Shown: positions 1-64,000 of the stretch, in pieces
Position numbering within the stretch: the stretch's first letter is position 1
Layout of the letters: the number at the start of each line of letters is the position of its first letter
From: Escherichia coli
Lineage (GTDB): Bacteria; Pseudomonadota; Gammaproteobacteria; Enterobacterales; Enterobacteriaceae
Assembly (NCBI RefSeq): GCF_041248615.1
Contig: NZ_CP158426.1
DNA: 64,000 bases
Reading direction: 5' to 3' (one strand)
Translations under genes and position numbers: made by a program
The notes under the pieces: generated by a model
The model's input: only the letters and a program-made list of their open reading frames with translations
What the model was told of the DNA's origin: nothing
Databases searched by the model: none

Positions 1-534
1 TTCCAGCGTATCAAGGCGTTCCTGATAAGTACGTGTGGTGATGATATTGCCGTAAAACTCCGGCGAGGTGTCGAGGTTGTGGTTGTAGTAATCCAGCCCG
101 GCGTTCGCAAGGCGCTGCGCCTGAGATTCACTCAACGTACCCAGCGTCATACACGCCTCCAGGCCCATCGCTTTTACTCCCTGCACCATTTGTTCCAGGT
201 AGGGCATATCGCGTTCGTGGGGATTCTTCCACGCCGCGCCCATGCAGAAGCGCGTCGATCCTGCCGCTTTCGCTTTGCGCGCCGACTCCAGCACCTGTTC
301 AACTTCCATCAACCGCTCGGCTTCCAGCCCGGTTTTGTAGCGCGAGCTTTGCGGGCAGTATTTGCAATCTTCCGGACAAGCTCCGGTCTTAATTGACAGC
401 AAAGTGCTGACCTGCACCTGACGTGGATCGAAATGCTGACGATGCACCTGCTGCGCTTCAAACAGCAGATCCAGCAACGGTTTTTCAAATAATTCTGTGA
501 CTTGCGACAATGTCCAGCGTGGGCGGTGAGCCAT
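1..534 (-). CDS. bioB: biotin synthase, N-terminal part (gene runs off the window start)
   Basis: Reverse translation from ATG at 534 reads [20 protein letters not shown]... with a radical-SAM CxxxCxxC motif; divergent from bioA across a palindromic operator. Confidence 0.9.
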
Positions 535-578
535 GGGGCTTCTCCAAAACGTGTTTTTTGTTGTTAATTCGGTGTAGA

Positions 579-614
579 CTCGTAAACCTAAATCTTTTCA
601 ATTTGGTTTACAAG
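579..614. promoter_or_regulatory. bio operator (BirA binding palindrome) in the bioB-bioA divergent promoter region
   Basis: Inverted repeat CTCGTAAACC...GGTTTACAAG between the divergent bioB and bioA starts. Confidence 0.6.
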
Positions 615-620
615 TCGATT

Positions 621-1910
621 ATGACAACGGACGATCTTGCCTTTGACCAACGCCATATCTGGCACCCATACACATCCATGACCTCCCCGCTACCGGTTTA
701 TCCGGTGGCGAGCGCCGAAGGTTGCGAGCTAATTTTGTCTGACGGCAGACGCCTGGTTGACGGTATGTCGTCCTGGTGGGCGGCGATCCACGGTTACAAT
801 CACCCGCAGCTTAATGCGGCTATGAAGTCGCAAATTGATGCCATGTCGCATGTGATGTTTGGCGGTATCACTCATGCGCCAGCCATTGAGCTGTGCCGCA
901 AACTGGTGGCGATGACGCCGCAACCGCTGGAATGCGTTTTTCTCGCGGACTCCGGTTCCGTAGCGGTGGAAGTGGCGATGAAAATGGCGTTGCAGTACTG
1001 GCAAGCCAAAGGCGAAGCGCGCCAGCGTTTTCTGACCTTCCGCAATGGTTATCATGGCGATACCTTTGGCGCGATGTCGGTGTGCGATCCGGATAACTCA
1101 ATGCACAGTCTGTGGAAAGGCTATCTGCCAGAAAACTTGTTTGCTCCCGCCCCGCAAAGCCGCATGGATGGTGAATGGGATGAACGCGATATGGTGGGCT
1201 TTGCCCGCCTGATGGCGGCGCATCGTCATGAAATCGCCGCAGTGATCATTGAACCGATTGTCCAGGGCGCAGGTGGGATGCGCATTTACCATCCGGAATG
1301 GTTAAAACGAATCCGCAAAATGTGCGATCGTGAAGGTATCTTGCTGATTGCCGACGAGATCGCCACCGGATTTGGTCGTACCGGTAAACTGTTTGCCTGT
1401 GAACATGCAGAAATCGCGCCGGACATTTTGTGCCTCGGTAAAGCCTTAACTGGCGGCACGATGACCCTTTCCGCCACGCTCACCACGCGCGAGGTTGCGG
1501 AAACCATCAGTAACGGCGAAGCCGGCTGCTTTATGCATGGGCCAACTTTTATGGGCAATCCGCTGGCCTGCGCAGCAGCAAACGCCAGCCTGGCGATTCT
1601 TGAATCTGGCGACTGGCAGCAGCAGGTGGCGGCTATTGAAGCGCAGCTACGCGAGCAACTTGCCCCCGCCTGTGACGCCGAAATGGTTGCCGATGTGCGC
1701 GTACTGGGGGCAATCGGTGTGGTCGAAACCACTCGTCCGGTGAATATGGCAGCGCTGCAAAAATTCTTTGTCGAACAGGGTGTCTGGATCCGGCCTTTTG
1801 GCAAACTGATTTACCTGATGCCGCCCTATATTATTCTCCCGCAACAGTTGCAGCGTCTGACCGCAGCGGTTAATCGTGCGGTGCAGGATGAAACATTTTT
1901 TTGCCAATAA
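621..1910 (+). CDS. bioA: adenosylmethionine-8-amino-7-oxononanoate aminotransferase
   Basis: ATG at 621, protein [20 protein letters not shown]..., PLP aminotransferase class III; 429 aa. Confidence 0.95.
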
Positions 1911-1968
1911 CGGGAAGTCAGCGTGAGGGTTTCTGGCTACACTTTCTGCAAACTAGAAAGGAGGGTTC

Positions 1969-2445
1969 ATGAAACTCATCAGTAATGATCTGCGCGATGG
2001 CGATAAGTTGCCGCATCGTCATGTCTTTAACGGCATGGGTTACGATGGCGATAATATTTCACCGCATCTGGCGTGGGATGATGTTCCTGCGGGAACGAAA
2101 AGTTTTGTTGTCACCTGCTTTGACCCGGACGCGCCAACCGGCTCCGGCTGGTGGCACTGGGTCGTTGTTAACTTACCCGCTGATACCCGCGTATTACCGC
2201 AAGGGTTTGGCTCTGGTCTGGTAGCAATGCCTGACGGCGTTTTGCAGACGCGTACCGACTTTGGTAAAGCCGGATACGGTGGCGCAGCGCCGCCGAAAGG
2301 CGAAACCCATCGCTACATTTTTACCGTTCACGCGCTGGATGTAGAACGTATTGATGTCGATGAAGGTGCCAGCGGCGCGATGGTCGGGTTTAACGTCCAT
2401 TTCCACTCTCTGGCAAGCGCCTCGATTACTGCGATGTTTAGTTAA
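1969..2445 (+). CDS. ybhB: PEBP/YbhB-family protein
   Basis: 158-aa ORF with RBS AGGAGG upstream; last host gene before attR. Confidence 0.9.
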   Translation: MKLISNDLRDGDKLPHRHVFNGMGYDGDNISPHLAWDDVPAGTKSFVVTCFDPDAPTGSGWWHWVVVNLPADTRVLPQGFGSGLVAMPDGVLQTRTDFGKAGYGGAAPPKGETHRYIFTVHALDVERIDVDEGASGAMVGFNVHFHSLASASITAMFS

Positions 2446-2535
2446 TCACTCTGCCAGATGGCGCTATGCCATCTGGTATCACTTAAAGGTATTAAAAACA
2501 ACTTTTTGTCTTTTTACCTTCCCGTTTCGCTCAAG

Positions 2536-2550
2536 TTAGTATAAAAAAGC
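2536..2550. other. attR core (lambda 15-bp common core, reverse orientation)
   Basis: Exact match to reverse complement of GCTTTTTTATACTAA, flanked by host sequence on the ybhB side and lambda P-arm sequence inside. Confidence 0.88.
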
Positions 2551-2694
2551 TGAACGAGAAACGTAAATGATATAAATATCAATATATTAAATTAGATTTT
2601 GCATAAAAAACAGACTACAAAATACTGTAAAACACAACATATGCAGTCACTATGAATCAACTACTTAGATGATATTAGTGACCTGTAACAGAGC
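2551..2694. promoter_or_regulatory. attP P arm (Int arm-type, IHF, Xis/Fis binding region) retained at attR
   Basis: AT-rich sequence adjacent to the core that matches my recollection of the lambda P arm. Confidence 0.6.
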
Positions 2695-2695
2695 A

Positions 2696-2737
2696 TTAGC
2701 GCAAGGTGATTTTTTGTCCTCTTGCGCTAATTTTTTG
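2696..2737 (+). terminator. tI/sib-like rho-independent terminator in the P-arm region
   Basis: Perfect 10-bp stem TTAGCGCAAG/CTTGCGCTAA with 15-nt loop followed by TTTTTT. Confidence 0.55.
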
Positions 2738-3227
2738 TCAACTCACTGGGTTAGTTGAATTTACAACCATGCTCAGTATCTCGATAAGCGCAGGGAGATG
2801 ATGCAGTGGTGGGCGGACTGGCTTGATGAAAGTGTGCTGTAATCCTCATATCCAACCTAAGAGATATGCACAATTTTGTGAATAAGATATTGAGAATTAG
2901 CAAAAGTTTTATTTTGCGTATCATCAATTCAGAATACAAAGTCACATGCTAATGTTCTGCATTGGTATCTTTTGCTTATCCATGTCTACATTATCGCCAA
3001 AATAATAGGTTTTGCCTATCAATTATTTGAATTACTTCCATGAAATTATAACGCACTTGTAATTTTTGATTATTTTTACCTCTCAAGTGTTTTGTTTCTT
3101 CTATCTCTTTGTATTTTTAGCGAAAGTATGCCATATTGCATTCTAATATAACGTGGCGTTGTTTCTGTTTAATGATTTAAATAGTTCAACATAATATTTG
3201 CTAACAAATTATATCCAAGCAAATCAT

Positions 3228-4373
3228 ATGATATTATCATTACAATATATTAGAGGAATAGCATCATTACTTGTTGTTTTATTCCACTTCAGATTCTTGC
3301 TAAATGAGCACTACTCTCAGAAAGATTTGGGTGACCTATTATTTGGGAATGGGCTGTCTGGAGTTGATATATTCTTCATATTAAGTGGATTTATCATCGT
3401 ATACTCAACAAGAAAGAAGGAAGTTAATGATACTTTCTCATTCTCAATTAGAAGAATATTTAGAATATACCCATTACTAATCACATGCTGTTGCATGTAT
3501 TACATAATAAACACTCAATTTCTAACCTATGCTACAGTTGAAAACTTTAGAACCTTACTTATTTCCATCATTCCATTAAATATAAACTGGAATGAAGGCG
3601 CTCCATTCTTTGCCTATAATCTTTTGTACCCGGCCTGGACGATAACATATGAAATTGGTTTCTATGTTTTTTTCGGGGTATCAATGTCTATTTCGCATAA
3701 ATACAGAACAATTATCTGTTCTGTTTTTATAATCATGGTGGTCTCATTTACACAATACTATGTAAATGGAAATATATCATTTTCAGGTGATGTTAGTGCA
3801 GGGTTATTTACAGATAACTGGTTATTAGGATATACAAATGTTATTACATCTCCAATGATGTATGAATTCGTTATTGGGATGTTTCTTTCTGAAATATTTA
3901 CAAACATCAACGAAAGCAAAAGTATTAAAAGGATACTTTCAAAGTATTCGCTTCAAATACTATGGATTTCATGTGGTATATCCATAATATTATTCATTAT
4001 CCAGCGACCTTATGGGCATGGATTGAATGGATTTGGGACTATGGCGATGATACTTATTGCATCATCATTAGTATATGAATACTGCAATATAACACCCAAA
4101 ATAAAAATATTTAATTTCCTTGGTGAAATATCATATTCTTTATATCTAATTCACGCCGTGATACTTGCTTTGTTCTTCTATTATAAGGCAGACCTTGCTG
4201 AAATTGGCATAACTGGTGGATTTTCTGTGTTTTTTTCCTTGGTTATTATCTCAATAACTGCATCATATCCAATATATATTCTCATTGAAAAGCCAATGAT
4301 AAATATAGGTAAACGTTTAATTGACAAGAGAAATAAGAGCATTAACAAAAAAGAAACCGAAATAACAGCGTGA
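3228..4373 (+). CDS. integral membrane acyltransferase, family 3 (putative O-antigen/polysaccharide O-acetyltransferase)
   Basis: Very hydrophobic multi-TM protein; N-terminal R/H motif YIRGIASLLVVLFH typical of acyltransferase family 3; ATG at 3228 chosen over the track's TTG at 3198; AT-rich codon usage. Confidence 0.7.
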   Translation: MILSLQYIRGIASLLVVLFHFRFLLNEHYSQKDLGDLLFGNGLSGVDIFFILSGFIIVYSTRKKEVNDTFSFSIRRIFRIYPLLITCCCMYYIINTQFLTYATVENFRTLLISIIPLNINWNEGAPFFAYNLLYPAWTITYEIGFYVFFGVSMSISHKYRTIICSVFIIMVVSFTQYYVNGNISFSGDVSAGLFTDNWLLGYTNVITSPMMYEFVIGMFLSEIFTNINESKSIKRILSKYSLQILWISCGISIILFIIQRPYGHGLNGFGTMAMILIASSLVYEYCNITPKIKIFNFLGEISYSLYLIHAVILALFFYYKADLAEIGITGGFSVFFSLVIISITASYPIYILIEKPMINIGKRLIDKRNKSINKKETEITA

Positions 4374-4410
4374 TAATGACAAAGTTAGTGCCGGGATACC
4401 CCGGCACTAT

Positions 4411-5748
4411 TTAATCTATTTCGTAAGTGACAGTGATTATCACTTCTGCATTATTACCCAAAACATTTTGATATATATTCATATTACCTGATAATGTAGT
4501 TGCTCCAGTAAGAGTTATATAACTACTATTTGCATCAACCCTTGGAAGTAAAGCGGTAACTGCTGTTGTTAAATTATTATAGTAGCCTGTACTTCCAACA
4601 TATGCAGCTTTATTGCTTGATACATATGGTAACCCTCCAATTCTGAAACCATCTCCTGACCCAATTAAAGTTATACCAAGGTGACATGTTGCCGTTATGA
4701 TATTGCCACTCCTGACATAATTTCCTTTCTGCTGATAATATGTGGCATTACCACCTACAGTCGGAATCCAAACTCCAGTTTCTATATCACCACATGACCA
4801 GTCTTCTGCTGTTGTTAGTTTTCCAGTAACAATAAATTTACTTCCACCACCAGAATTATAAGGAACAAAAATTGGATTTATTCTTGCATAAGTGTTACCG
4901 GTCTGCTCATTAAGATCATTTCTATCAATAAGAACTTGACCATTTTCGAAGTTTGAAATCTGGCAGTCTGTTACACTCCAGTCTCTTAACTTCACATCAG
5001 CATCCATGACACCAATAAGCTTACCAGCATTACCAATTTTTTCTTTATGCATATTTACATACACATTTCTTACCGTAACAGACTGAGGGAACAGATAATT
5101 AGCAGGATTAGTTTTATCACTTAAAACAGATATTACCCAAGGTCTGTATTGAGTACTTACTTCACAATAAAATCCATCAATAAGCGTTCCAGATGCCGCT
5201 GGCCCAAGTAGTATTCCACCTGTAGAGTGATGCGCACTACCTCCAATTACTCTCCCCTTAACGCAGTTAATATAGGCAAAACATCCTAAATCTTGATTGT
5301 CATAGGCTGACATAGCACAGTCTCTAACTGTTACTCGAGAATTTCCTCCGTCATAAGCTGAGCCATCAGTTTTCTTACCAACTATTGATATAAAGTTACC
5401 AATAGCAACTCGACTATAAAAAGTTTTTTTATAACACCCCTCAATTAAAATATCCCAGTTTTCAAACTGAGCATATATATCATAAATGCTGGCATTCCCA
5501 TAATCTATGAAATCACAATATCTTATTTTCGGCGTATAAACGGCACTTTTTATCTTTATACCACCTAATGCTCTCTCCCCACCTGTGAATCTAATGCCAG
5601 TAACGGTGTAATCGCCTTGATAGAAATTATCTGCGGTAGGATTATTTTCGTCAGAATCATCACCCAATATAATAGCAAATTCACTCCCTGAATAATTAAT
5701 TGTCGCCCCCTTATTTGAATATATAGTTACAGGTCTTATAAACTCCAA
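4411..5748 (-). CDS. beta-helix-like protein of unknown function (possible tailspike/depolymerase-like domain); lacks an ATG start, possibly frameshifted or truncated
   Basis: 445-codon ORF whose first codon is TTG; Gly/Asn/Thr/Val-rich repetitive sequence; in-frame upstream TGA; upstream out-of-frame ATG (5831) separated by an A7/T7 tract. Confidence 0.45.
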   Translation of the reverse strand: MEFIRPVTIYSNKGATINYSGSEFAIILGDDSDENNPTADNFYQGDYTVTGIRFTGGERALGGIKIKSAVYTPKIRYCDFIDYGNASIYDIYAQFENWDILIEGCYKKTFYSRVAIGNFISIVGKKTDGSAYDGGNSRVTVRDCAMSAYDNQDLGCFAYINCVKGRVIGGSAHHSTGGILLGPAASGTLIDGFYCEVSTQYRPWVISVLSDKTNPANYLFPQSVTVRNVYVNMHKEKIGNAGKLIGVMDADVKLRDWSVTDCQISNFENGQVLIDRNDLNEQTGNTYARINPIFVPYNSGGGSKFIVTGKLTTAEDWSCGDIETGVWIPTVGGNATYYQQKGNYVRSGNIITATCHLGITLIGSGDGFRIGGLPYVSSNKAAYVGSTGYYNNLTTAVTALLPRVDANSSYITLTGATTLSGNMNIYQNVLGNNAEVIITVTYEID

Positions 5749-6140
5749 AGAATTACTTATCAGATACTCTCCATAAGGAAAAAAATCTCAACTGGTGGTG
5801 AGTACTTTGGTCTGGAGTTTACGTAATTCATAATATTGATTACACCAACATCATAGATAATCGCCACCTTCTGGCGAGGAGCTCCTGATGCAATTAATCG
5901 CCAGGCCTACGCCCATTATTCATGGGTAAATTTTGGACGGAGCCCCCAATTCCATCCTCAATTCTCCCTCGCACTGAGGAGTAGTAAGTGCAATTATTTA
6001 AAAAATCGCAAACAGAATATTATCATTTATTCTTGCATTCTGTTAATTAAAACCACACATAAAAACGTTGATACTTGATAAGTAAGTAGAGTATTATTAA
6101 TGGTTTTAATAACGAACCTTTTAATCATGAGAAGCCTCAA

Positions 6141-7166
6141 ATGACTAGTACCAATAACATAACAAGAAAAAAAATGGATGGAGTAACAATCTTAAGATTT
6201 ATAGCTGCTTTTTATGTGTTTATTTTTCACATTAACATGAGAGTCCCCGTTAATTTTGGAGAGCTTATTAATAAAACCATTAGCAATGGCGTCATTGGCA
6301 TGAGTATTTTCTTCATGCTTTCTGGTTTTGTTTTGACTTATAATTACTATGGTTCCTTGTCAAACAATTACTTCAGGAAGCGAATAGCAAGAATATTTCC
6401 AGCCTATTTATTTTGTGGGCTTTTAACCCTCCCATTTTTGTTATCCAGCGATGCAAGCTTTTTAAAAATGATTGCAAGCATATTCTTGTTTGTTACTGGA
6501 ATGCAATCATGGATTTATCAGACCTTCGATTTTTGGAATTTTAGCGGTACCTGGTCAATATCAGTGGAATTGTTTTTTTATGCCCTGTTTCCATTTTTGA
6601 TAAAAAACATCAACAAAAACAATGTAATTTATGTTTTACTTTTTTCATATTTATCTTCAGCATTATTAATCCCATTATCTGATATAATTCAGGGACCTGT
6701 AGTTTGGTCCGTATATTACGCAACTCCAATATACAGGTTACCAGAATTTGTGGTGGGCGTCTGTATCGCAATACTTTTTTTAAATGGCTATCGTGTTAAC
6801 CATTATACATGGCTATTAAGCATTTTATTATTTCTGTATGCTACCACCCAGCAAAACAATAACTCCATGGGGGTGAACTATCTCACAATTCCTGCGATAT
6901 CAATTATGTTATTGCACCTGGCAAAAATCAACATCAAAAACAACATTGCAAACAGAGCGATCATTTACTTTGGAGATATAAGTTATTCGTTTTATTTGAT
7001 GCAATTACCTATATTATATTACCTGGATCATAATAAAAACTCATTTATTCTTAACTATGGTCTTTTTAGCTGGCTTGTACTTTTTGTTATTAATACTGCA
7101 ATGGCATCATTATCTTATCACTTTCTGGAGAAGAACGATAAAATCAGAAAAATAATTACATCCTGA
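6141..7166 (+). CDS. integral membrane acyltransferase, family 3 (second copy, divergent sequence)
   Basis: 341-aa hydrophobic protein with motif ILRFIAAFYVFIFH; AT-rich. Confidence 0.7.
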   Translation: MTSTNNITRKKMDGVTILRFIAAFYVFIFHINMRVPVNFGELINKTISNGVIGMSIFFMLSGFVLTYNYYGSLSNNYFRKRIARIFPAYLFCGLLTLPFLLSSDASFLKMIASIFLFVTGMQSWIYQTFDFWNFSGTWSISVELFFYALFPFLIKNINKNNVIYVLLFSYLSSALLIPLSDIIQGPVVWSVYYATPIYRLPEFVVGVCIAILFLNGYRVNHYTWLLSILLFLYATTQQNNNSMGVNYLTIPAISIMLLHLAKINIKNNIANRAIIYFGDISYSFYLMQLPILYYLDHNKNSFILNYGLFSWLVLFVINTAMASLSYHFLEKNDKIRKIITS

Positions 7167-7167
7167 T

Positions 7168-7193
7168 TTATTAGGGGGGTACCCCCCTAATAA
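7168..7193. terminator. 26-bp perfect palindrome, candidate bidirectional terminator between convergent genes
   Basis: TTATTAGGGGGGTACCCCCCTAATAA lies between the stop of the + strand acyltransferase (7166) and the stop of the - strand tail fiber assembly gene (7208). Confidence 0.5.
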
Positions 7194-7207
7194 TACACCA
7201 CATAATT

Positions 7208-7603
7208 TCAACGTATTATCTCTGGCCTTTCTGGCCAGGTTATTTCTGGAATTAAGGACAAATCCACTGACATTAAATTATTAACATATTCCTTCCATAA
7301 CAAAAGATTGTTCTTGTTATTTTCACTTATAATACCGAGTAACAAATCTGACTGCCAGTTCATAATTAAACCATTAGCACTATCCAGCAGACACTGTCTT
7401 TCATTCTCTGCCTCACGAAGTAATTCATCATGTGTTTTTGGCGGCTGCGTAGGTGACGAAAGCTTTCCCTTATCATAGAACCAACCAATTCTTACATTAT
7501 CGGATACAGGTATAACTAACGCATTAGTTGGTTGCCAGGCACTCTCACCATCCCATACCGCAATATTGGTAACAACACCATTTTCTATAACGGCATAGTT
7601 CAT
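7208..7603 (-). CDS. tail fiber assembly protein (Tfa-like chaperone)
   Basis: Protein MNYAVIENGVVTNIAVWDGE... resembles the Tfa family N-terminus; immediately downstream of the tail fiber gene with TGATG overlap. Confidence 0.7.
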   Translation of the reverse strand: MNYAVIENGVVTNIAVWDGESAWQPTNALVIPVSDNVRIGWFYDKGKLSSPTQPPKTHDELLREAENERQCLLDSANGLIMNWQSDLLLGIISENNKNNLLLWKEYVNNLMSVDLSLIPEITWPERPEIIR

Positions 7604-8712
7604 CACGCATACTCCCAAATGATTGCAATACCAGCCATTCCGCTACCTCCGGCACGCTGCTGCGTCGCTCCACCGTAGACACAGGCACCACCGCCTCCAC
7701 CACCATGGCCATTAGCATTAATACCTTCGCCTACAATGGCTTGTGACCCAGCCCCCGCACCAAGGATTGAATCGCCGCCAGGCCCCCCCATCGCCAGACT
7801 GCCGGAATACCGAACGCCTGGTGAGCTATAACCGCTTCCAGACCCGATAATATTTGCACCTGTAAATCCCGGCTCAGTATATGCTCCATACGGACCAACA
7901 ACCCCTGGAGCAGTTCCTTCAGCAAGAACATCCCCACCAAGGCCACCTTTGGCAATTATGGTATTGCCGAAAGAGGTTGTTCCCCCGGGAGCACCAACCG
8001 ACGCACTTGCACCAGTGCCACCATATCCGATTGTCACAGTAGTTACGGTTGGATTATCCACGCGAGCTTTAACATACTCCCCGGACATCCCCCCGCCACC
8101 ACAAGCAGCATTATTGGGATAACCGACCTGACAACCACCACCGGCCCCACCACCACCAACAATTTCAACAATAATAAATTTTGTGCCTTTTGTCGGAGTG
8201 TATGTACCTGAGCTTTTAAACACCTGACACTGTATAAGCCTCCCGGAGCCATCTCCCAAACCAAGGTATGCGAGAATGTCATCAATAGTATTTTTGCCGA
8301 TAATATCACGGCCTACCTTAGTGAGGTCGGTCTGCGCAGCCTTATCTGTGCCAGTGAAATACGGTAGCTTATTTGCACCTGTCGCCAGTCCGGCCAGAGC
8401 CGTCAACGTGGCATCAAGCGCCTGATAATCCTTACCGAATGCAGAAGACATTTTGGTAATGAATCCATTCAGGTCGCCATCATCCAATACATCCAGTCCG
8501 CTTTTGTTTGCTGTGTACTGTGCAAGTGCTGCAGCAATAAAGCTGGCCTGCCGAATAACCTTATTGACTTGCGCACTGGAGGCTTTCCCTGCTGTAAATC
8601 CGGATAAAAGCGCGGGCAACGCTTCCCATTCCTCCTGCGATATAACATTGGCATTTCGATCCGTTGCAAACGCTTTAAAGTCATTTTTCGCCATCAGAGT
8701 AATACTCCCCAT
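7603..8712 (-). CDS. tail fiber protein with glycine-rich C-terminal domain
   Basis: 369 aa; conserved fiber N-terminal region then GGxGG-rich repeats; follows baseplate genes. Confidence 0.7.
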   Translation of the reverse strand: MGSITLMAKNDFKAFATDRNANVISQEEWEALPALLSGFTAGKASSAQVNKVIRQASFIAAALAQYTANKSGLDVLDDGDLNGFITKMSSAFGKDYQALDATLTALAGLATGANKLPYFTGTDKAAQTDLTKVGRDIIGKNTIDDILAYLGLGDGSGRLIQCQVFKSSGTYTPTKGTKFIIVEIVGGGGAGGGCQVGYPNNAACGGGGMSGEYVKARVDNPTVTTVTIGYGGTGASASVGAPGGTTSFGNTIIAKGGLGGDVLAEGTAPGVVGPYGAYTEPGFTGANIIGSGSGYSSPGVRYSGSLAMGGPGGDSILGAGAGSQAIVGEGINANGHGGGGGGACVYGGATQQRAGGSGMAGIAIIWEYA

Positions 8713-9374
8713 GCTCCTACATCAAAACCACTGATGAATTCGTTATCCATATCAAAACCAAAAAATTTTGAGCCTTCCGATGGGGTTTCCACCGAAGGTG
8801 TTTCAATGCCACCCGCCCATACCCCGGCAGCTTTTACTGTGAGATACCCCTGTTTAATTGCCGCAATTAACTCACGCGATACATCTGAAATATCAGTATC
8901 AGGAAAGACCCAGACCGATATCGTCATGTCCTGGTTATCGACTATCTGCATTCGCAGTCCGGATCCTACTGTCGCCGCGTCAAGAATTGCTGGAAGCGAA
9001 TCATTCCGTCCGTCCCAGTTATTAATCGCAATCTTCGCTTTAAGGATGACACGATAAGTTTCATCGCTGAGGTACATGTATCCGGAATCAGGATCGTATG
9101 GCCCCTGCCATACACCCTGATCATATCCAAGCCCGTCGGTATCCCAGCTGAAATAGACACCTGAGATAGGCTGGCTGACAACACGGCTACGTCCGATCCA
9201 CAATCCAAGAATGTCAAGTTGCACACCAACCGCAGAGTCAATATCAAATGCAGTAATCAGCCCTCTGGTGGCAGCCGCAACATCAATAAGCGGCCGGGTC
9301 ATCAGATCAACATGTGCAAGAAATTTAGGTTTGGTGGCGTGGTAGTTCGTGATCAGTTCGGTGTATTTGCTCAT
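8694..9374 (-). CDS. baseplate/tail protein (gpI or Mu gp48-like)
   Basis: 226-aa ORF between the baseplate J-like gene and the tail fiber gene; position-based. Confidence 0.55.
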   Translation of the reverse strand: MSKYTELITNYHATKPKFLAHVDLMTRPLIDVAAATRGLITAFDIDSAVGVQLDILGLWIGRSRVVSQPISGVYFSWDTDGLGYDQGVWQGPYDPDSGYMYLSDETYRVILKAKIAINNWDGRNDSLPAILDAATVGSGLRMQIVDNQDMTISVWVFPDTDISDVSRELIAAIKQGYLTVKAAGVWAGGIETPSVETPSEGSKFFGFDMDNEFISGFDVGAWGVLL

Positions 9375-10570
9375 GACTCCACCGTTATAACGATATTTTC
9401 CGGTGTACAGGACGCAGATTCGTTGTATCTGATATCAATGTTTGATGACGACAAAGCCCCCGGGGATTTCCCAATCGTCAGTTCCTGAATATCGTAATAG
9501 CGTGCATTCCCGCCACTCACCACGCCAAGATTCGCCGGTGAGTAAATGCGACTTAAAAGGACCGAATCACCAATCATCAGACTATTGATATAGTCGGAAA
9601 TAGCCTGCTGGATCTGCTGCCCTATCTGTGAGGTATAACCCGTAAAAACTTTTAATTTAATCCGGGCATAAACAGGTACATCACTGGAACGCGAGAATTT
9701 GATTACATGGGGATTGCCGTATTTATCCGGAACCGTAACGGATGTTGTACCGTGAGTGGCTGTCCCCTGGCCTTTATTCCCTCTAATAGCCTGAGCAATA
9801 TCCGTCACATCACCGCCATCCACAATTACAGCAACAGAGTGTGGCGGTAACCCGTTACCGTCCTCCGAACCAGTATCGTTTTCATAGAGTTTGTGGCGGG
9901 TTACACCGGTAACATTAGAAACAGCACCATCCAGTGCTTCAAATGGGGTTATTGATGGCAACGCAACACTTTGCGACTGGCGGATACGTAACTCCGCATC
10001 AGTTTCTGCTGGAGTGCCTACAGTAGCTGCAGCAGGATTGGTTACCGAAACCCAGCCACGGGTTGGCGTATTAATTTCAGTGATAGTTCCAGCCAGCGCC
10101 GCCACTGCACCACTGACGGAACATTTTGCGGTCACCATCACTGTACCATCCACGCCGACCACCACTGAAGCAGGCAAACGCCATATCACATTATTACCAT
10201 CTTTCACGCTGCCATTAATGATGGTTGTTCCGGCAGTTCCTGTAAGAAGCAAATCAACCGTAGAATTCGTCGCGCCTTTACGTGAAATACCATTTATTTT
10301 CACGTTACTGGTCAGCGCAGCCCCATAGCCGGTTGCCGGTGAAAAACAGTTGTAGACAGTTATCGCCATATTATTGGCATCATGAATCGCCAGCGCCATC
10401 AGAGCCACCATCTGGCCGTCTTTGCTGTCCGGTTCGAGGTAGGCATCACTGCCATAAATCTGCTGAAAATAGCTAATCAGGGTGCTGAGTATCGTCTGAT
10501 AATCAGGCGCACTGATCCCCTCCGCGGTTACCTTTGCAGATAAACCGAGAGAATCAAGGTTCAGAGCCAT
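9371..10570 (-). CDS. baseplate J-like protein
   Basis: 399-aa ORF in conserved W-J-I order of contractile-tail baseplate clusters. Confidence 0.7.
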   Translation of the reverse strand: MALNLDSLGLSAKVTAEGISAPDYQTILSTLISYFQQIYGSDAYLEPDSKDGQMVALMALAIHDANNMAITVYNCFSPATGYGAALTSNVKINGISRKGATNSTVDLLLTGTAGTTIINGSVKDGNNVIWRLPASVVVGVDGTVMVTAKCSVSGAVAALAGTITEINTPTRGWVSVTNPAAATVGTPAETDAELRIRQSQSVALPSITPFEALDGAVSNVTGVTRHKLYENDTGSEDGNGLPPHSVAVIVDGGDVTDIAQAIRGNKGQGTATHGTTSVTVPDKYGNPHVIKFSRSSDVPVYARIKLKVFTGYTSQIGQQIQQAISDYINSLMIGDSVLLSRIYSPANLGVVSGGNARYYDIQELTIGKSPGALSSSNIDIRYNESASCTPENIVITVES

Positions 10571-10923
10571 TACGCCTCCGATGTAACAGTCGTTATTCCA
10601 TAAAGAGTGTCGATTTCAGCGGAAAACATGACACGTCGGGTCGTGGTATCCACCGTCGTATTGAAAGAGAGGATTGATTTAACGCCCTGCGTTTCGAGGA
10701 TGCGTTTTCTGATCGCCAGGTTGTAAGTTTCCGGTTTTTGCCTGCCCAGCACGGACTGGATCCACGGAGTCCCCTCGGTGGTGTCGAGAAACCATTGCCC
10801 ATACCACAATTCGAATCGCGTTTTTACCGCCTGCGCCACGGCCTCCGGTGAGTTAATCAGCCAGGTGTCATCACCGCTGCCAAAGGTGTAATCGCCATCG
10901 GCGTCTTCACGTCTGTATCGCAT
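10570..10923 (-). CDS. baseplate wedge protein (GPW/gp25-like)
   Basis: 117 aa, tightly coupled between spike and J-like genes. Confidence 0.6.
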   Translation of the reverse strand: MRYRREDADGDYTFGSGDDTWLINSPEAVAQAVKTRFELWYGQWFLDTTEGTPWIQSVLGRQKPETYNLAIRKRILETQGVKSILSFNTTVDTTTRRVMFSAEIDTLYGITTVTSEA

Positions 10924-11675
10924 CAGTTTACTCCGTCGGTATTGCTTCCACCGCGCTGAACACCACCATGAGTGTGCGTATCATCGATTGGCTTGCCGTT
11001 AGCCTTCACGCTACCCAAAAACTCAACAGCACCAGTGATTTTTGAAGCCACACCAGAAACAACAGACCCCACCATGCCACCCATCCAGGTTAACAGGCCA
11101 TGAATGGTTACTTTCTCAGAAAAATCAGCCAGAGGAGCAACCACATCAAGACCACCCGGAGCGACAATTTTAATTTTCCTGGTGTCAGGATTAAGCTCAA
11201 AATAGGTGCTGCCGTCGTCACTACGCAACTGTGTGGCACTGGTATTAATACCGCTAATCTTCCTCGCCTGCGACTGGGGACCGACAATACAAAACGCATC
11301 CGATAAATCATGCATTCTGTCATCGACCGGCTCCTGTATCCCGCCACTCTGCCACCAGAAATCAATACAACGATCGGCAAAAACGACAAGACACTCATCC
11401 CCGGCTTTTACCGGAAAAGTCAACGTACAGCCTCCGCCGCGCGGGAATACCACTGGTACATCCACCAGCAATGGGTAATTTTGGGTAATGCGGTTGCCGT
11501 CATTATCCTTTTCAACCGAACGGATAGCAGGCTGCACAACTGCCGTCACCGCATCAGGATCGAATGACTGAATAATGCCAGGCAAGGCGACACGGATCTG
11601 GTTCTTTGTTGTTTCCCGTTCAGATTTGAATGTTTCGGCAAGGTCGCCGCTGCGGGTCTGGTCAGATACTGCCAT
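10923..11675 (-). CDS. baseplate spike/assembly protein V-like
   Basis: 250 aa, Gly-rich C-terminus, precedes the W-like gene. Confidence 0.6.
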   Translation of the reverse strand: MAVSDQTRSGDLAETFKSERETTKNQIRVALPGIIQSFDPDAVTAVVQPAIRSVEKDNDGNRITQNYPLLVDVPVVFPRGGGCTLTFPVKAGDECLVVFADRCIDFWWQSGGIQEPVDDRMHDLSDAFCIVGPQSQARKISGINTSATQLRSDDGSTYFELNPDTRKIKIVAPGGLDVVAPLADFSEKVTIHGLLTWMGGMVGSVVSGVASKITGAVEFLGSVKANGKPIDDTHTHGGVQRGGSNTDGVN

Positions 11676-11694
11676 TTAGTAGGCTCCAGAAAGC

Positions 11695-11720
11695 AAAAAA
11701 CCCGCCATCCGGCGGGTTTT
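11695..11720 (-). terminator. rho-independent terminator downstream of the lipoprotein gene
   Basis: Stem CCCGCC/GGCGGG with loop ATCC, flanked by A6 on one side and T4 on the other (T6 on the reverse strand). Confidence 0.6.
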
Positions 11721-11740
11721 ATGTGACTAATTTGATCTTT

Positions 11741-12466
11741 TCAGTTTATAAGCCCCATCTTACCGGCGCTTCGATAGTTAATTACATCGCCTGAAGAGCC
11801 GCAAGGCACAGCTACAGTCGACATTTTGACAAATCCTTTACCGCCCTGCTTTTGGCATAAAGTGGCATGCATTTTTGCTAAACGCGCAGCATGACCAAAA
11901 TCAATTTTGGTTCCGTAAGTTGAATCTCGTAGAGCTGCTTTTTTTGCAATTCCAGTAATATTTTTGTCTTTAATTACAGATGCAAACAAACTCAAATCAT
12001 TTCCAATTTGATTGAAGCAAGTACGATTAATATCAACATCGGCATACGCTGAAATGCGTTTGCAATCTGAGATCTGAGAAAGCACAGATGTGTTAACCAG
12101 TTGCAAATTTAATTTGTAGTCACCGACATAGGTATAAACTTTGTTAGGGTCCGTGGTTCCCGGATAACGAGTTACGAATGGAATGCTGTTGTACGCATCT
12201 CGCAAAGATTCTGCACCCTTACTTTTAAGCTCGTTCCCAACACCAGCAACGATAACCTCTGGATGTGAAACTTCAAATTGAGACTTTTCTTCGCGCTGTA
12301 TTTGAAGCCTGCTTTTCTGGCTCTCCTCAACTTGCTTATCGTACGCTTGTTTTTCTTCATTTTTTTGGGATAGCCATTTTTCCTGCGCTTTAGCACCATT
12401 AGGATCCCAACTACATGAAGTTAAAAAAAGAGAAAATACGATTGTGGTTATCGCAAGCCTGCTCAC
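11741..12466 (-). CDS. predicted lipoprotein of unknown function, inserted within the baseplate gene cluster
   Basis: Signal peptide with lipobox MSRLAITTIVFSLFLTSC; E/K/Q-rich coiled-coil-like segment then Cys-containing C-terminal domain; AT-rich relative to neighbours; own terminator. Confidence 0.6.
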   Translation of the reverse strand: MSRLAITTIVFSLFLTSCSWDPNGAKAQEKWLSQKNEEKQAYDKQVEESQKSRLQIQREEKSQFEVSHPEVIVAGVGNELKSKGAESLRDAYNSIPFVTRYPGTTDPNKVYTYVGDYKLNLQLVNTSVLSQISDCKRISAYADVDINRTCFNQIGNDLSLFASVIKDKNITGIAKKAALRDSTYGTKIDFGHAARLAKMHATLCQKQGGKGFVKMSTVAVPCGSSGDVINYRSAGKMGLIN

Positions 12467-12468
12467 TA

Positions 12469-13533
12469 TTATGCACCTCGATTCATCGCTGACTGGCTAG
12501 GAATATCACTAGCACCTCGAGCAAAGCACATCATATCCATGTACCACGCCTGGCCCCTTGTGTCGCCAGTGTACATAATCCCGCGCACAATATAAACGCC
12601 ATCCGTTGCGATGCTGGCAGGTTGTGCTGTGGTGCCGCTGAGTGTGATATTTCCGTCCGTGTTCTGGTCGGTGATCTGCCCACCAGCCATCGCAATATCA
12701 TTGTTCGACAGCGCGGTGCGGTACACGGAAGCCTGATCCAGCTGAATAAGCCCGTTAACCCGGATGTTCGGATTAATAAGCGCGCGGACGTTTACGCCGT
12801 TACCGATAGTCTGCTGCGGCATGCCAATAAGCCCGGTAGCGCTGTTGAGCACAATCGCTTCATGAACATATTCGTTATTCGCCACCATCTGGCGCTGACC
12901 GTCCACGAATTGCCATGTTGCGCCACATTGCCCGGCTACGTTATCCATTAGATGCCGCGTCATGCCAAAGAGCACCCGCCCCCGGGGGAATACAGTAGCA
13001 GGCATTTCAGGCGTCAGGCCTTCGGTCGCACCTTTGGCTTCGAAGTCTTTCATCAGCGCACGGTTCACATCAGCGACCGTGTAACCGGCAGCCAGCGTCT
13101 GTGAGGTTATACTGGTGGCAAAAGCCAGATCAGTATCTGCTGCCTGAATCAGGACGTAGGAATCAACCGGACTGTCTTTTCCTGTGACCGAGTAGCGAAT
13201 TTCACCGCTGAAAATCAGTCCGTAGTTGCGGCCATCTCTCTGGCCCACGTCCGCCGCGTCAACTTCCCGCACGGTCCCTACGTCGCTTGCTGACACCTCC
13301 GGCGCGATACCGTCGTAACCGGCAATCAGACGCACTTTCGAAAATTCCTGCCCGGTGATTCGGTTCACAGTATCTGCCGAGAGGTTATAAATTTTGATAG
13401 TCCCTACCCGGGACGCGCTGCTGATGTTGAACCAGTCGATCGTAAAGGTGACTTTGAAATCACTTAGCTCAATTCCCTGACCGTTCCCGTCCACAAGCTG
13501 CAGCTCGAAATGTCTCATCCAGTTCTGTGACAT
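12469..13533 (-). CDS. tail/baseplate structural protein (hub-like by position)
   Basis: 354-aa ORF between tape-measure-proximal genes and the spike gene. Confidence 0.45.
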   Translation of the reverse strand: MSQNWMRHFELQLVDGNGQGIELSDFKVTFTIDWFNISSASRVGTIKIYNLSADTVNRITGQEFSKVRLIAGYDGIAPEVSASDVGTVREVDAADVGQRDGRNYGLIFSGEIRYSVTGKDSPVDSYVLIQAADTDLAFATSITSQTLAAGYTVADVNRALMKDFEAKGATEGLTPEMPATVFPRGRVLFGMTRHLMDNVAGQCGATWQFVDGQRQMVANNEYVHEAIVLNSATGLIGMPQQTIGNGVNVRALINPNIRVNGLIQLDQASVYRTALSNNDIAMAGGQITDQNTDGNITLSGTTAQPASIATDGVYIVRGIMYTGDTRGQAWYMDMMCFARGASDIPSQSAMNRGA

Positions 13534-13535
13534 GC

Positions 13536-13838
13536 TTACTCCGTTGATACCAGTAAATGACTGAGGCCGCCCAGATCAGTTTTCGTGGGATAATCCTGTG
13601 TGTTGTCATCGCAGACCACCACCAGCTTAAAACCAAGTCCCATACAGGCGTACTGCGCCAGCAGGTCAGCACCAGTGACGAGAGGAATACCGGAGATTAC
13701 CGGCTCCCCTCTGTCGTTCTGCAGGTCCATAATCCAGTACAGATCGCGCCATATGATGCTAATCCGCCAGGTAACACCACCCAGGACGATGCTGAACTGC
13801 TGGTTGTCCGCTGTCAGCGGAATTTCCTGAATTGTCAT
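13536..13838 (-). CDS. tail protein, small
   Basis: 100-aa ORF translationally coupled to neighbours in the tail cluster. Confidence 0.4.
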   Translation of the reverse strand: MTIQEIPLTADNQQFSIVLGGVTWRISIIWRDLYWIMDLQNDRGEPVISGIPLVTGADLLAQYACMGLGFKLVVVCDDNTQDYPTKTDLGGLSHLLVSTE

Positions 13839-14425
13839 TAGCCGCCCCCCAGTAATGACGCCACGTTACCCGTGATGCTTTTCAGCAGTGAAGTATCTGG
13901 AGGCTTTGTGGTTTTGTTGCCGCTATTCTGTACCGCCGACGTGCTGGCCCCTTCCTTCATGTTGGTTTTATCCGCGACGGTAATCTGCTGTGTCCGGGAG
14001 ATAAGGACCTCCCTCAGGGTGAGGACGGCGGACAGGACGTTTTCGGTTGTCTTGTCCGTCGTCACTTCCAGCGCCCGGATCAACATGTTGCTGTACAGTC
14101 GTTTACCGGTTACCACATCGAAGGGGATACGGCTTTCCTGCAGATCCAGTAGCTCCTGATACGTCTGCTGAGGACTCAGGCCGAGCAGGCTGGTAGCCGT
14201 CAGATTACTGGCAAAATCCAGCAATGCGCCGCCACCGGCGAAACCAACCTCCATCACCACTTCTGACGGTTTTTTATAGGCATGATCAGCGACAGCGGCC
14301 CCAACCTCTACCGGATGCTCTGTTATTTCAAGCATATCTGTATGCTTCTCTGAAATAACAACACTGGGAACAATCATTCCTATTTTTCTGCTCTGCTGAT
14401 GAAAAAGTGTAGAGAGAATATCCAC
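13838..14425 (-). CDS. tail protein of unknown function
   Basis: 195-aa ORF immediately after the tape measure gene, coupled stop/start. Confidence 0.4.
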   Translation of the reverse strand: MDILSTLFHQQSRKIGMIVPSVVISEKHTDMLEITEHPVEVGAAVADHAYKKPSEVVMEVGFAGGGALLDFASNLTATSLLGLSPQQTYQELLDLQESRIPFDVVTGKRLYSNMLIRALEVTTDKTTENVLSAVLTLREVLISRTQQITVADKTNMKEGASTSAVQNSGNKTTKPPDTSLLKSITGNVASLLGGG

Positions 14426-16413
14426 TAACCCACCCTCACCTGATTACTTCGCATGACCTGAGCATTTGCAGACTGTTGCCGACGTGCAACCTCATTACCG
14501 ACAGCGTGCGGATCTCCGCCACCGTAAATGTGGTAGGTATTTTGCTGGTTAACCTCTGTCACTTTGCCACTAATTCCCGCCACGGCAGCCTTATTAATCA
14601 GCTCTCGAGAATAGATATTTCTTCCATTCTCATGCTGGATAATGCTGCTCATCAATGCTGACATGGTTTGCGGATCGCTCATATTCAGGGCAGCCCGGGG
14701 ATCCACTCCCAGTCGTTGCGATACAGCCCTGATATACGCAGTTGTGTTGTTATTATCAGACGCAGGTGCCCAGGTAGAGATAATTTTCTCCACACTGTTT
14801 ATTCCCCGTCCGGCGTACAGCATTAACTGACGAGCAAGAGCCCGTAATCCATCAAAGGCAGTTTCAAATCTGGCAAATCGCCCGCCCGGGCGTTCAAGAG
14901 AAGCCCCTGCCTGACCAGCAAAATTAAGGTTTCCCGGATTGTTATTCCGTTCTCCTCGTTTCGTAGCCTGTGCATGTTGTTCCGGCTCATCATCACCAAA
15001 CCAGCCGCGTACCGTCCGGCCCACACTGCGGGGATCAAATCCCCAGTGCTCTTTAATCCAGTCGGCAGTACTGTTAGCGCTGTCTGTAACCATCGGCATC
15101 GCTGACGGATTTTCGCTGCCCTGATTAAGTATCTGTTTGCCGATGCTGACGGCATCAGCCCAGCGGCCATCTTTGATAGCGTTGAGCAGGTCGGCGATCA
15201 TGTTCAGCATTTTGCTGAATTCGCCCATCTGGTCGATGAAGTTGCTGAAATCCCACTTCAGGGACCATGATTTGGGGTCAATATTGAGCAGTTTCGCCAG
15301 CGCTTTCACCAGGTCGTTAACGGTCGTTTTAAGGTCACGAACCATCTTCAGCGCGGCATCAACCTCCGGTTTCCACTTGCCCCAGTCAATCAGGCTGTCG
15401 CCGCCTTCCTTCCAGGTCTGATAGTCCTCCCACAGGAGGGCAATCCCCGCCGCCAGCGCGGTAATGAGGCCAATCGGCGACATCCAGAACGTACTGTTCA
15501 GAATGCGCAGCGCAATCGTCAGTGCGCCAAACAGCGAGATCAACTCCCGCGTTTGCTTATCCAGCGATTGCCACCAGGTGATGAGGCCTGATGTCCCCTC
15601 AATCAGTCTGAAGAACAGCCGCCCGATAATATCCCCGAGCGCCAGAATGCCTTTTATGGCTTTCGTCAGGGTCTGCTCGATACGCGGGAAGTTGTCCAGG
15701 ATATGGCGGCGCAGTGTGTCCAGCGAACCCGCAAGCCCACCCGCAAGATTAGAGCCGATTTTGTCACGGGCCATGCCTGCCATCGCGCCAAACTCACGCA
15801 GGGAGGTCATAAATTTGTTGGAGCTTCTGGCCGCCTCGTCAGCATTGAAGCCGATAGCTTTCGCCATTGCGCTGTACTGCCCGGAGAAGCCACCCACACC
15901 GCGACGCATAGCCAACAGGGTATTTTCGTCAATGCCCAGCATCTGCGCATACTGGTTAGCACGGTAATACGGCATGTCGCTGAGCTTCTGGCCTACCCCT
16001 GTAAAAATAGCGGCCATGTCACGCATGTTACCGCTGGCATCCCGTGTCTGTACCCCCAGACGATTCAGAAATCCCTCCGCCCCGGGATTATTACGAATAA
16101 ACCGGGAGAGGTTTTCCAGAGAAGATCGCGCAGCGTCCACGCTGCCGCCAACCTGCGAAACCGCATAGCCAATAGACTGAATTCCCTGGACTGTCGCGCC
16201 GGTGCGCTGTGACGCCCAGTAAAGATTATCCAGGCCGGAGGCGATCTTAGCCGTGAAGGCCACCACGGACAGCGCCGCTCCTTCGACGGCCAGCCCCATT
16301 TTGATGACATTTGCAGTTGTACCGGCGAGGACAGAACCGAATTTTTTCGCTCCTGCATCATCCACACTGAAGCCAAGCGAGACAAGGAAATCTTTAATAG
16401 TCTCGGCGTTCAT
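14425..16413 (-). CDS. tail tape measure protein
   Basis: Long Ala/Gly/Leu-rich protein following the chaperone gene; start MNAETIKDF with RBS GGAGAGAGG. Confidence 0.7.
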   Translation of the reverse strand: MNAETIKDFLVSLGFSVDDAGAKKFGSVLAGTTANVIKMGLAVEGAALSVVAFTAKIASGLDNLYWASQRTGATVQGIQSIGYAVSQVGGSVDAARSSLENLSRFIRNNPGAEGFLNRLGVQTRDASGNMRDMAAIFTGVGQKLSDMPYYRANQYAQMLGIDENTLLAMRRGVGGFSGQYSAMAKAIGFNADEAARSSNKFMTSLREFGAMAGMARDKIGSNLAGGLAGSLDTLRRHILDNFPRIEQTLTKAIKGILALGDIIGRLFFRLIEGTSGLITWWQSLDKQTRELISLFGALTIALRILNSTFWMSPIGLITALAAGIALLWEDYQTWKEGGDSLIDWGKWKPEVDAALKMVRDLKTTVNDLVKALAKLLNIDPKSWSLKWDFSNFIDQMGEFSKMLNMIADLLNAIKDGRWADAVSIGKQILNQGSENPSAMPMVTDSANSTADWIKEHWGFDPRSVGRTVRGWFGDDEPEQHAQATKRGERNNNPGNLNFAGQAGASLERPGGRFARFETAFDGLRALARQLMLYAGRGINSVEKIISTWAPASDNNNTTAYIRAVSQRLGVDPRAALNMSDPQTMSALMSSIIQHENGRNIYSRELINKAAVAGISGKVTEVNQQNTYHIYGGGDPHAVGNEVARRQQSANAQVMRSNQVRVG

Positions 16414-17043
16414 TATCCTCTCTCCATTTCTCAATGCGCCGCTGGTTATCCGCTTTTACCGCCAGATGGTCATTCAAGAGAGCAATGTCGTACAAATCGA
16501 CAGAGCCATCTTTAAGTGCTGTATAAGGAATTAACCCGGCGTCAACCGGATTGAGAAGGTAGGACAGCCCGTCCGGCAGGCTGTTAAACGTCAGCCCTGT
16601 TGCAGGCTCTGCGTCGTGCTGGTAAGGGGTGTAGGCAAAAAATTTCCCAGCGAATCGGCGACCACCCGCGCCACCAGCTGCAGCATGACCAGCAGGTCAA
16701 TATCATCAAACATCAGTTCGCCCTGGGTAAATACCGGCACCCATCCGTCCATATGACGCCGCGATACCACCGCAAGACAGGGATGAATAATCGCATCGGT
16801 GTCATCTTCGGTCAGGGAAGACAGTTCCTCAGCGATACGCGGGAGCATGGTTTCAAACACCGGTTTTAACTGCTCGAATTTCACGGTGTCGATTTTGCCG
16901 TCAGCAGGCAAACGGGAGCGAATGCTCCCGAAATCTGACATCATTCCCGCCAGTACCGGCAGAAGTTTGCGGGTCACTTTCAGCTGGTCAAAAACGCTGA
17001 GTTTTGCCACGCGATATTTCACGCCTTTGATTTCGAATTCCAT
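16394..17043 (-). CDS. tail assembly chaperone, predicted -1 frameshift fusion product (long form)
   Basis: From the slippery site (about 16639..16645) the -1 frame stays open for ~80 codons to a TAA at 16394..16396 overlapping the tape measure start. Confidence 0.5.
16591..17043 (-). CDS. tail assembly chaperone (short form)
   Basis: 150 aa, between tube and tape measure genes; contains slippery heptamer A_AAT_TTT near its 3' end. Confidence 0.55.
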   Translation of the reverse strand: MEFEIKGVKYRVAKLSVFDQLKVTRKLLPVLAGMMSDFGSIRSRLPADGKIDTVKFEQLKPVFETMLPRIAEELSSLTEDDTDAIIHPCLAVVSRRHMDGWVPVFTQGELMFDDIDLLVMLQLVARVVADSLGNFLPTPLTSTTQSLQQG

Positions 17044-17046
17044 GTA

Positions 17047-17487
17047 TTAAAACTCCCCGAGAACCTGGTCAATCTTGCCGCAGTCAAACACCCACGGCAT
17101 CGTATTACCGGTTTTAGCGTTGGCATTATCCGGTTGTTTCTGGAACGCAACACTGCGTGCCGTGATGATGTCGCCGCTGACCTTGTTGCGGATCACGATA
17201 ACGTTATTCCCCCATGTGGCAGAAGACTGGCTCTGTGCGTTATACGCCAGCGACAATTTTTTATTTGTCGGTGATGTCTTCAGAAGGTTAACGGTAATCG
17301 TCCCGCTTTTATCTGCATGGAGGCTGTGCATCACTTCACCATCAGCACCGATGGTCATGGTGTTTTTAGGACCGCCCATCGCAACCACAATCCCCTCTTC
17401 AGAACTTGCAGAACCGTACCCGAGGTCAATCGAACCGGTCGGGCCGGTCAGCGTCGCAGTGACATCCATAAAAGAATAGGTAGACAT
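17047..17487 (-). CDS. tail tube protein
   Basis: 146 aa directly downstream of the sheath gene. Confidence 0.6.
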   Translation of the reverse strand: MSTYSFMDVTATLTGPTGSIDLGYGSASSEEGIVVAMGGPKNTMTIGADGEVMHSLHADKSGTITVNLLKTSPTNKKLSLAYNAQSQSSATWGNNVIVIRNKVSGDIITARSVAFQKQPDNANAKTGNTMPWVFDCGKIDQVLGEF

Positions 17488-17497
17488 TCACTTCCCC

Positions 17498-18643
17498 TTA
17501 GCGAACAACGTTAATCTGTACGTCAGCGTAATGAACCGCGCCTGCAAGTTTTATTGCAGCCTGAATCACCGGAGCCTTACGGGCTTCACGTTCTGATTGT
17601 GCCTGTTCATCCAGCGGCTGGGCGTATACGTAATAACCTTTGGGCAGTGTGTCACCTGATGACAACTGACCAAGGTCGCCCCCGTTCCATACGCCCGGAG
17701 CAATCAGTCCATTCTGAACGGCCTGATCCAGTGATTTTTCAACATTTGATAACAGTCGGGTAATACCAGCTTCAGTCTGGGGAACTTTCGTGGTGCTGGT
17801 ATAAAGCAGGTTATAGAGGTTGGTCTGCACATAATTCTGTAACCAGTCCAGGCCGTGGCGTTCATCAAAGAAATCGCCGTTAGCCATCACTCCCTGCTGG
17901 AGGATAGCCGTATCATTCTGGTAGTACACGAATACATTGCAGTTTTTTGCATCAAGTGCCGATGCCTGGCTGACTGTCAGTGTTTCATACCCGACACCCG
18001 GCTCCTGCTTAAACTTGAGCGTAATCGCGGTATTACTGCCATTGAAATTAACCGTGAATACCCGGCCAAATGCAGATAACGCAGCGTATTTATTACCCGA
18101 TGAATACTGAATAAAACTGCGTGAATATCCGGCGGTTTTCAGTTTTGATGCCAAATCATCGCTGGATGCAGTCTGCAGGCATTTATCATCGCTTGTCGTA
18201 ATCGCCAGAATACGGCTTACAGAAGAGGATTCGATCGCCGCAGCCACTTTCAGCCAGTCTGCATCCGGAATATCTTCATCGTCTGCAATCCCCAGCCCAT
18301 ACCATGAAGTATAATCGAGCATGGCATTCACAGCCTGCTCCAGCGTCTCAGGCGTGGCCTGTTCGCTGTCACCCTTCGTTTTCACCCAACGACCAACAAA
18401 AACCTCCTGAGGTTTCGGTGATTGTGAGAAAAACACCTGCGCAGCCTTATATTCTGGTGATTCCACGCCAAAATCTTTTCCAATATCTTCCGCGGCAGAA
18501 TAACGGCGAATGCGCTCACTTACCGGAATGATTGTGGACGGGCCGAGAATGAGTAATGCACCAAAATTTCGCCCTGATGCTGCACGCGGCGACATGATCA
18601 CATCAACATTAACAACGTTTGATACAGGCAAGCCCTGTGCCAT
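17498..18643 (-). CDS. contractile tail sheath protein
   Basis: 381 aa, position and size typical of short sheath proteins; precedes the tube gene. Confidence 0.65.
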
Positions 18644-18646
18644 AGC

Positions 18647-19210
18647 TTAATCTCCGAAAAAGATGACTGGTGCTTCCACCAGCGATTTAATACCGTACTC
18701 GCGCACAACCTTCCGGCGCAGGCGCACCGTCATATCGTAGCGGCGGACCCATTGCTGATTAATAAGTTCAGGGAAGGGGGTCAGACCTGTGTAATCGCCA
18801 AGAGACAGCCCCAGCGCATTCAGTGCTGCATTGTTCTGCGGTACAGATATACCGTCACGAAACCGGGACGCATACACCATCCCCGCCGGACCATAAAACG
18901 AAGCCATACACTCAATCGTTTCATGCCGCCAGAGCTTAGAGCCATCATCGGTCTGTCTGGTGAATGCCGGACTGTCATCACCTGACCATCCGATAACCCC
19001 AAGCGCACACCAGTTCGTTTCAGCCGGTAGCAGTGGCGGCTGCTCTTTCTGCCAGCGCGGGCGAACCATCCCGGCAGACAGACCGGAAACGTTACGCATC
19101 CACTGGCTTAACAGCCTGTCGAGCGCTTCGTCATAATCCGGATCGCCACTGGTTGGTATCAGCCATCCGCGCTCTGTACTGGTGTTATTGCTCAACCGGA
19201 ATTCCCCCAT
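18647..19210 (-). CDS. tail/neck protein of unknown function
   Basis: ORF between head-completion genes and sheath; start re-assigned to internal ATG (MGEFRL...). Confidence 0.4.
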   Translation of the reverse strand: MGEFRLSNNTSTERGWLIPTSGDPDYDEALDRLLSQWMRNVSGLSAGMVRPRWQKEQPPLLPAETNWCALGVIGWSGDDSPAFTRQTDDGSKLWRHETIECMASFYGPAGMVYASRFRDGISVPQNNAALNALGLSLGDYTGLTPFPELINQQWVRRYDMTVRLRRKVVREYGIKSLVEAPVIFFGD

Positions 19211-19574
19211 CAAACGGCAGCAACTCACAATGCGCCTGAACGAATCCGGCACCATAAGCTGTATACGGGTCGACGAAGGTCACACGATAATCACGGCCCT
19301 GATACGTCACGATATCGGCATCACGGCCAGTCTGTCCCTGCGTCAGTCGCTCAGTCGTCACAATCAGAATTGCACCGCTGATTACCTGCCCTGCCTGCAT
19401 ACGGCGGTTTTCCAGAGAGCGATCAACAGTTACGACTCCGGCAAACTGCTTTTTAACTTCGCTGTCGCTGCCGATCCCGTCCTCATCCACCGTTTGCACT
19501 CGGCGTGTTACCCACAAATTGAAGTCGCAAAAATCGGGGTCAAAAAGCACATCTGTTACATCAAGAGTCGGCAT
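19185..19574 (-). CDS. head-tail joining protein (hypothetical)
   Basis: 129-aa ORF in the head-to-tail cluster. Confidence 0.4.
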   Translation of the reverse strand: MPTLDVTDVLFDPDFCDFNLWVTRRVQTVDEDGIGSDSEVKKQFAGVVTVDRSLENRRMQAGQVISGAILIVTTERLTQGQTGRDADIVTYQGRDYRVTFVDPYTAYGAGFVQAHCELLPFDGGIPVEQ

Positions 19575-20115
19575 CTTTATCCCTCACTACATGGGTAATA
19601 GCTCTGCGATATTGCCCGGTGTCAATTAATGGTTTCGCCAGATCGGTTCCGGGAGATTCGCCAGCAGCACGCCGGGCAAGTTCCAGTGTTGCCCCCTTGC
19701 GCCCCCGACGAGCCCGGGCTTCAACAGTACTGTCAGCAAGCGGCGTAAAGCCGGTAATGGTCATGTAACGCCTGACACCATTAACGGCCAGCGTTCCGGC
19801 ACGGTTGAGTGCGCCTTCTGCTCCCGCAGCATTACCATCCAGTGCAGCCTGCGCCGCGGCTTTGAGCTGCGGCACCGTCTGCTCTTCTGCCGATTTAACG
19901 CCGGGGGCCAGGTGAGGTCGTGGCGGGATGTTCTGCTCTGGTGAGCCGTATTCGTTGAGGTAACCGATGCCCGCATTACCAAACGGAACATCATCCCGCT
20001 CGCTGTCTTCCGAAGGGATGCCGACCAGCACATCTTTTTTGGTTAACGACCTGAGCGCATCCAGAATGGCCTTAGCGTTATCCACCCTCGTTGTTACACC
20101 GCTTTTGAAACTCAT
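19561..20115 (-). CDS. head-tail joining protein (hypothetical)
   Basis: 184-aa ORF overlapping neighbours by a few codons. Confidence 0.4.
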
Positions 20116-20519
20116 AGCTGGCGACCGCCTGCACCGAACATCGTGATCAACTGATAAAATTCAGCGCCATATCGGGTGTTATTCCAGAAACCTGCATCAG
20201 GATTCAGCGTCGCGCTGGTGTCATAACTGACGCTTACCTTATCCACGGACTTTGAGGACTGAACACCATTGGTTGAACCGCCCGAACCACCAGCCAGCAT
20301 CGCCCGGCTGTCTGCCGCCCAGAGCGTCATGTAGTGCGCAACGAACAACCCGGCAAAGTGAGGAAACAACTTTTTGCCGGTGACGTTTTCGCTCAGCAGT
20401 TCATCGGCCAGATTCAGACGAAACTGGATTTGCGCTTCGGGATATTTGGCAGGGTCAGCAAACTGCGGGAAGTCGCGGCGAAAATCACTTACCGCTGGCA
20501 GACTTTGATTCTTTGGCAT
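20112..20519 (-). CDS. head-tail connector/adaptor (hypothetical)
   Basis: 135-aa ORF downstream of the major capsid gene. Confidence 0.4.
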
Positions 20520-20706
20520 TTTTTACCTCGTTACGCGCGTCTGTGGCTTTGCCAACGGATACTTCCGCGTGCGCACGAGTGAACCAGTGCGTGGCAACGT
20601 CTTCCTCCACAGCATGACGGCCTTTAACAAACTCGCGCCGTGAACCGTCGGGAAGCGTGAGCACAAACGGGGTATGTACGTGTATTACTGCATTATTTTT
20701 TGCCAT
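20485..20706 (-). CDS. small hypothetical protein
   Basis: 73-aa ORF between capsid and connector genes; start uncertain. Confidence 0.3.
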
Positions 20707-20747
20707 CGGGTCATCCTTAATGGCCCCGCCAGGGGGCCATGTGGCTG

Positions 20748-21689
20748 TTAAATGCCATCAACGTACGAAATGGTTTCTTTGTACACTGGCTCGACTGCAC
20801 CCAGCTTGCCGTAGTAAGTGACGATCTGATACAGACCGCGATACTGCACCGGCACGCTCTGAAGCGGAACCAGCGGGTAGCGGACGTATTTTTTATCGTT
20901 GGTGTACGCAACCATGCGATCCTTATTCCCCACACCACGGCCTTTCAGCCATTTAACCGCGCGGATATTCAGCGGAATACCGTTCTGGTGATAGCTGATG
21001 GTGTTGGTCTGAAGGTACGTCAACAGGGACTGGTTACCCGCAGATGAAACGATGATGCTGGACAACAGAGCAAACTGCTCAGGCGGGATCAGCAAATCAC
21101 GCGGAACCACAGAGTAACCGGAAGCGGCCCACGCATCAGACAGCACCTGGTTAATGCTTGCGCGGATTTCGTCCGGTGTTGAGGTTGCCCACGTTTTGGC
21201 AGCGTTGTTGACAGGCACACCGTCCAGGGTAACAAGACCTTTCAGGTTTAATGCGGAATCGCCAACATACACCTGTTCATCGTTATCCATCTGCCATTTC
21301 AGTTGCATCCCGTCATACTTCTGCGTATCGATCGGGCGTCCGACCTGCTGAGCAGCCTGCAATTCTATGACCGTCCAGCCAAGTTCCATCCCCCACAGGT
21401 TCAGCGGGTTACCGGATTTGCCGATATCCACGTTTACGCCAGCAATAGCGGTTGAGTCTTTGCCTACCCAGTTTTTGCCATTCGGATTTGCACCAGTACC
21501 CGCAGCGGCGAAGCTGGTATTCGTCCAGCTGGAAATGTCATCTGCGATGGAGACATCTTCACGCAGTTGGATATCGCGGGTCCAGGTGTACCCCACCAGT
21601 GGCAGGTTCAGCGTCTGGTCGAGTCGCTCCAGCTCCCCGATGAGAAAGGCACCAGAGCTGTCAACGGTTGCCTGATCAAAAGTAATCAT
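20748..21689 (-). CDS. major capsid protein
   Basis: 313 aa, follows scaffold-like and small head protein genes. Confidence 0.6.
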   Translation of the reverse strand: MITFDQATVDSSGAFLIGELERLDQTLNLPLVGYTWTRDIQLREDVSIADDISSWTNTSFAAAGTGANPNGKNWVGKDSTAIAGVNVDIGKSGNPLNLWGMELGWTVIELQAAQQVGRPIDTQKYDGMQLKWQMDNDEQVYVGDSALNLKGLVTLDGVPVNNAAKTWATSTPDEIRASINQVLSDAWAASGYSVVPRDLLIPPEQFALLSSIIVSSAGNQSLLTYLQTNTISYHQNGIPLNIRAVKWLKGRGVGNKDRMVAYTNDKKYVRYPLVPLQSVPVQYRGLYQIVTYYGKLGAVEPVYKETISYVDGI

Positions 21690-21700
21690 TCGTCTGTTCC

Positions 21701-22207
21701 TTAAATCTTCCAGGAAATTTCTGCATTGCCGTCAGCATCACCGGCACCTGTGAATTCAGCGTTGGTCAGCACCACGTTTTTGCCACTGACTGACGTGGCC
21801 ATGAATCCACCCAGCGGCACTTTGATGGATTCATCAGTGGAGACGACAACGTATACCGGGTCGCCTTTTTTGATGGTGCTGGCATCAAAATCAGAACCGA
21901 GATTAACGGTCACGTAGCCACGCTTCATTGCGTCGCCCGGGAAGTTCTTGCCACTCCCCACCTGGCGAACCATGTCCGGCTGCGAAGTGGTCGGATAAGG
22001 GCGCACATAGATCCCCTTCACCTTGTCTGCGGTATCACCATCTGCCAGCGGCACGAAAAAACCGTCATCATCGTATTTACCAGCCAGCCCATAGGCAGCA
22101 AAGGCGTTATCGGATTTAAGGACCACCGGTTCGACGGTTAAGTCCTGCGGGCGAGAGACAGCCCCGGCAATGCCAACAGGCATCCGGTACAGAAATACAT
22201 TATTCAT
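21701..22207 (-). CDS. head structural/decoration protein (hypothetical)
   Basis: 168-aa ORF immediately upstream of the major capsid gene. Confidence 0.45.
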   Translation of the reverse strand: MNNVFLYRMPVGIAGAVSRPQDLTVEPVVLKSDNAFAAYGLAGKYDDDGFFVPLADGDTADKVKGIYVRPYPTTSQPDMVRQVGSGKNFPGDAMKRGYVTVNLGSDFDASTIKKGDPVYVVVSTDESIKVPLGGFMATSVSGKNVVLTNAEFTGAGDADGNAEISWKI

Positions 22208-22210
22208 TTT

Positions 22211-23431
22211 TTACCCTTTACGGTTTGCCCAGAATTCAGCGTTTTGTTTGTTCAGGGAAGCGATACTGGTCATGCCCATATTTGGGCGCTGTGCATCGCC
22301 GGTGGTGGCGCGGGTGTTTCGCCCTTTGGCAATCTCAGACACGGCATTAAACGCCATGTCGACTGATTGTTTCGGCAATTTGCGGATATCCGCATCACCG
22401 ACTATCTGGCGAACCAGCGTTTTGTCAGCAGAAGCCAGAACCTCGCGTTTGAACGCGGTCGGTTTCATCTTACGGCTCAGATCGATACCCGGAACGATAA
22501 CTTCGGCACGCCAGGCTGAGTCACCAGTAATCGTGGTTTCCTCTTCATCGTCCTCGCCGTCACCGGTCGGATTATCGTCAGGCTTATTATCGTTATCGCC
22601 CGTGGCATTTCCTTCCAGCTTAGCCAGCAGGGCTTTCAGTAATGTTTTGAGGTCATCATCACTGTCGCCGGTTGGACCTCCACCCATCTCTGGTGCTTTG
22701 TCCGGTAGTGGTTGCTGCGGGGACAGGTTGATATTGAGATTAACGCCCTGCGGCAAATCCCCCTCATCTCCTGTAACCGATGCGGGAGCCGACTCCACCA
22801 GTTCGTTCATGGTGTCGGCATCTCCTGTCTTGATGGCCGCACGCATGCGGTTCCACCAGTTTTTCTTTTGATTTGCCATTGTGTCTCTGTCTCCAATTGC
22901 ACAACGATTTCCGGCTCTGCCTTTAGGGACAAGAGCCACATGGTTTCCGGTAATATCGACCTGCTCAGCTTTACCTGGCTCGGTCTGCTCGTACTCCGCG
23001 TCATAGCCGCACGACACTTCGCGCAGGCCATCTTCGATAAGCTGAATGGCGTTTTCGTCTTTGACGATAAGGTCAGCCAGCATCAAATCAGACTGCTCAC
23101 CCGTCCCGCGCCGGACATTCTGGAGGTGCCCGACAGCAAGCTCTTTCCAGTTCTCGGGATTTACCAGCCGCACATTCCCGTTTTCATCTTCAGGATGCAG
23201 AATCGTGATGCTCATCCCTTCGAATGAGGCAAGCGTGGCCGGATGGAATACCTGCTCAGGAGAACGCGTGACGACTATTTCACCGAACTTATCGGGTTTC
23301 AGTTTTGGCAGGTCATCAGCACCATAGAGCTGCTTACCTGTTCGTCCTATCGGCACGTCTCTGCACAGCAACGAGCCGTCAGCCAGCTGATAGCGGGTTT
23401 CCCCCAGCCGGGTATTGAAAAAATATTTCAT
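22211..23431 (-). CDS. head scaffolding or maturation protease-like protein
   Basis: 406 aa with acidic Gly/Asp-rich C-terminal region, between the head morphogenesis and capsid genes. Confidence 0.5.
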   Translation of the reverse strand: MKYFFNTRLGETRYQLADGSLLCRDVPIGRTGKQLYGADDLPKLKPDKFGEIVVTRSPEQVFHPATLASFEGMSITILHPEDENGNVRLVNPENWKELAVGHLQNVRRGTGEQSDLMLADLIVKDENAIQLIEDGLREVSCGYDAEYEQTEPGKAEQVDITGNHVALVPKGRAGNRCAIGDRDTMANQKKNWWNRMRAAIKTGDADTMNELVESAPASVTGDEGDLPQGVNLNINLSPQQPLPDKAPEMGGGPTGDSDDDLKTLLKALLAKLEGNATGDNDNKPDDNPTGDGEDDEEETTITGDSAWRAEVIVPGIDLSRKMKPTAFKREVLASADKTLVRQIVGDADIRKLPKQSVDMAFNAVSEIAKGRNTRATTGDAQRPNMGMTSIASLNKQNAEFWANRKG

Positions 23432-23445
23432 GTGTTACCTGCGAT

Positions 23446-24180
23446 TCAGGCGGGATAAGATTGGGAGGTGGGAAAAACGATTTCTTTATAACAACGACAA
23501 TTCGGGAGCTCGCCAGCGTGACCGGTCATGCCGTCAAGCGTTGGAGGTTTGCCCCATTCGACAAATTTACCTTCCATTTCCCGATGAGAATGCCTGACGT
23601 CACCATCTTCGGCTGTACGCCAAATATAACCATTCGAACCAATTGACAGCGCACGCGCCTGATCCAGCGCGCCGGTTGCACGTCCAAGTTCAGTACGGGC
23701 AATCAGGTCAGCTCTGGACTTTGCTATATCACCCGATGCGGCTATTTCTTTAGCAAAATGTTCTGCTCTCCCACCGGTCACAACAGCTTCTATCGCCCGA
23801 TTCTGGATGTCGTACACCCTGTCAGCCGCCTCGAGGGGGAGCGATTTGATGTACTTGACCTGTTCGGCGATGATGGATTGCATCACCTGGCCCACAGGAG
23901 CGCTTTCCACAAGATTGCGGAGCTCGCGACTGATGTTCTTGCTGTGTTGCCGCCAAACTTTCTCGTTCTGCCGGGTTAGGTCCGCAGTAAAGTTTTCCGC
24001 GACCTTTGTCGCCCAGGGGGTGATGATTTCACTGTAGCGTTCCAGCGCCTCAATAATTTCCGTGATACTGTCATTTGAACCATCGTAGCGACCATTTACG
24101 ATGTCTCCGACCGCCCGCGCTATCCTGCGTAGGCTGGTTCGATAGCGGATTTCCGCCTGACGGTTCCTGCGGTTCGTCAT
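23446..24180 (-). CDS. minor head/head morphogenesis protein (Mu F / SPP1 gp7-like)
   Basis: C-terminal motif ...DGDVRHSHREMEGKFVEWGKPP...NCRCY; start uncertain, ORF overlaps the portal 3' end. Confidence 0.6.
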   Translation of the reverse strand: MTNRRNRQAEIRYRTSLRRIARAVGDIVNGRYDGSNDSITEIIEALERYSEIITPWATKVAENFTADLTRQNEKVWRQHSKNISRELRNLVESAPVGQVMQSIIAEQVKYIKSLPLEAADRVYDIQNRAIEAVVTGGRAEHFAKEIAASGDIAKSRADLIARTELGRATGALDQARALSIGSNGYIWRTAEDGDVRHSHREMEGKFVEWGKPPTLDGMTGHAGELPNCRCYKEIVFPTSQSYPA

Positions 24181-25537
24181 CAGGTTCGCCGATGCCGGGC
24201 GGCGCTTCATCTTCGGCATTCTCGATGTCCTCGTCGGTAATGGATGCCCCGATGCCGGTTACGTCAGAATTTTCGCGCAAATCAGTCATAGCGGCTTTCA
24301 GTGTCATCAGACCATCACCCAGCGCTGTACTGATTGCGTTGGTGGTATTTAACGCCACCGTTGAACGATCGACATCAGACATTTGCCAGAGCGGGTTAAA
24401 CTCAAACGTGAAATCATCCGGGAGCGGCTTGCCAAGTTCCGAACGATGCATGATGTCCAGTATCCGCCGCACCGGAAGACGTAAACGTCTCTCCTGCAAC
24501 GAACTGATGCGGTCGTAATAGTTGGCAAGGTCTGCATCACCGGTAGAAAATCCTTTCGGGGACTGTCCAAACAGCCGCACCAGTGGGATACCAACAGCGC
24601 CACTAATCTGTTCTGCAAACTGTGAAAGGATGTCATCCAGACCACTGAAGCTGTACTGATGAGTTTCAAACTTATCCCGCGAGTCCATGAGCGTCATGCC
24701 TTCATTGCTCTGGAACTGTCGAATCAGGTCTATATTCTTCAGCAACGCTTCATACGCAGGACCACCAAGTGCGATAAGCTCGCGTAGCTTCTCCACGCTG
24801 TAGGTACGCAAATGCGCTTTGTAGACCAGCTGCGCCGCGCCGACAGTAGCGCTGTCGAACGCGGTAAGACGATCCCAGATACGCTCTACAACCGACATTC
24901 CCCATTCGTTCTCGGTCATCTTCTGCTGAAATGGCAGCGTGACGCCATCAAAGCGAATCAGTCGACTGTGATGAATGCGCCAGGCAGGAATTCCCGTTGC
25001 TGTGGTCACCACATCGTAAAACTCAGGTTTACCCAGGTCCGGCCCCATATCTTTAATGCGGCGGGTCAGTACCGGGTCAATCATCCAGCGGTCGAGCGGG
25101 AGAATCCCCTTAAACTTGCCCTTACCGATGGTTTCGGGTCGCAGCGGGGTCATTGGTGCCTGCCCCTCAATCATGATGAAACCCACCGCGCCGCCGTAGA
25201 GGCGCGACCATTTCAGCACGTCATTCAGCGCATCCCAGATTTGCAACTCATCCAGTTGTGATTCGAGAATGCCACGATCTTTTGCATCAATTTCCGAAGT
25301 GATGCGAATGCCTTTGCGGGTCATATCATCTGGGATAGCATCGACCGCTTCGCCGATGATCCAGGACGAACGATAGGACCATTCCACCAGCATGCGGTTA
25401 CGACTGGTGAAATTAGCCCGGTAGGTGGATGCTGAGTGCTGGTTAGGTGTCTGCATCCCTACGCGGGCAATAAAATTCTCATAACCATCAGCTGTGGCCT
25501 GCGCAGTTCGCCGCAGGGCTTGTTTGTTTCGTGCCAT
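24071..25537 (-). CDS. portal protein
   Basis: 488 aa immediately downstream of the terminase large subunit with ATGA-type coupling. Confidence 0.7.
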   Translation of the reverse strand: MARNKQALRRTAQATADGYENFIARVGMQTPNQHSASTYRANFTSRNRMLVEWSYRSSWIIGEAVDAIPDDMTRKGIRITSEIDAKDRGILESQLDELQIWDALNDVLKWSRLYGGAVGFIMIEGQAPMTPLRPETIGKGKFKGILPLDRWMIDPVLTRRIKDMGPDLGKPEFYDVVTTATGIPAWRIHHSRLIRFDGVTLPFQQKMTENEWGMSVVERIWDRLTAFDSATVGAAQLVYKAHLRTYSVEKLRELIALGGPAYEALLKNIDLIRQFQSNEGMTLMDSRDKFETHQYSFSGLDDILSQFAEQISGAVGIPLVRLFGQSPKGFSTGDADLANYYDRISSLQERRLRLPVRRILDIMHRSELGKPLPDDFTFEFNPLWQMSDVDRSTVALNTTNAISTALGDGLMTLKAAMTDLRENSDVTGIGASITDEDIENAEDEAPPGIGEPDDEPQEPSGGNPLSNQPTQDSAGGRRHRKWSLRWFK

Positions 25538-27159
25538 CAGGCCTGTCTCCCTAGCAGCTCCCAGATGTTCAGGGCTGAATTCATTGGGGCATAGTTGATC
25601 ATCACCGAGTCGGCAAGGTTTGGCGATCGGGTTCCATCAGGCTGTTTATCAATAACGATTTTTCCCACACCATTAATGGAATAGGTCGGCTGCGAAAGCT
25701 CGATGATGAGTTTATCTTTGAGTGCCATGCTACTGCTGATTGAGATGATTTCGTCCGGGTTGTAAGCCATACCTTCAACCACGGCGCGCCAGGTATTCTG
25801 AAAAAGTTTACGTAACCGCCACCAGCTCTGGGCTTTGGCGTTAGCGAAGAAGTCCTTGTTCAGACGTGCGGCTTGCCCGTTGTCCCCGCGAACAGCTTCA
25901 TCATCTGGATCAAATACCGCGCCACTACCTCGAAACGGTGTGGCGAGTATTGACGGTCGACGCGCAACGTTACGCAGTTCGTTGATAGCGCGTGCATCGC
26001 CGCGAACGCCAGCGCCCAGCCCGTCCTCGTCAAAGCGAAACTCTTCGAGGTTGTCCTGTTCGCAAAAACCGAAAACCTTCTCGACGGACTGATAAATGTC
26101 ACTGCCCACACCGGACCATTCCCGCACATTTTCCAGGAGGAAGCCATGACGGGTGGAAAATGCATTTTTGTCCCTGCCTTCGTCGGCGACATCCATCGCG
26201 CCAAGTCGTTTGCCTGTTGGCTGGATACCCAGTTTGATATGTGCATCAACGGCAGCCTGTACCCATTCGGATGGAATCAGGACGCCTTCCGCTGATGCGC
26301 TGTAGTTCAGATCAAGTTCCTGTGCCACCACCACCGGATTATCGATTTTCTCGCATTCCCTGCGATACCACTCTTCATCCTTGCGAGGATCATCCCGCCA
26401 GTGGAATGTGAATACCGGTATCTTCCCGCCATGACGCTTCTGAGCGAACGGGTTCGCCATGCCGTTAACTGAACTCAGGTCAATACGGCAACGCGTCGTT
26501 TGTGACAACGCCGCATCAATCAGCAGAGGACGCTGAAGGAATGCAGCCTCATCAACCAGATAAAGCGTGGTACGGTCACCACGACCAATATTATCGCCAG
26601 CCTCGCCTTTGATAACGGCACCAGTTTCAGGAAACTCAACACGCATATATGGCGCGTGCTTCTTCTCGCTCCACGAACCGCGAAACTCTACAGGTAGTGT
26701 TTCCACGAACTTGCGCGCCTTCCAGAACAATGCTTTCGGGTCACCGGTGCTGTCGACGTATTCCTCTTTACGGGAGCCGAAACCGATAACCATTTCTTTG
26801 TTGAAGAGACAAAGCGAGCAGGCCAGTCCGATCGCGGTCCAACTGAGCCCCATTTCACGGGATTTTTCGGTAATACCATTCTCCCTATTGCCCCAGCGTT
26901 CCATAATCCAGTGGATCCACTCCTCCTGCTTAGGGAAGAGTAAAAACGGAATGGTCACCGGCAGGCCATAATCAATATTACGCGGGTCCGTTGTCATGCC
27001 CCAGTCGATGATGAACTGAGCCGGGTTGGTTCGGTAAAACTGTTTTAGTGCTGGCAATATTTCAGGGTTCTGGCGAATGCGCTGTAAGCGTTCCATCCGC
27101 CATTCAAAAACCATCTGGTAATCAGGATTTTTAAAATCGAAGGGGAATGGTAACGGCAT
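25537..27159 (-). CDS. terminase large subunit
   Basis: 540 aa with ATPase and nuclease-type regions; follows the small subunit. Confidence 0.8.
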
Positions 27160-27161
27160 AC

Positions 27162-27713
27162 TTAGCCCATCATTTTTCTATACGCCTCTGCAGCCTGCTC
27201 CGGCGTTAAGTTGGTAATTTCTGTTCTGACTGGTCCTCCATCAGCGCCAGTCACTTCATTTTTGACGTTGTCTTTAAACGCCTGAACAGAAACATGACGC
27301 CCAAGCAACTCAAGGTTTTTAACCTTATCAGGCCATTTGATTTTCTTCAGAAGTGCGGCGCTATCTGCGGATACCATCTCCATGACATCCATTCCTGATA
27401 GCGTTGTGCGCCATACCTTAGGCCAGTCTTTAATGGGTTTTAGATCACCGTTTTGCAGGAGAATGTCGAGCACATCCATCTGGTCGATTTCAATAAGGCG
27501 ATTAAGTACATATTCTGCATTAATACCAACAAGATCATTGCGTTGCGCTTTCAGTTCAGCGATTCTGAATTGTATGTCAGGTTTTGACAGGTTTTCGGAT
27601 GCGGTACGGTTAGCTGTCTTTGCGCTGTACCCCGCCCGAATAGCCGCTTGCGTGGCGTTTAAATCGATGAGGTACTCGCGACAGAACATTTCTTGCTTGT
27701 CGGTGAGTGCCAT
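27162..27713 (-). CDS. terminase small subunit
   Basis: Start [15 protein letters not shown]..., typical small terminase N-terminus; ATG at 27713. Confidence 0.75.
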
Positions 27714-27782
27714 TACTTTTCCTAACACTGAGGTAATTTATTCTTGGACAGTTACTACATAACTATCAATGCAATACAAATC

Positions 27783-27932
27783 ATGCTTGCGAAGAGCAAT
27801 GGTTTTTACTTGATCGCCTGGTCTAATCAAAACCGCACAGCAAGCTCGAAAGAAGAGCTTGCTCGTATTTTGGCGTCAGAATTTAGTATCACTAATCTCG
27901 AAGCTACCAACTACGTTGCCGATCTGAACTAA
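27783..27932 (+). CDS. small hypothetical ORF antisense to the late operon
   Basis: 49 codons from ATG at 27783; no recognisable motif. Confidence 0.2.
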   Translation: MLAKSNGFYLIAWSNQNRTASSKEELARILASEFSITNLEATNYVADLN

Positions 27933-28114
27933 CTTTTTTGCGGCCATCAAATCGGAACTGCTGTAGTTGATGGCCAATCATTCCTGCTAGCTAATTCGTT
28001 ACTCTGTTGTTTATTCTGCAGGTTTTTCTGTCTACTCTGCAGGTATCTTCAACGACTCATTCCAAATGGTCAGGTGGTTATTGTGCGCTGAGATGCGCGT
28101 TGAAATTCAGATGT

Positions 28115-28140
28115 GAAAAGGCCCCGCTAAAAGCGAGGCC
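28115..28140 (-). terminator. rho-independent terminator after the unknown gene downstream of Rz
   Basis: Reverse-strand hairpin GGCCTCGC-TTTTA-GCGGGGCC followed by UUUU. Confidence 0.5.
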
Positions 28141-28157
28141 ATAAATCACTTGATATC

Positions 28158-28532
28158 TTACTGAGAACGCTGGAGTAATCCGCGCTGAGCGAGAACTAGA
28201 ACAATGTCATAAGACCCTTGCCTGTCTTTATAGCAAGTTTTATCAACTAACTCAGCTTTGCTAATTCCGGGTAAATCAAGAATCAGATTCGCAACTTCAA
28301 TTGCCCTTTGGTACAACTTACCGATCTTTTTCTCCCCATGATGTGGTTTTACATTCTTCAGATAACCGCTATCCGCCAGAGCGAGAAACGTTGCCCTTGG
28401 GCATCCCTTCTTTCTTGCCGATTCGCTTTCTGTAACCTCAGCGACAGCAGCATCCCATGCATCACGCGGGGATATTGAATTATCAGCAACCAAATAATAA
28501 GCAATTAAAGCGGCGCGCGCGTATTGAGACAT
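28158..28532 (-). CDS. hypothetical protein between the lysis cassette and terminase genes
   Basis: 124 codons from ATG at 28532 (MSQYARAALIAYYLV...); lower G+C by eye; own terminator. Confidence 0.5.
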   Translation of the reverse strand: MSQYARAALIAYYLVADNSISPRDAWDAAVAEVTESESARKKGCPRATFLALADSGYLKNVKPHHGEKKIGKLYQRAIEVANLILDLPGISKAELVDKTCYKDRQGSYDIVLVLAQRGLLQRSQ

Positions 28533-28570
28533 AATGCATCCATATACAAAAATCTTATGATAAGACTTTT

Positions 28571-29014
28571 CTAATATGAACACTGTGATCTCACATACTC
28601 TTGCAGGCCATTCAATTGGTTAGTTATGGTTTCGATGCGCTCTCTGAGAACGAAATAATCCCGTTGAGCGGTGTCAGTAAGTCTGGGGCTGGCGCCATCA
28701 TCCACGCCGGAGGCGGCGGTGGTTTTATGCATGTCCGGACAGACTGCTTTGACGCGCAGCCACTTACGACCAGCAGAAACATCAGCACGAATACTTTCGA
28801 TAGTCGCGTTAGCATCAGCAAGCTCCTTTGTGTATCTGGCGTCGAGTTCTGCTACATCACGTTGACGCTTCTGCATGTCAGCGATGATGTACGTGGCTTT
28901 ATCGCGCTGTTCTTTATAGGTAATGGCGTTATCACGGTAATGATTAACAGCCCATGACAGACAGACGATGATGCAGATAACCAGAGCGGAGATAATCGCG
29001 GTTAACCTGCTCAT
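28571..29014 (-). CDS. Rz: i-spanin Rz
   Basis: N-terminal TM segment then coiled-coil periplasmic domain; overlaps endolysin stop. Confidence 0.75.
28624..28821 (-). CDS. Rz1: o-spanin Rz1 lipoprotein, nested in the +1 frame of Rz
   Basis: Lipobox LLVVSGC and proline-rich mature region [11 protein letters not shown]. Confidence 0.7.
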
Positions 29015-29508
29015 TGCTGCCCCCACAAACAGACTTCACGCTCAATCTCACGGCGAGTCATCAGCCCTTTCCATTGCTTACCGCCAGCGTATGTCCAGCG
29101 ACGTAGCTGGTCACATGCGCCTTTGATATCGCCCTGGTTTATTTTGCGAAGAAGCGTCGATGTTCTGAAATTGCCAGCACCCACGTTGTAGACGAACGAG
29201 TAAAGAGCGCCGCGCGTTGTTTCCGGTATATCGACTTTGATGTACGGGTTAATTTGTCTGGCGACCGTGGCAAGGTCTTTATTCAGGAGGGCTTTGCATT
29301 CTGCTTCGGTATACGTTTTACCGGGAATGATGTCTTTTCCTGTATGCCCGTGACATACAGTCCATACGCCAACGATATCTTTGTATGGTATGTAGCTGAC
29401 ACCTTCCAGACCATCGTTACCACCTGGACCAGTGATTAACACTGATGCTATAGCAATAGCCCCGCCACCAATAGCAGCTGCAACAGCTTTTCGTAATGAT
29501 GGAGGCAT
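29011..29508 (-). CDS. R: SAR endolysin (lysozyme), phage 21 R-like
   Basis: 165 aa; N-terminal Gly/Ala-rich signal-anchor-release segment [20 protein letters not shown] then lysozyme domain. Confidence 0.85.
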
Positions 29509-29723
29509 TATTCACCTCTCGCAGCCTTTCTTCTGTCTTCTCTGATTTTGAAGTACAGATTTGTCAGATAAGTCAAAAAGCCCAGAACTAGACTTCCCAG
29601 CACACCAATTGCAGCCCACTGTGACGGACTGACCTGATCCAACCACTGTAAAAACCAGTATCCCGCACTACCAGCGGATGTTCCGTAGGCAATGCCAGTA
29701 GAGATTTTGTCCATTGATTTCAT
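29508..29723 (-). CDS. S: pinholin/antiholin S with dual start, phage 21 S-like
   Basis: 71 aa [29 protein letters not shown]... with two TM segments and Met1/Met4 dual-start motif. Confidence 0.85.
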
Positions 29724-29841
29724 AGCAACGCCTCCGCAAGTAACGGATTGCGTAGTTCTTATATTGGGAAGGGGAAAAAAGAAGGCCGCGGCATAACTAT
29801 CACTGATGAGTTCAGGATAGCCAGTGGCTACGGCTCAGTTA

Positions 29842-29917
29842 TGGTGCTGGTTAACGGACTTGAACCGCTACCCATTCGCTTACAAGGCGACTGCTCTACC
29901 ATTGGAGCTAAACCAGC
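29842..29917 (-). tRNA. tRNA-like gene, anticodon UGU (Thr) by manual folding
   Basis: 76-nt cloverleaf: acceptor GCTGGTT/AACCAGC, D arm GCTC-CAATGGTA-GAGC, anticodon loop CTTGTAA (U33, A37), T arm AGCGG-TTCAAGT-CCGTT, 3' ACCA; one anticodon-stem mismatch. Confidence 0.55.
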
Positions 29918-29922
29918 ATGTT

Positions 29923-29997
29923 TGGCGGGACAGCGTGGACTCGAACCACGATAAGAAGGTTAACAGCCTTCCGTAATGACCTTTATACGACTGACCC
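29923..29997 (-). tRNA. tRNA-like gene, anticodon GUU (Asn), possibly degenerate
   Basis: Anticodon arm GAAGG-CTGTTAA-CCTTC and T arm CGTGG-TTCGAGT-CCACG are perfect; acceptor stem has one mismatch and the D stem is short. Confidence 0.45.
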
Positions 29998-30001
29998 AAA
30001 T

Positions 30002-30043
30002 AAAAAAAGCCACCGTTGCAACTTAAGAGTCACTAACGGCAGC
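30002..30043 (-). terminator. tR'-like terminator downstream of Q
   Basis: Reverse-strand hairpin followed by U7 just upstream of the tRNA genes. Confidence 0.45.
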
Positions 30044-30088
30044 TTATGCCAATAGTGTTGCTCATTTGCTCAATGATGTCAACACGTT

Positions 30089-30577
30089 CTATGCTACATG
30101 TTTAATTTTCTCTACACGTTTCCGATTTTTAAACGCACTATCCAGAACCGGGTAAATCATAAACAACGAGGCATTAAGGATTTCGTCAACTTCCCGTCGA
30201 CAGGTTGCGAGCGATGGTTTTTGAATGCGCCCGCCGCCACGGCATAACATCTTGCGAGGTCTTGCGACGCGATGATAGTAAGATGCAATGGCGTGCTTGG
30301 AAGAGCCATGAGCGTAGTAGCTGAGGAGGATTCCAAAGGCTTTCTTGTCAATGTACATGACGGAATCGACGACCTGAGAAATCAACATTCCATCATCATC
30401 ATTACACATTGGCCTTGTCATAACTCTTCCCGGCTCTACGCTCTCCATGAACTTCGCTATTACGCTGCTCATGCGCTTTTCCAGACGACCTGAATAAACC
30501 CATGCGCCCCACAGTTCAAGCCAGCCATTCAGCCACTCATGCTGTTCTTTGGTGAGGTTTAGTTCTCTTATGCCCAC
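30089..30577 (-). CDS. Q: late gene antiterminator Q (non-lambda type)
   Basis: 162 aa, GTG start at 30577; Cys-containing C-terminal region; occupies the Q position between nin genes and the lysis cassette. Confidence 0.65.
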
Positions 30578-31124
30578 GCGCCTTCTCCCTGTACCTGAAT
30601 CAATGTGAGATTTCCGCAGAACACTGCCCCAGTATCGATATACATCTGGTTGGCAAATTTGAGTGGTTTCACTGCTGGCGTATGACCAAAGATAAACGTG
30701 TCCGCGCCTTTAATTTCTTTAACGATCCCGTCTTGTGAGTTGCTGATTCGTTCGCGGTTCCAGATTACCTGCTGATGATCAACTGGCTTTCCAAATTCGT
30801 ATTCGTCACAAGGATAATCGGCGTGGCAGATGACATATTTTTTACCTTTGCTCACCAGTTCGATGATTAACGGAAGTTCTTCTGCTTTATGGGCAAGAGC
30901 TTTAGCCAGAATTTCTTTGTCGTAATCGAGATTAAAGAACCAGCCACCGCCATTAAGCAGCCAGTGATTAACGTTTCCACGCTCTGATAAGCCATCAATC
31001 ATCATTTGTTGTCGAATCCAATCGTATCCAGTTTGTTCATAAGGTTCGTGTAGCATCCGTGCAGATCGCCAACCACCCAAATATTTCGGTATTTGCTGCC
31101 ATCAATTCTTTCGTAGATATTCAT
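30568..31124 (-). pseudogene. ninI: ninI (lambda Ser/Thr phosphatase) disrupted by an internal deletion and frameshift
   Basis: N-terminal 40 codons ([40 protein letters not shown]) end at TGA 31002..31004; the C-terminal 160 aa ([15 protein letters not shown]...) lie in another frame; the GDxVDRG and GNHE motif region is absent. Confidence 0.6.
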
Positions 31125-31732
31125 GCAGCCTCACTTCTGCTGTTTCGCAGTTTTTTAAGTTTCTGTTGATACTCCGCCTTGATGGCCCTGCACTCTTCGA
31201 CAGTCCAGCGATGGCGGTTATGGTTTGATTCGATTTCGTCTACTGCTTCCTGCCCGATGCGGTTAATCAGTTCGACGCGATACGGAACGAGATTTCCGCT
31301 TTTGTGCTGGTTGCACACCACGCATTGCTTGTGAATATTGCGTTCATCAAATCGGAGTTGAGGCGCCGCAGCAGTTGTCCGGTAATGCCCGGCATCCCAC
31401 TGAGCAGACGTGAGCGTTCCGCACGAGATACATGGTAAGTCGCGGTCTCTTTCTCTGATGAAGGCGTTTACGGCTTGTTGGGCTTGTTTAATCCAGTAAC
31501 TGCGGGGCTTTAAGGCGAGTTTTCGAATCTTAAGTTTATCTTTCTGTTTCTGCTCCTCTCGTCGTCGTTTCTTCTCTGCTGCCTTTTCCGCTTTTTCGCG
31601 TTCTTTGCTTCGTCGTTCGAGTGCTATCTTGGTTCCACACTCTGGAGAGCACCACCACTGATTGGCGAATGCAGGGTGAAACCATTCCCGACATTCATCG
31701 TTTTTACATCGTCTTCGCGCTGGTTTAGCCAT
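31121..31732 (-). CDS. ninG: NinG (Rap) recombination-promoting nuclease
   Basis: 203 aa [33 protein letters not shown]..., matches my recollection of lambda NinG. Confidence 0.85.
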
Positions 31733-31755
31733 CGTCTTCTTCCTCGTACATCGAG

Positions 31756-31896
31756 CTATTCGGATCGCTCATCAGTTCTGCGCAGCAATGCGCAGCACAC
31801 GTGAACTTCAAGCACATGCAGCTTCTGACCGCAGTTAGCGCACGTTAAAGCTCGCTCGACGCTTCCTTGTTCGTAACTTCGATTTGGGTCAATCAC
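31756..31896 (-). CDS. ninF: NinF-like small Cys-rich protein with altered C-terminus (apparent frameshift relative to lambda NinF)
   Basis: GTG start overlapping ninE stop; encodes ...[23 protein letters not shown] then diverges; the lambda-like C-terminus [20 protein letters not shown] is in another frame. Confidence 0.45.
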
Positions 31897-32075
31897 CTTG
31901 TATTCCTCGCACGTTCTCTAAGCCACCGGATATCCCACAGGTGAGCCGTGTAGTTGAAGGTTTTTACGTCAGATTCTTTCGGGATTGGCTTGCGTTTATT
32001 TCTGGAGCGTTTCGTTGGAAGGTATTTGCAGTTTTCGCAGATGATGTCGGTGAAACTTCGTCGCTGTCGCCTCAT
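31893..32075 (-). CDS. ninE: NinE
   Basis: 60 aa [60 protein letters not shown]. Confidence 0.75.
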
Positions 32076-32599
32076 GCCGCCCTCCTGACGCCCTGCCCGA
32101 TCGCCATCAATGCCGCTTTGGATACGGTAGTAAACATCCGTCGAGGACTGATGAACGGTCGCCAAATCAGCAGCATGGAGCCTTTGCTGTTTCCCTTCTT
32201 CTCCAGCCCTGTCGATGGTTCGATAAAATTAATCCGTCCATCAGTGATAATGCGAACTTCGTCGACACTCTCCAGAGCCTTGCTGAACCATCCGACTGAC
32301 ATATCCTCTGGCACAAGCATAACTACCGTCTGTCGCTGTTGTATGCACTGCTCAGCGGCTTTTTCCACCCACGGCCTGATATTGCTGTACGGCGGGTTAT
32401 TCCAGATTGCACCGTGGCTTACCCACTCAGAATTTAGCGCGTCGTCAGCCTCAGTTAGCCAGTGAGCGCACAGAGCATTTTTGTCGCTCGCTGCCGAATC
32501 CAGCCAGAATCCAAACTCAATATCCAGTGCATCAAAAAGCCAAAGCGGCGTTTGCCAGCAGTCCTTGTCGTGTGCTGGCGTATTTGATTTGATAGTCAT
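32072..32599 (-). CDS. phage DNA N6-adenine methyltransferase (Dam-like), in the position of lambda ninC/ninD
   Basis: 175 aa from ATG at 32599; catalytic motif NPPY ([11 protein letters not shown]). Confidence 0.75.
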
Positions 32600-33036
32600 G
32601 CAGCCCGATCTCCCCATCGCGCTTTCCATTCGAGAGCTAGTCGCGCTTCGTCTGACCACTTAACGCCACGCTCTGTACCGAATGCCTGTATAAGCTCTAA
32701 TAGCTCCGCAAATTCGCTTACACGCATCCTGCTGGTTGACTGGCCTATTACCACAAAGCCATTCCCGGCAAGGTTAGGAACAACGTCCTGCTGCTTTAAT
32801 GCTGCTGTAAAAACGCACTTCCAGCTTTCTGCATCCAGCCAGCGACCATGCCATTCAACCTGACGAGAGACGTCACCAAGGCAAGCCCAAAGCTTTCGAT
32901 TCTGGTCTAAGCTGCGGTTGCGTTCCTGAATAGTTACTACGATTGGTTTGGTTGGGTCTGGAAGGATTTGCTGTACTGCGTGAATAGCGTTCTGCTGATG
33001 TGCTGGAGATCGAATTTCAAAGGTTAGTTTTTTCAT
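32596..33036 (-). CDS. ninB: NinB (Orf) recombination mediator
   Basis: 146 aa MKKLTFEIRSPAHQQNAIHAVQQILPDPTKPIVVTIQERNRSLDQNRKLWA... Confidence 0.85.
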   Translation of the reverse strand: MKKLTFEIRSPAHQQNAIHAVQQILPDPTKPIVVTIQERNRSLDQNRKLWACLGDVSRQVEWHGRWLDAESWKCVFTAALKQQDVVPNLAGNGFVVIGQSTSRMRVSEFAELLELIQAFGTERGVKWSDEARLALEWKARWGDRAA

Positions 33037-33116
33037 GACTTCCCTCTCCCCCAAATAAAAAGGCCTGCGATTACCAGCAGGCCTGTTATTAGCTCAGTGA
33101 TGTAGATGGTCATCTT

Positions 33117-33389
33117 TTAACTCCATATACCGCCAATACCCGTTTCATCGCGGCACTCCTTAAAAATTAGGTTCGTGCTCATCTTTCCTTCCCGTTCTTC
33201 CTTGGTAGCAAACCGGTAATACACCGTTCGCCAGACCTTACCTTCGATAACCAGAAGACCTGCCCGTGCCATTTTAGCCGCGGCCTGATTTATGCTGGTT
33301 ACTGTTGCGCCTGTTAGCGCGGCAACGTCCGGCGCACAGAAGCTATTATGCGTCCCCAGGTAATGAATAATTGCCTCTTTGCCCGTCAT
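33117..33389 (-). CDS. ren: Ren exclusion-protection protein
   Basis: 90-aa ORF immediately downstream of P; sequence recalled as lambda Ren-like; true start may be slightly upstream. Confidence 0.75.
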   Translation of the reverse strand: MTGKEAIIHYLGTHNSFCAPDVAALTGATVTSINQAAAKMARAGLLVIEGKVWRTVYYRFATKEEREGKMSTNLIFKECRDETGIGGIWS

Positions 33390-34087
33390 ACACTTGCTCC
33401 TTTCAGTCCGAACTTAGCTTTGAGTTCTGCGATCTTCGCCAGAGCCTGTGCACGATTTAGAGGTCTACCGCCCATAACAGGAAGTTGTTTTACTGGTTCA
33501 GGTATCGTCTCACCACGGTTAATTCGCGCTGTCATACAGGTCAGTTCATCGGCAGCCTTGCGCCGTAATTCCGCGTCAGTCAGCGCATTGGCCCGCATGT
33601 TCTGGTACAAGTTGGTAACCAACCAGTAATGCGCGTTCGATTTCCACGGATAAGACTCTGCATCCGGATACAGGCCACGCTTCCGGCAATACTCGTAAAC
33701 CATATCAACCAGCTCGCTGACGTTTGGCAGCCCGGCGTTAACGGATGCTTCTTCCCGGCACCAGGCGACAAACTGCCCGGGTGATGGCAGGAATGGTCGA
33801 TTCTGCCGACGGGCTACGCGCATTCCTGCGTTAACCTGTTCCATTGTGGTGATCCCGTTTTCCCGGAAAGCCAGAACCCACTGGCGGCGGATTTCGTTCA
33901 GTTCATTCTGGTCACGGTTAGCCAGGCTCGCCGGGAAAGTTGCCAGTAACTGGCTGAACACACCGTTGATGATCTGCGCTACCTGCTGTACCTGCGGCTT
34001 TTCGTCGTACTGTTCCGGCATGTTGTTGGCGATCCGACGCATCTGCTCACGGTCAAAGTTAACCATCTGTGCGGCGATGTTTTTCAT
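33386..34087 (-). CDS. P: replication protein P (DnaB helicase loader)
   Basis: 233 aa MKNIAAQMVNFDREQMRRIANNMPEQYDEKPQVQQ..., lambda P-like. Confidence 0.9.
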   Translation of the reverse strand: MKNIAAQMVNFDREQMRRIANNMPEQYDEKPQVQQVAQIINGVFSQLLATFPASLANRDQNELNEIRRQWVLAFRENGITTMEQVNAGMRVARRQNRPFLPSPGQFVAWCREEASVNAGLPNVSELVDMVYEYCRKRGLYPDAESYPWKSNAHYWLVTNLYQNMRANALTDAELRRKAADELTCMTARINRGETIPEPVKQLPVMGGRPLNRAQALAKIAELKAKFGLKGASV

Positions 34088-34983
34088 AAATCCACCCCGT
34101 AAATCCAGTCAGTGTTTGTCAGGTCGAGTTTTGGTTTGCTGGCTATCATGCCTGCCTGTTGCTTGTTACGGTTGATTTCGAGCTGGGTCCACTTGTCGCG
34201 GAGTTTGGCCGGACTCAGCACGTTACCGGACCAGAAGTTGTCCTGGCATGCCCAGCGGAACAGTACACACATATCGCGGTGGTTACGTCCGTCACGTTCA
34301 CGCATCAGGCGGATATCGTTAGCCCACCCTGCAAAATTCGGTTTTCTGGCTGATGGCGCGATGGTCTTCACCATGTCAAACATCCACTCTGCGGCGGTCA
34401 GGTCTTCTGCTGTCCCCCACTTGCTGCCGCTCTGAATTGCAGCATCCGGTTTCACCACAGGAAGATCGTTTTCTGGCTGGTCAGAGGATTCGCCAGAATT
34501 CTCGGACGAATAATCTTTTCTTTTTTCTTTTGTAATAGTGTCTTTTGTGTCCCTCTGTTTTGAGGGATAGCAATCCCCCAATTTGAGGGATGTTTTATCC
34601 CTCGTTTTAGGGGATTTTCCCTCGTTTTGAGGGATACACCATTCTGAGATGTTTTTATTTGGTCCAAACATGCCGCCTTGCTGCTTGATAATATTCATTC
34701 TGACGAGTTCTAACTTGGCTTCATTGCACCGTTTGACAGGTAACTTTGTAATCTCGCTAAGTTGAGAATCGGTGATTCTGTCCATTGGTTTATTCCACCC
34801 ATAGGTTTTACGCAGAATGGCAAGCAGCACTTTAAACTGTCGCTTGGTCAGATCTGCGCCTGAATAAGCCTCAAGCAGCATATTTGATAGTCTGGCGTAA
34901 CCATCATCGAGATCTGCCACATTACGCTCCTGTCCGGCAAAGTTACCTCTGCCGAAGTTGAGTATTTTTGCTGTATTTGTCAT
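34084..34983 (-). CDS. O: replication initiator O
   Basis: 299 aa from ATG at 34983, MTNTAKILNFGRGNFAGQERNVADLDDGYARLS...; contains the iteron array. Confidence 0.9.
   Translation of the reverse strand: MTNTAKILNFGRGNFAGQERNVADLDDGYARLSNMLLEAYSGADLTKRQFKVLLAILRKTYGWNKPMDRITDSQLSEITKLPVKRCNEAKLELVRMNIIKQQGGMFGPNKNISEWCIPQNEGKSPKTRDKTSLKLGDCYPSKQRDTKDTITKEKRKDYSSENSGESSDQPENDLPVVKPDAAIQSGSKWGTAEDLTAAEWMFDMVKTIAPSARKPNFAGWANDIRLMRERDGRNHRDMCVLFRWACQDNFWSGNVLSPAKLRDKWTQLEINRNKQQAGMIASKPKLDLTNTDWIYGVDL
34550..34635. repeat. ori-lambda iterons (four ~19-bp direct repeats) inside O, next to an AT-rich tract
   Basis: Four repeats of the form TCCCTC-N-GAGGGAT; adjacent AT-rich tract 34500..34549. 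Confidence 0.75.
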
Positions 34984-35017
34984 AATGACTCCTGTGGATT
35001 GATCCAGTCTTTCTACA

Positions 35018-35296
35018 TCAGGCCTCAAAACTGTTGCAGCAGTCTTGAGGCTTTTCTTTTGTCAGCACCATGGCTACTTTCTTTGCTAGCTTTGCTAATT
35101 CCTCGTCTTCAACACCCCACTCCAGCACAGCCAGAAGCATGGCCATCTTTGGGATAAAGCTGTCTTTCCATCGCGAAATTTGCGATTCATTAATCCCTAA
35201 TGCATCAGCAACCTTTCGCTGACCACGTACAGCAATTCGATTCAGGATGTTGCTTGTGATTGCATTCGCTTTCTTGCGAGTACTTGTAAGTTGCAT
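35018..35296 (-). CDS. cII: CII transcriptional activator
   Basis: 92 aa from ATG at 35296 with RBS AAGGAAA; HTH ...ALGINESQISRWKDSFIPKMAMLLAVLEWGV resembles lambda CII. Confidence 0.75.
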   Translation of the reverse strand: MQLTSTRKKANAITSNILNRIAVRGQRKVADALGINESQISRWKDSFIPKMAMLLAVLEWGVEDEELAKLAKKVAMVLTKEKPQDCCNSFEA

Positions 35297-35352
35297 ATGT
35301 AAGTATTTCCTTAACAAATAAGAAGTTATACGCACCAACTGATGCGCGTTGT

Positions 35353-35398
35353 ATTCCCGCATTTCGGCGGGAATAAGGACCATGACTGTTAAAGAGCA
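35353..35398 (-). promoter_or_regulatory. nutR (boxA plus boxB hairpin)
   Basis: Reverse strand TGCTCTTTAACA (boxA-like) then hairpin TTCCCGCCGAAATGCGGGAA; same boxB sequence as nutL. Confidence 0.6.
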
Positions 35399-35404
35399 AT
35401 TTGC

Positions 35405-35590
35405 TTATGCCGCTTTGCGATAAGCACTTTCTTGATACTTCAGGGCGCCAGCTGTAACGACTTCCAGTCGATAGGCGTCTTTCTCTGGGATGACTTCCTT
35501 CCACTGAGAAACTGCTGCATCGCTAATGCCTAACGCTTTAGCTACCGCACGCTGGGTTCCGAAGTGGTCGATAACATCTTTCTTGTACAT
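35405..35590 (-). CDS. cro: Cro repressor
   Basis: 61 aa with HTH ...QRAVAKALGISDAAVSQW...; divergent from cI across the operator region. Confidence 0.7.
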   Translation of the reverse strand: MYKKDVIDHFGTQRAVAKALGISDAAVSQWKEVIPEKDAYRLEVVTAGALKYQESAYRKAA

Positions 35591-35670
35591 AGACTCGCTC
35601 CGAAATTAAAGAACACTTAAATTATCTATCAAAGGAATCTTAAGTCAAGTTTATTTAAGATGTCTTAACT
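35591..35670. promoter_or_regulatory. OR operator region with pR and pRM
   Basis: TTAA-centred inverted repeats (ATCTTAAGT...ATTTAAGAT); reverse-strand -35 TTGACT (35643..35648) and -10 ATAATT (35620..35625) with 17-bp spacing, upstream of cro. Confidence 0.6.
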
Positions 35671-36321
35671 ATGAATACACAACTGATGGGTGAGCGTATT
35701 CGCGCTCGCAGAAAAGAACTTAAGATTAGGCAGGCTGCCCTTGGCAAGATGGTTGGCGTGTCTAATGTTGCTATTTCCCAATGGGAGCGTTCTGAAACTG
35801 AGCCCAATGGCGAAAACCTATTGGCTTTAGCCAAGGCTTTACAGTGCTCCCCTGATTACTTGTTGAAAGGAGAAGATAGTCTTTCAAACATTGCCTATCA
35901 CAGCAGGCATGATCCAAGAGGTTCGTATCCTCTAATTAGTTGGGTAAGCGCAGGATGTTGGATGGAAGCTGTAGAGCCATATCATAAGCGTGCAATAGAT
36001 AACTGGTACGATACAACCGTAGATTGTTCAGAAGATTCGTTTTGGCTGGACGTAAAGGGTGATTCGATGACGGCTCCAGCCGGTCTTAGCATCCCGGAAG
36101 GGATGATAATACTAGTCGATCCTGAAGTAGAACCTCGTAATGGGAAGCTGGTAGTGGCAAAGCTCGAAGGAGAAAACGAGGCAACTTTCAAGAAGTTAGT
36201 TATTGATGCTGGCAGAAGGTTTCTAAAACCACTTAACCCACAATATCCGATGATTGAGATCAACGGGAACTGCAAAATCATCGGTGTAGTTGTCGATGCA
36301 AAAATAGCAAACCTTCCATAA
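35671..36321 (+). CDS. cI: CI repressor (HTH plus S24 LexA-like autopeptidase domain)
   Basis: 216 aa; N-terminal HTH ...QAALGKMVGVSNVAISQWER...; C-terminal domain ...GDSMTAPAGLSIPEGMIILVD...KIIGVVV resembles the 434/21-type repressor. Confidence 0.85.
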   Translation: MNTQLMGERIRARRKELKIRQAALGKMVGVSNVAISQWERSETEPNGENLLALAKALQCSPDYLLKGEDSLSNIAYHSRHDPRGSYPLISWVSAGCWMEAVEPYHKRAIDNWYDTTVDCSEDSFWLDVKGDSMTAPAGLSIPEGMIILVDPEVEPRNGKLVVAKLEGENEATFKKLVIDAGRRFLKPLNPQYPMIEINGNCKIIGVVVDAKIANLP

Positions 36322-36345
36322 GGGGCATTCGCCCCTTTTTTTCTT
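36321..36345 (+). terminator. rho-independent terminator after cI
   Basis: Hairpin AGGGGCATTCGCCCCT followed by TTTTTTT, overlapping the cI stop. Confidence 0.55.
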
Positions 36346-36365
36346 TCCTTTAAAAATCAAAGCAA

Positions 36366-36447
36366 AACTTAAACTTCGCAATAAAATTTAAGTTTTCTTC
36401 AAAAACACTCTTGACCAATAATTAAAGAAATCTTAAATTTAAGTCAT
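36366..36447. promoter_or_regulatory. OL operator region with pL
   Basis: Inverted repeats AAACTTAAA...TTTAAGTTT and perfect palindrome CTTAAATTTAAG; -35 TTGACC (36411..36416) and -10 TAAATT (36434..36439), 17-bp spacing, directed toward N. Confidence 0.55.
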
Positions 36448-36484
36448 CAGCAGGACGCTGGTAGCCAAACGGAACAGATTGGCA

Positions 36485-36527
36485 GGCTCTTTAACATTGA
36501 TGGGATTGTCCCGCCGAAATGCGGGAA
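36485..36527 (+). promoter_or_regulatory. nutL (boxA plus boxB hairpin)
   Basis: GCTCTTTAACA then hairpin TCCCGCCGAAATGCGGGA, upstream of N. Confidence 0.6.
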
Positions 36528-36633
36528 CCAAAGAGTAGTTGGCTTTGGGGTGACGTGAAGTGCAGCTGCACGACGGCAACCGGAAGATAAGCACCCGGCG
36601 CGTCACCGCCAAAGTCAATCATCGGAGGTCAAC

Positions 36634-36933
36634 ATGGCAGTAGTCATTACATATCTGGCTGACGATAACGCCAGAAATCGCCGCAGAGCACGCAGACAGG
36701 CTCAACGTGAACAGGCAATGCAAGAACAGCGACTGGCGCGAAAGATTGCGCTAAAGCTCTCTGGTTGCGTCAGAGCAGATAAAGCAGCATCACTCGGAAG
36801 CCTTCGCTGCAAGAAGGCAGAAGAGGTCGAGAGTAAACGGAATCGTATTTACTACCGCAAGCCACGCAGTGAAATGGGTGTGACTTGTGTTGGTCGCCAG
36901 AAAATGAAATTAGGCAGTAAGCCACTTATTTGA
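36634..36933 (+). CDS. N: antiterminator N (phage 21-like)
   Basis: 99 aa with N-terminal arginine-rich motif NARNRRRARRQAQRE and C-terminus ...YYRKPRSEMGVTCVGRQKMKLGSKPLI resembling N proteins. Confidence 0.75.
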   Translation: MAVVITYLADDNARNRRRARRQAQREQAMQEQRLARKIALKLSGCVRADKAASLGSLRCKKAEEVESKRNRIYYRKPRSEMGVTCVGRQKMKLGSKPLI

Positions 36934-36944
36934 GAGGAATTAAT

Positions 36945-37568
36945 ATGTCATCAATCCGCTTAACTACGAGAATGAAAGAGGAAATCGCTCGTAACGCTTT
37001 AATTAAGTCTGGGGTTTTCACTGAACTTGAAGAAGTAACAAAGTTAAAGAACCAGCTTGCACTTGACGCCAGAGTTATTGCGTTTGGCGGTAAAAAGAAA
37101 ACTGAGGAAGTGGATCAGTTATCATCCAAGTTGGTAGCTATAAGTGAAGAACTTGAAAAGATGGGATGTTCATTTTACTCATACGATGTTCGTTCTACTT
37201 CAATTTATCTGACTGTATCTGGCAGAAGGGTTGGATGGCTTTCATATGGGAAAGACGGCAACGGCGAAGATATATTGCTCCCTGCTCCGAACAAAGATAA
37301 ATGCATGTTTAGCGCAGAACACGAAATAACAAAAAGGTTTGATGAAATCTGCGCATTGCAACAAAAACTTGAAGCCAAGAAAAAGGATATCGAATCAAAT
37401 GTATGGGCTGCTTTGAACTCAGTCACAACAGTTAAGCGACTTATTGAAGTTTGGCCTGAAAGCAAAGAGTTGCTACCAAAAGAAGCAGATAAAGCAAGTA
37501 CAGCACTTCCTGCTTTACGGGTAGAAGATTTGAATAAGATGATTGGACTTCCTTCCGAGGCCGCATAG
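36945..37568 (+). CDS. hypothetical protein (207 aa) immediately downstream of N
   Basis: ATG at 36945 with RBS GAGAGGA; no motif I can assign; followed by a terminator. Confidence 0.5.
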   Translation: MSSIRLTTRMKEEIARNALIKSGVFTELEEVTKLKNQLALDARVIAFGGKKKTEEVDQLSSKLVAISEELEKMGCSFYSYDVRSTSIYLTVSGRRVGWLSYGKDGNGEDILLPAPNKDKCMFSAEHEITKRFDEICALQQKLEAKKKDIESNVWAALNSVTTVKRLIEVWPESKELLPKEADKASTALPALRVEDLNKMIGLPSEAA

Positions 37569-37584
37569 TCGGCCTTTATTTTTG
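37558..37584 (+). terminator. rho-independent terminator after the post-N gene
   Basis: Stem AGGCCG/CGGCCT with loop CATAGT followed by TTTATTTTT. Confidence 0.5.
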
Positions 37585-37605
37585 GCATAAACAACAGAGG
37601 TGAAT

Positions 37606-37740
37606 ATGAACGCAGTTGAATTTGCAAAATGGATGGCAGAGCAAGATATCACAGGAGCCGACGAAAAGGCTGTGTACTACATGGCTCTGCTATGGATTCA
37701 CAAAGCAAAAGAGGCTGCAAATGCTCTTGGAGGTGAGTGA
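37606..37740 (+). CDS. small hypothetical protein (44 aa)
   Basis: ATG at 37606 with RBS AGAGGTGA; stop overlaps the next ORF start. Confidence 0.35.
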   Translation: MNAVEFAKWMAEQDITGADEKAVYYMALLWIHKAKEAANALGGE

Positions 37741-37925
37741 TGTGCGAGTTTTATGAAGCAGATATCAAACGCCCAGAAATGGCAAGTGATGCGACATTAC
37801 GTGATTACTTCGCAGCAAAGTTCATGCAGGGAGTTTGTGCAAATCCAGACAGGCTTTATGACAACGAACCACTTGCTAAAGAAGCTTATGCGATGGCAGA
37901 CGCAATGCTCAAAGCTCGCGAATAA
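37740..37925 (+). CDS. small hypothetical protein (61 aa)
   Basis: ATG at 37740 overlapping the previous stop (ATGA-type coupling). Confidence 0.4.
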   Translation: MCEFYEADIKRPEMASDATLRDYFAAKFMQGVCANPDRLYDNEPLAKEAYAMADAMLKARE

Positions 37926-38059
37926 GCACTGTGTATTCATTCCAACGAGTGAATACACGGAGCAATGTCGCTCGTAACTAAACAGGAGCCGACTTGTTCT
38001 GATTATTTGAAATCTTCTTTGCCCTCCGATGTGAGGGCAATTTTTTTGATGGAGGATAT

Positions 38060-39025
38060 ATGAGTGAAGTAACAGATTTAGTTGTTATTGAAAAAGCAAA
38101 TGCAATGACTGTATTTCAGTCTGCCGACCAGATTGAAGAAATCCTTCAAAAGGTTGAACGTGAAGTTATGTCCTTTGTGCCTGATATCACAACGGCAAAG
38201 GGCAGAAAGGAGATCGCTTCTCTGGCGTATAAAGTTGCGCAGACGAAAACATATCTCGATGGTCTTGGCAAAGACCTTGTTGCTGAACTGAAGGAAATTC
38301 CAAAGCTAATTGATGCCAACCGCAAGACAGTGCGTGATCGCCTTGATGAGCTGAAAGCCAAGGCACGCCAGCCTCTTACTGATTATGAGGAAGAACAGGC
38401 GCGGATTAAAGCCGAAGAGGAAGCTAAGGCAGCAGCTGAAGCCCTCGCAAAGCAAATTGAGTCTGACCATGAAATAGCGATTTTGATGGATCGCGAATTT
38501 GACCGCAAAAGAGAAGAGGCAAGACTCAAAGTGGAGCAGGAAAAGCGAGAGCATGAAGAACTCTTAAAAAGAGAAGCTGAAGAGAAAGCCAGAGCAGAAG
38601 CCGAAGCAAAGGCAAAAGCCGAAATTGAAGCAGCAGCAAGGCGAGAAGCAGAAGCTAAGGCAGCAGCGGAACGTGCAGAGCGTGAACGCATTGAAGCCGA
38701 GCAACGAGCACAGCGCGAAGCAAAAGAGGCAGCAGAACGAGCTGAAAGAGAAAAGCAGGCAGCAATTGAAGCAGAACGCCGAAAAGCACAGGAGGAGGCT
38801 GAACGAATCCGTCGCGATGCTGAAGCAAAAGAGCAAGCCAGAATAGCAGAAGAAAAAAGAATCAAGGAAGAAGAGCGTAGAGCAAAGGATAAAGCTCACC
38901 GGAAAGAAGTAAATAACAAAATACTTGCTGACCTTATCAAGGTTGGCGCATCAGAAGATGTTGCTAAAAATATCATAACAGCCATCGTAAAAGGCGAAGT
39001 ATTCGCAACAAAAATAACCTACTAA
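38060..39025 (+). CDS. coiled-coil protein with E/K/A/R-rich low-complexity core, probable recombination-module component
   Basis: 321 aa; central ~150 aa of AEAKAKAEIEAAARREAEAKAAAERAER-type repeats; upstream of the Sak4-like ATPase. Confidence 0.5.
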   Translation: MSEVTDLVVIEKANAMTVFQSADQIEEILQKVEREVMSFVPDITTAKGRKEIASLAYKVAQTKTYLDGLGKDLVAELKEIPKLIDANRKTVRDRLDELKAKARQPLTDYEEEQARIKAEEEAKAAAEALAKQIESDHEIAILMDREFDRKREEARLKVEQEKREHEELLKREAEEKARAEAEAKAKAEIEAAARREAEAKAAAERAERERIEAEQRAQREAKEAAERAEREKQAAIEAERRKAQEEAERIRRDAEAKEQARIAEEKRIKEEERRAKDKAHRKEVNNKILADLIKVGASEDVAKNIITAIVKGEVFATKITY

Positions 39026-39049
39026 TAAAACCAACATAAGGAACCACCC

Positions 39050-39196
39050 ATGATTTACGCAATCGCGGGAGGCGCTCGCATGGGTGCCTTCCAACTAAAT
39101 GAATCTTTACTTGAACGAATCACCCGTAAATTACGTGACGGATGGAAACGCCTTATCGACATACTTAATCAGCCAGGAGTCCCCAAAAATGGATAA
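39050..39196 (+). CDS. small hypothetical protein (48 aa)
   Basis: ATG at 39050 with RBS AAGGAACC; below the ORF-track length cutoff. Confidence 0.3.
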   Translation: MIYAIAGGARMGAFQLNESLLERITRKLRDGWKRLIDILNQPGVPKNG

Positions 39197-39302
39197 AACA
39201 CTTATGGCTATCCAGACTAAATTCACTATCGCCGCTTTTATTGGCGATGAAAAGATGTTTCGTGAGGCCGTCGAAGCCTACAGAAAATGGAGGTCAAAAT
39301 GA
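39189..39302 (+). CDS. small hypothetical protein (37 aa)
   Basis: ATG at 39189, in frame with track ORF 39099..39302. Confidence 0.25.
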   Translation: MDKTLMAIQTKFTIAAFIGDEKMFREAVEAYRKWRSK

Positions 39303-39487
39303 TTCCGGTAGAACTGGCGAAAACTCCAGAGTTAAGTCGATTAAAAAGAGAATATCACATTGCTGAGGCTCGTTACTGGCGTAAAGCGGGAGATAAATCA
39401 AAGAAACAACTTTGCTTATGGCAGGCACAAAGAGAGCGCATGAATGAGCGTGAGTTTCTTTCCTCCCCATCCGAATTACCATTCTGA
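39299..39487 (+). CDS. small hypothetical protein (62 aa)
   Basis: ATG at 39299 (MIPVELAKTPELSRLKREYH...), overlaps previous stop. Confidence 0.35.
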   Translation: MIPVELAKTPELSRLKREYHIAEARYWRKAGDKSKKQLCLWQAQRERMNEREFLSSPSELPF

Positions 39488-39495
39488 GGCAAATT

Positions 39496-40176
39496 ATGGG
39501 AACTGCGACATTAATACTCGGTGAATCTGGCACCGGAAAATCAACCAGCATGAGAAATATCAATCCAGAGGAAGCAATACTTATAAAACCAATAGGCAAG
39601 CCGCTTCCATTTAAATCAAAAGACTGGCTGGCATGGGATGCCAGAGCAAAAAAAGGAACCGTAGTTACCACTGACAAATGGGACGTAATAGTTGCCGTAA
39701 TTAAGCGTGCTCACGAATACGGGAAAAGAATCGTTATTGTTGATGACTTCCAGTATGTGATGAGCAATGAGTTTATGCGCCGCTCAGAAGAAAAATCGTT
39801 TGATAAATTCACTGAGATAGGCCGCCACGCATGGGAGGTGATTAAGGCTGCACAGGATGCACCTGATGACCTGAGAGTCTATTTTCTTGCGCACACCGAA
39901 GAAACCCCTATGGGGCGTGTGAAAATGAAGACTATCGGCAAAATGCTGGACGAGAAAATCACTGTCGAAGGCATGTTTACTATAGTTCTTCGCACCCTTA
40001 CCCGCGATGACCAGTTCTTTTTCACCACGAAAAACAACGGTGCAGACACTGTTAAATCCCCAATGGGAATGTTTGATTCTAATGAGATTGATAACGATCT
40101 CTCTTTCGTCGATGCCACTGTTTGTGATTACTACGGCATCAATAATGTTCATCAAATTAAGGAAAACGCCGCATGA
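39496..40176 (+). CDS. Sak4-like RecA-fold ATPase (phage single-strand annealing/recombination protein)
   Basis: 226 aa; Walker A LILGESGTGKST near the N-terminus and Walker B-like IVIVDD; size and position match Sak4-type recombinases. Confidence 0.65.
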   Translation: MGTATLILGESGTGKSTSMRNINPEEAILIKPIGKPLPFKSKDWLAWDARAKKGTVVTTDKWDVIVAVIKRAHEYGKRIVIVDDFQYVMSNEFMRRSEEKSFDKFTEIGRHAWEVIKAAQDAPDDLRVYFLAHTEETPMGRVKMKTIGKMLDEKITVEGMFTIVLRTLTRDDQFFFTTKNNGADTVKSPMGMFDSNEIDNDLSFVDATVCDYYGINNVHQIKENAA

Positions 40177-40760
40177 GCAACGTGATTTTTACTTATAACG
40201 AAGAAGCAGCACTGACCGCAGGGCAAGGTGGTTTTATTAACGAAACTGGTGCTCATATCATTACCATTACTGAAGCAGAACTAAAGCAATCAGAAAAAGG
40301 AGCCAAATTTATTGAGTTTTCTGGCGAATCTGACGACGGACGTAAAATCCAATATCTTAGCGTCTGTGTTCAGAAAAATGACGGAACGGAAAACAAATTT
40401 GGCGCAAATGTCGTTCACGCCATGATGGGGTGTGCCGGGATTGGACAATTAACGCAACATATGGTTTCCGCCAGTAAATTTGTTGCTCCTGAGTTTCATG
40501 GAAAGAAAATCGGGTTAGTGCTCCAGAAAGTATTAACCACAAACAAAAAGACTGGCGCAGACAGCTACCAGATGGAAATACGCATCCCGTTTATTGCACA
40601 AACAGGTCAAACCCTTAAAGAAAAGGCGGAAGGCAAGCAACCAGAAACTATCGCCAACATGGTTGCCAGCCTCAAAGATAAAGACAATCGCTCTAAAAAC
40701 GTAAGCCAGAATCATGCAGATGATTATGGTTACAGCCAGAACGATTACCCTCCATTCTAG
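40173..40760 (+). CDS. putative single-stranded DNA-binding partner protein with SSB-like acidic C-terminal tail
   Basis: 195 aa ending ...HADDYGYSQNDYPPF, resembling the SSB C-terminal tip (DDDIPF); coupled to the Sak4-like gene. Confidence 0.5.
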   Translation: MSNVIFTYNEEAALTAGQGGFINETGAHIITITEAELKQSEKGAKFIEFSGESDDGRKIQYLSVCVQKNDGTENKFGANVVHAMMGCAGIGQLTQHMVSASKFVAPEFHGKKIGLVLQKVLTTNKKTGADSYQMEIRIPFIAQTGQTLKEKAEGKQPETIANMVASLKDKDNRSKNVSQNHADDYGYSQNDYPPF

Positions 40761-40785
40761 ATTATTGCAAAATAAGGATTCCATT

Positions 40786-41082
40786 ATGCCAGCGCCTCTG
40801 TATGGTGCGGATGACCCGCGCAATTGCTCCGGTAGCTCCAAGGCGGAGGTGCTGGAAAATATCAAAAACAATTTCGACGCGTTTCTTGCTCTGACACCAG
40901 AAACAAAAGCAGAACGGATGTACCGACGCGATATACAACTCGCGCTAAAACAGGAGAAGGACCGAACAAACGAAACAGCAATGAGACCGTTGCGAAAAGC
41001 GACAATAGACAAATTCCCTGAATATATCGACCCGCGCCTGCGTAATTACCGCTCACGCTATGGCGCTATCAGTAATGACTGA
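40786..41082 (+). CDS. hypothetical protein (98 aa)
   Basis: ATG at 40786 with RBS AAGGA; track ORF starts earlier at a non-ATG codon. Confidence 0.4.
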
Positions 41083-41092
41083 GGAATTTACA

Positions 41093-41260
41093 ATGAGAGG
41101 ACTTGCATACAATCCCGGCATTCTTCCGGCAGAAATGATTATTCGCCAACGCGTAAAGCCAATGCCATCGAGAGAGGAATTGCTTAAGAGAAATTCTTTT
41201 CCGTCAGTAAATCAAAACAAATATCTGAATGCGATGTGGCGCAAAGGAGGCAAGCAGTGA
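41093..41260 (+). CDS. small hypothetical protein (55 aa)
   Basis: ATG at 41093 ([19 protein letters not shown]...). Confidence 0.3.
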
Positions 41261-41556
41261 GTGTATATCTTATTGATAAACGTCGACGTGGGCAACAAAT
41301 ACCACCTGTAGGAATTCCGAATCACACATGGTTTTGCGTACTTGATATCGATGGTATGGATGCGTTGGTTGACACTCGTCATTACTGCGATACCGCAACA
41401 GCTACTCCGGCGAAAGCAAAGAAAATGGCTGCTCTGATAGAAAACTGGACTCCACCTGATGGTTGGTGCAATGGGAATGATCGAGATTGGCATGAAAAAA
41501 TGAAGGGCTATATCTGCGATTTCTTACGTAAATGCAACGGCTTCAGGGTGATGTGA
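41257..41556 (+). CDS. hypothetical protein (99 aa), GTG start
   Basis: GTG at 41257 preceded by strong RBS AAAGGAGG. Confidence 0.35.
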
Positions 41557-41557
41557 C

Positions 41558-42175
41558 ATGAACAAGATTGACTATCAGGCACTGCGTGAAGCGGCAGAGC
41601 AGGCAATGCATGACGACTGGGGATTTGACGCAGACCTTTTCCATGAATTGGTAACACCATCGATTGTGCTGGAACTGCTGGATGAACGGGAAAGAAACCA
41701 GCAATACATCAAACGCCGCGACCAGGAGAACGAGGATATTGCGCTAACGGTAGGGAGGCTTCGCGTTGAGCTGGAAGGCAAAGACAGCAAAATAGCCAAT
41801 CTTACCGCCGAACGCGATGCTCTTCGTGAAGGTGAGATGGGCGACGCTAGGCATAGCAACACACGGGCCGCAGCTGATATCTACTTCCAACTGGTCGAGG
41901 AGTGCGAAATTCCTGCTGGCGGATCTCTGGTCGAGTACGTTGACGATATGCGCGAGAAGCTGGAAGCTGCAGAGAAGCGCATTGCAGAGTTAGAAAGTGG
42001 TTCTCAGGCACAAAAGTTAGTTGAAGCAATCATTGTTGCGATAGAAAACGAACAGGAAAGGCTTTTTGATGAAGATTACCTAATGGATTCGAAAGAATGC
42101 ATTGACGTAATTCGTGAAGAAGTAAAGCGATGGAATGATTCCCGTGCCGCTGGCATTCGCATCAAAGGAGAGTGA
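41558..42175 (+). CDS. Ea22-like early protein
   Basis: N-terminus MNKIDYQALREAAEQA... and coiled-coil core typical of lambdoid Ead/Ea22 family proteins. Confidence 0.55.
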   Translation: MNKIDYQALREAAEQAMHDDWGFDADLFHELVTPSIVLELLDERERNQQYIKRRDQENEDIALTVGRLRVELEGKDSKIANLTAERDALREGEMGDARHSNTRAAADIYFQLVEECEIPAGGSLVEYVDDMREKLEAAEKRIAELESGSQAQKLVEAIIVAIENEQERLFDEDYLMDSKECIDVIREEVKRWNDSRAAGIRIKGE

Positions 42176-42176
42176 T

Positions 42177-42719
42177 ATGACCACTATAACCGATAAGAAA
42201 CAGTATCCCAGCGAGCAATATCTTAATGAGCTGATCACCAACATAGAGTTTGCTGCAAGGGCACCAGTTGAAGTCGTGAGAGCGATGGCAGCAGAGCTAC
42301 AGAAGCGGCGCGAAGCTGATAGTGCAGAACCTGCAAGTAATCATGAAGAGTTGCCGCTTGATTATCTCCAAGGTCAAAAAGATGGTCTTGAATGGGCTGC
42401 GCAGCTTGCAGAAGCAAATCACCCACAAACTGGCGACTGGCTTTACGATGACCCGCTGGAGCTGGCTAAAGCTATCAGAAAAGGTCCTGACATGCCCGAA
42501 TTCGATGGACCAACTCCGGTAACTCCGGATGGTTGGATAAGCTGTAGTGAGCGAATGCCCGCTCAAGATGATTGGATTTTAATTTATTCAAAGCACGGCG
42601 AGTATATGGCAGGACAGGTACAAGGGGAATACGTGGAGTTGAGCGACGGCACTTTATCGTGGTTAGGGAACGCCTTGTACTGGATGCCTCTACCGGAACC
42701 GCCGCAGGAGGTGAAGTGA
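42177..42719 (+). CDS. hypothetical early protein with DUF551-like C-terminal domain
   Basis: ATG at 42177; C-terminus ...DGWISCSERMPAQDDWILIYSKHGEY...WMPLPEPP. Confidence 0.45.
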   Translation: MTTITDKKQYPSEQYLNELITNIEFAARAPVEVVRAMAAELQKRREADSAEPASNHEELPLDYLQGQKDGLEWAAQLAEANHPQTGDWLYDDPLELAKAIRKGPDMPEFDGPTPVTPDGWISCSERMPAQDDWILIYSKHGEYMAGQVQGEYVELSDGTLSWLGNALYWMPLPEPPQEVK

Positions 42720-42997
42720 TGGACTCCTTCGCGAAATATACGATTATTGACTGGATAGCCTTCCTTCAGGTTTTACTCATCTGGTTTTATATGGCTTACA
42801 GGAGTGGACAGTGGATTGTCAGTATAGCCTGTAGCAAGGGATGGCGTTGGTGGAACCGAAAGAATAAAAAAGCACTGGCATTGGATTCGTTTTACGAAGC
42901 ATTCAATCTTAACAGCCTTCAGCCTGGTTCTGTCGTTGTAGTCACCACTCAAAGCGGCATGACGATACAAATTCACAAGCCAAAGGATGAAAAATGA
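42719..42997 (+). CDS. small membrane protein
   Basis: 92 aa with one hydrophobic helix (IIDWIAFLQVLLIWFYMAY) then basic segment. Confidence 0.4.
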   Translation: MDSFAKYTIIDWIAFLQVLLIWFYMAYRSGQWIVSIACSKGWRWWNRKNKKALALDSFYEAFNLNSLQPGSVVVVTTQSGMTIQIHKPKDEK

Positions 42998-43083
42998 TGT
43001 GGCCTATATGCGTTAATTGCGGACGGATGTGCCTATCTGGATGGTGCCGAAAGTGCGACAAATGCACGAAGAAAAGACAATAA
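42997..43083 (+). CDS. tiny Cys-rich zinc-ribbon-like peptide (28 aa)
   Basis: MWPICVNCGRMCLSGWCRKCDKCTKKRQ with four CxxC-type pairs; below the ORF-track cutoff. Confidence 0.3.
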   Translation: MWPICVNCGRMCLSGWCRKCDKCTKKRQ

Positions 43084-43142
43084 CAATCCTCGCACTCGCG
43101 GGGATTTCTTTTATCTGAACTCGCTACGGCGGGTTTTGTTTT

Positions 43143-43454
43143 ATGGAGATGATTATGGCCTGTTCAACATTCACCACTTTAACGTTACAGAAATACCAGC
43201 CAGACCCTGAAGATTTATACTCACTGTGTGGCGGAAATCATGGTAAAGCCGCCATGATCGAATGTAAGGACAAAATCCACATATGCCTTAATTGCGTTGA
43301 TGTCCTCGTTGATATCAAAAATGAAAGAGAAGATAAAAAGCGTAGCGAGGCTATTCGCGCCTTAGATTCATGGATGCGAGATGGGTATAGTGCTGCGCAA
43401 ATTTATGACTTAGCCATTTCAAAAGGCGAAATACCAGGAGTGCGCATCGAATAA
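43143..43454 (+). CDS. hypothetical protein with Cys cluster (103 aa)
   Basis: Contains C...C...CLNC; last early-left ORF before xis. Confidence 0.4.
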   Translation: MEMIMACSTFTTLTLQKYQPDPEDLYSLCGGNHGKAAMIECKDKIHICLNCVDVLVDIKNEREDKKRSEAIRALDSWMRDGYSAAQIYDLAISKGEIPGVRIE

Positions 43455-43494
43455 GACGTAACCAATATTCGAATTGAAGAACTGAAAGAACACC

Positions 43495-43518
43495 AAGCCG
43501 CCTGATGGCGGTTTTTTC
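43495..43518 (+). terminator. rho-independent terminator upstream of xis
   Basis: Hairpin GCCGCC-TGAT-GGCGGT followed by TTTTTT. Confidence 0.5.
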
Positions 43519-43544
43519 TTGCGTGTAATTGCGGAGACTTTGCG

Positions 43545-43763
43545 ATGTACTTGACACTTCAGGAGTGGAATGCACGCCAGCGACGCCCAAGAAGCCTTGA
43601 AACAGTTCGTCGATGGGTGCGCGAATGCAGGATATTCCCTCCTCCGGTTAAGGATGGAAGAGAATATCTGTTCCACGAATCAGCGGTAAAGGTTGACTTA
43701 AATCGACCAGTAACAGGTAGCCTTTTGAAGAGGATCAGAAATGGGAAGAAGGCGAAGTCATGA
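43545..43763 (+). CDS. xis: excisionase
   Basis: 72 aa MYLTLQEWNARQRRPRSLETVRRWVRECRIFPPPVKDGREYLFHESAVKVDLNRPVTGSLLKRIRNGKKAKS, lambda Xis; overlaps int start. Confidence 0.92.
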   Translation: MYLTLQEWNARQRRPRSLETVRRWVRECRIFPPPVKDGREYLFHESAVKVDLNRPVTGSLLKRIRNGKKAKS

Positions 43764-44811
43764 GCGCCGGGATTTACCCCCTAACCTTTATATAAGAAAC
43801 AATGGATATTACTGCTACAGGGACCCAAGGACGGGTAAAGAGTTTGGATTAGGCAGAGACAGGCGAATCGCAATCACTGAAGCCATACAGGCCAACATTG
43901 AGTTATTTTCAGGACACAAACACAAGCCTCTGACAGCGAGAATCAACAGTGATAATTCCGTTACGCTACATTCATGGCTTGATCGCTACGAAAAAATCCT
44001 GGCCAGCAGAGGAATCAAGCAGAAGACACTCATAAATTACATGAGCAAAATTAAAGCAATAAGGAGGGGGCTGCCTGATGCTCCACTTGAAGACATCACC
44101 ACAAAAGAAATTGCGGCAATGCTCAATGGATACATAGACGAGGGCAAGGCGGCGTCAGCCAAGTTAATCAGATCAACACTGAGCGATGCATTCCGAGAGG
44201 CAATAGCTGAAGGCCATATAACAACAAACCCTGTCGCTGCCACTCGCGCAGCAAAATCAGAGGTAAGGAGATCAAGACTTACGGCTGACGAATACCTGAA
44301 AATTTATCAAGCAGCAGAATCATCACCATGTTGGCTCAGACTTGCAATGGAACTGGCTGTTGTTACCGGGCAACGAGTTGGTGATTTATGCGAAATGAAG
44401 TGGTCTGATATCGTAGATGGATATCTTTATGTCGAGCAAAGCAAAACAGGCGTAAAAATTGCCATCCCAACAACATTGCATGTTGATGCTCTCGGGATAT
44501 CAATGAAGGAAACACTTGATAAATGCAAAGAGATTCTTGGCGGAGAAACCATAATTGCATCTACTCGTCGTGAACCGCTTTCATCCGGCACAGTATCAAG
44601 GTATTTTATGCGCGCACGAAAAGCATCAGGTCTTTCCTTCGAAGGGGATCCGCCTACCTTTCACGAGTTGCGCAGTTTGTCTGCAAGACTCTATGAGAAG
44701 CAGATAAGCGATAAGTTTGCTCAACATCTTCTCGGGCATAAGTCGGACACCATGGCATCACAGTATCGTGATGACAGAGGCAGGGAGTGGGACAAAATTG
44801 AAATCAAATAA
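43741..44811 (+). CDS. int: tyrosine integrase (lambda Int)
   Basis: 356 aa MGRRRSHERRDLPPNLYIRNNGYYCYRDPRTGKEFGLGRDRRIAITEA... with catalytic R...HxxR...Y region; adjacent to attL. Confidence 0.95.
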   Translation: MGRRRSHERRDLPPNLYIRNNGYYCYRDPRTGKEFGLGRDRRIAITEAIQANIELFSGHKHKPLTARINSDNSVTLHSWLDRYEKILASRGIKQKTLINYMSKIKAIRRGLPDAPLEDITTKEIAAMLNGYIDEGKAASAKLIRSTLSDAFREAIAEGHITTNPVAATRAAKSEVRRSRLTADEYLKIYQAAESSPCWLRLAMELAVVTGQRVGDLCEMKWSDIVDGYLYVEQSKTGVKIAIPTTLHVDALGISMKETLDKCKEILGGETIIASTRREPLSSGTVSRYFMRARKASGLSFEGDPPTFHELRSLSARLYEKQISDKFAQHLLGHKSDTMASQYRDDRGREWDKIEIK

Positions 44812-44884
44812 TGATTTTATTTTGACTGATAGTGACCTGTTCGTTGCAACAAATTGATAAGCAATGCTTTTTTATAATGCCAAC
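44812..44884. promoter_or_regulatory. attP P' arm (Int arm-type and IHF H' sites) retained at attL
   Basis: Sequence between int stop and core that matches my recollection of the lambda P' arm. Confidence 0.6.
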
Positions 44885-44899
44885 TTAGTATAAAAAAGC
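44885..44899. other. attL core (lambda 15-bp common core, reverse orientation)
   Basis: Second exact copy of TTAGTATAAAAAAGC followed by host ybhC-proximal sequence. Confidence 0.88.
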
Positions 44900-44945
44900 A
44901 GGCTTCAACGGATTCATTTTTCTATTTCATAGCCCGGAGCAACCT

Positions 44946-46229
44946 GTGAACACATTTTCAGTTTCCCGTCTGGCGCTGGCATTGGCTTTTGGCGTGACGC
45001 TGACCGCCTGTAGCTCAACACCGCCCGATCAACGTCCTTCTGATCAAACCGCGCCTGGTACCTCTTCTCGCCCGATTCTGTCGGCAAAAGAAGCGCAGAA
45101 TTTCGATGCTCAACACTATTTTGCATCCCTGACACCAGGTGCGGCAGCGTGGAATCCTTCCCCGATTACCCTGCCTGCACAACCTGACTTTGTTGTCGGC
45201 CCGGCGGGTACTCAAGGTGTAACGCATACCACGATTCAGGCGGCGGTAGATGCGGCAATTATCAAGCGTACCAACAAGCGCCAGTATATTGCCGTGATGC
45301 CTGGTGAGTATCAGGGAACGGTGTATGTCCCTGCCGCTCCGGGTGGAATTACTCTGTACGGTACAGGTGAAAAACCGATTGATGTGAAGATTGGGCTTTC
45401 CCTTGATGGGGGCATGAGCCCCGCCGACTGGCGTCACGACGTCAACCCGCGCGGCAAATATATGCCAGGTAAACCAGCGTGGTATATGTACGATAGCTGC
45501 CAGAGCAAACGCAGCGACAGTATCGGCGTTCTCTGCTCTGCGGTCTTCTGGTCACAAAACAATGGCCTGCAACTGCAAAACCTGACCATCGAAAACACGC
45601 TGGGCGATAGCGTAGATGCGGGTAACCATCCGGCGGTGGCACTGCGTACTGATGGCGACAAAGTGCAGATCAATAACGTCAACATTCTCGGTCGTCAGAA
45701 TACCTTCTTTGTCACCAACAGTGGTGTGCAAAACCGTCTGGAAACCAACCGTCAGCCGCGTACTCTGGTGACCAACAGTTACATTGAAGGGGATGTGGAT
45801 ATCGTTTCTGGTCGCGGCGCAGTGGTGTTCGATAACACCGAATTCCGCGTGGTGAACTCCCGTACCCAGCAAGAAGCGTATGTGTTTGCACCGGCTACGC
45901 TGTCCAACATTTACTACGGTTTCCTCGCCGTAAACAGCCGTTTCAATGCTTCCGGTGATGGCGTGGCGCAACTGGGCCGCTCGCTGGATGTTGATGCCAA
46001 TACCAACGGTCAGGTGGTGATCCGTGATAGTGCCATCAACGAAGGTTTTAACACAGCCAAACCGTGGGCTGATGCGGTGATCTCTAATCGTCCGTTTGCG
46101 GGTAACACCGGCAGCGTTGATGATAACGACGAAGTACAGCGCAATCTGAATGACACTAACTACAACCGCATGTGGGAATACAATAACCGCGGCGTGGGTA
46201 GCAAAGTGGTTGCAGAGGCGAAGAAGTAA
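44946..46229 (+). CDS. ybhC: outer membrane lipoprotein YbhC (pectinesterase-like fold)
   Basis: GTG start; signal peptide with lipobox LTACS; 427 aa. Confidence 0.9.
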   Translation: MNTFSVSRLALALAFGVTLTACSSTPPDQRPSDQTAPGTSSRPILSAKEAQNFDAQHYFASLTPGAAAWNPSPITLPAQPDFVVGPAGTQGVTHTTIQAAVDAAIIKRTNKRQYIAVMPGEYQGTVYVPAAPGGITLYGTGEKPIDVKIGLSLDGGMSPADWRHDVNPRGKYMPGKPAWYMYDSCQSKRSDSIGVLCSAVFWSQNNGLQLQNLTIENTLGDSVDAGNHPAVALRTDGDKVQINNVNILGRQNTFFVTNSGVQNRLETNRQPRTLVTNSYIEGDVDIVSGRGAVVFDNTEFRVVNSRTQQEAYVFAPATLSNIYYGFLAVNSRFNASGDGVAQLGRSLDVDANTNGQVVIRDSAINEGFNTAKPWADAVISNRPFAGNTGSVDDNDEVQRNLNDTNYNRMWEYNNRGVGSKVVAEAKK

Positions 46230-46271
46230 AAAAGAAAACCCGATAGTCTGAACCATCGGGTTAATGAAACT

Positions 46272-46298
46272 GGGCGCTATATTTCATAGCGCCTTTTT
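46272..46298. terminator. hairpin plus T-run terminator between convergent ybhC and ybhJ
   Basis: GGCGCTATATTTCATAGCGCC followed by TTTTTTT; a second hairpin (46237..46262) faces the other way. Confidence 0.5.
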
Positions 46299-48560
46299 TT
46301 ACATCTGACGGTTTTTATTGAAGTTAATCAAACTACCCGCCTTGATAATCTCGCGCTCTTCGGCCGTCAGGCTTTCCATGTAAAGCGTAATTTCCGTTAC
46401 CGGCGCATCTTCATGGATCACATAACCTTTAAACGTCGTACCCGGATTATCCAGCGCTGCTTTAATGCCAGGGATGTAAATGTAATCACCTACGTCAAAG
46501 TTCGGTGCTTCCGCCATTTGCAGCGGTAACATCCCCCAGTTGATGACGTTAGAACGGTAGCGTTTAGTCGCGTACTCCTCGGCAATATTCGCCAGACCGC
46601 CAATCACACGCTGGCAGCTCGCCGCCTGCTCACGCGCAGAACCATCGCCTGGTTTCACCGCATAGACCATGCTGCCAATTTCAGTTTGCAGCGGATCAAT
46701 ATGCTCCTGACCAGCAATCTGCTTAATGCGCGCAAACACCTCTGTCAGCTCGCTGACATTCCCCGCCAGACGCTGATTTTCCAGTTCAGCAGTCGCTTTA
46801 CTTCTGCCAACATAACCTGGATCGCGACGTGACAGGGTAAACTCCGCCAGACCAATCGGATTTGAACGATAAGAAGAGGTTTCACCGGAAGGAATCAATT
46901 CGTCGGTGGTGGTCACTTCGTCGAGGATCTTCGAGCACACTTTGAGGACGATATTGTCAGTCAGCGCACCCAATTCCGGCCAGTCTTTAATGTTCGGTCC
47001 GTAAATCAGCGGTTGCTGAGTTGCCCCTTTCACAAAGCCCTGATAAACACGGTTTTTATACGGCGTTACATCGAAGGCGTACTCCGGCACGTTGTCCCAG
47101 CAATCAAGTTCGCTGGCAGAGGTTAAATAGCCACCGTTTGCCGCAGTCGCAGCGATAGAACGAGCGTCCATCAACGCCACCGCTGACATCTGCCCATTAG
47201 CTGGCTTAGAGCCTTCGCGGTTCGGGAAGTTACGTGTGGTGTGGCGAATACTCAAACCGTTGTTGATTGGCGTATCGCCCGCGCCAAAGCATGGGCCGCA
47301 GAACGCGGTTCTGATGATTGCGCCTGCGCCAATCAAATCTGCTACCACACCTTTTTTGGCGAGATCCATAAACACCGGCTGTGATGACGGGTAAACCGCT
47401 AACGAGAAGGTGTCATTGCCACAGGATTGACCGCGCAGTGCATTCGCCGCCGCGATGACGTTTTCGTAGTTACCGCCAGAACAGCCCGCGATAATCCCCT
47501 GCTGCACTTTCAGGCGACCGTTTTCGACTTTATCCAGCAGCGAGAGTTTGGCTTTACCGTGCGCCACGCGCTCGGACTCAATTTCAATCTCACGCAGAAT
47601 ATCGGTCAGGTTCTGGTTCAGCGTGTCGATTTCATACACGTTGCTCGGGTGAAACGGCAGCGCAATCATTGGTTTGATGGCGCTTAAATCAACGCTGATG
47701 CAGCCATCGTAGTACGCCATCGGTTGAGGGTTAAGCTGGCAGTAATCCTGGCCGCGACCGTGCAGCGCCAGCCAGTTATGGACTTCTTCATCGGTTTGCC
47801 AGACAGAACTTAAACAGGTCGTTTCCGTGGTCATAACGTCAACGCTGTTACGGAAATCGGTAGAGAGCGCAGCAACACCGGGACCTACGAATTCCATCAC
47901 TTTGTTTTTGACGTAGCCGTTTTTGAACACGGCACCGATGATAGCCAGCGCCACATCCTGTGGCCCCACATACGGCGCTGGTTTTCCGGTCAGATGCACC
48001 GCAACAACTCCCGGATAGTCGATATCCCAGGTGTCATTAAGCAATTGTTTTACCAACTCGCCGCCGCCCTCACCGACTGCCATTGTCCCTAATGCACCGT
48101 AACGGGTGTGGCTGTCTGACCCGAGGATCATTTTGCCGCCGCCTGCCATCATCTCACGCATATATTGATGGATGACCGCAATATGCGGAGGCACAAAAAT
48201 ACCGCCATAACGCTGAGCCGCCGATAAACCAAAAACATGGTCATCACCGTTAATGGTGCCACCGACGGCGCAAAGTGAGTTATGGCAGTTGGTCAGCACA
48301 TACGGCAGCGGGAAACGTTCCATACCGGACGCTTTAGCGGTCTGTACAATACCAACAAAGGTAATATCGTGAGAGGCTAATGAATCAAACTTAATTTTAA
48401 GTTTATCCATATTTCCGGACGTATTATGAGAAGAGAGAATAGACCAGGAAATAGTGCCTTTTTTTGCTTCTTCTTTTTTAATTTCGCCGGTGAAATGTTC
48501 TTCGGCAATTATTTCGTTATTACTGGCGAGAAACACGCCTTTTTCAGATAACTTGATCAT
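46299..48560 (-). CDS. ybhJ: aconitase-family protein YbhJ
   Basis: 753 aa from ATG at 48560 ([12 protein letters not shown]...). Confidence 0.9.
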
Positions 48561-48742
48561 CAAATGCTCCAGATATCTGCGCACCGAGAAGTGCGCAGAA
48601 AGATAATAAATGGATATACTCTAAATAATTCGAGTTGCAGGAAGGCGACAAGCGAGTGAATCCCCAGGAGCTTACATAAGTAAGTGACTGAGGTGAGCGA
48701 ACGCAGACGCAGCACATGCAACTTGAAGTATGACGAGTATAT

Positions 48743-50176
48743 TTACAGCATGTTCCAGCCGATCAGCATATTCCACCACCACACGCCGAGGGTGATATGC
48801 ACCAGGAAGGTTAATATCGTCAGTACCGCACCGACCAACCACCAGGATTTAATATCGTTATAACCCACGCCAAAGATGACCGGACCTGCCGCGCCGCCAT
48901 AGTGAGTAACCATGCCGCCATAGGAGTTGGAGAACAACAGTGCCAGCGCGGTTAACATTAACGGTGCGCCGGAGACGTTCGCCAGCATGGCAAATACCGG
49001 TAACATAGCAACGATATAGGCACTACCGGAAGCGAAGAAATAACGAACGATGATGCTGAGGAAAATAATAACGAAGAAAGCAACGTTACCGTGACCATCA
49101 AATGCCAGGTTATTTTTAAAGACTTCAGCTAACCATTCGAAGAATTTAACTTTCGATAATAAGGAGCTTAAGCCGATAATACCGCCGTACCAGATTAAGG
49201 TATTCCAGCCGCCTTTATTTTTAACCACGTCTTCCCAGGTAACGATACCCAGCAGCAGCATGGTCGCCATAACAACGATTGCCACGGTGGATTCATCAAC
49301 CCCCAGGGACTTACTGAAAATCCAGCCCAGCAGCGCCAGCACAAAGACACCGAGCAGCATTTTTTCGCGGATTTTCATCGGTCCCAGTTCGGCAAGGCCC
49401 GCTTTGGCGATGGTTTTATTATCCACCTTCTTAATTTCTGGCGGATACATGGTGTAAATCACCAGCGGGGTGACCAGCAGCATAATGATGCCCGGCAATC
49501 CGGCGGCCAGCGCCCATCCACCCCAGCTAATTTGCAGGTGCAGAATGTCGTTGATCATTTTCAGCGCCAGAATGTTCCCCGCCATTGCGGTAAAGAACAT
49601 ATAGCTGGTGGTTTTGGTGACCATGTAAATGGACATCATCAGGTAATGTCCAACACGACGCGGACTTTTTTCCGGTTCTGACCCCAAAGCCACCGCCACG
49701 CTGTTGATGATCGGTAACACAATGCCGCCCGCACGCGCGGTGTTAGACGGTGTTGCCGGAGCCAGTACCAGATCGAGGAATACCGTAACGTAACCCAGAC
49801 CCAGCGTGGTGTTACCGATTTTACCAATCAGCAGATAGGCAATACGTTTACCTAAGCCGGTGGTCACAAATGCGGCGCTTAAGGTAAACGCCGAGAACAC
49901 CAGCCAGGTGGTACCTGAAGAGTAACCGCTTAATACGGCGGTGGTTTTAAACGCACCGTCGGATAAGTTACCGACCACCACCATGGAGGCAGCAACGGCA
50001 ATTAACAGTACGACAGGTTCCGGGAAAGGCTTGATAACCAGCCCCACAATGGCCGCCAGGTAAATACCAAAAAGCACCCACGCCAGTTCGCTTAATCCTG
50101 CCGGAGCTGGCATAAAGCCAATAATACATGGGATCGCTAATATCAGAATTAGCTTCCATAACGATTTTTTATTCAT
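48743..50176 (-). CDS. ybhI: inner membrane transporter YbhI (anion/Na+ symporter-like)
   Basis: 477-aa polytopic membrane protein. Confidence 0.9.
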   Translation of the reverse strand: MNKKSLWKLILILAIPCIIGFMPAPAGLSELAWVLFGIYLAAIVGLVIKPFPEPVVLLIAVAASMVVVGNLSDGAFKTTAVLSGYSSGTTWLVFSAFTLSAAFVTTGLGKRIAYLLIGKIGNTTLGLGYVTVFLDLVLAPATPSNTARAGGIVLPIINSVAVALGSEPEKSPRRVGHYLMMSIYMVTKTTSYMFFTAMAGNILALKMINDILHLQISWGGWALAAGLPGIIMLLVTPLVIYTMYPPEIKKVDNKTIAKAGLAELGPMKIREKMLLGVFVLALLGWIFSKSLGVDESTVAIVVMATMLLLGIVTWEDVVKNKGGWNTLIWYGGIIGLSSLLSKVKFFEWLAEVFKNNLAFDGHGNVAFFVIIFLSIIVRYFFASGSAYIVAMLPVFAMLANVSGAPLMLTALALLFSNSYGGMVTHYGGAAGPVIFGVGYNDIKSWWLVGAVLTILTFLVHITLGVWWWNMLIGWNML

Positions 50177-50251
50177 TTAAAATCCTGTTCTTTCTGTATG
50201 ACTCATACAGAAGTCCTTTATTGATTGTCCTTATCCTGACAACGAATTTTT

Positions 50252-51304
50252 TCAGGGAAGAAAAACTTCACCGGAAAATATTTTTCTGGTTGTCCGAATA
50301 ACAGATGCGCGTAACGTCGTGGCATCCTGACCTTCATTACTTAAATGAACGTCGAGCGCACCACTGGGGTGTTCAATATTGATATTGCCGTATCCTACAG
50401 AAGGGACGATTTGTCGGGTGACGGTGCCTTCCAATGCACAACTACTGGAAATGGCAATAGCACCGGTTATCGCCAGCGCGCGATGGCAAGAATGCGGCAT
50501 AAAATAACGCACATTAATTGCTCCGCCTTTCTGCGCTGGAGAAATAAGCACAGGTTTAGGGATAACCATATTACTGACATCGCCTAATCCCATTGCTTTA
50601 CCCGCTTGTAGACGGATAGATTCAATGCGGGCTAATAATGCTTTGTCGGCATCCAGCTCCGCCGGTAATTCATAGCCTGTTTTTCCCAGATATTCAGCAG
50701 GAATAATGACAACTGGCATCGCCATATCGATACAGGTCACCGGGACATCGTCAAAATAATCAATCTGATTATCAGTCGGGAAGATTTTTCCGGTTTTGGT
50801 TCCGGCGGCATTCAGGAAAGTGAGCGCAACCGGTGCGGCAGTACCCGGTACGCCGTCAATTCTGGCGCTACCCTCGTACTCGACAACACCATTTAGCGTT
50901 TGCACATCAGCTTCGATGAACGTACCCGTATTGACGTTGCGGATACGTACGCGGGTAACTGGCGAAGTCGCTGCAATCAAACCATTTTCAATGGCGAATG
51001 CCCCAACCCCAGACAACATATTGCCGCAGTTTGGTGTTGTATCGACACGCTGCTCATGGACAATAACCTGAGCAAACAGATAATCGACATCTGCACGCGG
51101 ATCGCTGGAGCGGCTAATAATGGCGACTTTACTGGTCAGCGGATTACCGCCGCCAATACCGTCAATTTCCAGATCGTTACCGGAACCCATAATTGCCATC
51201 AATATTTTATCGCGCTGCGTTTGATCTTCGGGTAAATGTTCCGCTAACAGGAACGCGCCCCTCGAGGTTCCACCTCGCATCATCACGCAGGGTATTTTTT
51301 TCAT
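50252..51304 (-). CDS. ybhH: PrpF-family isomerase YbhH
   Basis: 350 aa MKKIPCVMMRGGTSRGAFLL... Confidence 0.9.
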   Translation of the reverse strand: MKKIPCVMMRGGTSRGAFLLAEHLPEDQTQRDKILMAIMGSGNDLEIDGIGGGNPLTSKVAIISRSSDPRADVDYLFAQVIVHEQRVDTTPNCGNMLSGVGAFAIENGLIAATSPVTRVRIRNVNTGTFIEADVQTLNGVVEYEGSARIDGVPGTAAPVALTFLNAAGTKTGKIFPTDNQIDYFDDVPVTCIDMAMPVVIIPAEYLGKTGYELPAELDADKALLARIESIRLQAGKAMGLGDVSNMVIPKPVLISPAQKGGAINVRYFMPHSCHRALAITGAIAISSSCALEGTVTRQIVPSVGYGNINIEHPSGALDVHLSNEGQDATTLRASVIRTTRKIFSGEVFLP

Positions 51305-51487
51305 AATAATGCCCTCAATTTAAAAACATAACTTATTGCGATATGGTTACATTAAGGGCAAAACATCTCTAATGACTTTAGCTCAACGATTAATAACATT
51401 TTTTCATTAATTTAAGTTGGCTAAATGCAGTTAAAATTTTTAACGGCCAGCCACCCAAAATCGACGCTTCCATTTTCCGGAGTAATA

Positions 51488-52441
51488 ATGAAGCATGAAT
51501 TATCAAGTATGAAGGCATTTGTCATACTGGCAGAGTCCAGTTCATTTAACAATGCTGCTAAATTACTCAATATTACGCAACCTGCATTAACGCGAAGAAT
51601 AAAAAAGATGGAGGAAGATTTACACATTCAACTATTTGAGCGTACAACTCGCAAGGTTACGTTAACAAAAGCAGGAAAAAGGTTGCTCCCGGAGGCGCGG
51701 GAATTAATAAAAAAATTCGATGAAACGCTTTTTAATATTCGTGATATGAATGCTTATCATCGTGGTATGGTGACGTTAGCGTGTATTCCGACCGCAGTAT
51801 TTTATTTTTTACCGCTGGCAATCGGTAAATTTAATGAGCTGTATCCCAATATTAAAGTGCGGATTCTGGAACAAGGCACGAATAATTGCATGGAATCGGT
51901 GCTGTGTAACGAATCAGACTTTGGCATAAACATGAACAACGTCACAAATTCATCCATTGATTTTACCCCACTGGTCAACGAGCCGTTCGTGCTGGCCTGT
52001 CGGCGTGACCATCCATTGGCCAAAAAGCAGCTTGTAGAATGGCAGGAGTTAGTGGGTTACAAAATGATTGGCGTACGCTCCTCCAGCGGCAACCGACTGT
52101 TGATAGAACAACAGCTGGCCGACAAGCCCTGGAAGCTGGACTGGTTTTACGAAGTGCGTCATCTTTCGACGTCATTAGGACTGGTGGAGGCGGGACTGGG
52201 GATTTCGGCGCTTCCTGGTCTGGCAATGCCCCATGCACCCTATTCTTCGATTATTGGTATCCCGCTGGTGGAACCGGTTATACGTCGGACATTGGGGATT
52301 ATTCGCCGCAAAGATGCCGTGCTTTCTCCGGCAGCTGAACGCTTTTTTGCCTTGCTGATTAATTTGTGGACTGACGATAAAGACAATTTGTGGACCAATA
52401 TCGTCGAACGCCAGAGACATGCGTTACAGGAGATAGGTTAA
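51488..52441 (+). CDS. ybhD: LysR-family transcriptional regulator YbhD
   Basis: ATG at 51488 (MKHELSSMKAFVILAESSSFNNAAKLLNITQPALTRRIKKMEEDL); HTH then substrate-binding domain. Confidence 0.9.
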   Translation: MKHELSSMKAFVILAESSSFNNAAKLLNITQPALTRRIKKMEEDLHIQLFERTTRKVTLTKAGKRLLPEARELIKKFDETLFNIRDMNAYHRGMVTLACIPTAVFYFLPLAIGKFNELYPNIKVRILEQGTNNCMESVLCNESDFGINMNNVTNSSIDFTPLVNEPFVLACRRDHPLAKKQLVEWQELVGYKMIGVRSSSGNRLLIEQQLADKPWKLDWFYEVRHLSTSLGLVEAGLGISALPGLAMPHAPYSSIIGIPLVEPVIRRTLGIIRRKDAVLSPAAERFFALLINLWTDDKDNLWTNIVERQRHALQEIG

Positions 52442-52481
52442 TACACCGGCGCAGGAGAGACTGCGCCGGGTAAATCAGCGG

Positions 52482-53513
<1,032 letters not shown>

Positions 53514-53631
53514 CTAAAATTAGTCGCTTTTGGCGGTGAATGCTGAATTAAAACGCAGAATTTTGTCCGATAGTGGTATCGGTGTACCATTCGCGCAGAC
53601 GAAAATTCTTAACCTTAATCTGGAATACGCC

Positions 53632-54450
53632 ATGACCACACGCGTGATTGCTCTCGACTTAGACGGCACCTTATTGACCCCGAAAAAGACCCTGCTTCCT
53701 TCATCGATAGAAGCCCTGGCCCGCGCTCGCGAAGCAGGCTATCAATTAATCATCGTCACAGGTCGCCATCACGTCGCTATTCATCCTTTTTATCAGGCGC
53801 TGGCGCTGGATACACCTGCTATTTGCTGTAATGGCACCTATTTGTATGATTATCATGCAAAAACAGTGCTGGAAGCGGACCCAATGCCCGTTAATAAAGC
53901 CCTGCAACTCATTGAGATGCTGAATGAACACCACATTCACGGTCTGATGTATGTCGATGATGCAATGGTCTATGAGCACCCGACCGGGCATGTCATTCGC
54001 ACGTCTAACTGGGCGCAAACCCTGCCGCCGGAACAGCGTCCGACTTTCACACAAGTCGCTTCTCTGGCTGAAACGGCGCAACAAGTTAACGCCGTATGGA
54101 AGTTCGCCCTGACGCACGATGACCTGCCGCAATTGCAGCATTTTGGTAAGCATGTCGAACATGAACTGGGACTTGAGTGTGAATGGTCCTGGCACGATCA
54201 GGTTGATATTGCACGCGGCGGCAACAGCAAAGGTAAACGTTTGACGAAATGGGTTGAGGCACAAGGTTGGTCGATGGAAAACGTCGTGGCATTCGGCGAT
54301 AACTTTAATGATATCAGTATGCTGGAAGCCGCTGGTACAGGCGTGGCGATGGGCAACGCCGATGACGCGGTAAAAGCGCGCGCCAACATTGTGATTGGTG
54401 ATAACACCACCGACAGCATTGCCCAGTTCATTTATAGCCACCTGATTTAA
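53632..54450 (+). CDS. ybhA: HAD-family phosphatase YbhA (pyridoxal phosphate phosphatase)
   Basis: ATG at 53632; HAD motif I VIALDLDGTLL. Confidence 0.9.
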   Translation: MTTRVIALDLDGTLLTPKKTLLPSSIEALARAREAGYQLIIVTGRHHVAIHPFYQALALDTPAICCNGTYLYDYHAKTVLEADPMPVNKALQLIEMLNEHHIHGLMYVDDAMVYEHPTGHVIRTSNWAQTLPPEQRPTFTQVASLAETAQQVNAVWKFALTHDDLPQLQHFGKHVEHELGLECEWSWHDQVDIARGGNSKGKRLTKWVEAQGWSMENVVAFGDNFNDISMLEAAGTGVAMGNADDAVKARANIVIGDNTTDSIAQFIYSHLI

Positions 54451-55509
54451 TCAGGCGGTTATCGACACACTTTTAATTTGCGCGTACAGCCACAGGCCTG
54501 GTTTGATCGCCAGTTCATCCCTGGCCCACGGGCTGATACGCGCCCACAGCGTTTTACCGCCGACTTCCAGCTCCACTTCCACCTGGCCGTTGTCGTCATA
54601 ACTATTAACAACTTTTGCCCGCAATACGTTACGAATGCTGGTTTGCTGCGGCGGTTGTAAAACCAGAGAAACATCTGAAGCCTGAATGCGGATGCGTAGC
54701 GCAGCTTGCAGCGGTTCGTCCAGCTTATTGACCCACAAATGCTGATCGCCCAGCGCCAGCGCGGTCATCGCGTAATGCGGATGATGCTCAAGCACCGTCA
54801 CTTTCAGAATGCTACTTTGTTGCTCTTTCGGCAGCCACGGATTCATCACGCTACTGCCCCACACTTCCTCCAGCACGCCAAAGGCTTTCACCTGACCGTT
54901 TTCCAGTACCATCACTCTGTCTGCCAGATGGAGGATCTCATCCAGCGAATGGCTGACATACAACATCGGAATGTTGATTTCCCGTGTCAGCCGTTGCAGA
55001 TAAGGCAACAGTTCGCGTTTACGCGGAATATCCAGTGACGCCAGCGGTTCATCCAGCAACAGCAATTCCGGTGCTGTCAGCAAAGCCCGACCAATCGCCA
55101 CGCGCTGTTTTTCGCCTCCGGACAGGCTGCCTGGTAAACGGTCAAGCAACGGTTCAATGCCTAAAAGCGCCACCAGCTTATCGAACTGATCGACCATACT
55201 TTTCGACATGCCGTAGCGCAGATTGCCACGCACTTTGTAATGCGGGAACAGCCGCGCATCCTGAAAAACATAGCCAACGCGACGCTTTTCCGGCGTCAGG
55301 CAGATACCTTTTTCGGCATCATTTAGTACCCGCCCATTGAGGACAATCCGCCCTTTTTGCGGGCGCGTCAGTCCACTGATGGCGTTAATCAGCGAAGTTT
55401 TTCCGGCACCGGAGACGCCAAAGATAGCAGTGATACCATTGGCGGGCAGCGTTTCATTAATGGTCAGGCAATGGTTGCCCAACGTCTGGGAAAAATTCAG
55501 TTCCAGCAT
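54451..55509 (-). CDS. modC: molybdate ABC transporter ATP-binding protein
   Basis: Walker [13 protein letters not shown] signature LSGGEKQR, C-terminal molybdate-binding domain. Confidence 0.95.
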
Positions 55510-55511
55510 GA

Positions 55512-56201
55512 TTAGCGCCCCGCCCGTTCACGGCTGATTCTGGCCAGCCATTCTGAAATCAACAGGGAGATCATCGCCAGTGCAATAGAAATAATGCACA
55601 GTCTCGCCGCGCCACTTTCCCCGCCGGGGGTCTGGATCAGGGTATACATGGCAGAAGGAATGGTTCGCGTTTCACCAGGAATGTTCGACACAAAGGTGAT
55701 GGTTGCACCAAACTCACCGAGAGAACGAGCAAAAGCCAGTACCGTACCAACAATAATGCCCGGTAAGGTCAGCGGTAACGTGATAGTAAAGAAAACGCGC
55801 CAGCGCCCGGCACCCAGTGTTCTTGCGGCCTGTTCCAGTTTGACATCAACCCCTTCCAGCGCCAGACGAATTGCCCGCACCATCAGCGGAAACGACATGA
55901 CGGCGGCAGCGAGAACCGCGCCGCGCCAGCTAAAGGCGAAGGTAATGCCAAACCAGTCATACAGACGTTCACCGATAAATCCGCGCCGTCCCATCGAAAC
56001 TAATAATAAGTAACCGACGACCACGGGCGGTAACACCAGCGGTAGATGCAGTACGCTATCGAGCAGAGCTTTGCCCGGAAACGTGCAACGCACCAGTAAC
56101 CAGGCAAAAAAGATCCCAAACGGCAGGCTAAACAGCACAGCCAGGGAAGAAACTTTCAGGCTTAGTAAAACCGCCTGCCATTCTGGATCGGTCAGTATCA
56201 T
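55512..56201 (-). CDS. modB: molybdate ABC transporter permease
   Basis: 229-aa membrane protein, coupled to modA and modC. Confidence 0.95.
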
Positions 56202-56974
56202 TACTTGGTTGTAAATCCGTAACGTTTAAAGATTTCCGCAGCCTGCGGCCCCTTCAGATAATCATAAAATGCTTTCACTGTCGCATTGTTATGCCCTTCC
56301 ACAACAGCAACCGGGTATTCCACTTTTTTATGTGAATCTTCCGGGAAGGTGGCAACCACTTTTACCCCTTTGCTGGCAACTGCGTCAGAACCGTAAACAA
56401 TACCCAGCGGCGCTTCATTGCGTTCGACCAACGCCAGCGCGCCACGAACATCTTCCGCCGGAGCCAGTTTCGGGGAGAGCGTATCCCATGCGCCCAGTTT
56501 TTGCAGTGCTTCTTTTGCATAAATGCCAGCGGGAACATGTTCCGGATCGCCAACCGCCAGGCGACCGCCATTCAGCAGTGAAGTCCAGTTGGTTTTGCTG
56601 TCGATGGTGAAATCTTTCTGCTCACTGGCTTTCGGTGCTACAACGACCAGGCTATTGCCGAGCAGTGTCTGACGCGTAGCTGTATCGATCGCTTTTTTAT
56701 CAACCGCATAATCCATCCATTTCTGATCGGCAGAAATAAACAGATCCGCAGGGGCTCCCGCTTCAATCTGACGGGCGAGAGTAGATGACGAAGCGAAAGA
56801 AGAAACCACATCCACGCCTTTCTCTTTTTTATACTGCGTAGCAATGTCCTGCATTGCGTTAGTCAGTGATGCGGCGGCGAACACCGTGATTTTCCCTTCA
56901 TCTGCCAGTGCATTGCCAGCAACAGCGAAAGAGAGTGCCGCCCCGGCAAACAAGTTCAACCATTTACGAGCCAT
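56201..56974 (-). CDS. modA: molybdate-binding periplasmic protein
   Basis: 257 aa with signal peptide MARKWLNLFAGAALSFAVAGNALA. Confidence 0.95.
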   Translation of the reverse strand: MARKWLNLFAGAALSFAVAGNALADEGKITVFAAASLTNAMQDIATQYKKEKGVDVVSSFASSSTLARQIEAGAPADLFISADQKWMDYAVDKKAIDTATRQTLLGNSLVVVAPKASEQKDFTIDSKTNWTSLLNGGRLAVGDPEHVPAGIYAKEALQKLGAWDTLSPKLAPAEDVRGALALVERNEAPLGIVYGSDAVASKGVKVVATFPEDSHKKVEYPVAVVEGHNNATVKAFYDYLKGPQAAEIFKRYGFTTK

Positions 56975-56982
56975 TGGTAACC

Positions 56983-57017
56983 CCTTAATGTAACGTTATG
57001 TAGGCGTCAATATAACG
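56983..57017. promoter_or_regulatory. ModE operator in the modABC promoter
   Basis: Reverse-strand sequence CGTTATATTGACGCCTACATAACGTTACATTAAGG just upstream of modA. Confidence 0.6.
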
Positions 57018-57140
57018 GCAAGTTCGGAATTTTCCCAGCAGTTATTGCTAACCTTTGTGAGGTAGATGAGAAAAAATATCGGCAGGAAAAGCAGGAAGTT
57101 GAGAAAAAGAAAATGCCCGACTAAGCGGGCATTCAGGGAA

Positions 57141-57308
<168 letters not shown>

Positions 57309-57418
57309 TCATGAGACTATTCTAACCGCTAAGCACAGAAAAGCACTCCCCTTTTGTGCGGTCAGCTTTGCGTGGCGTTCGTTTTCCGTCACAATAAGAC
57401 TTTTGCCAGGACATTGTT

Positions 57419-58207
57419 ATGCAGGCCGAAATCCTTCTCACCCTTAAGCTCCAACAAAAATTATTCGCCGACCCGCGCCGCATTTCGCTACTAAAACACA
57501 TTGCGCTTTCCGGTTCCATTAGCCAGGGAGCGAAAGATGCCGGTATCAGCTATAAAAGCGCCTGGGATGCCATTAACGAGATGAATCAGTTAAGTGAGCA
57601 TATTCTGGTTGAGCGCGCAACAGGCGGTAAAGGTGGAGGCGGCGCAGTACTGACCCGCTATGGTCAGCGACTGATTCAGCTCTATGACTTACTGGCGCAA
57701 ATCCAGCAAAAAGCCTTTGATGTGTTAAGTGACGATGACGCCCTGCCGCTGAACAGCCTGCTGGCCGCGATCTCACGTTTTTCACTGCAAACCAGCGCCC
57801 GTAACCAGTGGTTCGGTACCATCACCGCCCGCGATCATGATGACGTTCAACAGCATGTTGATGTCTTACTGGCTGATGGAAAAACACGCCTGAAAGTCGC
57901 AATTACCGCACAAAGCGGCGCACGTCTGGGGCTGGATGAAGGCAAAGAAGTGTTGATATTGCTAAAAGCGCCGTGGGTAGGCATTACTCAGGACGAAGCG
58001 GTCGCACAAAACGCCGACAACCAATTACCGGGTATTATTAGTCATATTGAGCGCGGCGCAGAGCAGTGCGAAGTATTAATGGCGCTACCCGACGGGCAAA
58101 CACTGTGCGCCACAGTGCCGGTAAATGAAGCGACTTCTCTTCAGCAAGGACAGAATGTCACGGCCTACTTTAATGCCGACAGCGTGATTATCGCCACGCT
58201 ATGCTAA
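57419..58207 (+). CDS. modE: molybdate-responsive transcriptional regulator
   Basis: 262 aa; N-terminal HTH then tandem Mop domains. Confidence 0.95.
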   Translation: MQAEILLTLKLQQKLFADPRRISLLKHIALSGSISQGAKDAGISYKSAWDAINEMNQLSEHILVERATGGKGGGGAVLTRYGQRLIQLYDLLAQIQQKAFDVLSDDDALPLNSLLAAISRFSLQTSARNQWFGTITARDHDDVQQHVDVLLADGKTRLKVAITAQSGARLGLDEGKEVLILLKAPWVGITQDEAVAQNADNQLPGIISHIERGAEQCEVLMALPDGQTLCATVPVNEATSLQQGQNVTAYFNADSVIIATLC

Positions 58208-58274
58208 GCGTGTTGACAATTTGTTATGAAACACGTATCCCTGTCAGTAATCGCTGCACAAAATGAGATATAAA

Positions 58275-59747
58275 ATGTCATCGTTGCAAATTTTGCAAGG
58301 CACGTTTCGTCTTAGCGACACAAAAACGCTGCAATTGCCTCAGCTAACGTTAAACGCGGGTGATAGTTGGGCGTTTGTCGGTTCGAATGGAAGCGGGAAA
58401 TCGGCCCTGGCCCGCGCGCTGGCGGGGGAACTTCCGCTTTTGAAAGGTGAACGGCAAAGCCAGTTTTCCCACATCACTCGTCTCTCCTTCGAGCAATTGC
58501 AAAAGCTCGTCAGCGACGAATGGCAGCGGAATAACACCGATATGCTTAGTCCTGGCGAAGATGACACCGGGCGTACCACGGCTGAGATCATTCAGGATGA
58601 AGTAAAGGATACTCCGCGTTGCATGCAACTGGCGCAGCAGTTCGGTATTACCGCCCTCCTCGACCGACGCTTTAAATACCTTTCCACTGGCGAGACACGA
58701 AAAACCCTGCTGTGTCAGGCGCTGATGTCGGAGCCTGACTTGTTGATTCTTGATGAGCCGTTCGATGGCCTGGATGTTGCCTCACGTCAGCAGCTGGCTG
58801 AGCGACTCGCCTCGTTACATCAGTCCGGTATTACTCTGGTACTGGTGCTCAATCGCTTCGATGAGATCCCGGAGTTTGTCCAGTTTGCTGGCGTGCTGGC
58901 GGATTGCACGTTAGCGGAAACTAGCGCTAAAGAGGAACTGCTCCAACAAGCACTCGTCGCGCAACTGGCGCATAGTGAACAGCTTGAAGGTGTACAACTG
59001 CCGGAGCCGGATGAACCTTCAGCACGTCACGCCTTACCCGCCAACGAACCGCGCATTGTGCTGAACAACGGCGTGGTTTCTTATAACGATCGCCCCATTC
59101 TTAATAACCTTAGCTGGCAGGTGAATCCAGGCGAGCACTGGCAAATTGTCGGGCCAAATGGCGCGGGAAAATCGACGTTATTAAGCCTGATTACTGGCGA
59201 TCATCCGCAAGGTTACAGCAACGATTTGACGCTTTTCGGACGACGTCGCGGCAGCGGCGAAACCATCTGGGATATCAAAAAGCATATCGGTTACGTCAGC
59301 AGTAGTTTGCATCTGGATTACCGGGTCAGCACTACCGTGCGTAATGTGATCCTTTCTGGCTATTTTGATTCGATTGGCATTTATCAGGCCGTTTCGGATC
59401 GCCAGCAAAAACTGGTGCAGCAGTGGCTGGATATTCTCGGCATTGATAAACGCACGGCTGACGCTCCGTTCCATAGTCTTTCCTGGGGGCAACAACGCCT
59501 GGCGCTGATCGTCCGTGCACTGGTGAAACATCCGACGTTGCTTATTCTCGATGAACCACTACAGGGGCTTGATCCGCTCAATCGCCAGCTTATCCGCCGT
59601 TTTGTTGATGTGCTGATTAGCGAAGGTGAAACGCAATTGTTGTTTGTTTCGCACCACGCTGAAGATGCGCCTGCCTGTATTACCCATCGTCTTGAGTTCG
59701 TGCCAGACGGCGGACTCTATCGCTATGTGCTGACAAAAATAAATTGA
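58275..59747 (+). CDS. modF: ABC-type ATPase ModF (two ATP-binding domains)
   Basis: ATG at 58275 (MSSLQILQGTF...); Walker A GSNGSGKS and GPNGAGKST. Confidence 0.92.
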   Translation: MSSLQILQGTFRLSDTKTLQLPQLTLNAGDSWAFVGSNGSGKSALARALAGELPLLKGERQSQFSHITRLSFEQLQKLVSDEWQRNNTDMLSPGEDDTGRTTAEIIQDEVKDTPRCMQLAQQFGITALLDRRFKYLSTGETRKTLLCQALMSEPDLLILDEPFDGLDVASRQQLAERLASLHQSGITLVLVLNRFDEIPEFVQFAGVLADCTLAETSAKEELLQQALVAQLAHSEQLEGVQLPEPDEPSARHALPANEPRIVLNNGVVSYNDRPILNNLSWQVNPGEHWQIVGPNGAGKSTLLSLITGDHPQGYSNDLTLFGRRRGSGETIWDIKKHIGYVSSSLHLDYRVSTTVRNVILSGYFDSIGIYQAVSDRQQKLVQQWLDILGIDKRTADAPFHSLSWGQQRLALIVRALVKHPTLLILDEPLQGLDPLNRQLIRRFVDVLISEGETQLLFVSHHAEDAPACITHRLEFVPDGGLYRYVLTKIN

Positions 59748-59765
59748 GTCGGTAGTGCTGACCGT

Positions 59766-59796
59766 GCCGGAGGCGGCCTAAGCGCCCTCTCCGGCC
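59766..59796. repeat. REP-like GC-rich palindromic element followed by a T-run in the modF-galE intergenic region
   Basis: GCCGGAGGCGGCCTAAGCGCCCTCTCCGGC; T8 at 59832..59839. Confidence 0.4.
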
Positions 59797-59915
59797 AACG
59801 GTTCGACGCATCCAGGCATGAAACCGCGTCTTTTTTTTCAGATAAAAAGCGCAATCATTCATAAACCCTCTGTTTTATAATCACTTAATCGCGCATAAAA
59901 AACGGCTAAATTCTT

Positions 59916-59931
59916 GTGTAAACGATTCCAC
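59916..59931. promoter_or_regulatory. gal external operator OE (GalR/GalS site)
   Basis: GTGTAAACGATTCCAC upstream of galE. Confidence 0.7.
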
Positions 59932-60009
59932 TAATTTATTCCATGTCACACTTTTCGCATCTTTGTTATGCTATGGTTATTTCATACCATAAGCCTAATG
60001 GAGCGAATT

Positions 60010-61026
60010 ATGAGAGTTCTGGTTACCGGTGGTAGCGGTTACATTGGAAGTCATACCTGTGTGCAATTACTGCAAAACGGTCATGATGTCATCATTCTTG
60101 ATAACCTCTGTAACAGTAAGCGCAGCGTACTGCCCGTTATCGAGCGTTTAGGCGGCAAACATCCAACGTTTGTTGAAGGCGATATTCGTAACGAAGCGTT
60201 GATGACCGAGATCCTGCACGATCACGCTATCGACACCGTGATCCACTTCGCCGGGCTGAAAGCCGTTGGCGAATCGGTACAAAAACCGCTGGAATATTAC
60301 GACAACAATGTCAACGGCACCCTGCGCCTGATTAGCGCCATGCGCGCCGCGAACGTCAAAAACTTTATTTTTAGCTCCTCCGCCACCGTCTATGGCGATC
60401 AGCCCAAAATTCCATACGTTGAAAGCTTCCCGACCGGCACACCGCAAAGCCCTTACGGCAAAAGCAAGCTAATGGTGGAACAGATCCTCACCGATCTGCA
60501 AAAAGCCCAGCCGGACTGGAGCATTGCCCTGCTGCGCTACTTCAACCCGGTTGGCGCGCATCCGTCGGGCGATATGGGCGAAGATCCGCAAGGCATTCCG
60601 AATAATCTGATGCCATACATCGCCCAGGTTGCTGTAGGCCGTCGCGACTCGCTGGCGATTTTTGGTAACGATTATCCGACCGAAGACGGTACTGGCGTGC
60701 GCGATTACATCCACGTAATGGATCTGGCGGACGGTCACGTCGTGGCGATGGAAAAACTGGCGAACAAGCCAGGCGTACACATCTACAACCTCGGCGCTGG
60801 CGTAGGCAGCAGCGTGCTGGACGTGGTTAATGCCTTCAGCAAAGCCTGCGGCAAACCGGTTAACTATCATTTTGCACCGCGTCGCGAGGGCGACCTTCCG
60901 GCCTACTGGGCGGACGCCAGCAAAGCCGACCGTGAACTGAACTGGCGCGTGACGCGCACACTCGATGAAATGGCGCAGGACACCTGGCACTGGCAGTCAC
61001 GCCATCCACAGGGATATCCCGATTAA
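60010..61026 (+). CDS. galE: UDP-glucose 4-epimerase
   Basis: ATG at 60010; MRVLVTGGSGYIGSHT Rossmann motif. Confidence 0.95.
   Translation: MRVLVTGGSGYIGSHTCVQLLQNGHDVIILDNLCNSKRSVLPVIERLGGKHPTFVEGDIRNEALMTEILHDHAIDTVIHFAGLKAVGESVQKPLEYYDNNVNGTLRLISAMRAANVKNFIFSSSATVYGDQPKIPYVESFPTGTPQSPYGKSKLMVEQILTDLQKAQPDWSIALLRYFNPVGAHPSGDMGEDPQGIPNNLMPYIAQVAVGRRDSLAIFGNDYPTEDGTGVRDYIHVMDLADGHVVAMEKLANKPGVHIYNLGAGVGSSVLDVVNAFSKACGKPVNYHFAPRREGDLPAYWADASKADRELNWRVTRTLDEMAQDTWHWQSRHPQGYPD
60029..60044. promoter_or_regulatory. gal internal operator OI
   Basis: GTGGTAGCGGTTACAT within the 5' end of galE. Confidence 0.7.
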
Positions 61027-61035
61027 GGAACGACC

Positions 61036-62082
61036 ATGACGCAATTTAATCCCGTTGATCATCCACATCGCCGCTACAACCCGCTCACCGGGCAATGGAT
61101 TCTGGTTTCACCGCACCGCGCTAAGCGCCCCTGGCAGGGGGCGCAGGAAACGCCAGCCAAACAGGTGTTACCTGCGCACGATCCAGATTGCTTCCTCTGC
61201 GCAGGTAATGTGCGGGTGACAGGCGATAAAAACCCCGATTACACCGGGACTTACGTTTTCACTAATGACTTTGCGGCCTTGATGTCTGACACGCCAGATG
61301 CGCCAGAAAGCAACGATCCGCTGATGCGTTGCCAGAGCGCGCGCGGTACCAGCCGGGTGATCTGCTTTTCACCGGATCACAGTAAAACGTTGCCAGAACT
61401 GAGCGTTGCGGCATTGACGGAAATCGTCAAAACCTGGCAGGAGCAAACCGCAGAACTGGGGAAAACATACCCATGGGTGCAGGTCTTTGAAAACAAAGGT
61501 GCGGCGATGGGCTGCTCTAACCCGCATCCGCACGGACAGATTTGGGCAAATAGCTTCCTGCCTAACGAAGCTGAGCGTGAAGACCGCCTGCAAAAAGAAT
61601 ATTTTGCCGAACAGAAATCACCAATGCTGGTGGATTATGTTCAGCGCGAGCTGGCAGACGGTAGCCGTACCGTTGTCGAAACCGAACACTGGTTAGCCGT
61701 TGTGCCTTACTGGGCTGCCTGGCCGTTCGAAACGCTACTGCTGCCCAAAGCCCACGTTTTGCGGATCACCGATTTGACCGACGCCCAGCGCAGCGATTTG
61801 GCGCTGGCGTTGAAAAAGCTGACCAGTCGTTATGACAACCTCTTCCAGTGCTCCTTCCCCTACTCTATGGGCTGGCACGGCGCGCCATTTAATGGCGAAG
61901 AGAATCAACACTGGCAGCTGCACGCGCACTTTTATCCGCCTCTGTTGCGCTCCGCCACCGTACGTAAATTTATGGTTGGTTATGAAATGCTGGCAGAGAC
62001 CCAGCGAGACCTGACCGCAGAACAGGCAGCAGAGCGTTTGCGCGCAGTCAGCGATATCCATTTTCGCGAATCCGGAGTGTAA
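61036..62082 (+). CDS. galT: galactose-1-phosphate uridylyltransferase
   Basis: 348 aa; HPH active-site motif (NPHPHGQ). Confidence 0.95.
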
Positions 62083-62085
62083 GAA

Positions 62086-63234
62086 ATGAGTCTGAAAGAA
62101 AAAACACAATCTCTGTTTGCCAACGCATTTGGCTACCCTGCCACTCACACCATTCAGGCGCCTGGCCGCGTGAATTTGATTGGTGAACACACCGACTACA
62201 ACGACGGTTTCGTTCTGCCCTGCGCGATTGATTATCAAACCGTGATCAGTTGTGCACCACGCGATGACCGTAAAGTTCGCGTGATGGCAGCCGATTATGA
62301 AAATCAGCTCGACGAGTTTTCCCTCGATGCGCCCATTGTCGCGCATGAAAGCTATCAATGGGCTAACTACGTTCGTGGCGTGGTGAAACATCTGCAACTG
62401 CGTAACAACAGCTTCGGCGGCGTGGACATGGTGATCAGCGGCAATGTGCCGCAGGGTGCCGGGTTAAGTTCTTCCGCTTCACTGGAAGTCGCGGTCGGAA
62501 CCGTATTGCAGCAGCTTTATCATTTGCCGCTGGACGGCGCACAAATCGCGCTTAACGGTCAGGAAGCAGAAAACCAGTTTGTTGGCTGTAACTGCGGGAT
62601 CATGGATCAGCTAATTTCCGCACTCGGCAAGAAAGATCATGCCTTGCTGATTGACTGCCGCTCACTGGGGACTAAAGCAGTTTCCATGCCGAAAGGTGTG
62701 GCTGTCGTCATCATTAACAGTAACTTCAAACGTACCCTGGTTGGCAGCGAATACAACACCCGTCGTGAACAGTGCGAAACTGGTGCGCGTTTCTTCCAGC
62801 AGCCAGCGCTGCGCGATGTCACCATTGAAGAGTTCAACGCTGTTGCGCATGAACTGGACCCAATCGTGGCGAAACGCGTGCGTCATATCCTGACTGAAAA
62901 CGCCCGCACCGTTGAAGCTGCCAGCGCGCTGGAGCAAGGCGACCTGAAACGTATGGGCGAGTTGATGGCGGAGTCTCATGCCTCTATGCGCGATGATTTC
63001 GAAATCACCGTGCCGCAAATTGACACTCTGGTAGAAATCGTCAAAGCTGTGATTGGTGACAAAGGTGGCGTACGCATGACCGGCGGCGGATTTGGCGGCT
63101 GTATCGTCGCGCTGATCCCGGAAGAGCTGGTGCCTGCCGTACAGCAAGCTGTCGCTGAACAATATGAAGCAAAAACAGGTATTAAAGAGACTTTTTACGT
63201 TTGTAAACCATCACAAGGAGCAGGACAGTGCTGA
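62086..63234 (+). CDS. galK: galactokinase
   Basis: 382 aa; GHMP kinase motifs (PxGxGLSSSA). Confidence 0.95.
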
Positions 63235-64000
63235 ACGAAACTCCCGCACTGGCACCCGATGGTCAGCCGTACCGACTGTTAACTTTGCGTAACAACGCAG
63301 GGATGGTAGTCACGCTGATGGACTGGGGTGCGACTTTACTTTCAGCCCGTATTCCGCTTTCCGATGGCAGCGTCCGCGAGGCGCTGCTCGGCTGTGCCAG
63401 CCCGGAATGCTATCAGGATCAGGCCGCGTTTCTGGGGGCCTCTATTGGTCGTTATGCCAACCGTATCGCCAATAGCCGTTATACCTTTGACGGTGAAACC
63501 GTGACGCTTTCGCCAAGTCAGGGCGTTAACCAGCTGCACGGCGGCCCGGAAGGGTTCGACAAACGTCGCTGGCAGATTGTGAACCAGAACGATCGTCAGG
63601 TACTGTTTGCCCTGAGTTCAGATGATGGCGATCAGGGCTTCCCGGGTAATCTCGGTGCGACGGTGCAATATCGTCTGACCGACGATAACCGTATCTCCAT
63701 TACTTATCGCGCCACAGTTGATAAACCTTGCCCGGTGAATATGACTAATCACGTCTATTTCAATCTTGACGGCGAGCAGTCTGACGTGCGCAATCACAAG
63801 TTGCAGATTCTGGCGGACGAATATCTGCCGGTTGATGAAGGCGGCATTCCGCTCGACGGCCTGAAATCTGTCGCCGGAACGTCTTTTGATTTCCGCAGCG
63901 CCAAAATCATCGCCAGTGAGTTTCTTGCCGACGACGATCAGCGCAAAGTGAAAGGTTACGATCACGCATTCTTGTTACAGGCCAAAGGCGATGGCAAGAA
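63228..64000 (+). CDS. galM: aldose 1-epimerase (mutarotase), N-terminal part; continues beyond window end
   Basis: Starts at 63228 overlapping the galK stop; [38 protein letters not shown]... Confidence 0.9.

Follow-up and report, generated by a model that had tools for sequence, protein, structure and literature searches.

In phage 21, two adjacent tRNA genes, one for tRNA-Asn(GUU) and one for tRNA-Thr(UGU), are annotated between the Q and holin genes (OL657228, CPT_21_64 and CPT_21_65; PMID 1704887). Annotations of this cassette also exist for Sf6 (AF547987), SfI (JX509734) and BTP1, and PGAP labels both genes; the cassette as such is thus already known. RNA-seq of BTP1 placed the two tRNA genes with the highly expressed loci of the prophage (PMC7067206). 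The significance of tRNA-Asn was described as unclear in 2013.

Resistance of the threonine tRNA to the nuclease Old was demonstrated experimentally in 2025-2026, on the phage 21 and HK446 sequence that is identical to the one described here. The phage 21 tRNA-Thr(UGU) protects against P2-OLD; it was uncut without ATP and poorly cut at 150 mM K+. A shorter anticodon stem and the changes C28U/G42A were noted in connection with its resistance, and its rescue depends on decoding, ACA decoding being restored (PMC12445682). With the HK446 Thr(UGU), OLD-sensitive phages plate again, and HK446 was described in that work as having a single tRNA, the Thr gene (bioRxiv 10.64898/2026.07.10.737580). Of the two adjacent tRNAs, it was tRNA-Thr that both studies examined (PMC12445682; bioRxiv 10.64898/2026.07.10.737580). 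A second nuclease, AriB, cleaves the Lys(UUU), Thr(UGU) and Asn(GUU) tRNAs of E. coli at 40|41, with determinants U39, A41 and U16, and the Lys, Thr and Asn tRNAs of T5 jointly neutralise PARIS (PMC12409363).

Organization of the late leader

The window analyzed here is a 64,000-nucleotide stretch of E. coli DNA that contains a prophage. All features of its late leader lie on the reverse strand and are given in the direction of transcription. A Q21-type late antiterminator gene of 162 codons (30089..30577) was recognized by ORF calling and homology. The Q region is 98% identical to phage 21 and about 97.6% identical to a prophage of E. coli SCU-301; the homologues in these two records bear the annotations 'antiterminator' and 'antiterminator Q family protein'. 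The late promoter pR' with its Q-binding element (QBE; 30047..30082) was mapped by alignment from the phage 21 annotation: the -35 sequence TTGACA lies at 30082-30077, the QBE, ATTGAGCAAATGAGCA, at 30074-30059, the -10 sequence at 30059-30054 and the start at about 30047. The pR'/QBE sequence is that of phage 21 except for one base at 30050. The intrinsic terminator tR' (29998..30045), a hairpin followed by U7 (-21.9 kcal/mol, z = -2.6), ends 3 nt ahead of tRNA-Asn. Its sequence is exactly that of the terminator which the phage 21 (PMID 1704887) and Sf6 annotations show, in agreement with an earlier note on this DNA, made from the sequence alone, which had described a tR'-like hairpin with U7 here.

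ARAGORN and Rfam agree on two tRNA genes. The first to be transcribed is tRNA-Asn(GUU) (29923..29997; 75 nt, gtt call), and the second, beyond a 5-nt spacer AACAU (29918..29922; AACAT or AATAT in homologues), is tRNA-Thr(UGU) (29842..29917; 76 nt, tgt call). These positions, anticodons and strand are exactly those proposed in the earlier note, and the encoded CCA, U33 and A37 that it ascribed to both cloverleaves are present in the sequence. Against the Rfam RF00005 gathering score of 29, tRNA-Thr scored 61.5 bits and tRNA-Asn 55.3 bits, the latter 26 bits over the threshold; E-values over the whole window were 7e-11 and 3e-9, respectively. Both are genuine tRNA genes and neither is degenerate. 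ARAGORN found no further tRNA in the 64 kb window, and a permissive Rfam scan of 29650-30150 for a third RNA in the leader returned only these two. A simple scan from tR' to the holin gene showed no internal sigma-70 promoter; as it misses pR' as well, this negative carries little weight.

Downstream of tRNA-Thr, folding and conservation delimit an imperfect hairpin at 29834-29785, followed by CUUCUUUUUU at 29784-29775 (feature 29775..29834). It folds at -23.4 kcal/mol (z = -3.96), is common to lambda, HK446 and Sf6, and has a diversity of 0.05, as against 0.35 just past its end. The hairpin, which marks the 3' end of the conserved cassette, is a candidate for a second terminator or a processing site. 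Its interpretation as a structured RNA was rejected: the changes in lambda and in an IMG/VR variant (at least 8 loci) are non-compensatory, and the U-run is missing from P22-like phages. Next comes an S21-type class II holin (pinholin) gene of 71 codons (29508..29723), with which the protein-coding part of the late operon begins, at the place where the earlier note had put the S gene. The order pR'-QBE-tR'-tRNAs-holin is the same as in annotated phage 21, and the annotations of phage 21 and Sf6 agree that lambdoid phages carry tRNA genes in this slot. In Stx phages, the ileZ-argN-argO tRNA genes are also located downstream of Q and pR', in the same late-leader slot ahead of the first late or moron genes. 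Their anticodons differ, being directed to rare Ile and Arg codons, and the usual explanation for them is codon supply.

Distribution of the cassette

The sequence comprising tR' and both tRNAs is 100% identical to that of phage 21, Sf6 and HK446, and the module of BTP1 is 99.1% identical to that of the window. In comparison with phage 21, which has the same terminator and the same tRNAs, ordered alike and likewise placed between Q and the holin gene, only the surrounding prophage differs: in the window its late genes are of the myovirus type, its recombination module is Sak4/SSB/Abc2, it carries O-antigen acyltransferase morons, and it is located at lambda attB. Phage phi458, the best BLAST match, was rejected as an annotation template, its late genes differing from those of the window.

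At least 80% of the tRNA pair is held by 346 of the 5,426 complete E. coli genomes. Across 121 copies, diversity within the cassette is about 0.01-0.02, as against 0.31-0.35 in the flanks, and the tR' terminators that precede the cassette are of at least four kinds. Exactly where HK446 has the cassette, lambda has a 165-nt segment instead; this segment was considered as a decayed tRNA cassette and rejected, as it gave no tRNA-like match. ARAGORN finds both tRNAs in HK446, the record of which carries no tRNA annotation. The 2026 preprint counts the Thr gene alone, and for these two reasons a role of tRNA-Asn would have been overlooked.

A probable role in counter-defence

The reading that we consider probable is that the window holds the conserved Asn(GUU)-Thr(UGU) cassette of lambdoid phages of the phage 21/Sf6/HK446 type, and that both genes are functional and supply nuclease-resistant replacements for host tRNAs. 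As judged from the layout, RNA polymerase starting at pR' would normally halt at tR', and polymerase modified by Q21 would pass it, the two tRNAs then being the first sequences transcribed. RNase P and trimming at the 3' end would release them from the late transcript as bulk phage protein synthesis begins, and they would stand in for host tRNAs cleaved in the anticodon stem by Toprim-type anti-phage tRNases, the nucleases concerned being Old from prophage P2 and AriB from PARIS.

For tRNA-Thr, the window sequence shows no difference from tRNA-Thr21 or from the HK446 Thr(UGU), including G27·A43 and U28/A42; identity to the tRNA-Thr21 of PMC12445682 was judged against the phage 21 genome sequence. 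Its resistance has been attributed to the stem shortened by G27·A43 together with the altered CNG motif (C28U/G42A). In the window tRNA-Thr the anticodon arm, GUCGC/GCGAA, contains the G27·A43 mismatch and has UCG/CGA where host thrU has CUG/CAG, which fits the published description (PMC12445682). The irregularities of this tRNA are G27·A43, C14 and G50·U64; its conserved loop and tertiary set is complete save for C14 in place of A14. Compensatory changes are limited to two acceptor pairs, in a Klebsiella homologue, and are thinner than those for tRNA-Asn. ThrRS recognizes G1-C72, C2-G71, G35 and U36, and AsnRS recognizes G34-U35-U36 and G73. All ThrRS elements are present in tRNA-Thr, which has A73, and all AsnRS elements in tRNA-Asn.

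In the literature searched we found no experiment on resistance of this phage tRNA-Asn to AriB or Old, or on its role in escape. A counter-defence role for this tRNA is suggested by differences from the host at every reported Old and AriB determinant. Relative to host asnT it has A16 for U16, C39 for U39 and U41 for C41, and the paired CNG motif, CGG/CCG in asnT, is lost, being AAG/CUU. The window tRNA-Thr likewise departs from its host counterpart at positions 16, 39 and 41. Host tRNA-Asn(GUU) is a secondary target of both Old and AriB. We tentatively propose, with somewhat less than even confidence, a counter-defence cassette of two tRNAs in which tRNA-Asn, as the other half, is refractory to the Toprim tRNases of the Old/PARIS family, and that both tRNAs are needed in hosts carrying such nucleases; the features responsible would be A16, G31-C39, U41, the loss of the CNG pair and perhaps U4·U69. 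These nucleases are carried on P2/P4-type elements, and the two tRNAs together would let lambdoid phages finish late protein synthesis.

Three further points bear on counter-defence by the cassette. A tandem with the same anticodons in the same order occurs in P1/P7 (AF503408). The Thr genes are 82% identical to that of the window, and the recurrence of the tandem in P7 with an unrelated Asn gene (58% identical) was counted for counter-defence. In contrast to the shortened stem of the window tRNA-Thr, the anticodon stem of the P7 Thr is complete, with 5 bp and the motif CUG/CAG, and the P1/P7 tandem is under the C1-controlled operator Op(ban), thus regulated by repressor, whereas the window cassette is regulated by Q antitermination. 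T5 has the Thr(UGU) and Asn(GUU) anticodons in common with the window, and the resistance mutations of its tRNA-Lys are at 16, 39 and 41, the same positions that differ from the host in the window tRNAs (PMC11464382, PMC12409363). The T5 genes, however, are non-homologous (61-64% identical) and belong to an array of more than 20 tRNAs including tRNA-Lys, whereas the window holds two tRNAs of a temperate phage and no tRNA-Lys; the Asn and Thr tRNAs of T5 have mismatched, weak anticodon stems, whereas the stem of the window tRNA-Asn, GAAGG/CCUUC, is fully paired. Finally, the prophage carries an Abc2 anti-RecBCD gene, and interference with RecBCD is the reported trigger class for Old.

Other observations weigh against counter-defence. 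The main target of AriB is tRNA-Lys(UUU), so that the cassette, which lacks it, could not alone defeat the characterized PARIS. In one study the preferred targets of Old were Thr, Gly, fMet, Val and Pro, Asn being absent, and the viral tRNAs failed to rescue lambda itself (bioRxiv 10.64898/2026.07.10.737580). A Klebsiella homologue of tRNA-Asn has a paired CNG motif, CAG/CUG, and loss of this motif is therefore not family-wide. Because the tRNAs are only 62-70% identical to their host counterparts overall, the differences at 16, 39 and 41 are weak as statistics. The idea that the cassette gives immunity to a tRNA nuclease borne by the prophage itself was also considered: no such nuclease emerged when the accessory ORFs were scanned with PADLOC and Pfam, which gave acyltransferases, Nmad5, Ead/Ea22 and DUF551 instead.

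Codon usage

As an alternative, codon supplementation could be the main function, the tRNAs decoding codons used more by the phage than by the host, as proposed in the SfI genome paper (PMC3636060); we regard this as possible but doubtful. Codon counts were made from ORFs called in the window itself. In the host flanks, ACA makes up 13.6% of Thr codons (7.9 per 1000); its share is 20.5% in late, 33% in early and 36% in accessory genes (2.7-7.2 kb). SfI shows the same trend (17.3% vs 7.1%; PMC3636060), and in E. coli the abundance of tRNA-Thr(UGU) is low (PMC12445682). Asn codons, on the other hand, show no enrichment, at 48.3 per 1000 in the late genes and 43.8 in the host flanks, as the SfI authors likewise saw (PMC3636060). 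By the comparison of late-gene and host codon usage suggested in the earlier note, codon supply may contribute for tRNA-Thr and was rejected as the reason for tRNA-Asn. For tRNA-Thr, the ACA enrichment is an explanation simpler than counter-defence, though a partial one. Moreover, ACA is favoured most strongly in early and accessory genes, whose expression precedes Q or does without it, whereas the tRNAs are behind tR'. Extra host tRNA-ThrU gave no protection against Old where the phage version did (PMC12445682; bioRxiv 10.64898/2026.07.10.737580), which indicates that sequence differences matter and not dosage only. Codon supply and counter-defence are compatible rather than mutually exclusive, and providing ACA-rich phage genes with this rare decoder is probably a secondary benefit of tRNA-Thr.

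An unlikely alternative in RNA processing

It is also conceivable, but in our view unlikely, that the tRNA structures serve mainly as punctuation for RNA processing, with decoding incidental: the pR' leader would be split off through cleavage by RNases P and E, which would set the 5' end of the late mRNA. The cassette fits exactly between the terminator U-tract and a hairpin that is present in lambda as well, and the BTP1 late operon was described as starting directly after the tRNAs (PMC7067206). Yet lambda has in this place only the unrelated segment noted above, for which no tRNA-like match was found, and punctuation would need neither an invariant anticodon, discriminator and identity elements nor the dependence of tRNA-Thr rescue on decoding (PMC12445682).

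Structural constraint on tRNA-Asn

The earlier note had viewed tRNA-Asn as possibly degenerate, a pseudo-tRNA or a regulatory RNA, which would leave tRNA-Thr as the only functional gene. The irregularities on which this was founded are real: there is an acceptor-stem mismatch, U4·U69, and the D stem is reduced to 3 bp by U13·U22. In addition, the variable loop has 4 nt. The minimum free energy fold is marginal, only slightly better than shuffled sequence (z = -1.7), and codon usage offers no rationale for the gene. However, tRNA-Thr, shown by experiment to be functional, gives much the same z (-1.7) and has comparable irregularities. Besides its Rfam score, tRNA-Asn carries every conserved loop and tertiary nucleotide: U8, A14, G18-G19, U33, a purine at 37, the T-loop UUCRA and G53-C61.

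In nine diverged homologues the cloverleaf is kept, 91.5% of pair cells being paired, and both-sided, compensatory changes occur at 11 of the 21 pairs, a number matched by none of 500 shuffles. Discriminator G73 and anticodon GUU are invariant across these homologues. Mismatches are confined to U4·U69 and U13·U22, which are conserved in all lineages while the neighbouring pairs covary. Because the mismatches are conserved family traits and the helices covary, a pseudo-tRNA is unsupported. Whether or not the flanks differ, phage 21, Sf6, HK446 and phage L have the gene at 100% identity, and it is likewise identical in 91 of 120 IMG/VR copies among the matches listed, frequencies that are samples and not censuses; its diversity is 0.024, as against 0.31-0.35 in the flanks. 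Where lineages lose a copy, it is tRNA-Thr that decays and tRNA-Asn that stays: the Thr homologue of phage L has a 4-nt anticodon loop and is missed by ARAGORN, and the Thr gene is truncated at at least two IMG/VR loci. On this comparative evidence tRNA-Asn is under structural selection, and its reading as a decayed or regulatory RNA is largely refuted and highly improbable.

Least probable of all is compensation for a host tRNA gene broken by integration: tRNA genes are the integration sites of many temperate phages, SfI with the same cassette integrates into thrW (PMC3636060) and compensation was suggested for HK446 (bioRxiv 10.64898/2026.07.10.737580), but the prophage here is at lambda attB, between ybhB (1969-2445) and ybhC (44946-46226), with its integrase at 43741-44808, which refutes the idea at this locus; neither junction has a tRNA gene, thrW encodes tRNA-Thr(CGU) rather than UGU, and a cassette behind a terminator that requires Q would be poorly designed for constitutive complementation.

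Implications

For genome annotation the locus is ordinary, and its value is in the tie to the recent work on Old and PARIS. The cassette cautions against calling phage tRNAs 'degenerate' on the ground of stem mismatches: the irregularities are conserved here, and in tRNA-Thr they are what has been published as determining resistance. A prophage with a tRNA-Thr directed against Old is present in about 6% of complete E. coli genomes, and the copy in the window is identical to the tRNA that blunts this classical nuclease of P2-lambda interference. The residual interest is in tRNA-Asn, which is predicted to resist Old and AriB through its substitutions in the anticodon arm and D-loop.

Identification of the tRNA genes

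ARAGORN found exactly two tRNAs in the whole 64 kb window, tRNA-Thr(UGU) at 29842-29917 and tRNA-Asn(GUU) at 29923-29997, both on the minus strand; these are the same coordinates and anticodons that an earlier note had read from the sequence. Both were also called, with unchanged anticodons, by the Rfam tRNA model, at 61.5 bits (E-value 7e-11 for the 64 kb window) for tRNA-Thr and 55.3 bits (3e-9) for tRNA-Asn, against a gathering score of 29. A permissive Rfam rescan of 29650-30150 revealed no RNAs beyond these two. In order of transcription, all on the minus strand, the region comprises the Q gene (30577-30089), pR', a hairpin followed by U7 (tR', 30045-29998), tRNA-Asn, a 5-nt spacer, tRNA-Thr, a 118-nt leader and a 71-codon S21-type holin gene (29723-29508), so the tRNAs do lie between terminator and holin gene as had been proposed.

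Both tRNAs have an encoded CCA, U33 and A37. The acceptor-stem mismatch and short D stem previously noticed in tRNA-Asn are real: position 4 faces 69 as U·U, and U13·U22 reduces the D stem to three pairs. Irregularities in tRNA-Thr are G27·A43, C14 and G50·U64. A14 is near-universal in tRNAs, where it is the partner of U8; this tRNA-Thr has C14, its identical sequence has proved functional experimentally, and at least five IMG/VR copies have U14. The original observation is confirmed and its interpretation partly supported, in that there are two tRNA genes as located but neither is degenerate.

Related phages and prophage setting

The 451-nt region is 99.6% identical to phi458 and 98.2% to phage 21. 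Identity is about 90% with Sf6, SfI, BTP1 and numerous P22-like Salmonella phages, and the majority of these records annotate tRNA-Asn followed by tRNA-Thr here. The phage 21 record has, in the same order, the pR' -35 and -10 elements, Q-binding element, transcription start, sigma-dependent pause element, terminator (an annotation resting on PMID 1704887), tRNA-Asn, tRNA-Thr and the S21 antiholin/holin; the Sf6 record is annotated likewise, as "similar to phage 21". When the window, phage 21 and Sf6 were aligned, tR' and both tRNAs were 100% identical, with differences in the Sf6 promoter region and downstream leader. Tandem Asn(GUU)/Thr(UGU) genes downstream of Q have been described in SfI, Sf6, ST64T, PS3 and phage 21 (SfI genome paper, PMC3636060). 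At a coverage of at least 80%, the tRNA pair alone was found in 346 of 5,426 complete E. coli genomes, with both genes labelled by PGAP, and on 15 phage-plasmid-like records. Thus, the cassette is an already known and routinely annotated feature.

The prophage extends from about 2.5 to 44.9 kb at the lambda attachment site, flanked by bioA and ybhB (510-2445) and by ybhC (44946-46226), with the integrase gene at 43741-44808. Its late genes, on the minus strand, match a myovirus-type prophage of E. coli SCU-301 at 98% identity. Products of the early-left region include an N-like antiterminator and Kil, besides a recombination module (39496-41082, plus strand) made up of a Sak4-like annealase, SSB and the Abc2 anti-RecBCD protein rather than lambda Exo/Bet/Gam. 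Directly downstream of the N-like antiterminator gene is a gene for a 212-aa protein with nucleotide-modification-associated domain 5 (Nmad5; 36930-37568, plus strand). Two Acyl_transf_3 genes (3198-4373 and 6141-7166, plus strand), probably O-antigen-modifying morons, lie at the prophage end adjoining ybhB, with an unannotated 445-codon ORF between them (4411-5748, minus strand).

Cassette borders and predicted expression

The conserved block runs from the terminator U-tract to a 50-nt imperfect hairpin directly after tRNA-Thr (29834-29785; -23.4 kcal/mol, z = -3.96); in the window CUUCUUUUUU is directly 3' of this hairpin, the two occupying 29775-29834 on the minus strand. The block is preceded by at least four different tR' sequences, each ending in TTTTTTATTT. 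Lambda (the imm434 locus, L131 537-700) and HK446 (L143 5098-5253) have Q, pR', 6S RNA and tR' in common, but lambda has an unrelated 165-nt segment, with no tRNA-like match, exactly where HK446 has a 161-nt Asn-Thr cassette. Since the junctions are the terminator U-tract and the conserved hairpin, the difference reads as a clean cassette swap. Lambda, HK446 and Sf6 also have the hairpin itself between their tR' and S. Its role may be that of a second terminator, in which case read-through of tR' would feed the tRNAs without lysis-gene expression, or, just as well, that of a processing site; substitutions within the hairpin in lambda are non-compensatory, and the P22-like phages have no U-run after it. 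Other tRNAs are also found in the late-leader slot: Asn-Phe-Thr-Arg(UCU) in Klebsiella phage ST101-KPC2phi6.1 (L004 801-1120), Asn-Met(CAU) in Pantoea, Asn-Arg(UCU) in one IMG/VR contig and, in another locus, tRNA-Gly(UCC) ahead of Thr.

The layout, taken with the annotated phage 21 elements and established lambdoid biology, implies that transcription of the tRNAs would be Q-dependent. Transcripts from pR' would stop at tR' unless the polymerase carries the Q21 modification, and the tRNAs are the first sequences past it, with 3 nt between the end of the U-tract and G1 of tRNA-Asn. A crude scan detected no separate sigma-70-like promoter for them. The BTP1 module is 99.1% identical to that of the window; RNA-seq of lysogens placed "the two tRNA genes" among highly expressed prophage loci, and the lytic operon was described as starting directly after both (PMC7067206).

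Conservation of tRNA-Asn

The suggestion that tRNA-Asn is degenerate, perhaps a pseudo-tRNA or regulatory RNA, is contradicted by its identity across phages, its covarying stems and its conserved mismatches. Phage 21, Sf6, HK446 and phage L all have this gene without a single difference, as do 91 of the 120 IMG/VR matches listed; across the matches listed per-site diversity is 0.024 for tRNA-Asn, 0.011 for the unconstrained part of tRNA-Thr, 0.12 for the spacer and 0.31-0.35 for the flanks. Diverged tRNA-Asn genes turned up in Shimwellia, Morganella, Mixta, Pantoea, E. albertii and phage-like contigs when one genome per species was scanned. Among nine distinct tRNA-Asn sequences the cloverleaf is kept in 91.5% of pair cells, and 11 of 21 pairs have changes on both sides, a result equalled in 0 of 500 shuffles and approached by no slid register. 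Six of the nine have U·U at position 4:69, two have U·G and one has U-A, whereas the neighbours 3:70, 5:68, 6:67 and 7:66 all covary. U13·U22 is found in all nine, the D arm having been fixed by the search pattern so that its invariance among homologues is uninformative. One IMG/VR variant with a wholly different D arm, anticodon stem and T arm has the acceptor GGGUCAG/CUGUCCC, with U4·U69 kept. By comparison of these homologues, U4·U69 and U13·U22 are best read as conserved characters, not defects. G73 and GUU, the AsnRS identity set, are invariant.

Decay of a single member of the pair affects the Thr gene. Phage L (cII-101; L003 684-755) has a gene annotated as "tRNA-Leu (TAA)" that is a tRNA-Thr homologue, its anticodon loop cut to 4 nt by a 3-nt deletion. 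Not being called by ARAGORN, it is a true pseudo-tRNA, beside an intact and identical tRNA-Asn; an annotated terminator follows it. Thr is truncated in two loci among the IMG/VR matches listed. Both genes are present in 131 of 139 Asn-pattern loci among the listed matches of the two pooled IMG/VR scans, the rest keeping Asn, a co-occurrence that is overstated because some of the pooled loci had originally been picked up by the Thr pattern. E. albertii NBRC 107761 (L133, 5553-5630 and 5632-5706) has an identical tRNA-Asn, then a hybrid and tRNA-Gly(UCC). The hybrid, not called by ARAGORN, has the 5' half of the phage tRNA-Thr, a 3' half resembling host thrU and only three anticodon-stem pairs, which suggests that a phage and a host-type Thr gene have recombined.

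tRNA-Thr and the Old nuclease

Host tRNA-Thr(UGU) loses its anticodon stem-loop to Old, the tRNA nuclease of prophage P2, which kills in this way. Thr(UGU) tRNAs of phages give rescue, and that of phage 21 withstands cleavage in vitro, owing to a shorter anticodon stem and the changes C28U/G42A in a paired CNG motif (Govande et al., PMC12445682). The window tRNA-Thr has the same sequence as the phage 21 tRNA of that study. Its anticodon arm is GUCGC/GCGAA (G27·A43, U28, A42), compared with ACUGA/UCAGU in host thrU, and it would act as a nuclease-resistant replacement for the cleaved host tRNA. With the HK446 Thr(UGU) tRNA, Old-sensitive phages plate again at near wild-type levels, although viral tRNAs did not rescue lambda itself (bioRxiv 10.64898/2026.07.10.737580). 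That preprint describes "a single" Thr(UGU) tRNA in HK446, whereas ARAGORN calls both tRNA-Asn and tRNA-Thr, identical to those of the window, after a lambda-type Q, 6S RNA and tR'; neither is annotated in the record (NC_019714.1).

Codon supply is likely a secondary benefit, for tRNA-Thr only. Of the Thr codons, ACA accounts for 20.5% in late genes, 33% in early genes and 36% in accessory genes, compared with 13.6% in the host flanks, a clear enrichment; Asn codons are not enriched, in agreement with the SfI paper (PMC3636060). ACA usage is highest in the acyltransferase region (3198-7166; 36%). The strongest bias is in genes expressed before or without Q, and supplying more host tRNA-ThrU fails to give the protection from Old that the phage tRNA gives (PMC12445682; bioRxiv 10.64898/2026.07.10.737580). 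A purely structural role in RNA processing would leave the invariant identity elements unexplained and is unnecessary in lambda, with its unrelated segment in the same slot. That the cassette makes up for a disrupted host tRNA is excluded here, as the prophage sits at lambda attB and ARAGORN finds no further tRNA in the window.

A possible counter-defence role of tRNA-Asn

Like its neighbour, tRNA-Asn may be a nuclease-resistant replacement tRNA, as we infer from its differences from host asnT. AriB, the tRNA nuclease of PARIS, cuts the Lys(UUU) and Thr(UGU) tRNAs of E. coli, and less strongly its Asn(GUU) tRNA, between positions 40 and 41; cleavage is abolished by U39 to A and reduced by A41 to C or U16 to C, U16 being reported to matter for binding, and T5 Lys, Thr and Asn tRNAs together neutralise PARIS (Belukhina et al., PMC12409363). 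tRNA-Asn(GUU) is also a slower Old substrate (Govande et al., PMC12445682). Host asnT has U16, A31-U39, C41 and a paired CGG/CCG, compared with A16, G31-C39, U41 and AAG/CUU in the phage tRNA-Asn; the phage tRNA-Thr likewise has A16, G39 and G41, with U16 in host thrU. In P7, of the P1 family (L007 1425-1578), a C1-controlled operator governs a tandem of Asn(GUU) and Thr(UGU) genes. The Thr gene there is homologous to that of the window (82% identical) but the Asn gene is not (58%); the pair has therefore been put together from different genes, which suggests that selection has favoured the two specificities together rather than one inherited block.

Against a counter-defence role, the cassette lacks tRNA-Lys(UUU), the main AriB target, and in the 2026 preprint Asn is missing from the preferred Old targets and lambda was not rescued. 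The Klebsiella tRNA-Asn homologue has a paired CNG motif, and with identity to host tRNAs of only 62-70%, three chosen differing positions are weak statistics. As for tRNA-Thr, interference with RecBCD is the trigger class reported for P2 Old, and the Abc2 anti-RecBCD protein of the recombination module would make an anti-Old tRNA matter to this phage in particular.

Follow-up and report, generated by a model that had tools for sequence, protein, structure and literature searches.

The nin genes of lambdoid phages have been described as dispensable, closely packed with ATGA overlaps and much shuffled (PMC8022706; PMC4118853). In phage lambda (J02459), the ninR region sits between P and Q as an ATGA-linked chain of non-essential genes, with ninC and ninD following ninB and with ninH between ninG and ninI. 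Phage 434 (OL657226) carries ren, ninB, a DNA adenine methyltransferase gene, ninE, ninF, ninG and ninI and lacks ninC, ninD and ninH. Here, we compared with these phages the nin region in a window of 64,000 nucleotides, the whole stretch of Escherichia coli DNA that was analysed.

A scan of the window for the lambda att core GCTTTTTTATACTAA gave two matches (0.01 expected), both on the minus strand. The core at 2536..2550 marks the prophage end adjoining ybhB, with YbhB identified beside it, and the core at 44885..44899 marks the end adjoining int and ybhC. Together they bound a prophage of 42.35 kb. The attλ prophages of NRZ14408 (NZ_LT599825), PRO_A-1407, AB66 and many draft genomes are like this one and occupy the same att site, and they are called siblings below. 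The genes O, P and ren lie upstream of the nin block and Q lies downstream, all on the minus strand. [quoted passage not shown] Our explanation as a whole, which takes the region as the ninR accessory block of a lambdoid prophage of about 42 kb at attλ of the E. coli chromosome, is held with high confidence.

ninB, ninE, ninG and Q are intact, all on the minus strand. ninB (orf, 32596..33036, 146 aa) is 99.3% identical to lambda NinB over 146 of 146 residues by tblastn, and the TGA that ends it shares bases with the ATG of the methyltransferase gene. ninE (31893..32075, 60 aa) is 91% identical to lambda NinE by tblastn, while its match to the NinE family NF007245 of NCBIfam (E 7.8e-9, 35.3 bits) is under the curated cut-off of 88. 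ninG (rap, 31121..31732, 203 aa) is 97% identical to lambda NinG over 204 residues by tblastn, and its DNA is identical to the NRZ14408 copy, which is annotated there as 'recombination protein NinG'. The phage-21-type Q (30089..30577), annotated in phi458, SfI, NRZ14408 and KS-NP019, has a GTG start with its own Shine-Dalgarno sequence and closes the nin block; window positions 30000..31008 are 100% identical to KS-NP019 DNA. ATGA stop/start overlaps occur between ninB and the methyltransferase gene (32596-32599), between the methyltransferase gene and ninE (32072-32075) and between ninG and ninI (31121-31124). These overlaps chain the nin genes together, and after induction their transcription is from pR.

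The genes shared with lambda (ren, ninB, ninE, ninF, ninG and ninI) have 95-97% DNA identity. By BLASTN, window positions 33400..32596 correspond to lambda 40269..41084 (ren, ninB) and positions 32068..31121 to lambda 42097..43043 (ninE, ninF, ninG), while the 527 bp between them (32595..32069) stand where lambda has ninC, ninD and the opening 7 nt of ninE. No counterpart of lambda 43044..43232 (ninH) exists, and the ninG stop meets the ninI start directly at 31121..31124. No tblastn match to lambda NinC, NinD, NinH or Q was found anywhere in the 64-kb window. The initial annotation had stated that an NPPY-motif N6-adenine methyltransferase replaces ninC and ninD and that ninI follows ninG with no ninH, and both statements were confirmed. 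Its description of the region as rearranged was not, since phage 434 natively has its modules in this order. The window and 434 are colinear at 96.8% nucleotide identity from ren to ninI, and the sole gaps in the alignment are an 11-nt and a 1-nt indel and a 115-nt deletion. Because they are native in phage 434, the methyltransferase in place of ninC and ninD and the missing ninH are neither lesions nor recent insertions. Lambda is the wrong reference for this nin region. The layout is a standard phage-434-type mosaic, and what the region displays is ordinary mosaicism and pseudogenisation. The stretch from ninI to the methyltransferase gene is present at 80% or more in one place in 279 of 5,426 complete E. 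coli genomes.

The gene at 32072..32599 (minus strand) is intact and encodes a predicted phage orphan N6-adenine DNA methyltransferase of 175 aa. Its translation contains NNPPY, a form of the catalytic motif (D/N)PPY, and matches TIGR01712 phage_N6A_met with 265.9 bits (cut-off 97.05) over profile positions 1-165 of 165, Pfam PF05869 Dam with 7e-65 over positions 1-167 of 169, and the orphan-MTase models of PADLOC. GATC specificity is known among members of the TIGR01712/PF05869 family. Phages 434 and SfI have the same gene at this position, and the identical protein was found on at least 1000 contigs. A search of the PDB with the protein found no homologue, and a phrase search of the literature for nin-region methyltransferases found nothing. 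The enzyme would act late to place m6A on phage DNA, and for such a predicted Dam-family protein a role in anti-restriction protection is plausible. Two sibling prophages carry a nonsense mutation in this gene, so the methyltransferase is under no obvious selection in lysogens. A link to M.EcoGIX, M.EcoGI or M.EcoGII was considered and rejected, as M.EcoGIX is plasmid-borne, while the characterised prophage enzymes M.EcoGI and M.EcoGII belong to an unrelated beta class of 349 aa.

The lesions are confined to the frame disruptions. The first of them, absent from the initial annotation, is in ren (33117..33389, minus strand), a pseudogene as shown by aligning its DNA to that of lambda, 434 and NRZ14408 and by tblastn, which matches Ren in two frames. 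A deletion of 11 bp flanked by GAGTG repeats, with its junction near 33154..33158, leaves the last ~16 codons out of frame. The exact 90-aa product was found on 104 contigs. The second is in ninI, where window positions 31115..31005 correspond by BLASTN to lambda 43233..43343 and positions 31008..30575 to lambda 43455..43888, with a 4-nt overlap; 115 nt are missing (lambda 43344..43458) and the frame is shifted. The deletion junction at 31005..31008 (minus strand) retains one CAAA, a sequence present twice, 115 bp apart, in the intact gene. Both deletions probably arose by misalignment between the repeats during replication or recombination. PGAP marks the ren and ninI alleles as 'frameshifted' in NRZ14408 and PRO_A-1407.

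As a result of the deletion, the ~221 codons expected in a single frame are divided between two. The N-terminal fragment (31002..31124, minus strand) has 40 codons, matches positions 6-43 of the NCBIfam profile PRK11439 and ends at a TGA made by the deletion. The C-terminal fragment (30568..31005, minus strand) has 145 aa in another frame and matches residues 77-221 of the lambda Ser/Thr phosphatase NinI (PDB 1G5B; ~97% identity, E 1e-94) and profile positions 82-218. Its ATG overlaps the stop of the N-terminal fragment as ATGA, and gene-calling programs treat the fragment as a gene of its own, of 145 aa. Among the motifs of PPP-family Ser/Thr phosphatases, motif I (GDxHG) is present as GDLHG in the 40-aa fragment, while motif II (GDxVDRG) and motif III (GNHE) have been deleted. 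In the protein alignment, lambda NinI residues 41..76 are missing, including GDLVDRG and GNHE, and profile positions 44-81 are unmatched; in the 1G5B phosphatase residues 41-76 are present, whereas the two parts in the window lie in different frames. Judged by its sequence, ninI in the window is a pseudogene of a PPP-family phosphatase and not a member of that family. Since the metal-binding motifs are removed and the gene is split into ORFs of 40 and 145 codons, no active phosphatase would be made. The initial annotation was right about the 40-codon N-terminal part with GDLHG, the change of frame and the loss of GDxVDRG and GNHE; the C-terminal part, put there at about 160 residues, has 145.

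Both alleles are widespread. The exact ninI N-terminal peptide was found on 125 contigs and in 201 collection blocks of the index, and the 145-aa C-terminal fragment on 131 contigs. The identical ninI junction was present in 3 complete genomes and in 12 of 22 fetched loci; an exact-pattern scan of IMG/VR for it found none. The NRZ14408 prophage is 99.87% identical to that of the window over 40 kb and has the same ren and ninI deletions. The host flanks differ from those of the window by 2.5% in PRO_A-1407 (128/5101) and by 2.0% in AB66 (103/5035), with near-identical prophage DNA. More than 100 public assemblies have these ren and ninI alleles, in near-identical attλ prophages of divergent hosts; the alleles are therefore real, and the phage evidently tolerated them as it spread. 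They are old alleles of the phage lineage, carried with the phage into different hosts, and the wide distribution of the ninI allele could come partly from clonal expansion instead of repeated lysogenisation. The prophage probably remained viable despite lesions in non-essential genes, a possibility raised in the initial annotation. Some siblings carry other lesions, namely the methyltransferase nonsense mutation, an ISEc52-associated deletion and an IS21 insertion.

The third lesion is in ninF (31756..31896, minus strand), a pseudogene by alignment and by tblastn in two frames. Its product of 46 aa comprises 34 native and 12 out-of-frame residues, and the native C-terminal 21 codons run on in the other frame to 31725. 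Residues 1..34 and the C-terminal residues of NinF were matched by tblastn in different frames, so that the 56-58 aa with a conserved C-terminal segment in one frame, as in NinF (PF05810), are broken after residue 34. The cause is an extra base with neighbouring substitutions at 31788..31795. On the sense strand the lesion (31779..31797, minus strand) reads TGCTGCGCA-T-TGCTGCGCA, two perfect 9-mers 10 nt apart, while the intact donor-type allele, TGCTCCGAT, reads TGCTCCG-A-T-TGCTGCGCA. Alignment with the lambda nin region together with tblastn therefore bears out the initial annotation that ninI and ninF are each split between frames and that their disruption is genuine. RefSeq calls the truncated 46-aa product 'protein NinF' with no pseudogene flag.

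The lesion in ninF, unlike the other two, is private and occurs in this genome alone. Among ~15 billion proteins the exact 46-aa product was found on one contig only (WP_370144293.1). No carrier was present among 1,576 E. coli genomes having ninF, and exact-pattern scans of IMG/VR and metagenome contigs and the 22 fetched loci gave none. Megablast of E. coli genomes with 41 nt across the lesion returned no match, a search in which the low-complexity filter might mask the repeat. It was redone with a 121-nt query, and the best full-length matches had 97.5% identity over 120 nt and were thus without the lesion.

ninF lies in a tract of ~0.7 kb (31748..32458) over ninF, ninE and the methyltransferase gene that is also private. 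Comparison with the NRZ14408 prophage over 40 kb gave only 51 differing positions, grouped in five patches. The siblings lack these five conversion patches and have an intact lambda-type ninF. Within the tract, 23 differences separate the window from all sibling prophages, and every one is the allele of the P22-like prophage phage_14408_1. A three-way alignment has 53 columns in which the window and NRZ14408 disagree, and in 52 of them the window agrees with phage_14408_1. Conversion of the NRZ14408 lineage instead was rejected, because the NRZ14408 alleles are carried by ten of ten sibling prophages. The tract would have been copied from a co-resident P22-like prophage sharing the methyltransferase–ninE–ninF module. 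phage_14408_1 is co-resident in the closest strain, NRZ14408, and from this closest complete relative we infer such a donor in the present genome, outside the window. The alternatives of decay or recombination offered in the initial annotation are both at work.

The ninF lesion may have arisen in this tract or arrived with it. In the reading we prefer, ninF too was broken by misalignment at a short direct repeat during replication or recombination, when one added base and a substitution made a formerly imperfect 9-mer repeat perfect. It is possible, though doubtful, that the frameshift came without quasi-repeat templating, either from faulty repair of a 7-nt heterology in the conversion heteroduplex or from a donor copy that already had it. 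The heterology (lambda-type TGAGCAC against CTCCGAT of the P22-like type) is the sole short, highly divergent ninF patch in the tract. When gaps are allowed in the three-way alignment, each window base there matches one parent, giving an alternating mosaic of donor and recipient, and the tract is patchy elsewhere, with recipient alleles kept at 31752, 31865, 32102 and 32435. However, the parental alleles are equal in length and simple mismatch correction adds no base; four parental switches are needed within 8 nt; and, compared with the donor allele, both changes exactly copy the adjacent 9-mer. Quasi-repeat templating remains our preferred account but is not the sole route to the ninF sequence.

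It is highly unlikely that the disruptions of ninF, ninI or both are sequencing or assembly artefacts over genes that are intact in the real genome. For ninF, the change is known from a single contig, with no match elsewhere searched, and the sibling assemblies L018-L021 are full of single-base indels. Against this, the change combines a substitution with an insertion outside any homopolymer, and scattered indels relative to NRZ14408 are absent from the rest of the 40 kb, so that an assembly error at ninF is unlikely. For ninI an assembly error is excluded, because many independent assemblies, made in different laboratories, share the identical junction of the 115-bp deletion. We also rejected programmed frameshifting in ninF or ninI, as these genes are normally intact in a single frame and each of the two changes is a simple derived mutation.

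An adapted ninI allele, whose C-terminal fragment is made by termination-reinitiation at the new ATGA and has a non-catalytic function favouring phage spread, is extremely improbable: the deletion does make a canonical ATGA overlap as found throughout the nin operon (PMC8022706), the C-terminal ORF is uninterrupted and more than 125 contigs, from at least three host backgrounds, carry the allele, but a shift of frame is what a random 115-bp deletion is expected to give, motifs II and III are gone with motif I on a separate peptide, other genes of the same lineage decay freely (ren, the methyltransferase nonsense mutation, IS insertions), and the almost identical siblings have had no time for further decay, so that the integrity of the ORF is uninformative on selection. 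It is just as hard to credit that a stably expressed 145-aa half, devoid of most catalytic metal-binding motifs and acting for example as substrate trap or decoy, helped the attλ phage to enter many E. coli lineages.

Recombination between co-resident lambdoid prophages, repeat-mediated slippage and templated frameshifts are general phenomena. The window is one more instance of them: its conversion tracts are short and stay within blocks of shared homology, direct repeats of 4-5 bp flank its deletions, and its complex frameshift perfects a quasi-repeat. The general significance is small. As a worked example of prophage micro-evolution, the locus offers two repeat-mediated deletions that moved with the phage into divergent hosts, and a private ninF frameshift tied to a conversion tract with a nameable donor type, the P22-like prophage of the nearest relative. 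Lambda alone is a poor reference for lambdoid nin regions, in which the exchange of ninC and ninD for a methyltransferase gene and a missing ninH are standard alternative modules. Compared with lambda, the window differs in these modules and in its Q; compared with phage 434, which has intact copies of ren, ninF and ninI and then a lambda-type Q fragment and further genes, it differs by the three lesions and by its phage-21-type Q, tRNA and S21-holin late region.

All genes in 30,000..35,600 lie on the minus strand, in the transcription order cro, cII, O, P, ren, ninB, a 175-aa methyltransferase, ninE, ninF, ninG, ninI and Q, and are followed on the same strand by tRNA-Asn, tRNA-Thr, an S21-type holin and an endolysin. 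BLASTN of the window against lambda (J02459) gave four colinear blocks, namely ren and ninB (33400..32596 = lambda 40269..41084, 95.5%), ninE, ninF and ninG (32068..31121 = lambda 42097..43043, 96.2%, one gap), and the 5' and 3' parts of ninI (31115..31005 = lambda 43233..43343 and 31008..30575 = lambda 43455..43888, respectively). Using tblastn with all lambda nin proteins, NinC, NinD, NinH and lambda-type Q had no match in the 64 kb, and Ren, NinF and NinI were each split across two frames. The four observations of the initial annotation are therefore correct. An NPPY-motif methyltransferase of 175 aa replaces ninC and ninD, being encoded where 527 unrelated bases take the place of these two genes and of the first few bases of ninE; ninG directly precedes ninI, with no BLASTN counterpart of ninH (lambda 43044..43232) in the window; ninI is in two frames and lacks GDxVDRG and GNHE; and the N- and C-terminal segments of ninF are in different frames. 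Neither NinI nor NinF was intact in a single frame in the nucleotide alignment with the lambda nin region.

The ninI lesion is a 115-nt deletion (lambda 43344..43458). Intact ninI contains the repeats ...GACAA[CAAA]AAAGAC... and ...GAG[CAAA]TGATG..., and one CAAA is left at 31005..31008, just as slippage or illegitimate recombination at direct repeats of 4 bp would leave it. In the protein alignment residues 41-76 are gone, GDLVDRG and GNHE among them; positions 44-81 of the NCBIfam phosphatase profile had no match in the window NinI, and the C-terminal 145 residues aligned to 77-221 of the lambda phosphatase structure 1G5B. Since these motifs hold the essential metal ligands and the catalytic histidine of PPP-family phosphatases, an active NinI would not be expected. 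The deletion created a new ATGA (TGA 31002-31004, ATG 31003-31005), and gene callers reported two genes of 40 and 145 aa. The 90%-identity cluster containing the 145-aa fragment also includes unrelated 168-aa 'HNH endonuclease signature motif' proteins, an apparent artefact of how the collection was clustered rather than a biological relationship.

The ren gene (33117-33389) lost 11 bases between GAGTG direct repeats (junction about 33154-33158, AAG[GAGTGTCGCCA]GAGTGCC), causing a frameshift of the last ~16 codons. This third nin-region pseudogene is just beyond the coordinates of the initial annotation, was missed there, and is common to the sibling prophages. The ren and ninI lesions are real, inherited alleles. 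Both genes are "frameshifted" according to PGAP in the prophages at the lambda att site (attλ) of E. coli NRZ14408 and PRO_A-1407-6W-A, so RefSeq siblings already have an annotation for both pseudogenes. Three complete genomes and 12 of the 22 loci compared carry exactly this ninI junction. Exact matches to the 40-aa product were on 125 contigs, to the 145-aa product on 131 and to the 90-aa product (Ren') on 104; the 40-aa product occurred in 201 collection blocks, each time in this prophage setting.

Two lambda att cores (2536..2550 and 44885..44899) bound the prophage between ybhB and ybhC. The host flanks differ by 2.5% (128/5101) from PRO_A-1407 and by 2.0% (103/5035) from E. coli AB66, and the adjoining prophage DNA differs from either only at conversion-patch sites and one or two SNPs. 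Most simply, the phage already had the deletions when it lysogenised different hosts, and the ren and ninI deletions would therefore not prevent phage growth, which fits the non-essentiality of nin genes (PMC8022706). Some members of the lineage show further decay: the AB66 prophage has lost everything from ninG to the early-left region in an ISEc52-associated deletion, and a metagenome-derived sibling (L017) has an IS21-family element in the lysis cassette, between holin and endolysin.

The ninF lesion has a different distribution. Over 40 kb (7332..47335) the window is 99.87% identical to the NRZ14408 prophage, and all 51 differences are in five patches (29920; 31748..32458; 38761..38947; 40754..40780; 42757..43132). 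The NRZ14408 attλ prophage and the P22-like prophage co-resident in that strain, phage_14408_1 (LT599830), have four homology blocks in common, and one block coincides exactly with methyltransferase–ninE–ninF (31730..32605). In a three-way alignment restricted to the shared blocks, the window and NRZ14408 differ in 53 columns; in 52 of these the window has the allele of phage_14408_1, and in one it is unique. Differences from phage_14408_1 in the nin block numbered 6 for the window versus 30 for the NRZ14408 prophage. Because all ten siblings (NRZ14408, PRO_A-1407 and L015-L022) hold the NRZ14408 alleles, the window's lineage is the converted one and the tract is private to it. As the donor is not within the window, we infer the presence of a P22-like donor in this genome. 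The four non-nin patches (tRNA, TolA-like/cIII, and anti-RecBCD to DUF4752 regions) also hold phage_14408_1 alleles, which suggests that short gene conversions between the two prophages took place repeatedly, at each stretch of shared homology.

At one site the lambda-type ninF allele reads GTG TGT GAG CAC TGC TGC (V C E H C C) and the phage_14408_1/KSC207-type allele GTG TGC TCC GAT TGC TGC (V C S D C C). The window has GTGTGCTGCGCATTGCTGCGCAG, with one C>G substitution and one inserted C relative to the donor-type allele. Through these two changes TGCTCCG-A has become TGCTGCGCA and now repeats perfectly the 9-mer that lies 10 nt downstream (31779..31787 and 31789..31797 on the plus strand); the lesion probably arose by a single templated misalignment on this quasi-repeat. 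Alternatively, the 7-nt heterology between the two alleles may have been faultily processed during conversion, or the lesion may have been inherited from an already mutated donor. It was found in 0 of 1,576 complete E. coli genomes with ninF (best full-length matches 97.5% over 120 nt) and was absent from IMG/VR, metagenome contigs and all the loci compared. A sequencing or assembly artefact is unlikely, because the change is outside any homopolymer and the surrounding 40 kb has no scattered indels. This private frameshift within a tract converted between prophages is a neat example, but the processes behind it are known and it comes as no surprise. The product has 46 aa (34 native residues and 12 foreign), and its stop at 31756 lies 23 nt upstream of the ninG start, versus a normal 8-nt overlap. 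This exact protein occurred once in a 15-billion-protein collection, as WP_370144293.1, which RefSeq names 'protein NinF' without a pseudogene flag.

The methyltransferase (32072..32599, minus strand, start MTIKSNT...) matched the whole NCBIfam equivalog TIGR01712 "phage N-6-adenine-methyltransferase" (265.9 bits, cut-off 97), Pfam PF05869 Dam (7e-65) and PADLOC orphan-methyltransferase models, and its translation contains NNPPY. No solved structure related to it by sequence was found. At least 1,000 public contigs encode an identical protein. In PRO_A-1407 and L017 the gene carries a nonsense mutation (window-equivalent 32554G>A). ATGA overlaps join its start to the ninB stop and its stop to the ninE start, a linkage typical of nin genes (PMC8022706). 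The well-studied prophage enzymes M.EcoGI and M.EcoGII are of a different class (349-aa beta). Relatives in the methyltransferase's own family methylate GATC. The enzyme would modify phage DNA late in infection, and protection from restriction is a plausible role.

On induction, transcription from pR would run through the nin chain to Q, N-antiterminated through a tR2-like hairpin between ren and ninB. A putative GC-rich hairpin followed by a T-run (GGCCTGCTGGTAATCGCAGGCCTTTTTATTT) was noted by eye at the lambda tR2 position (33058-33095, minus strand). NinB/Orf, the methyltransferase, NinE, NinG/Rap and Q are intact, and Ren, NinF and the NinI phosphatase are predicted to be lost. Q starts with GTG at 30577 behind a GGAG-type Shine-Dalgarno sequence of its own, so it should be expressed whether or not ninI is translated.

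Elsewhere in the prophage, the stretch from the ybhB-side att core to the tail-fibre genes contains three cargo genes (3198-4373, plus; 4411-5748, minus; 6141-7166, plus). They encode two Acyl_transf_3 (PF01757) membrane acyltransferases, reminiscent of the O-antigen acetylases of serotype-converting phages, and one 445-aa ORF with no match in Pfam, NCBIfam or PADLOC. The gene at 36930-37568 (plus), adjoining the cI-type repressor, had no NCBIfam or PADLOC match in the window; RefSeq names it 'Nmad5 family putative nucleotide modification protein' in the NRZ14408 sibling, and in some siblings its place is taken by SieB and an N peptide.

The sequence observations of the initial annotation are confirmed and its interpretation is partly supported; its reading of a rearranged nin region was not borne out. 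Lambda is simply the wrong reference here, and gene shuffling, gain and loss in the nin interval have been described (PMC4118853). A partial match to the region was present in 2,314 of 5,426 complete E. coli genomes, and at least 80% of it in one place in 279. Many of these matches span 2,215 bp, with no NinH among the named features; the window's 2,101 bp would come to this length without the additional base in ninF and with the 115 bp that ninI has lost. SfI, Sf6, HK544, Sf101, IME10 and several Stx phages have the same methyltransferase adjoining ninB. The arrangement is already known as the standard order of phage 434, held by hundreds of prophages: the annotated 434 genome has ren, a small orf, ninB, a DNA adenine methyltransferase, ninE, ninF, ninG and ninI, without ninH. 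The window aligns colinearly with this genome at 96.8% over 33400..31005 and again over 31008..30575, and the alignment is broken only by indels of 11 nt and 1 nt and by the 115-nt gap.

Follow-up and report, generated by a model that had tools for sequence, protein, structure and literature searches.

The element analyzed here is, with high confidence, ori-lambda, the theta-replication origin of a lambda-type replication module, residing in a mosaic lambdoid prophage at att-lambda of an Escherichia coli chromosome. On the evidence of its sequence, the origin appears to possess every defining property of ori-lambda that can be tested at that level: four 18-bp hyphenated-dyad iterons of the ATCCCTC-N5-GAGGGA type some 20-24 bp apart; a high-AT tract of ~38-40 bp directly downstream of iteron 4 in the O sense; a location within gene O, between the N- and C-terminal domains of the product; and a cognate initiator, O, with a helicase loader, P, encoded alongside. 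The lambda origin is among the best-studied replication origins, and the feature is one already known, thoroughly characterized, and carried almost unchanged by the prophage. The value of its recognition is confined to annotation: the replication module is fixed as being of the lambda type, with O, P, and a four-iteron ori, and the mosaic make-up of the prophage becomes apparent.

The four iterons and their setting in gene O

A repeat search of the window—that is, the whole 64-kb stretch of DNA analyzed—located at 34550-34635, on the + strand, an 18-19-bp unit that is internally dyad-symmetric and occurs four times as direct repeats, the spacings being 23, 24, and 20 bp; on that strand the four read, in order, (T)CCCTCTGTTTTGAGGGAT, TCCCCCAATTTGAGGGAT, TCCCTCGTTTTAGGGGAT, and TCCCTCGTTTTGAGGGAT. 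The four ~19-bp direct repeats that the original prediction had placed in this interval are thus present, at the positions listed in Table 1. When the half-site pattern TCCCYC-N5-6-RRGGGA was sought on both strands of the window, 7 strand-hits were obtained at 4 sites, which sites were the iterons and nothing else; in 100 dinucleotide-preserving shuffles of the window the expected number was 0.04, the observed count being reached in none of the 100, and a looser form of the half-site pattern was expected 0.15 times by chance. The observation of four repeats is real and lies far above the chance level. A simple terminator scan had called iteron 2 (34598-34613) terminator-like, which call we rejected as an artefact of the dyad symmetry together with the T-run that follows it.

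Table 1. Coordinates in the window of the origin, the replication genes, and the neighboring transcription signals
Feature	Position	Strand	Remarks
Ori iteron 1 (ITN1)	34618..34635	-	ATCCCTCAAAACGAGGGA in O sense; corresponds to lambda 39034-39051, identical
Ori iteron 2 (ITN2)	34598..34615	-	ATCCCCTAAAACGAGGGA; corresponds to lambda 39054-39071, identical
Ori iteron 3 (ITN3)	34574..34591	-	ATCCCTCAAATTGGGGGA; corresponds to lambda 39078-39095, identical
Ori iteron 4 (ITN4)	34551..34568	-	ATCCCTCAAAACAGAGGG; 1 substitution relative to lambda 39101-39118
High-AT tract, DNA-unwinding element of ori-lambda	~34509..34550	-	corresponds to lambda 39119-39160, identical; GC 27-33%
Short palindrome around EcoRI site, just right of AT tract	34490..34509	-	TCGTCCGAGAATTCTGGCGA
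Gene O, replication initiator	34084..34983	-	299 aa; 295/299 identical to lambda O
Gene P, DnaB helicase loader	33386..34087	-	233 aa; 227/233 (97%) identical to lambda P
pR-like promoter upstream of cro	35621..35648	-	TTGACT-16-GATAAT, 10/12 sigma-70 match; position where pR is expected
cro	35405-35590	-	from the ORF list
oop-like antisense unit	34958..35062	+	pO-like promoter 34958-34986; predicted start near 34994; terminator ends near 35062

The original prediction had staked its lambda-type reading on the alignment of these repeats with the lambda ori iterons, and in that alignment the four coincide base for base with the features annotated in NC_001416 as ori iteron 1-4 (O), as well as with the features of phage 21 (OL657228) annotated as "ori lambda 4 iterons for gpO binding" and with the gpO protein_bind features of that record. 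Over the iterons, 71 of 72 bases are those of lambda. When the window, reverse-complemented, was aligned over 261 bp to lambda NC_001416 and phage 21 OL657228, it differed from lambda at 5 positions; and if the origin is delimited as lambda 39034-39160 (PMC3349717), its equivalent is window 34635-34509, in which 126 of 127 bases are identical. This identity, together with the identities of O and P given in Table 1, upholds the lambda-type origin architecture and replication module that had been proposed.

In the O sense, the iterons 1-4 precede the AT tract, which order is that of lambda. The 40-bp windows at 34500-34559 have a GC fraction of 0.275-0.325, the minimum within 34000-35100; so that the prediction of an AT-rich tract adjoining the repeats was right in substance, though its limits of 34500-34549 require adjustment, the start as mapped from lambda being at ~34509. 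The palindrome at the EcoRI site bears one difference from lambda (A to C), which difference is common to phage 21.

The repeats do lie inside the O coding sequence, as was stated at the outset, with the correction that O is on the minus strand. In the O protein they correspond to codons ~117-144 of 299, the inter-domain region. Residues 1-143 of O are identical to those of lambda, a stretch that includes the Pfam Phage_rep_O domain (residues 22-115, 5.7e-36), and the whole gene differs from that of lambda by 18 nt and 4 aa. We rejected the TTG at 35028 as the start of O (314 aa, from the mechanical ORF list) in favor of the ATG at 34983, which start gives the 299-aa lambda length and is the one annotated in the near-twin genome described below. 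The P reading frame—its product matching Phage_lambda_P at 7.7e-62 in Pfam—has the same 4-nt overlap with the O stop codon that is present in lambda, and both the O and the P frames are intact. Beyond P, at 33117-33389 (-), a homolog of ren, which is not a replication gene, is frameshifted, with 90 aa and a novel C-terminal tail in place of 96 aa; in the near-twin genome that locus is annotated as a pseudogene.

Since the repeats fall within the coding sequence for O residues ~117-144, between the domains, they might be viewed as a mere by-product of a repetitive linker in the protein, devoid of any role in cis. The peptide encoded by the repeats, however, is not repetitive, the conserved unit being instead the 18-bp dyad-symmetric DNA motif; the spacings of 23, 24, and 20 bp are not multiples of three, so that the repeats are read in different frames; and in lambda the identical sequences have been footprinted experimentally as binding sites for O (PMC7466680). 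To a by-product of this kind we accord a practically negligible probability. With the repeats taken as ori-lambda iterons, we infer from the identity of 126 in 127 bases to an experimentally defined origin (PMC7466680, PMC3349717) that O would bind them and that the segment would support autonomous, O/P-dependent replication; the firing of the origin in this prophage would likewise be expected on the strength of its identity with lambda.

A lambda-type module within a mosaic prophage

The 15-bp att core of lambda, GCTTTTTTATACTAA, occurs twice without mismatch, at 2536-2550 and 44885-44899. The left flank contains bioA and ybhB (1969-2445), the right end the integrase gene followed by ybhC, with int on the ybhC (gal) side; the element is thus a ~42.3-kb mosaic lambdoid prophage at att-lambda (bioA-ybhB / prophage / ybhC) in the canonical orientation. 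Over 46 kb, E. coli NRZ14408 (NZ_LT599825.1) shares 99.89% identity with the window, and in its annotation—those 46 kb taking in most, but not the whole, of the prophage—the sole pseudogenes marked are ren and a gene for a Ser/Thr phosphatase. The latter, a frameshifted NinI-like gene, corresponds to about window 30569-31125.

The immunity region (35018-36321) is P22-type, encoding a 216-aa C2-like repressor, a 61-aa Cro, and a 92-aa C1/cII-like protein, the genes for which are ~91% identical to those of the phages IME10 and N7 (there annotated as C2, cro, and C1); the Pfam matches of the immunity genes are Peptidase_S24/HTH_3 and Phage_CII. The homology with lambda and phage 21 begins ~25 nt upstream of the O start codon, and this cII/O boundary is a clear mosaic joint. 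The virion genes are not those of lambda, comprising baseplate and other non-lambda families. Only the replication module and the attachment site are lambda-type, the immunity being P22-type and the virion genes non-lambda.

Several other features of the prophage may be recorded here. A tRNA-Thr(TGT) and a tRNA-Asn(GTT), at 29842-29997 (-), are phage-borne and lie between the gene for the Q antiterminator and that for the holin. Stx phages carry tRNAs and toxin genes between Q and holin; the annotation of the twin genome lists no toxin gene in that interval. A leftward early operon (36634-37568, +) includes a 99-aa arginine-rich ORF in the position of the N gene, possibly an N-like antiterminator though with no Pfam match, after which comes a 212-aa protein of the "nucleotide modification associated domain 5" family (Nmad5; Pfam 1.7e-71). 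Just inside the prophage end, at 3198-4373 (+), a 391-aa membrane acyltransferase of the Acyl_transf_3 family (Pfam 1e-30) is encoded, which protein is probably a lysogenic-conversion moron for O-antigen acetylation; the adjoining 445-aa ORF (4411-5748, -) may specify a tail spike or fiber.

Upstream of cro, the pR-like promoter would drive transcription of cro, the cII-like gene, and O, and hence across the origin; promoter-like matches in the region being no commoner than in shuffles, the assignment of pR rests on position relative to cro. On the opposite strand, the pO-like promoter is identical to the pO region of lambda, and the predicted RNA start precedes the O ATG by ~10 nt, the same distance as in lambda. 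Of the oop-like RNA, only the first ~15 nt match lambda oop, exactly or nearly so; the RNA lies antisense to the 3'-terminal part of the P22-C1/cII-like gene, and its terminator, missed by the simple terminator scan and recovered by folding, is a hairpin with 11 of 12 bp paired, followed by a U-tract (-25.8 kcal/mol, z = -3.4). We regard the unit as a predicted oop-like antisense RNA specific to the cII/immunity type of this prophage. An Rfam scan of the whole window returned the two tRNAs alone; neither the origin nor the oop-like unit matched a curated RNA family.

From the established knowledge of lambda (PMC7466680, PMC3349717, PMC6022878), the following course may be proposed. In the lysogen the origin would be silent, because the P22-type repressor would shut off pR. 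Upon induction of the prophage, with the repressor inactivated, transcription from pR would both express O and P and cross the origin, which passage would constitute transcriptional activation. O dimers would then occupy the four iterons, bending and wrapping the DNA into an O-some, which structure would destabilize the adjacent AT-rich tract and lead to its unwinding; P would bring the host DnaB helicase to the O-some complex, and the release of P by DnaK, DnaJ, and GrpE would allow bidirectional theta replication. The presence of the lambda-type replication module together with otherwise intact-looking genes suggests that the prophage could replicate on induction.

The substitution in iteron 4

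Within the 127-bp ori the sole difference from lambda is at window 34554, in the right-hand half-site of iteron 4, where G39115 of lambda is replaced by A (a T on the + strand). The same substitution makes O residue 144 an Arg (AGG) in place of Gly (GGG), and converts the half-site GGGGGA to the consensus GAGGGA, as in iterons 1 and 2. In a census of natural iterons of this family—whose search pattern contained iteron 4, so that the census is informative for half-site variation in the other iterons only—GAGGGA was the commonest right half-site.

That single substitutions near iteron 4 can matter follows from ti12 (lambda C39122A), a classical cis-acting ori- point mutation (PMC6022878) that lies 7 bp from G39115A. 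We considered the iteron-4 change as an equivalent of ti12 and rejected that equation, the position of ti12 being wild type in the alignment of the window.

The A allele is present in 86 of the 1,117 matching E. coli records (complete genomes). Of the 59 deposited phage genomes that have this ori segment, none matches the window exactly over the 81 bp around the site, and none has the allele; an explicit search of IMG/VR gave zero contigs with it, whereas an IUPAC search yielded at least 120 contigs carrying the G of lambda. The restriction of the allele to chromosomal prophages raises the question of whether the origin, though lambda-type by descent, has been weakened or inactivated by the iteron-4 change with its accompanying O G144R, leaving the prophage defective in replication. 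The inactivation of ori-lambda in cis by ti12, so close by, and the abolition of function by deletion of ITN4 (r98; PMC6022878) would be in keeping with such a loss, as would the frameshifts in ren and the phosphatase gene, which lesions denote some decay of the prophage. Nevertheless, the change creates a half-site that iterons 1 and 2 already possess and that natural iterons most commonly use, the ti12 position itself is unaltered, and the O and P frames are open throughout; while the absence of the allele from the 59 phage records is weak evidence, because those records are mostly laboratory derivatives of lambda.

The distribution of the allele bears further on the question. In AR_0369, APEC O2-211, NS-NP030, and Z0117EC0148, the A allele occurs in O genes that differ from that of the window at 13 nt, beside a different immunity region (a 633-nt repressor gene, a 216-nt cro, a lambda-family cII, and N), with a lambda-like upstream oop region and with nin regions that vary. 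The allele is therefore linked to at least two different, mutually unrelated immunity regions, which association with O genes 13 nt apart argues for its spread by recombination among phages rather than for descent within one decaying clone. We accordingly judge a defective origin to be very improbable.

Found as it is in differing O genes, immunity regions, and nin backgrounds, the A allele is a minority natural variant in several mosaic backgrounds and not the private lesion of one decaying prophage; such a distribution would be consistent with an allele circulating among lambdoid phages, and the allele would appear to be compatible with function. Because G39115A restores the consensus GAGGGA half-site, the iteron-4 change is most likely neutral or mildly favorable for O binding. 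In lambda, footprinting indicates that iterons 2 and 3 are bound best by O and iteron 4 worst (PMC7466680), and a shift toward the consensus in iteron 4 could bring at most a modest change in occupancy. A bolder proposal, which we think unlikely, is that the A allele and O G144R together constitute a natural origin variant that alters the assembly of the O-some. If that proposal were true, a stronger iteron 4 beside the unwinding tract could alter the efficiency of firing or the dependence on transcriptional activation, and might explain why the allele is represented in prophages (86 E. coli records) yet missing from the deposited phage isolates.

Comparison with related origins

Sequences related to this origin were found in 276 phage records and in 4,171 of 5,426 complete E. 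coli genomes, and the 81-bp core in 1,115 of the latter, about a fifth. In the 116 IMG/VR loci whose upstream sequence was complete, the motif occurred four times in 79 loci, six times in 21, three times in 10, five times in 5, and eight times in 1.

With respect to lambda itself (NC_001416 / J02459), the order and spacing of the iterons and their position in O are the same, the AT tract is identical, and the pO/oop promoter lies at an equal distance from the O start; by contrast, the prophage has P22-type cII-like, cro, and repressor genes upstream of O, and the body of its oop-like RNA diverges. The closest O genes overall are those of phage 21 (OL657228, rep_origin 35967-36053), HK140, O276, and SfI, at 97.6-98.6% nt identity; these phages carry the same four iterons as the window, although phage 21 retains the lambda G in iteron 4. 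The Stx-converting phages 933W and P27, with six iterons, share with the window the iteron family, the AT tract, and the position within O, but their type of origin has two further iterons, 1' and 1'', ahead of iteron 1, together with an O that is 13 aa longer (PMC7466680). The window, in contrast, contains 4 motif sites only and an O of 299 aa without the 13-residue extension; for which reason its origin belongs to the lambda-type four-iteron class and not to the Stx-type six-iteron class.

Follow-up and report, generated by a model that had tools for sequence, protein, structure and literature searches.

Gene content of the immunity region

The window, that is, the whole 64-kb stretch of Escherichia coli DNA analysed here, contains a lambdoid immunity region with the order cII-nutR-cro-OR-cI-terminator-OL/pL-nutL-N, and all of the features listed in the original prediction were found in the sequence. 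The repressor gene, cI (35671-36321, plus strand), encodes a LexA-like protein of 216 residues with an N-terminal HTH_3 domain (Pfam, E = 6e-17) and a self-cleaving C-terminal domain of the S24 type (Peptidase_S24, E = 6e-31). This protein shows 99% identity to the cI repressor of phage 21 (imm21; GenBank OL657228) and 93% identity to C2 of P22. Residues 1-105, which include the DNA-binding domain, are identical to those of phage 21, and the three differences from that repressor (K106R, R183K, and I212L) are conservative and located outside the DNA-binding domain. The structures 1ADR and 2R1J match cI with E values of 1e-37 to 1e-39, and the N-terminal domain differs by 2 substitutions in 68 residues from the chains in 1ADR, 2R1J, and 3JXB, the last two being P22 C2 operator co-crystals.

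The gene transcribed divergently from the repressor (35405-35590, minus strand) encodes an all-helical P22-type Cro of 61 residues (Pfam P22_Cro, E = 8.7e-28), with identities of 97% to the protein of phage 21, 95% to that of P22, and 100% to that of N7. It is followed by cII (35018-35296, minus strand), the product of which is a lysogeny-establishment activator similar to C1 of P22 (Pfam Phage_CII, E = 2.5e-44); a RefSeq CDS occupies the same position in an identical genome. The DNA of cII is nearer to that of P22 and N7 than to that of phage 21, with which it has only 30-50% identity. A putative cII-binding site of pRE, TTGCGAGTACTTGT (35275-35288, plus strand), lies within the 5' end of cII, and it was assigned from its pattern (TTGY-N6-TTGY) and its position, both as annotated in phage 21 and P22. 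The prophage also carries lambda-type O and P genes and a tail module that includes a baseplate; in RefSeq, ren and a phosphatase gene, both nearby in the prophage, are frameshifted.

On the other side of the repressor gene, the end of cI (36321) falls within a G+C-rich hairpin (36320-36345, plus strand; −12.2 kcal/mol, z = −2.85) that is followed by a T-run and represents the intrinsic terminator of the cI transcript, an element that is also annotated in phage 21. The first operator, OL3, begins 36 bp past the cI stop codon. As had been proposed, cI is followed by the terminator and pL with no gene before N: there are no plus-strand open reading frames from the cI stop codon to pL, and those between pL and N are just two, of 23 and 27 amino acids. 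In lambda, rexA and rexB are located after cI. A cassette of this type, with two genes on the cI strand between cI and OL/pL, was absent from this region, as the original prediction stated, and no Rex protein was found among the RefSeq annotations of the prophage. A lack of rex is the usual condition in immunity regions of this type, those of phages 21 and P22 included.

Operators and promoters

The operators were evaluated with a weight matrix built from the six operators of P22 alone, which was used to score 63,983 positions in the 64 kb. The five best scores corresponded to OR1, OR2, OR3, OL1, and OL2, all of them in the intergenic stretches by cI. In the cro-cI interval, OR1 (ATTAAAGAACACTTAAAT, 35605-35622; score 20.8, rank 2) is the cro-proximal site, overlaps the −10 element and the start of pR, and is identical in phage 21 and P22; OR2 (ATCAAAGGAATCTTAAGT, 35628-35645; score 16.0, rank 5) is one nucleotide off the phage 21 site (ACCAAAGGAATCTTAAGT); and OR3 (ATTTAAGATGTCTTAACT, 35653-35670; score 20.8, rank 3) abuts the cI start codon, is the same as in phage 21, and is one nucleotide from the P22 site. 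Along the 85 positions of the OR DNA, 2 differ from phage 21. Past cI, OL1 (ATTAAAGAAATCTTAAAT, 36421-36438), which aligns with the annotated OL1 of phage 21 and lies between the −35 and −10 elements of pL, obtained the top score in the window (23.1, versus 21.0 for OL1 of phage 21), and OL2 (ATTTAAGTTTTCTTCAAA, 36386-36403; score 18.8, rank 4) is identical to OL2 of P22. The remaining site, OL3 (TCAAAGCAAAACTTAAAC, 36357-36374), is weak, with one good half-site and a score of only 3.4, and was placed by alignment to the annotated OL3 of phage 21 and P22, in which this operator is equally weak.

The operator unit is an 18-bp sequence, ATTTAAG-N4-CTTAAAT, whose 4 central bp are not contacted; it is present three times at OR and three times at OL, where it overlaps pR/pRM and pL, respectively. 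Measured between centres, the OR sites are 23 and 25 bp apart and the OL sites 35 and 29 bp apart, and the positions match those in phages 21 and P22. A simpler search for TWAAG-N4-CTTWA, allowing at most one mismatch, gave 13 matches in the window (6.5 ± 2.5 expected), 6 of which were located in the two short intergenic stretches adjoining cI. Another matrix match, at 39094-39111, was rejected as an extra operator given its chance-level score (0.85 such matches expected per shuffle). The operators had been predicted to be distinct from those of lambda, and this was indeed the case: the 17-bp lambda operators are of unrelated sequence, and no lambda-type half-site was present in either intergenic region. 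The 434-type motif ACAA-N6-TTGT was not found anywhere in the 64-kb window.

A promoter scan identified pR (TTGACT-16-GATAAT, 35621-35648, minus strand; 10 of 12 matches), which coincides with the transferred position of the P22 early-right promoter, and pL (TTGACC-17-TAAATT, 36411-36439, plus strand). The location of pRM (35633-35661, plus strand) was inferred by transferring the P22 annotation coordinates over a gap-free alignment; the consensus promoter scan did not detect it, as expected for an activator-dependent promoter. Its transcript would start near 35667, 4 nt 5' of the AUG, and the pL transcript probably starts at 36446, 8 nt past OL1, according to the annotations of phage 21 and P22.

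The repeats on both flanks of cI had originally been described as built on CTTAA...TTAAG, including a perfect 12-bp palindrome over the −10 element of pL, and this description implies that the repressor reads these palindromes and that the one at pL is itself an operator. The repeats do exist on both sides; the sequences AAAACTTAAACTT and AAATTTAAGTTTT are 92% complementary, and CTTAAA/TTTAAG pair perfectly. The palindrome, CTTAAATTTAAG (36432-36443), is also present, overlaps TAAATT (36434-36439), and is conserved in phage 21, N7, and CUS-3. However, the register of the repeats is inverted, as each of them links the outer half of one operator to that of the next, and repeats of this kind arise from any row of palindromic operators. 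In the 18-bp sites of the P22 repressor, whose halves read ATTTAAG...CTTAAAT, the contacts fall at positions 2-7 and 12-17 (PMC4267663), the annotated operators of P22 and phage 21 have this same register, and the P22-derived matrix recovers the same sites here. Regarding the 12-mer, it consists of the right half-site of OL1 plus an extra TTAAG that is situated between the −10 and +1 of pL. Its two half-sites adjoin each other, at about 6 bp from centre to centre, so that a HTH dimer suited to 18-bp sites presumably could not span them; for an 18-mer starting at its second half, there is no half-site that would match as its partner; and it is imperfect in P22 (CTTAAATTTTAG) despite the near-identical repressor. 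From these observations, we consider it very improbable that the CTTAA...TTAAG palindromes are what the repressor recognises, and the 12-mer was rejected as a separate operator. With the 18-bp sites as the operators, the extra TTAAG by OL1, which is conserved in the E. coli members of the group but not in P22, could act as a seventh half-site that tunes the repression of pL.

The nut sites and the N antiterminator

Each of the two early leaders contains a boxA followed by a hairpin. In nutR, the boxA GCTCTTTAACA (35387-35397, minus strand), whose core GCTCTTTA is the annotated boxA-R of phage 21, precedes the hairpin AUUCCCGC-CGAAAU-GCGGGAAU (35353-35374, minus strand; core at 35356-35371), with a 9-bp stem and a 6-nt loop. 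In nutL, the same boxA (36486-36496, plus strand), equal to boxA-L of phage 21, precedes the hairpin UCCCGC-CGAAAU-GCGGGA (36509-36526, plus strand; core at 36510-36525), also with a 6-nt loop. The boxA of lambda imm21 has been described as identical to that of the E. coli rrn operons (PMC3177189). The proposal of a common boxB, following a boxA, in nutL and nutR was well founded: the 16-mer CCCGCCGAAATGCGGG (the prophage boxB, also written CCCGCCGAAAUGCGGG; UCCCGCCGAAAUGCGGGA as RNA) has exactly two copies in the 64 kb, at the two cores and on opposite strands, when about 0.03 would be expected by chance, and boxA also has exactly two copies, each 13-15 nt upstream of a hairpin in the direction of transcription. 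The number of boxA copies alone is not significant, as it was reached in 37 of 100 shuffles; it is the placement that counts. These hairpins are unlike the boxB sequences of phage 21 (CTCAACCTAACCGTTGAG in nutL and CACCTCTAACCGGGTG in nutR) and like those of HK620 (GenBank AF335538; Clark et al. 2001). The nutL site is identical to the annotated HK620 nutL over 42 nt, and nutR differs from its HK620 counterpart by one nucleotide in the spacer and one at the 5' end.

The pL operon opens with the gene for the N antiterminator (36634-36933, plus strand; 99 residues), located after pL and nutL; N is a small basic protein that bears an arginine-rich motif at its N-terminus. Overall, the identity of this protein is 98% to N of CUS-3, over the full length, and 69% to N of phage 21. 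The latter value conceals two very different parts, as residues 34-99, comprising the middle and C-terminal portions, are about 95% identical to phage 21 N, whereas residues 1-33 are unrelated to it and contain an HK620-type motif (DNARNRRRARRQAQREQ, identical to that of HK620 N from residue 3 onward). Thus, what this module has in common with the N/nut system of phage 21 is limited to boxA and N residues 34-99. Neither N nor the next four genes had a convincing match to a defence system in PADLOC. In the leader of N there is also a long hairpin (36538-36619, plus strand), conserved with compensatory changes in phage 21, HK620, N7, and P22, which by analogy with lambda is probably an RNase III site.

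Could these hairpins be terminators or chance repeats, and the downstream reading frame something other than N? The reading frame lacks a Pfam family and appears as a 'hypothetical protein' in the RefSeq record of the identical genome; Rfam has no nut or boxB family (its only matches in the window were two tRNAs), and the eight loci with intact nut sites all have the same hairpin sequence, so that covariation gives no evidence. Nevertheless, two identical 16-mers are found 13-15 nt past a consensus boxA, at the canonical positions of the pL and pR transcripts, and neither is followed by a T-run. The reading frame matches PHROG 271, 'anti-termination protein N-like' (E = 8e-36), its similarity to phage 21 N has been described above, and its C-terminal 38 residues match lambda N in the antitermination complex of PDB 6GOV. 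Furthermore, the authors of the HK620 sequence annotated these same sequences as nutL and nutR. This explanation is hardly credible, even less so than that of the palindromic operator, and the assignment as boxB sites and N is favoured.

The HK620-type motif accompanies this boxB at both nutL and nutR in 8 of 8 loci, among which two immunity types are represented; this count comprises the loci with both nut positions, and in mEp213, the ninth locus bearing the motif, the upstream copy is the only one present, in decayed form. The motif and boxB pairs of phage 21 and of P22 are distinct from this one and from each other. No experimental study of the HK620-type pair was found in the literature searched. 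We tentatively suggest, jointly with the idea of the TTAAG half-site, that HK620-type N/boxB is a fourth recognition class after those of lambda, P22, and phage 21, and one that is biochemically uncharacterised; this joint proposal has less than an even chance of being correct. The 6-nt loop CGAAAU could fold into a genuine GNRA tetraloop (GAAA), with a C-U mismatch closing it. The arginine-rich motif (A-R-N-R-R-R-A-R-R-Q-A-Q-R-E-Q-A) resembles that of lambda but has Ala at the position of Trp18. In lambda N, Trp18 is the residue that stacks on the loop.

Relationship to other phages, immunity, and modularity

Taken together, the sequence comparisons indicate, with a probability of about 0.93, that this locus is the lysis-lysogeny switch of a lambdoid prophage inserted at att-lambda, of the imm21 / P22 immC type, combined with an HK620-type N/nut antitermination module. 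The region had been thought to be possibly distinctive, but its repressor, Cro, and OR are those of imm21. The immunity region is a known mosaic, every component of which was previously known.

As in phage 21, OR1-3, the terminator, OL3-1, and pL appear in the same order and with the same spacing, boxA is identical at both nut sites, and the interval between cI and pL has no gene; the boxB sequences, N residues 1-33, and the P22 C1-like cII set the prophage apart from it. The P22 immC region (c2-cro-c1) has the same repressor family, operator type and layout, the same positions of pR, pRM, and pL, and a similar C1, but its gp24 and boxB (GCGCTGACAAAGCGC) constitute a different specificity, and its replication genes are 18 and 12 instead of O and P of the lambda type. 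HK620 shares nutL, nutR, and the arginine-rich motif of N, but it has a 434/L-like cI with 17-bp operators, an extra gene (hkaS) between cI and the terminator, and an N C-terminus of the P22/H-19B type. The same combination is carried by the P22-like E. coli phages CUS-3, N7, JEP4, IME10, and Gally, in which cI, cro, and operators of the imm21/P22 type are joined to HK620-type nut sites; these are, however, short-tailed Lederbergvirus phages, unlike the prophage described here, and the OR and cI N-terminal domain DNA of the prophage is nearer to phage 21 than to them. Lambda is alike in overall logic and gene order: it has a LexA-like cI, three-part OR and OL, pR and pRM in divergent orientation, nut sites with boxA and boxB for N, and a hairpin in the N leader. 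Lambda differs in having a variant boxA, a boxB with a GAAAA/GAAGA pentaloop, and a Cro of a different fold.

By analogy with lambda and P22, cI dimers in the lysogen would occupy OR1/OR2 and OL1/OL2, turning off pR and pL and stimulating pRM, whose almost leaderless transcript would terminate just past cI. Upon activation of RecA in the SOS response, cI would cleave itself at Ala94-Gly95 by means of Ser132 and Lys175, after which Cro would bind at these operators and silence pRM. Transcripts from pL and pR would each expose boxA, a NusB/NusE site of the rrn-consensus type, and the boxB hairpin CCCGC-CGAAAU-GCGGG, to which the arginine-rich motif of N would bind, while its phage 21/lambda-like C-terminus would make RNA polymerase resistant to terminators. 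N should be active on HK620-type nut sites and inactive on those of phage 21.

Because the DNA-binding domain is identical and OR is nearly so, the predicted phenotype of the lysogen is immunity to phage 21 and lambda imm21 with sensitivity to lambda and 434. P22 and phage 21 reportedly share immunity specificity, and their repressors reportedly recognise each other's operators (Botstein and Herskowitz 1974; Poteete et al. 1980); on this basis, immunity to P22 immC hybrids is also predicted. A different possibility is that the operator differences confer a new specificity, heteroimmune to phage 21 and P22. In this regard, OR2 (1 nt) and OL1, OL2, and OL3 (1-4 nt each) do differ from phage 21, and the DNA of OL and of the cI C-terminal domain, 70-88% identical to that of phage 21 with mostly synonymous changes, belongs to another lineage. 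Against this, OR1 and OR3 are identical to those of phage 21, the three substitutions in cI leave the DNA-binding domain intact, and the changed positions in OR2 and OL1-3 agree with the P22 consensus as well as those of phage 21 do, or better, as reflected in the higher score of OL1. A new specificity is thus highly unlikely, and the shared imm21 specificity is preferred; the changes in OL and OR2 may cause small differences in affinity relative to phage 21.

E. coli NRZ14408 carries the stretch from 35300 to 36640 without a single difference (100% identity), and in 102 complete E. coli records the best match to it reaches at least 99% identity; CUS-3, N7, JEP4, and IME10 carry the same combination with approximately 92% DNA identity over this stretch. 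The homology to phage 21 breaks at boxA on both sides, and additional junctions lie within the cI gene, at about 36020-36040, and within N, around codons 34 and 88.

Operators of this type were reportedly sequenced by Poteete et al. in 1980. The recognition of the operator by the P22 repressor is known at atomic resolution. Nut sites of the type found here were already annotated in HK620 in 2001. Even so, hundreds of complete E. coli genomes carry the region with no annotation of its operators or nut sites, and N is a 'hypothetical protein' in RefSeq, which represents an annotation gap. The repressor-operator module of the 21/P22 type is seen with three N-boxB modules, of the P22, 21, and HK620 types, and it is an example of lambdoid modularity in which boxA, universally conserved and dictated by the host, is the exact point where homology breaks on both sides.

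Genetic layout of the immunity region

The immunity region belongs to a lambdoid prophage that is inserted at att-lambda of the E. coli chromosome, with ybhB and ybhC on either side (~2700-44900), and that lies in the orientation opposite to the standard lambda map. On the minus strand are P (33386-34087), O (34084-34986), cII (35018-35296), nutR (~35353-35397) and cro (35405-35590), followed by an OR region of 80 bp (35591-35670, both strands); on the plus strand are cI (35671-36321), its terminator (36320-36345), OL and pL (36357-36446), nutL (36486-36526) and N (36634-36933). The prophage also carries lambda-type int/xis, O/P, nin region and Q, a tail module with baseplate J/gp47 and DUF3383, two acyltransferase-family genes at its ybhB end, and, upstream of the lysis genes, a pair of tRNA genes (Thr and Asn, 29845-29997); ren and a phosphatase gene are frameshifted. 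The segment 35300-36640 is 100% identical to that of E. coli NRZ14408 (NZ_LT599825.1). RefSeq leaves the operators and nut sites without annotation.

All the features listed in the original prediction were found in the window (boxB, boxA, palindrome, terminator and the lack of a long ORF between cI and N). Its interpretation was only partly supported: the operators had been read in the wrong register, and the imm21 character and the HK620 nut sites went unrecognised.

As had been proposed, cI is directly followed by a terminator, whose strong hairpin (−12.2 kcal/mol, z −2.85) contains the cI stop codon, and rex-type genes are missing: we observed no gene between cI and pL and no plus-strand ORF longer than 27 aa between cI and N. 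Since phages 21 and P22 likewise have no gene between cI and pL, the empty slot is the norm for this immunity type; HK620, in contrast, carries hkaS there.

Repressor, promoters and operators

The cI protein is 99% identical to that of phage 21, with three conservative changes, none of them inside the DNA-binding domain, and 93% identical to P22 C2; among the P22 C2 structures that its N-terminal domain matches are the operator co-crystals 2R1J and 3JXB. Cro, a member of the P22_Cro family, shares 97% identity with its phage 21 counterpart, and the OR DNA departs from the phage 21 sequence at two positions out of 85. A recombination junction is present within cI, near 36020-36040: the DNA before it shares 95-100% identity with phage 21, whereas the DNA after it shares 70-88% with phage 21 and 93-100% with N7. 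The protein nevertheless remains 99% identical to phage 21 cI across the junction; given that almost no amino acid changes there, the divergence is synonymous, under strong purifying selection. In the phage 21 record (OL657228), cI is annotated from an internal Met (1874-2446, 190 aa), a start that would cost the protein part of its helix-turn-helix, and translation from the upstream ATG gives a 216-aa protein colinear with P22 C2. The same record (1730-1795) labels the cro-proximal operator OR3 and uses the label OR2 for two sites.

A consensus scan identified pR (TTGACT-16-GATAAT, 35648 to 35621, minus strand) and pL (TTGACC-17-TAAATT, 36411-36439, plus strand), both coinciding with annotated P22 promoters. 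Coordinates transferred from P22 place a putative pRM at ~35633-35661 (plus strand), with its transcript starting near 35667. A TTGC-N6-TTGT motif inside the start of cII (35275-35288) fits the cII-site pattern annotated in phage 21.

Operator positions were transferred from the phage 21 and P22 GenBank annotations, three at OR and three at OL: OR1 (35605-35622, ATTAAAGAACACTTAAAT), OR2 (35628-35645, ATCAAAGGAATCTTAAGT), OR3 (35653-35670, ATTTAAGATGTCTTAACT), OL3 (36357-36374, TCAAAGCAAAACTTAAAC), OL2 (36386-36403, ATTTAAGTTTTCTTCAAA) and OL1 (36421-36438, ATTAAAGAAATCTTAAAT). As an independent test, the whole window was scanned with a symmetric weight matrix built only from the six P22 operators. 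Out of 63,983 positions, OL1, OR1, OR3, OL2 and OR2 scored highest (16-23), and the sixth-best score was at chance level; OL3 scored weakly (3.4), as it does in P22 and phage 21. The twelve half-sites yield the consensus A-T-T-T/A-A-A-G. P22 repressor recognises six rotationally symmetric sites, contacting bases at positions 2-7 and 12-17 and none at 8-11 (Koudelka's work, PMC4267663). Taken together, these contacts, the matrix and the annotated sites identify ATTTAAG-N4-CTTAAAT as the true operator unit. The CTTAA...TTAAG repeats originally taken for operators are real, but they are a by-product of pairing the outward-facing halves of adjacent operators, such as OL3-right with OL2-left or OR2-right with OR3-left.

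The perfect 12-bp palindrome CTTAAATTTAAG (36432-36443) does overlap the pL −10 TAAATT. It consists of the right half of OL1 plus a TTAAG located between −8 and −3 of pL, has no partner half-site, and is kept in phage 21, N7 and CUS-3, with CTTAAATTTTAG as the P22 version. The claim that the operators differ from those of lambda also held, as neither intergenic region contains a lambda-type half-site; the 434-type ACAA-N6-TTGT is absent from the entire window.

HK620-type nut sites and a mosaic N protein

The identical boxB hairpins were confirmed: the 64 kb contain precisely two copies of the 16-mer CCCGCCGAAATGCGGG, one per strand (~0.03 expected by chance). boxA, GCTCTTTAACA, also has two copies, each of which, in the order of transcription, precedes a hairpin by 13-15 nt. 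When folded, each hairpin has a loop of 6 nt; the nutR stem is 9 bp long and the nutL stem 5-6 bp. The boxA (GCTCTTTA...) is the same as that of phage 21, and the boxA of lambda imm21 is that of the E. coli rrn operons (PMC3177189). On the nutL and nutR sides alike, identity to phage 21 breaks down within a few bases past boxA, and the boxB hairpins bear no relation to those of phage 21. The annotated HK620 nutL equals the window nutL over 42 nt, and nutR differs by one nucleotide in the spacer and one at the 5' end.

N is a three-part mosaic that joins an HK620-type arginine-rich motif to a middle part common to phage 21 and HK620 and ends in a phage 21/lambda-type C-terminus, whose final 38 aa align with lambda N of the 6GOV complex. 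Residues 1-33 (MAVVITYLADDNARNRRRARRQAQREQAMQEQ) show no relationship to phage 21 N; residues 34-99, by contrast, are ~95% identical to it. The motif is also present in HK620, HK630, CUS-3, N7, phi296, an Stx2c phage and mEp213. Nine loci carry it; in all eight with both nut positions covered, which span two different immunity types, CCCGCCGAAATGCGGG is found at nutL and nutR. The exception is the ninth, mEp213, which has two N genes in tandem. All that precedes its HK620-type N is a decayed boxB, CCCTCCGAAATGCGGG, with no boxA (1516-1848, 2626-2641 and 3001-3273 for genes and boxB together), an arrangement suggestive of a leftover from a displaced N/nut module. The literature searched yielded no experimental characterisation of the HK620-type motif/boxB pair, which might represent a distinct recognition class.

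RefSeq names N 'hypothetical protein' in an identical genome (21335-21634), and a shorter variant with the same motif in another genome 'transcriptional antitermination N peptide'. Between the nutL boxB and the N ribosome-binding site, the leader (36538-36619, plus strand) forms a long stable hairpin, kept in phage 21, N7, HK620 and P22 with seven pairs changed on both sides; we presume it to be the counterpart of the RNase III-processed N-leader hairpin of lambda. Directly 3' of N, an Nmad5-family gene (36945-37568, plus strand; Pfam PF18757, E 1.5e-71; PHROG 1965) gave no PADLOC match; the product of the Dhillonvirus nmad5 is what the Tmn defence system senses (PMC11846954). In an E. coli prophage 99.9% identical across the immunity region, sieB and ral occupy this slot.

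Predicted behaviour and occurrence

By analogy with the lambda/P22 paradigm, cI dimers on OR1/OR2 and OL1/OL2 would repress pR and pL and stimulate pRM. RecA would stimulate cI to cleave itself at Ala94-Gly95 through Ser132 and Lys175, thereby inducing the prophage, and Cro would then turn off pRM. N would bind boxB on the pL and pR transcripts and, with NusA, NusB, NusE and NusG at boxA, would allow RNA polymerase to pass terminators. The lysogen is predicted to be immune to phage 21 and lambda imm21 and sensitive to lambda and 434, with an N specificity of the HK620 type; immunity to P22 immC hybrids is presumably also to be expected.

In 102 complete E. coli records the best match to 35300-36640 reaches 99% identity or more, and at least 80% of this segment is covered in 488 genomes. 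The same combination is present in the published phages CUS-3, N7, JEP4 and IME10. Since every component has already been described, the finding is already known, and this immunity region is an ordinary one.
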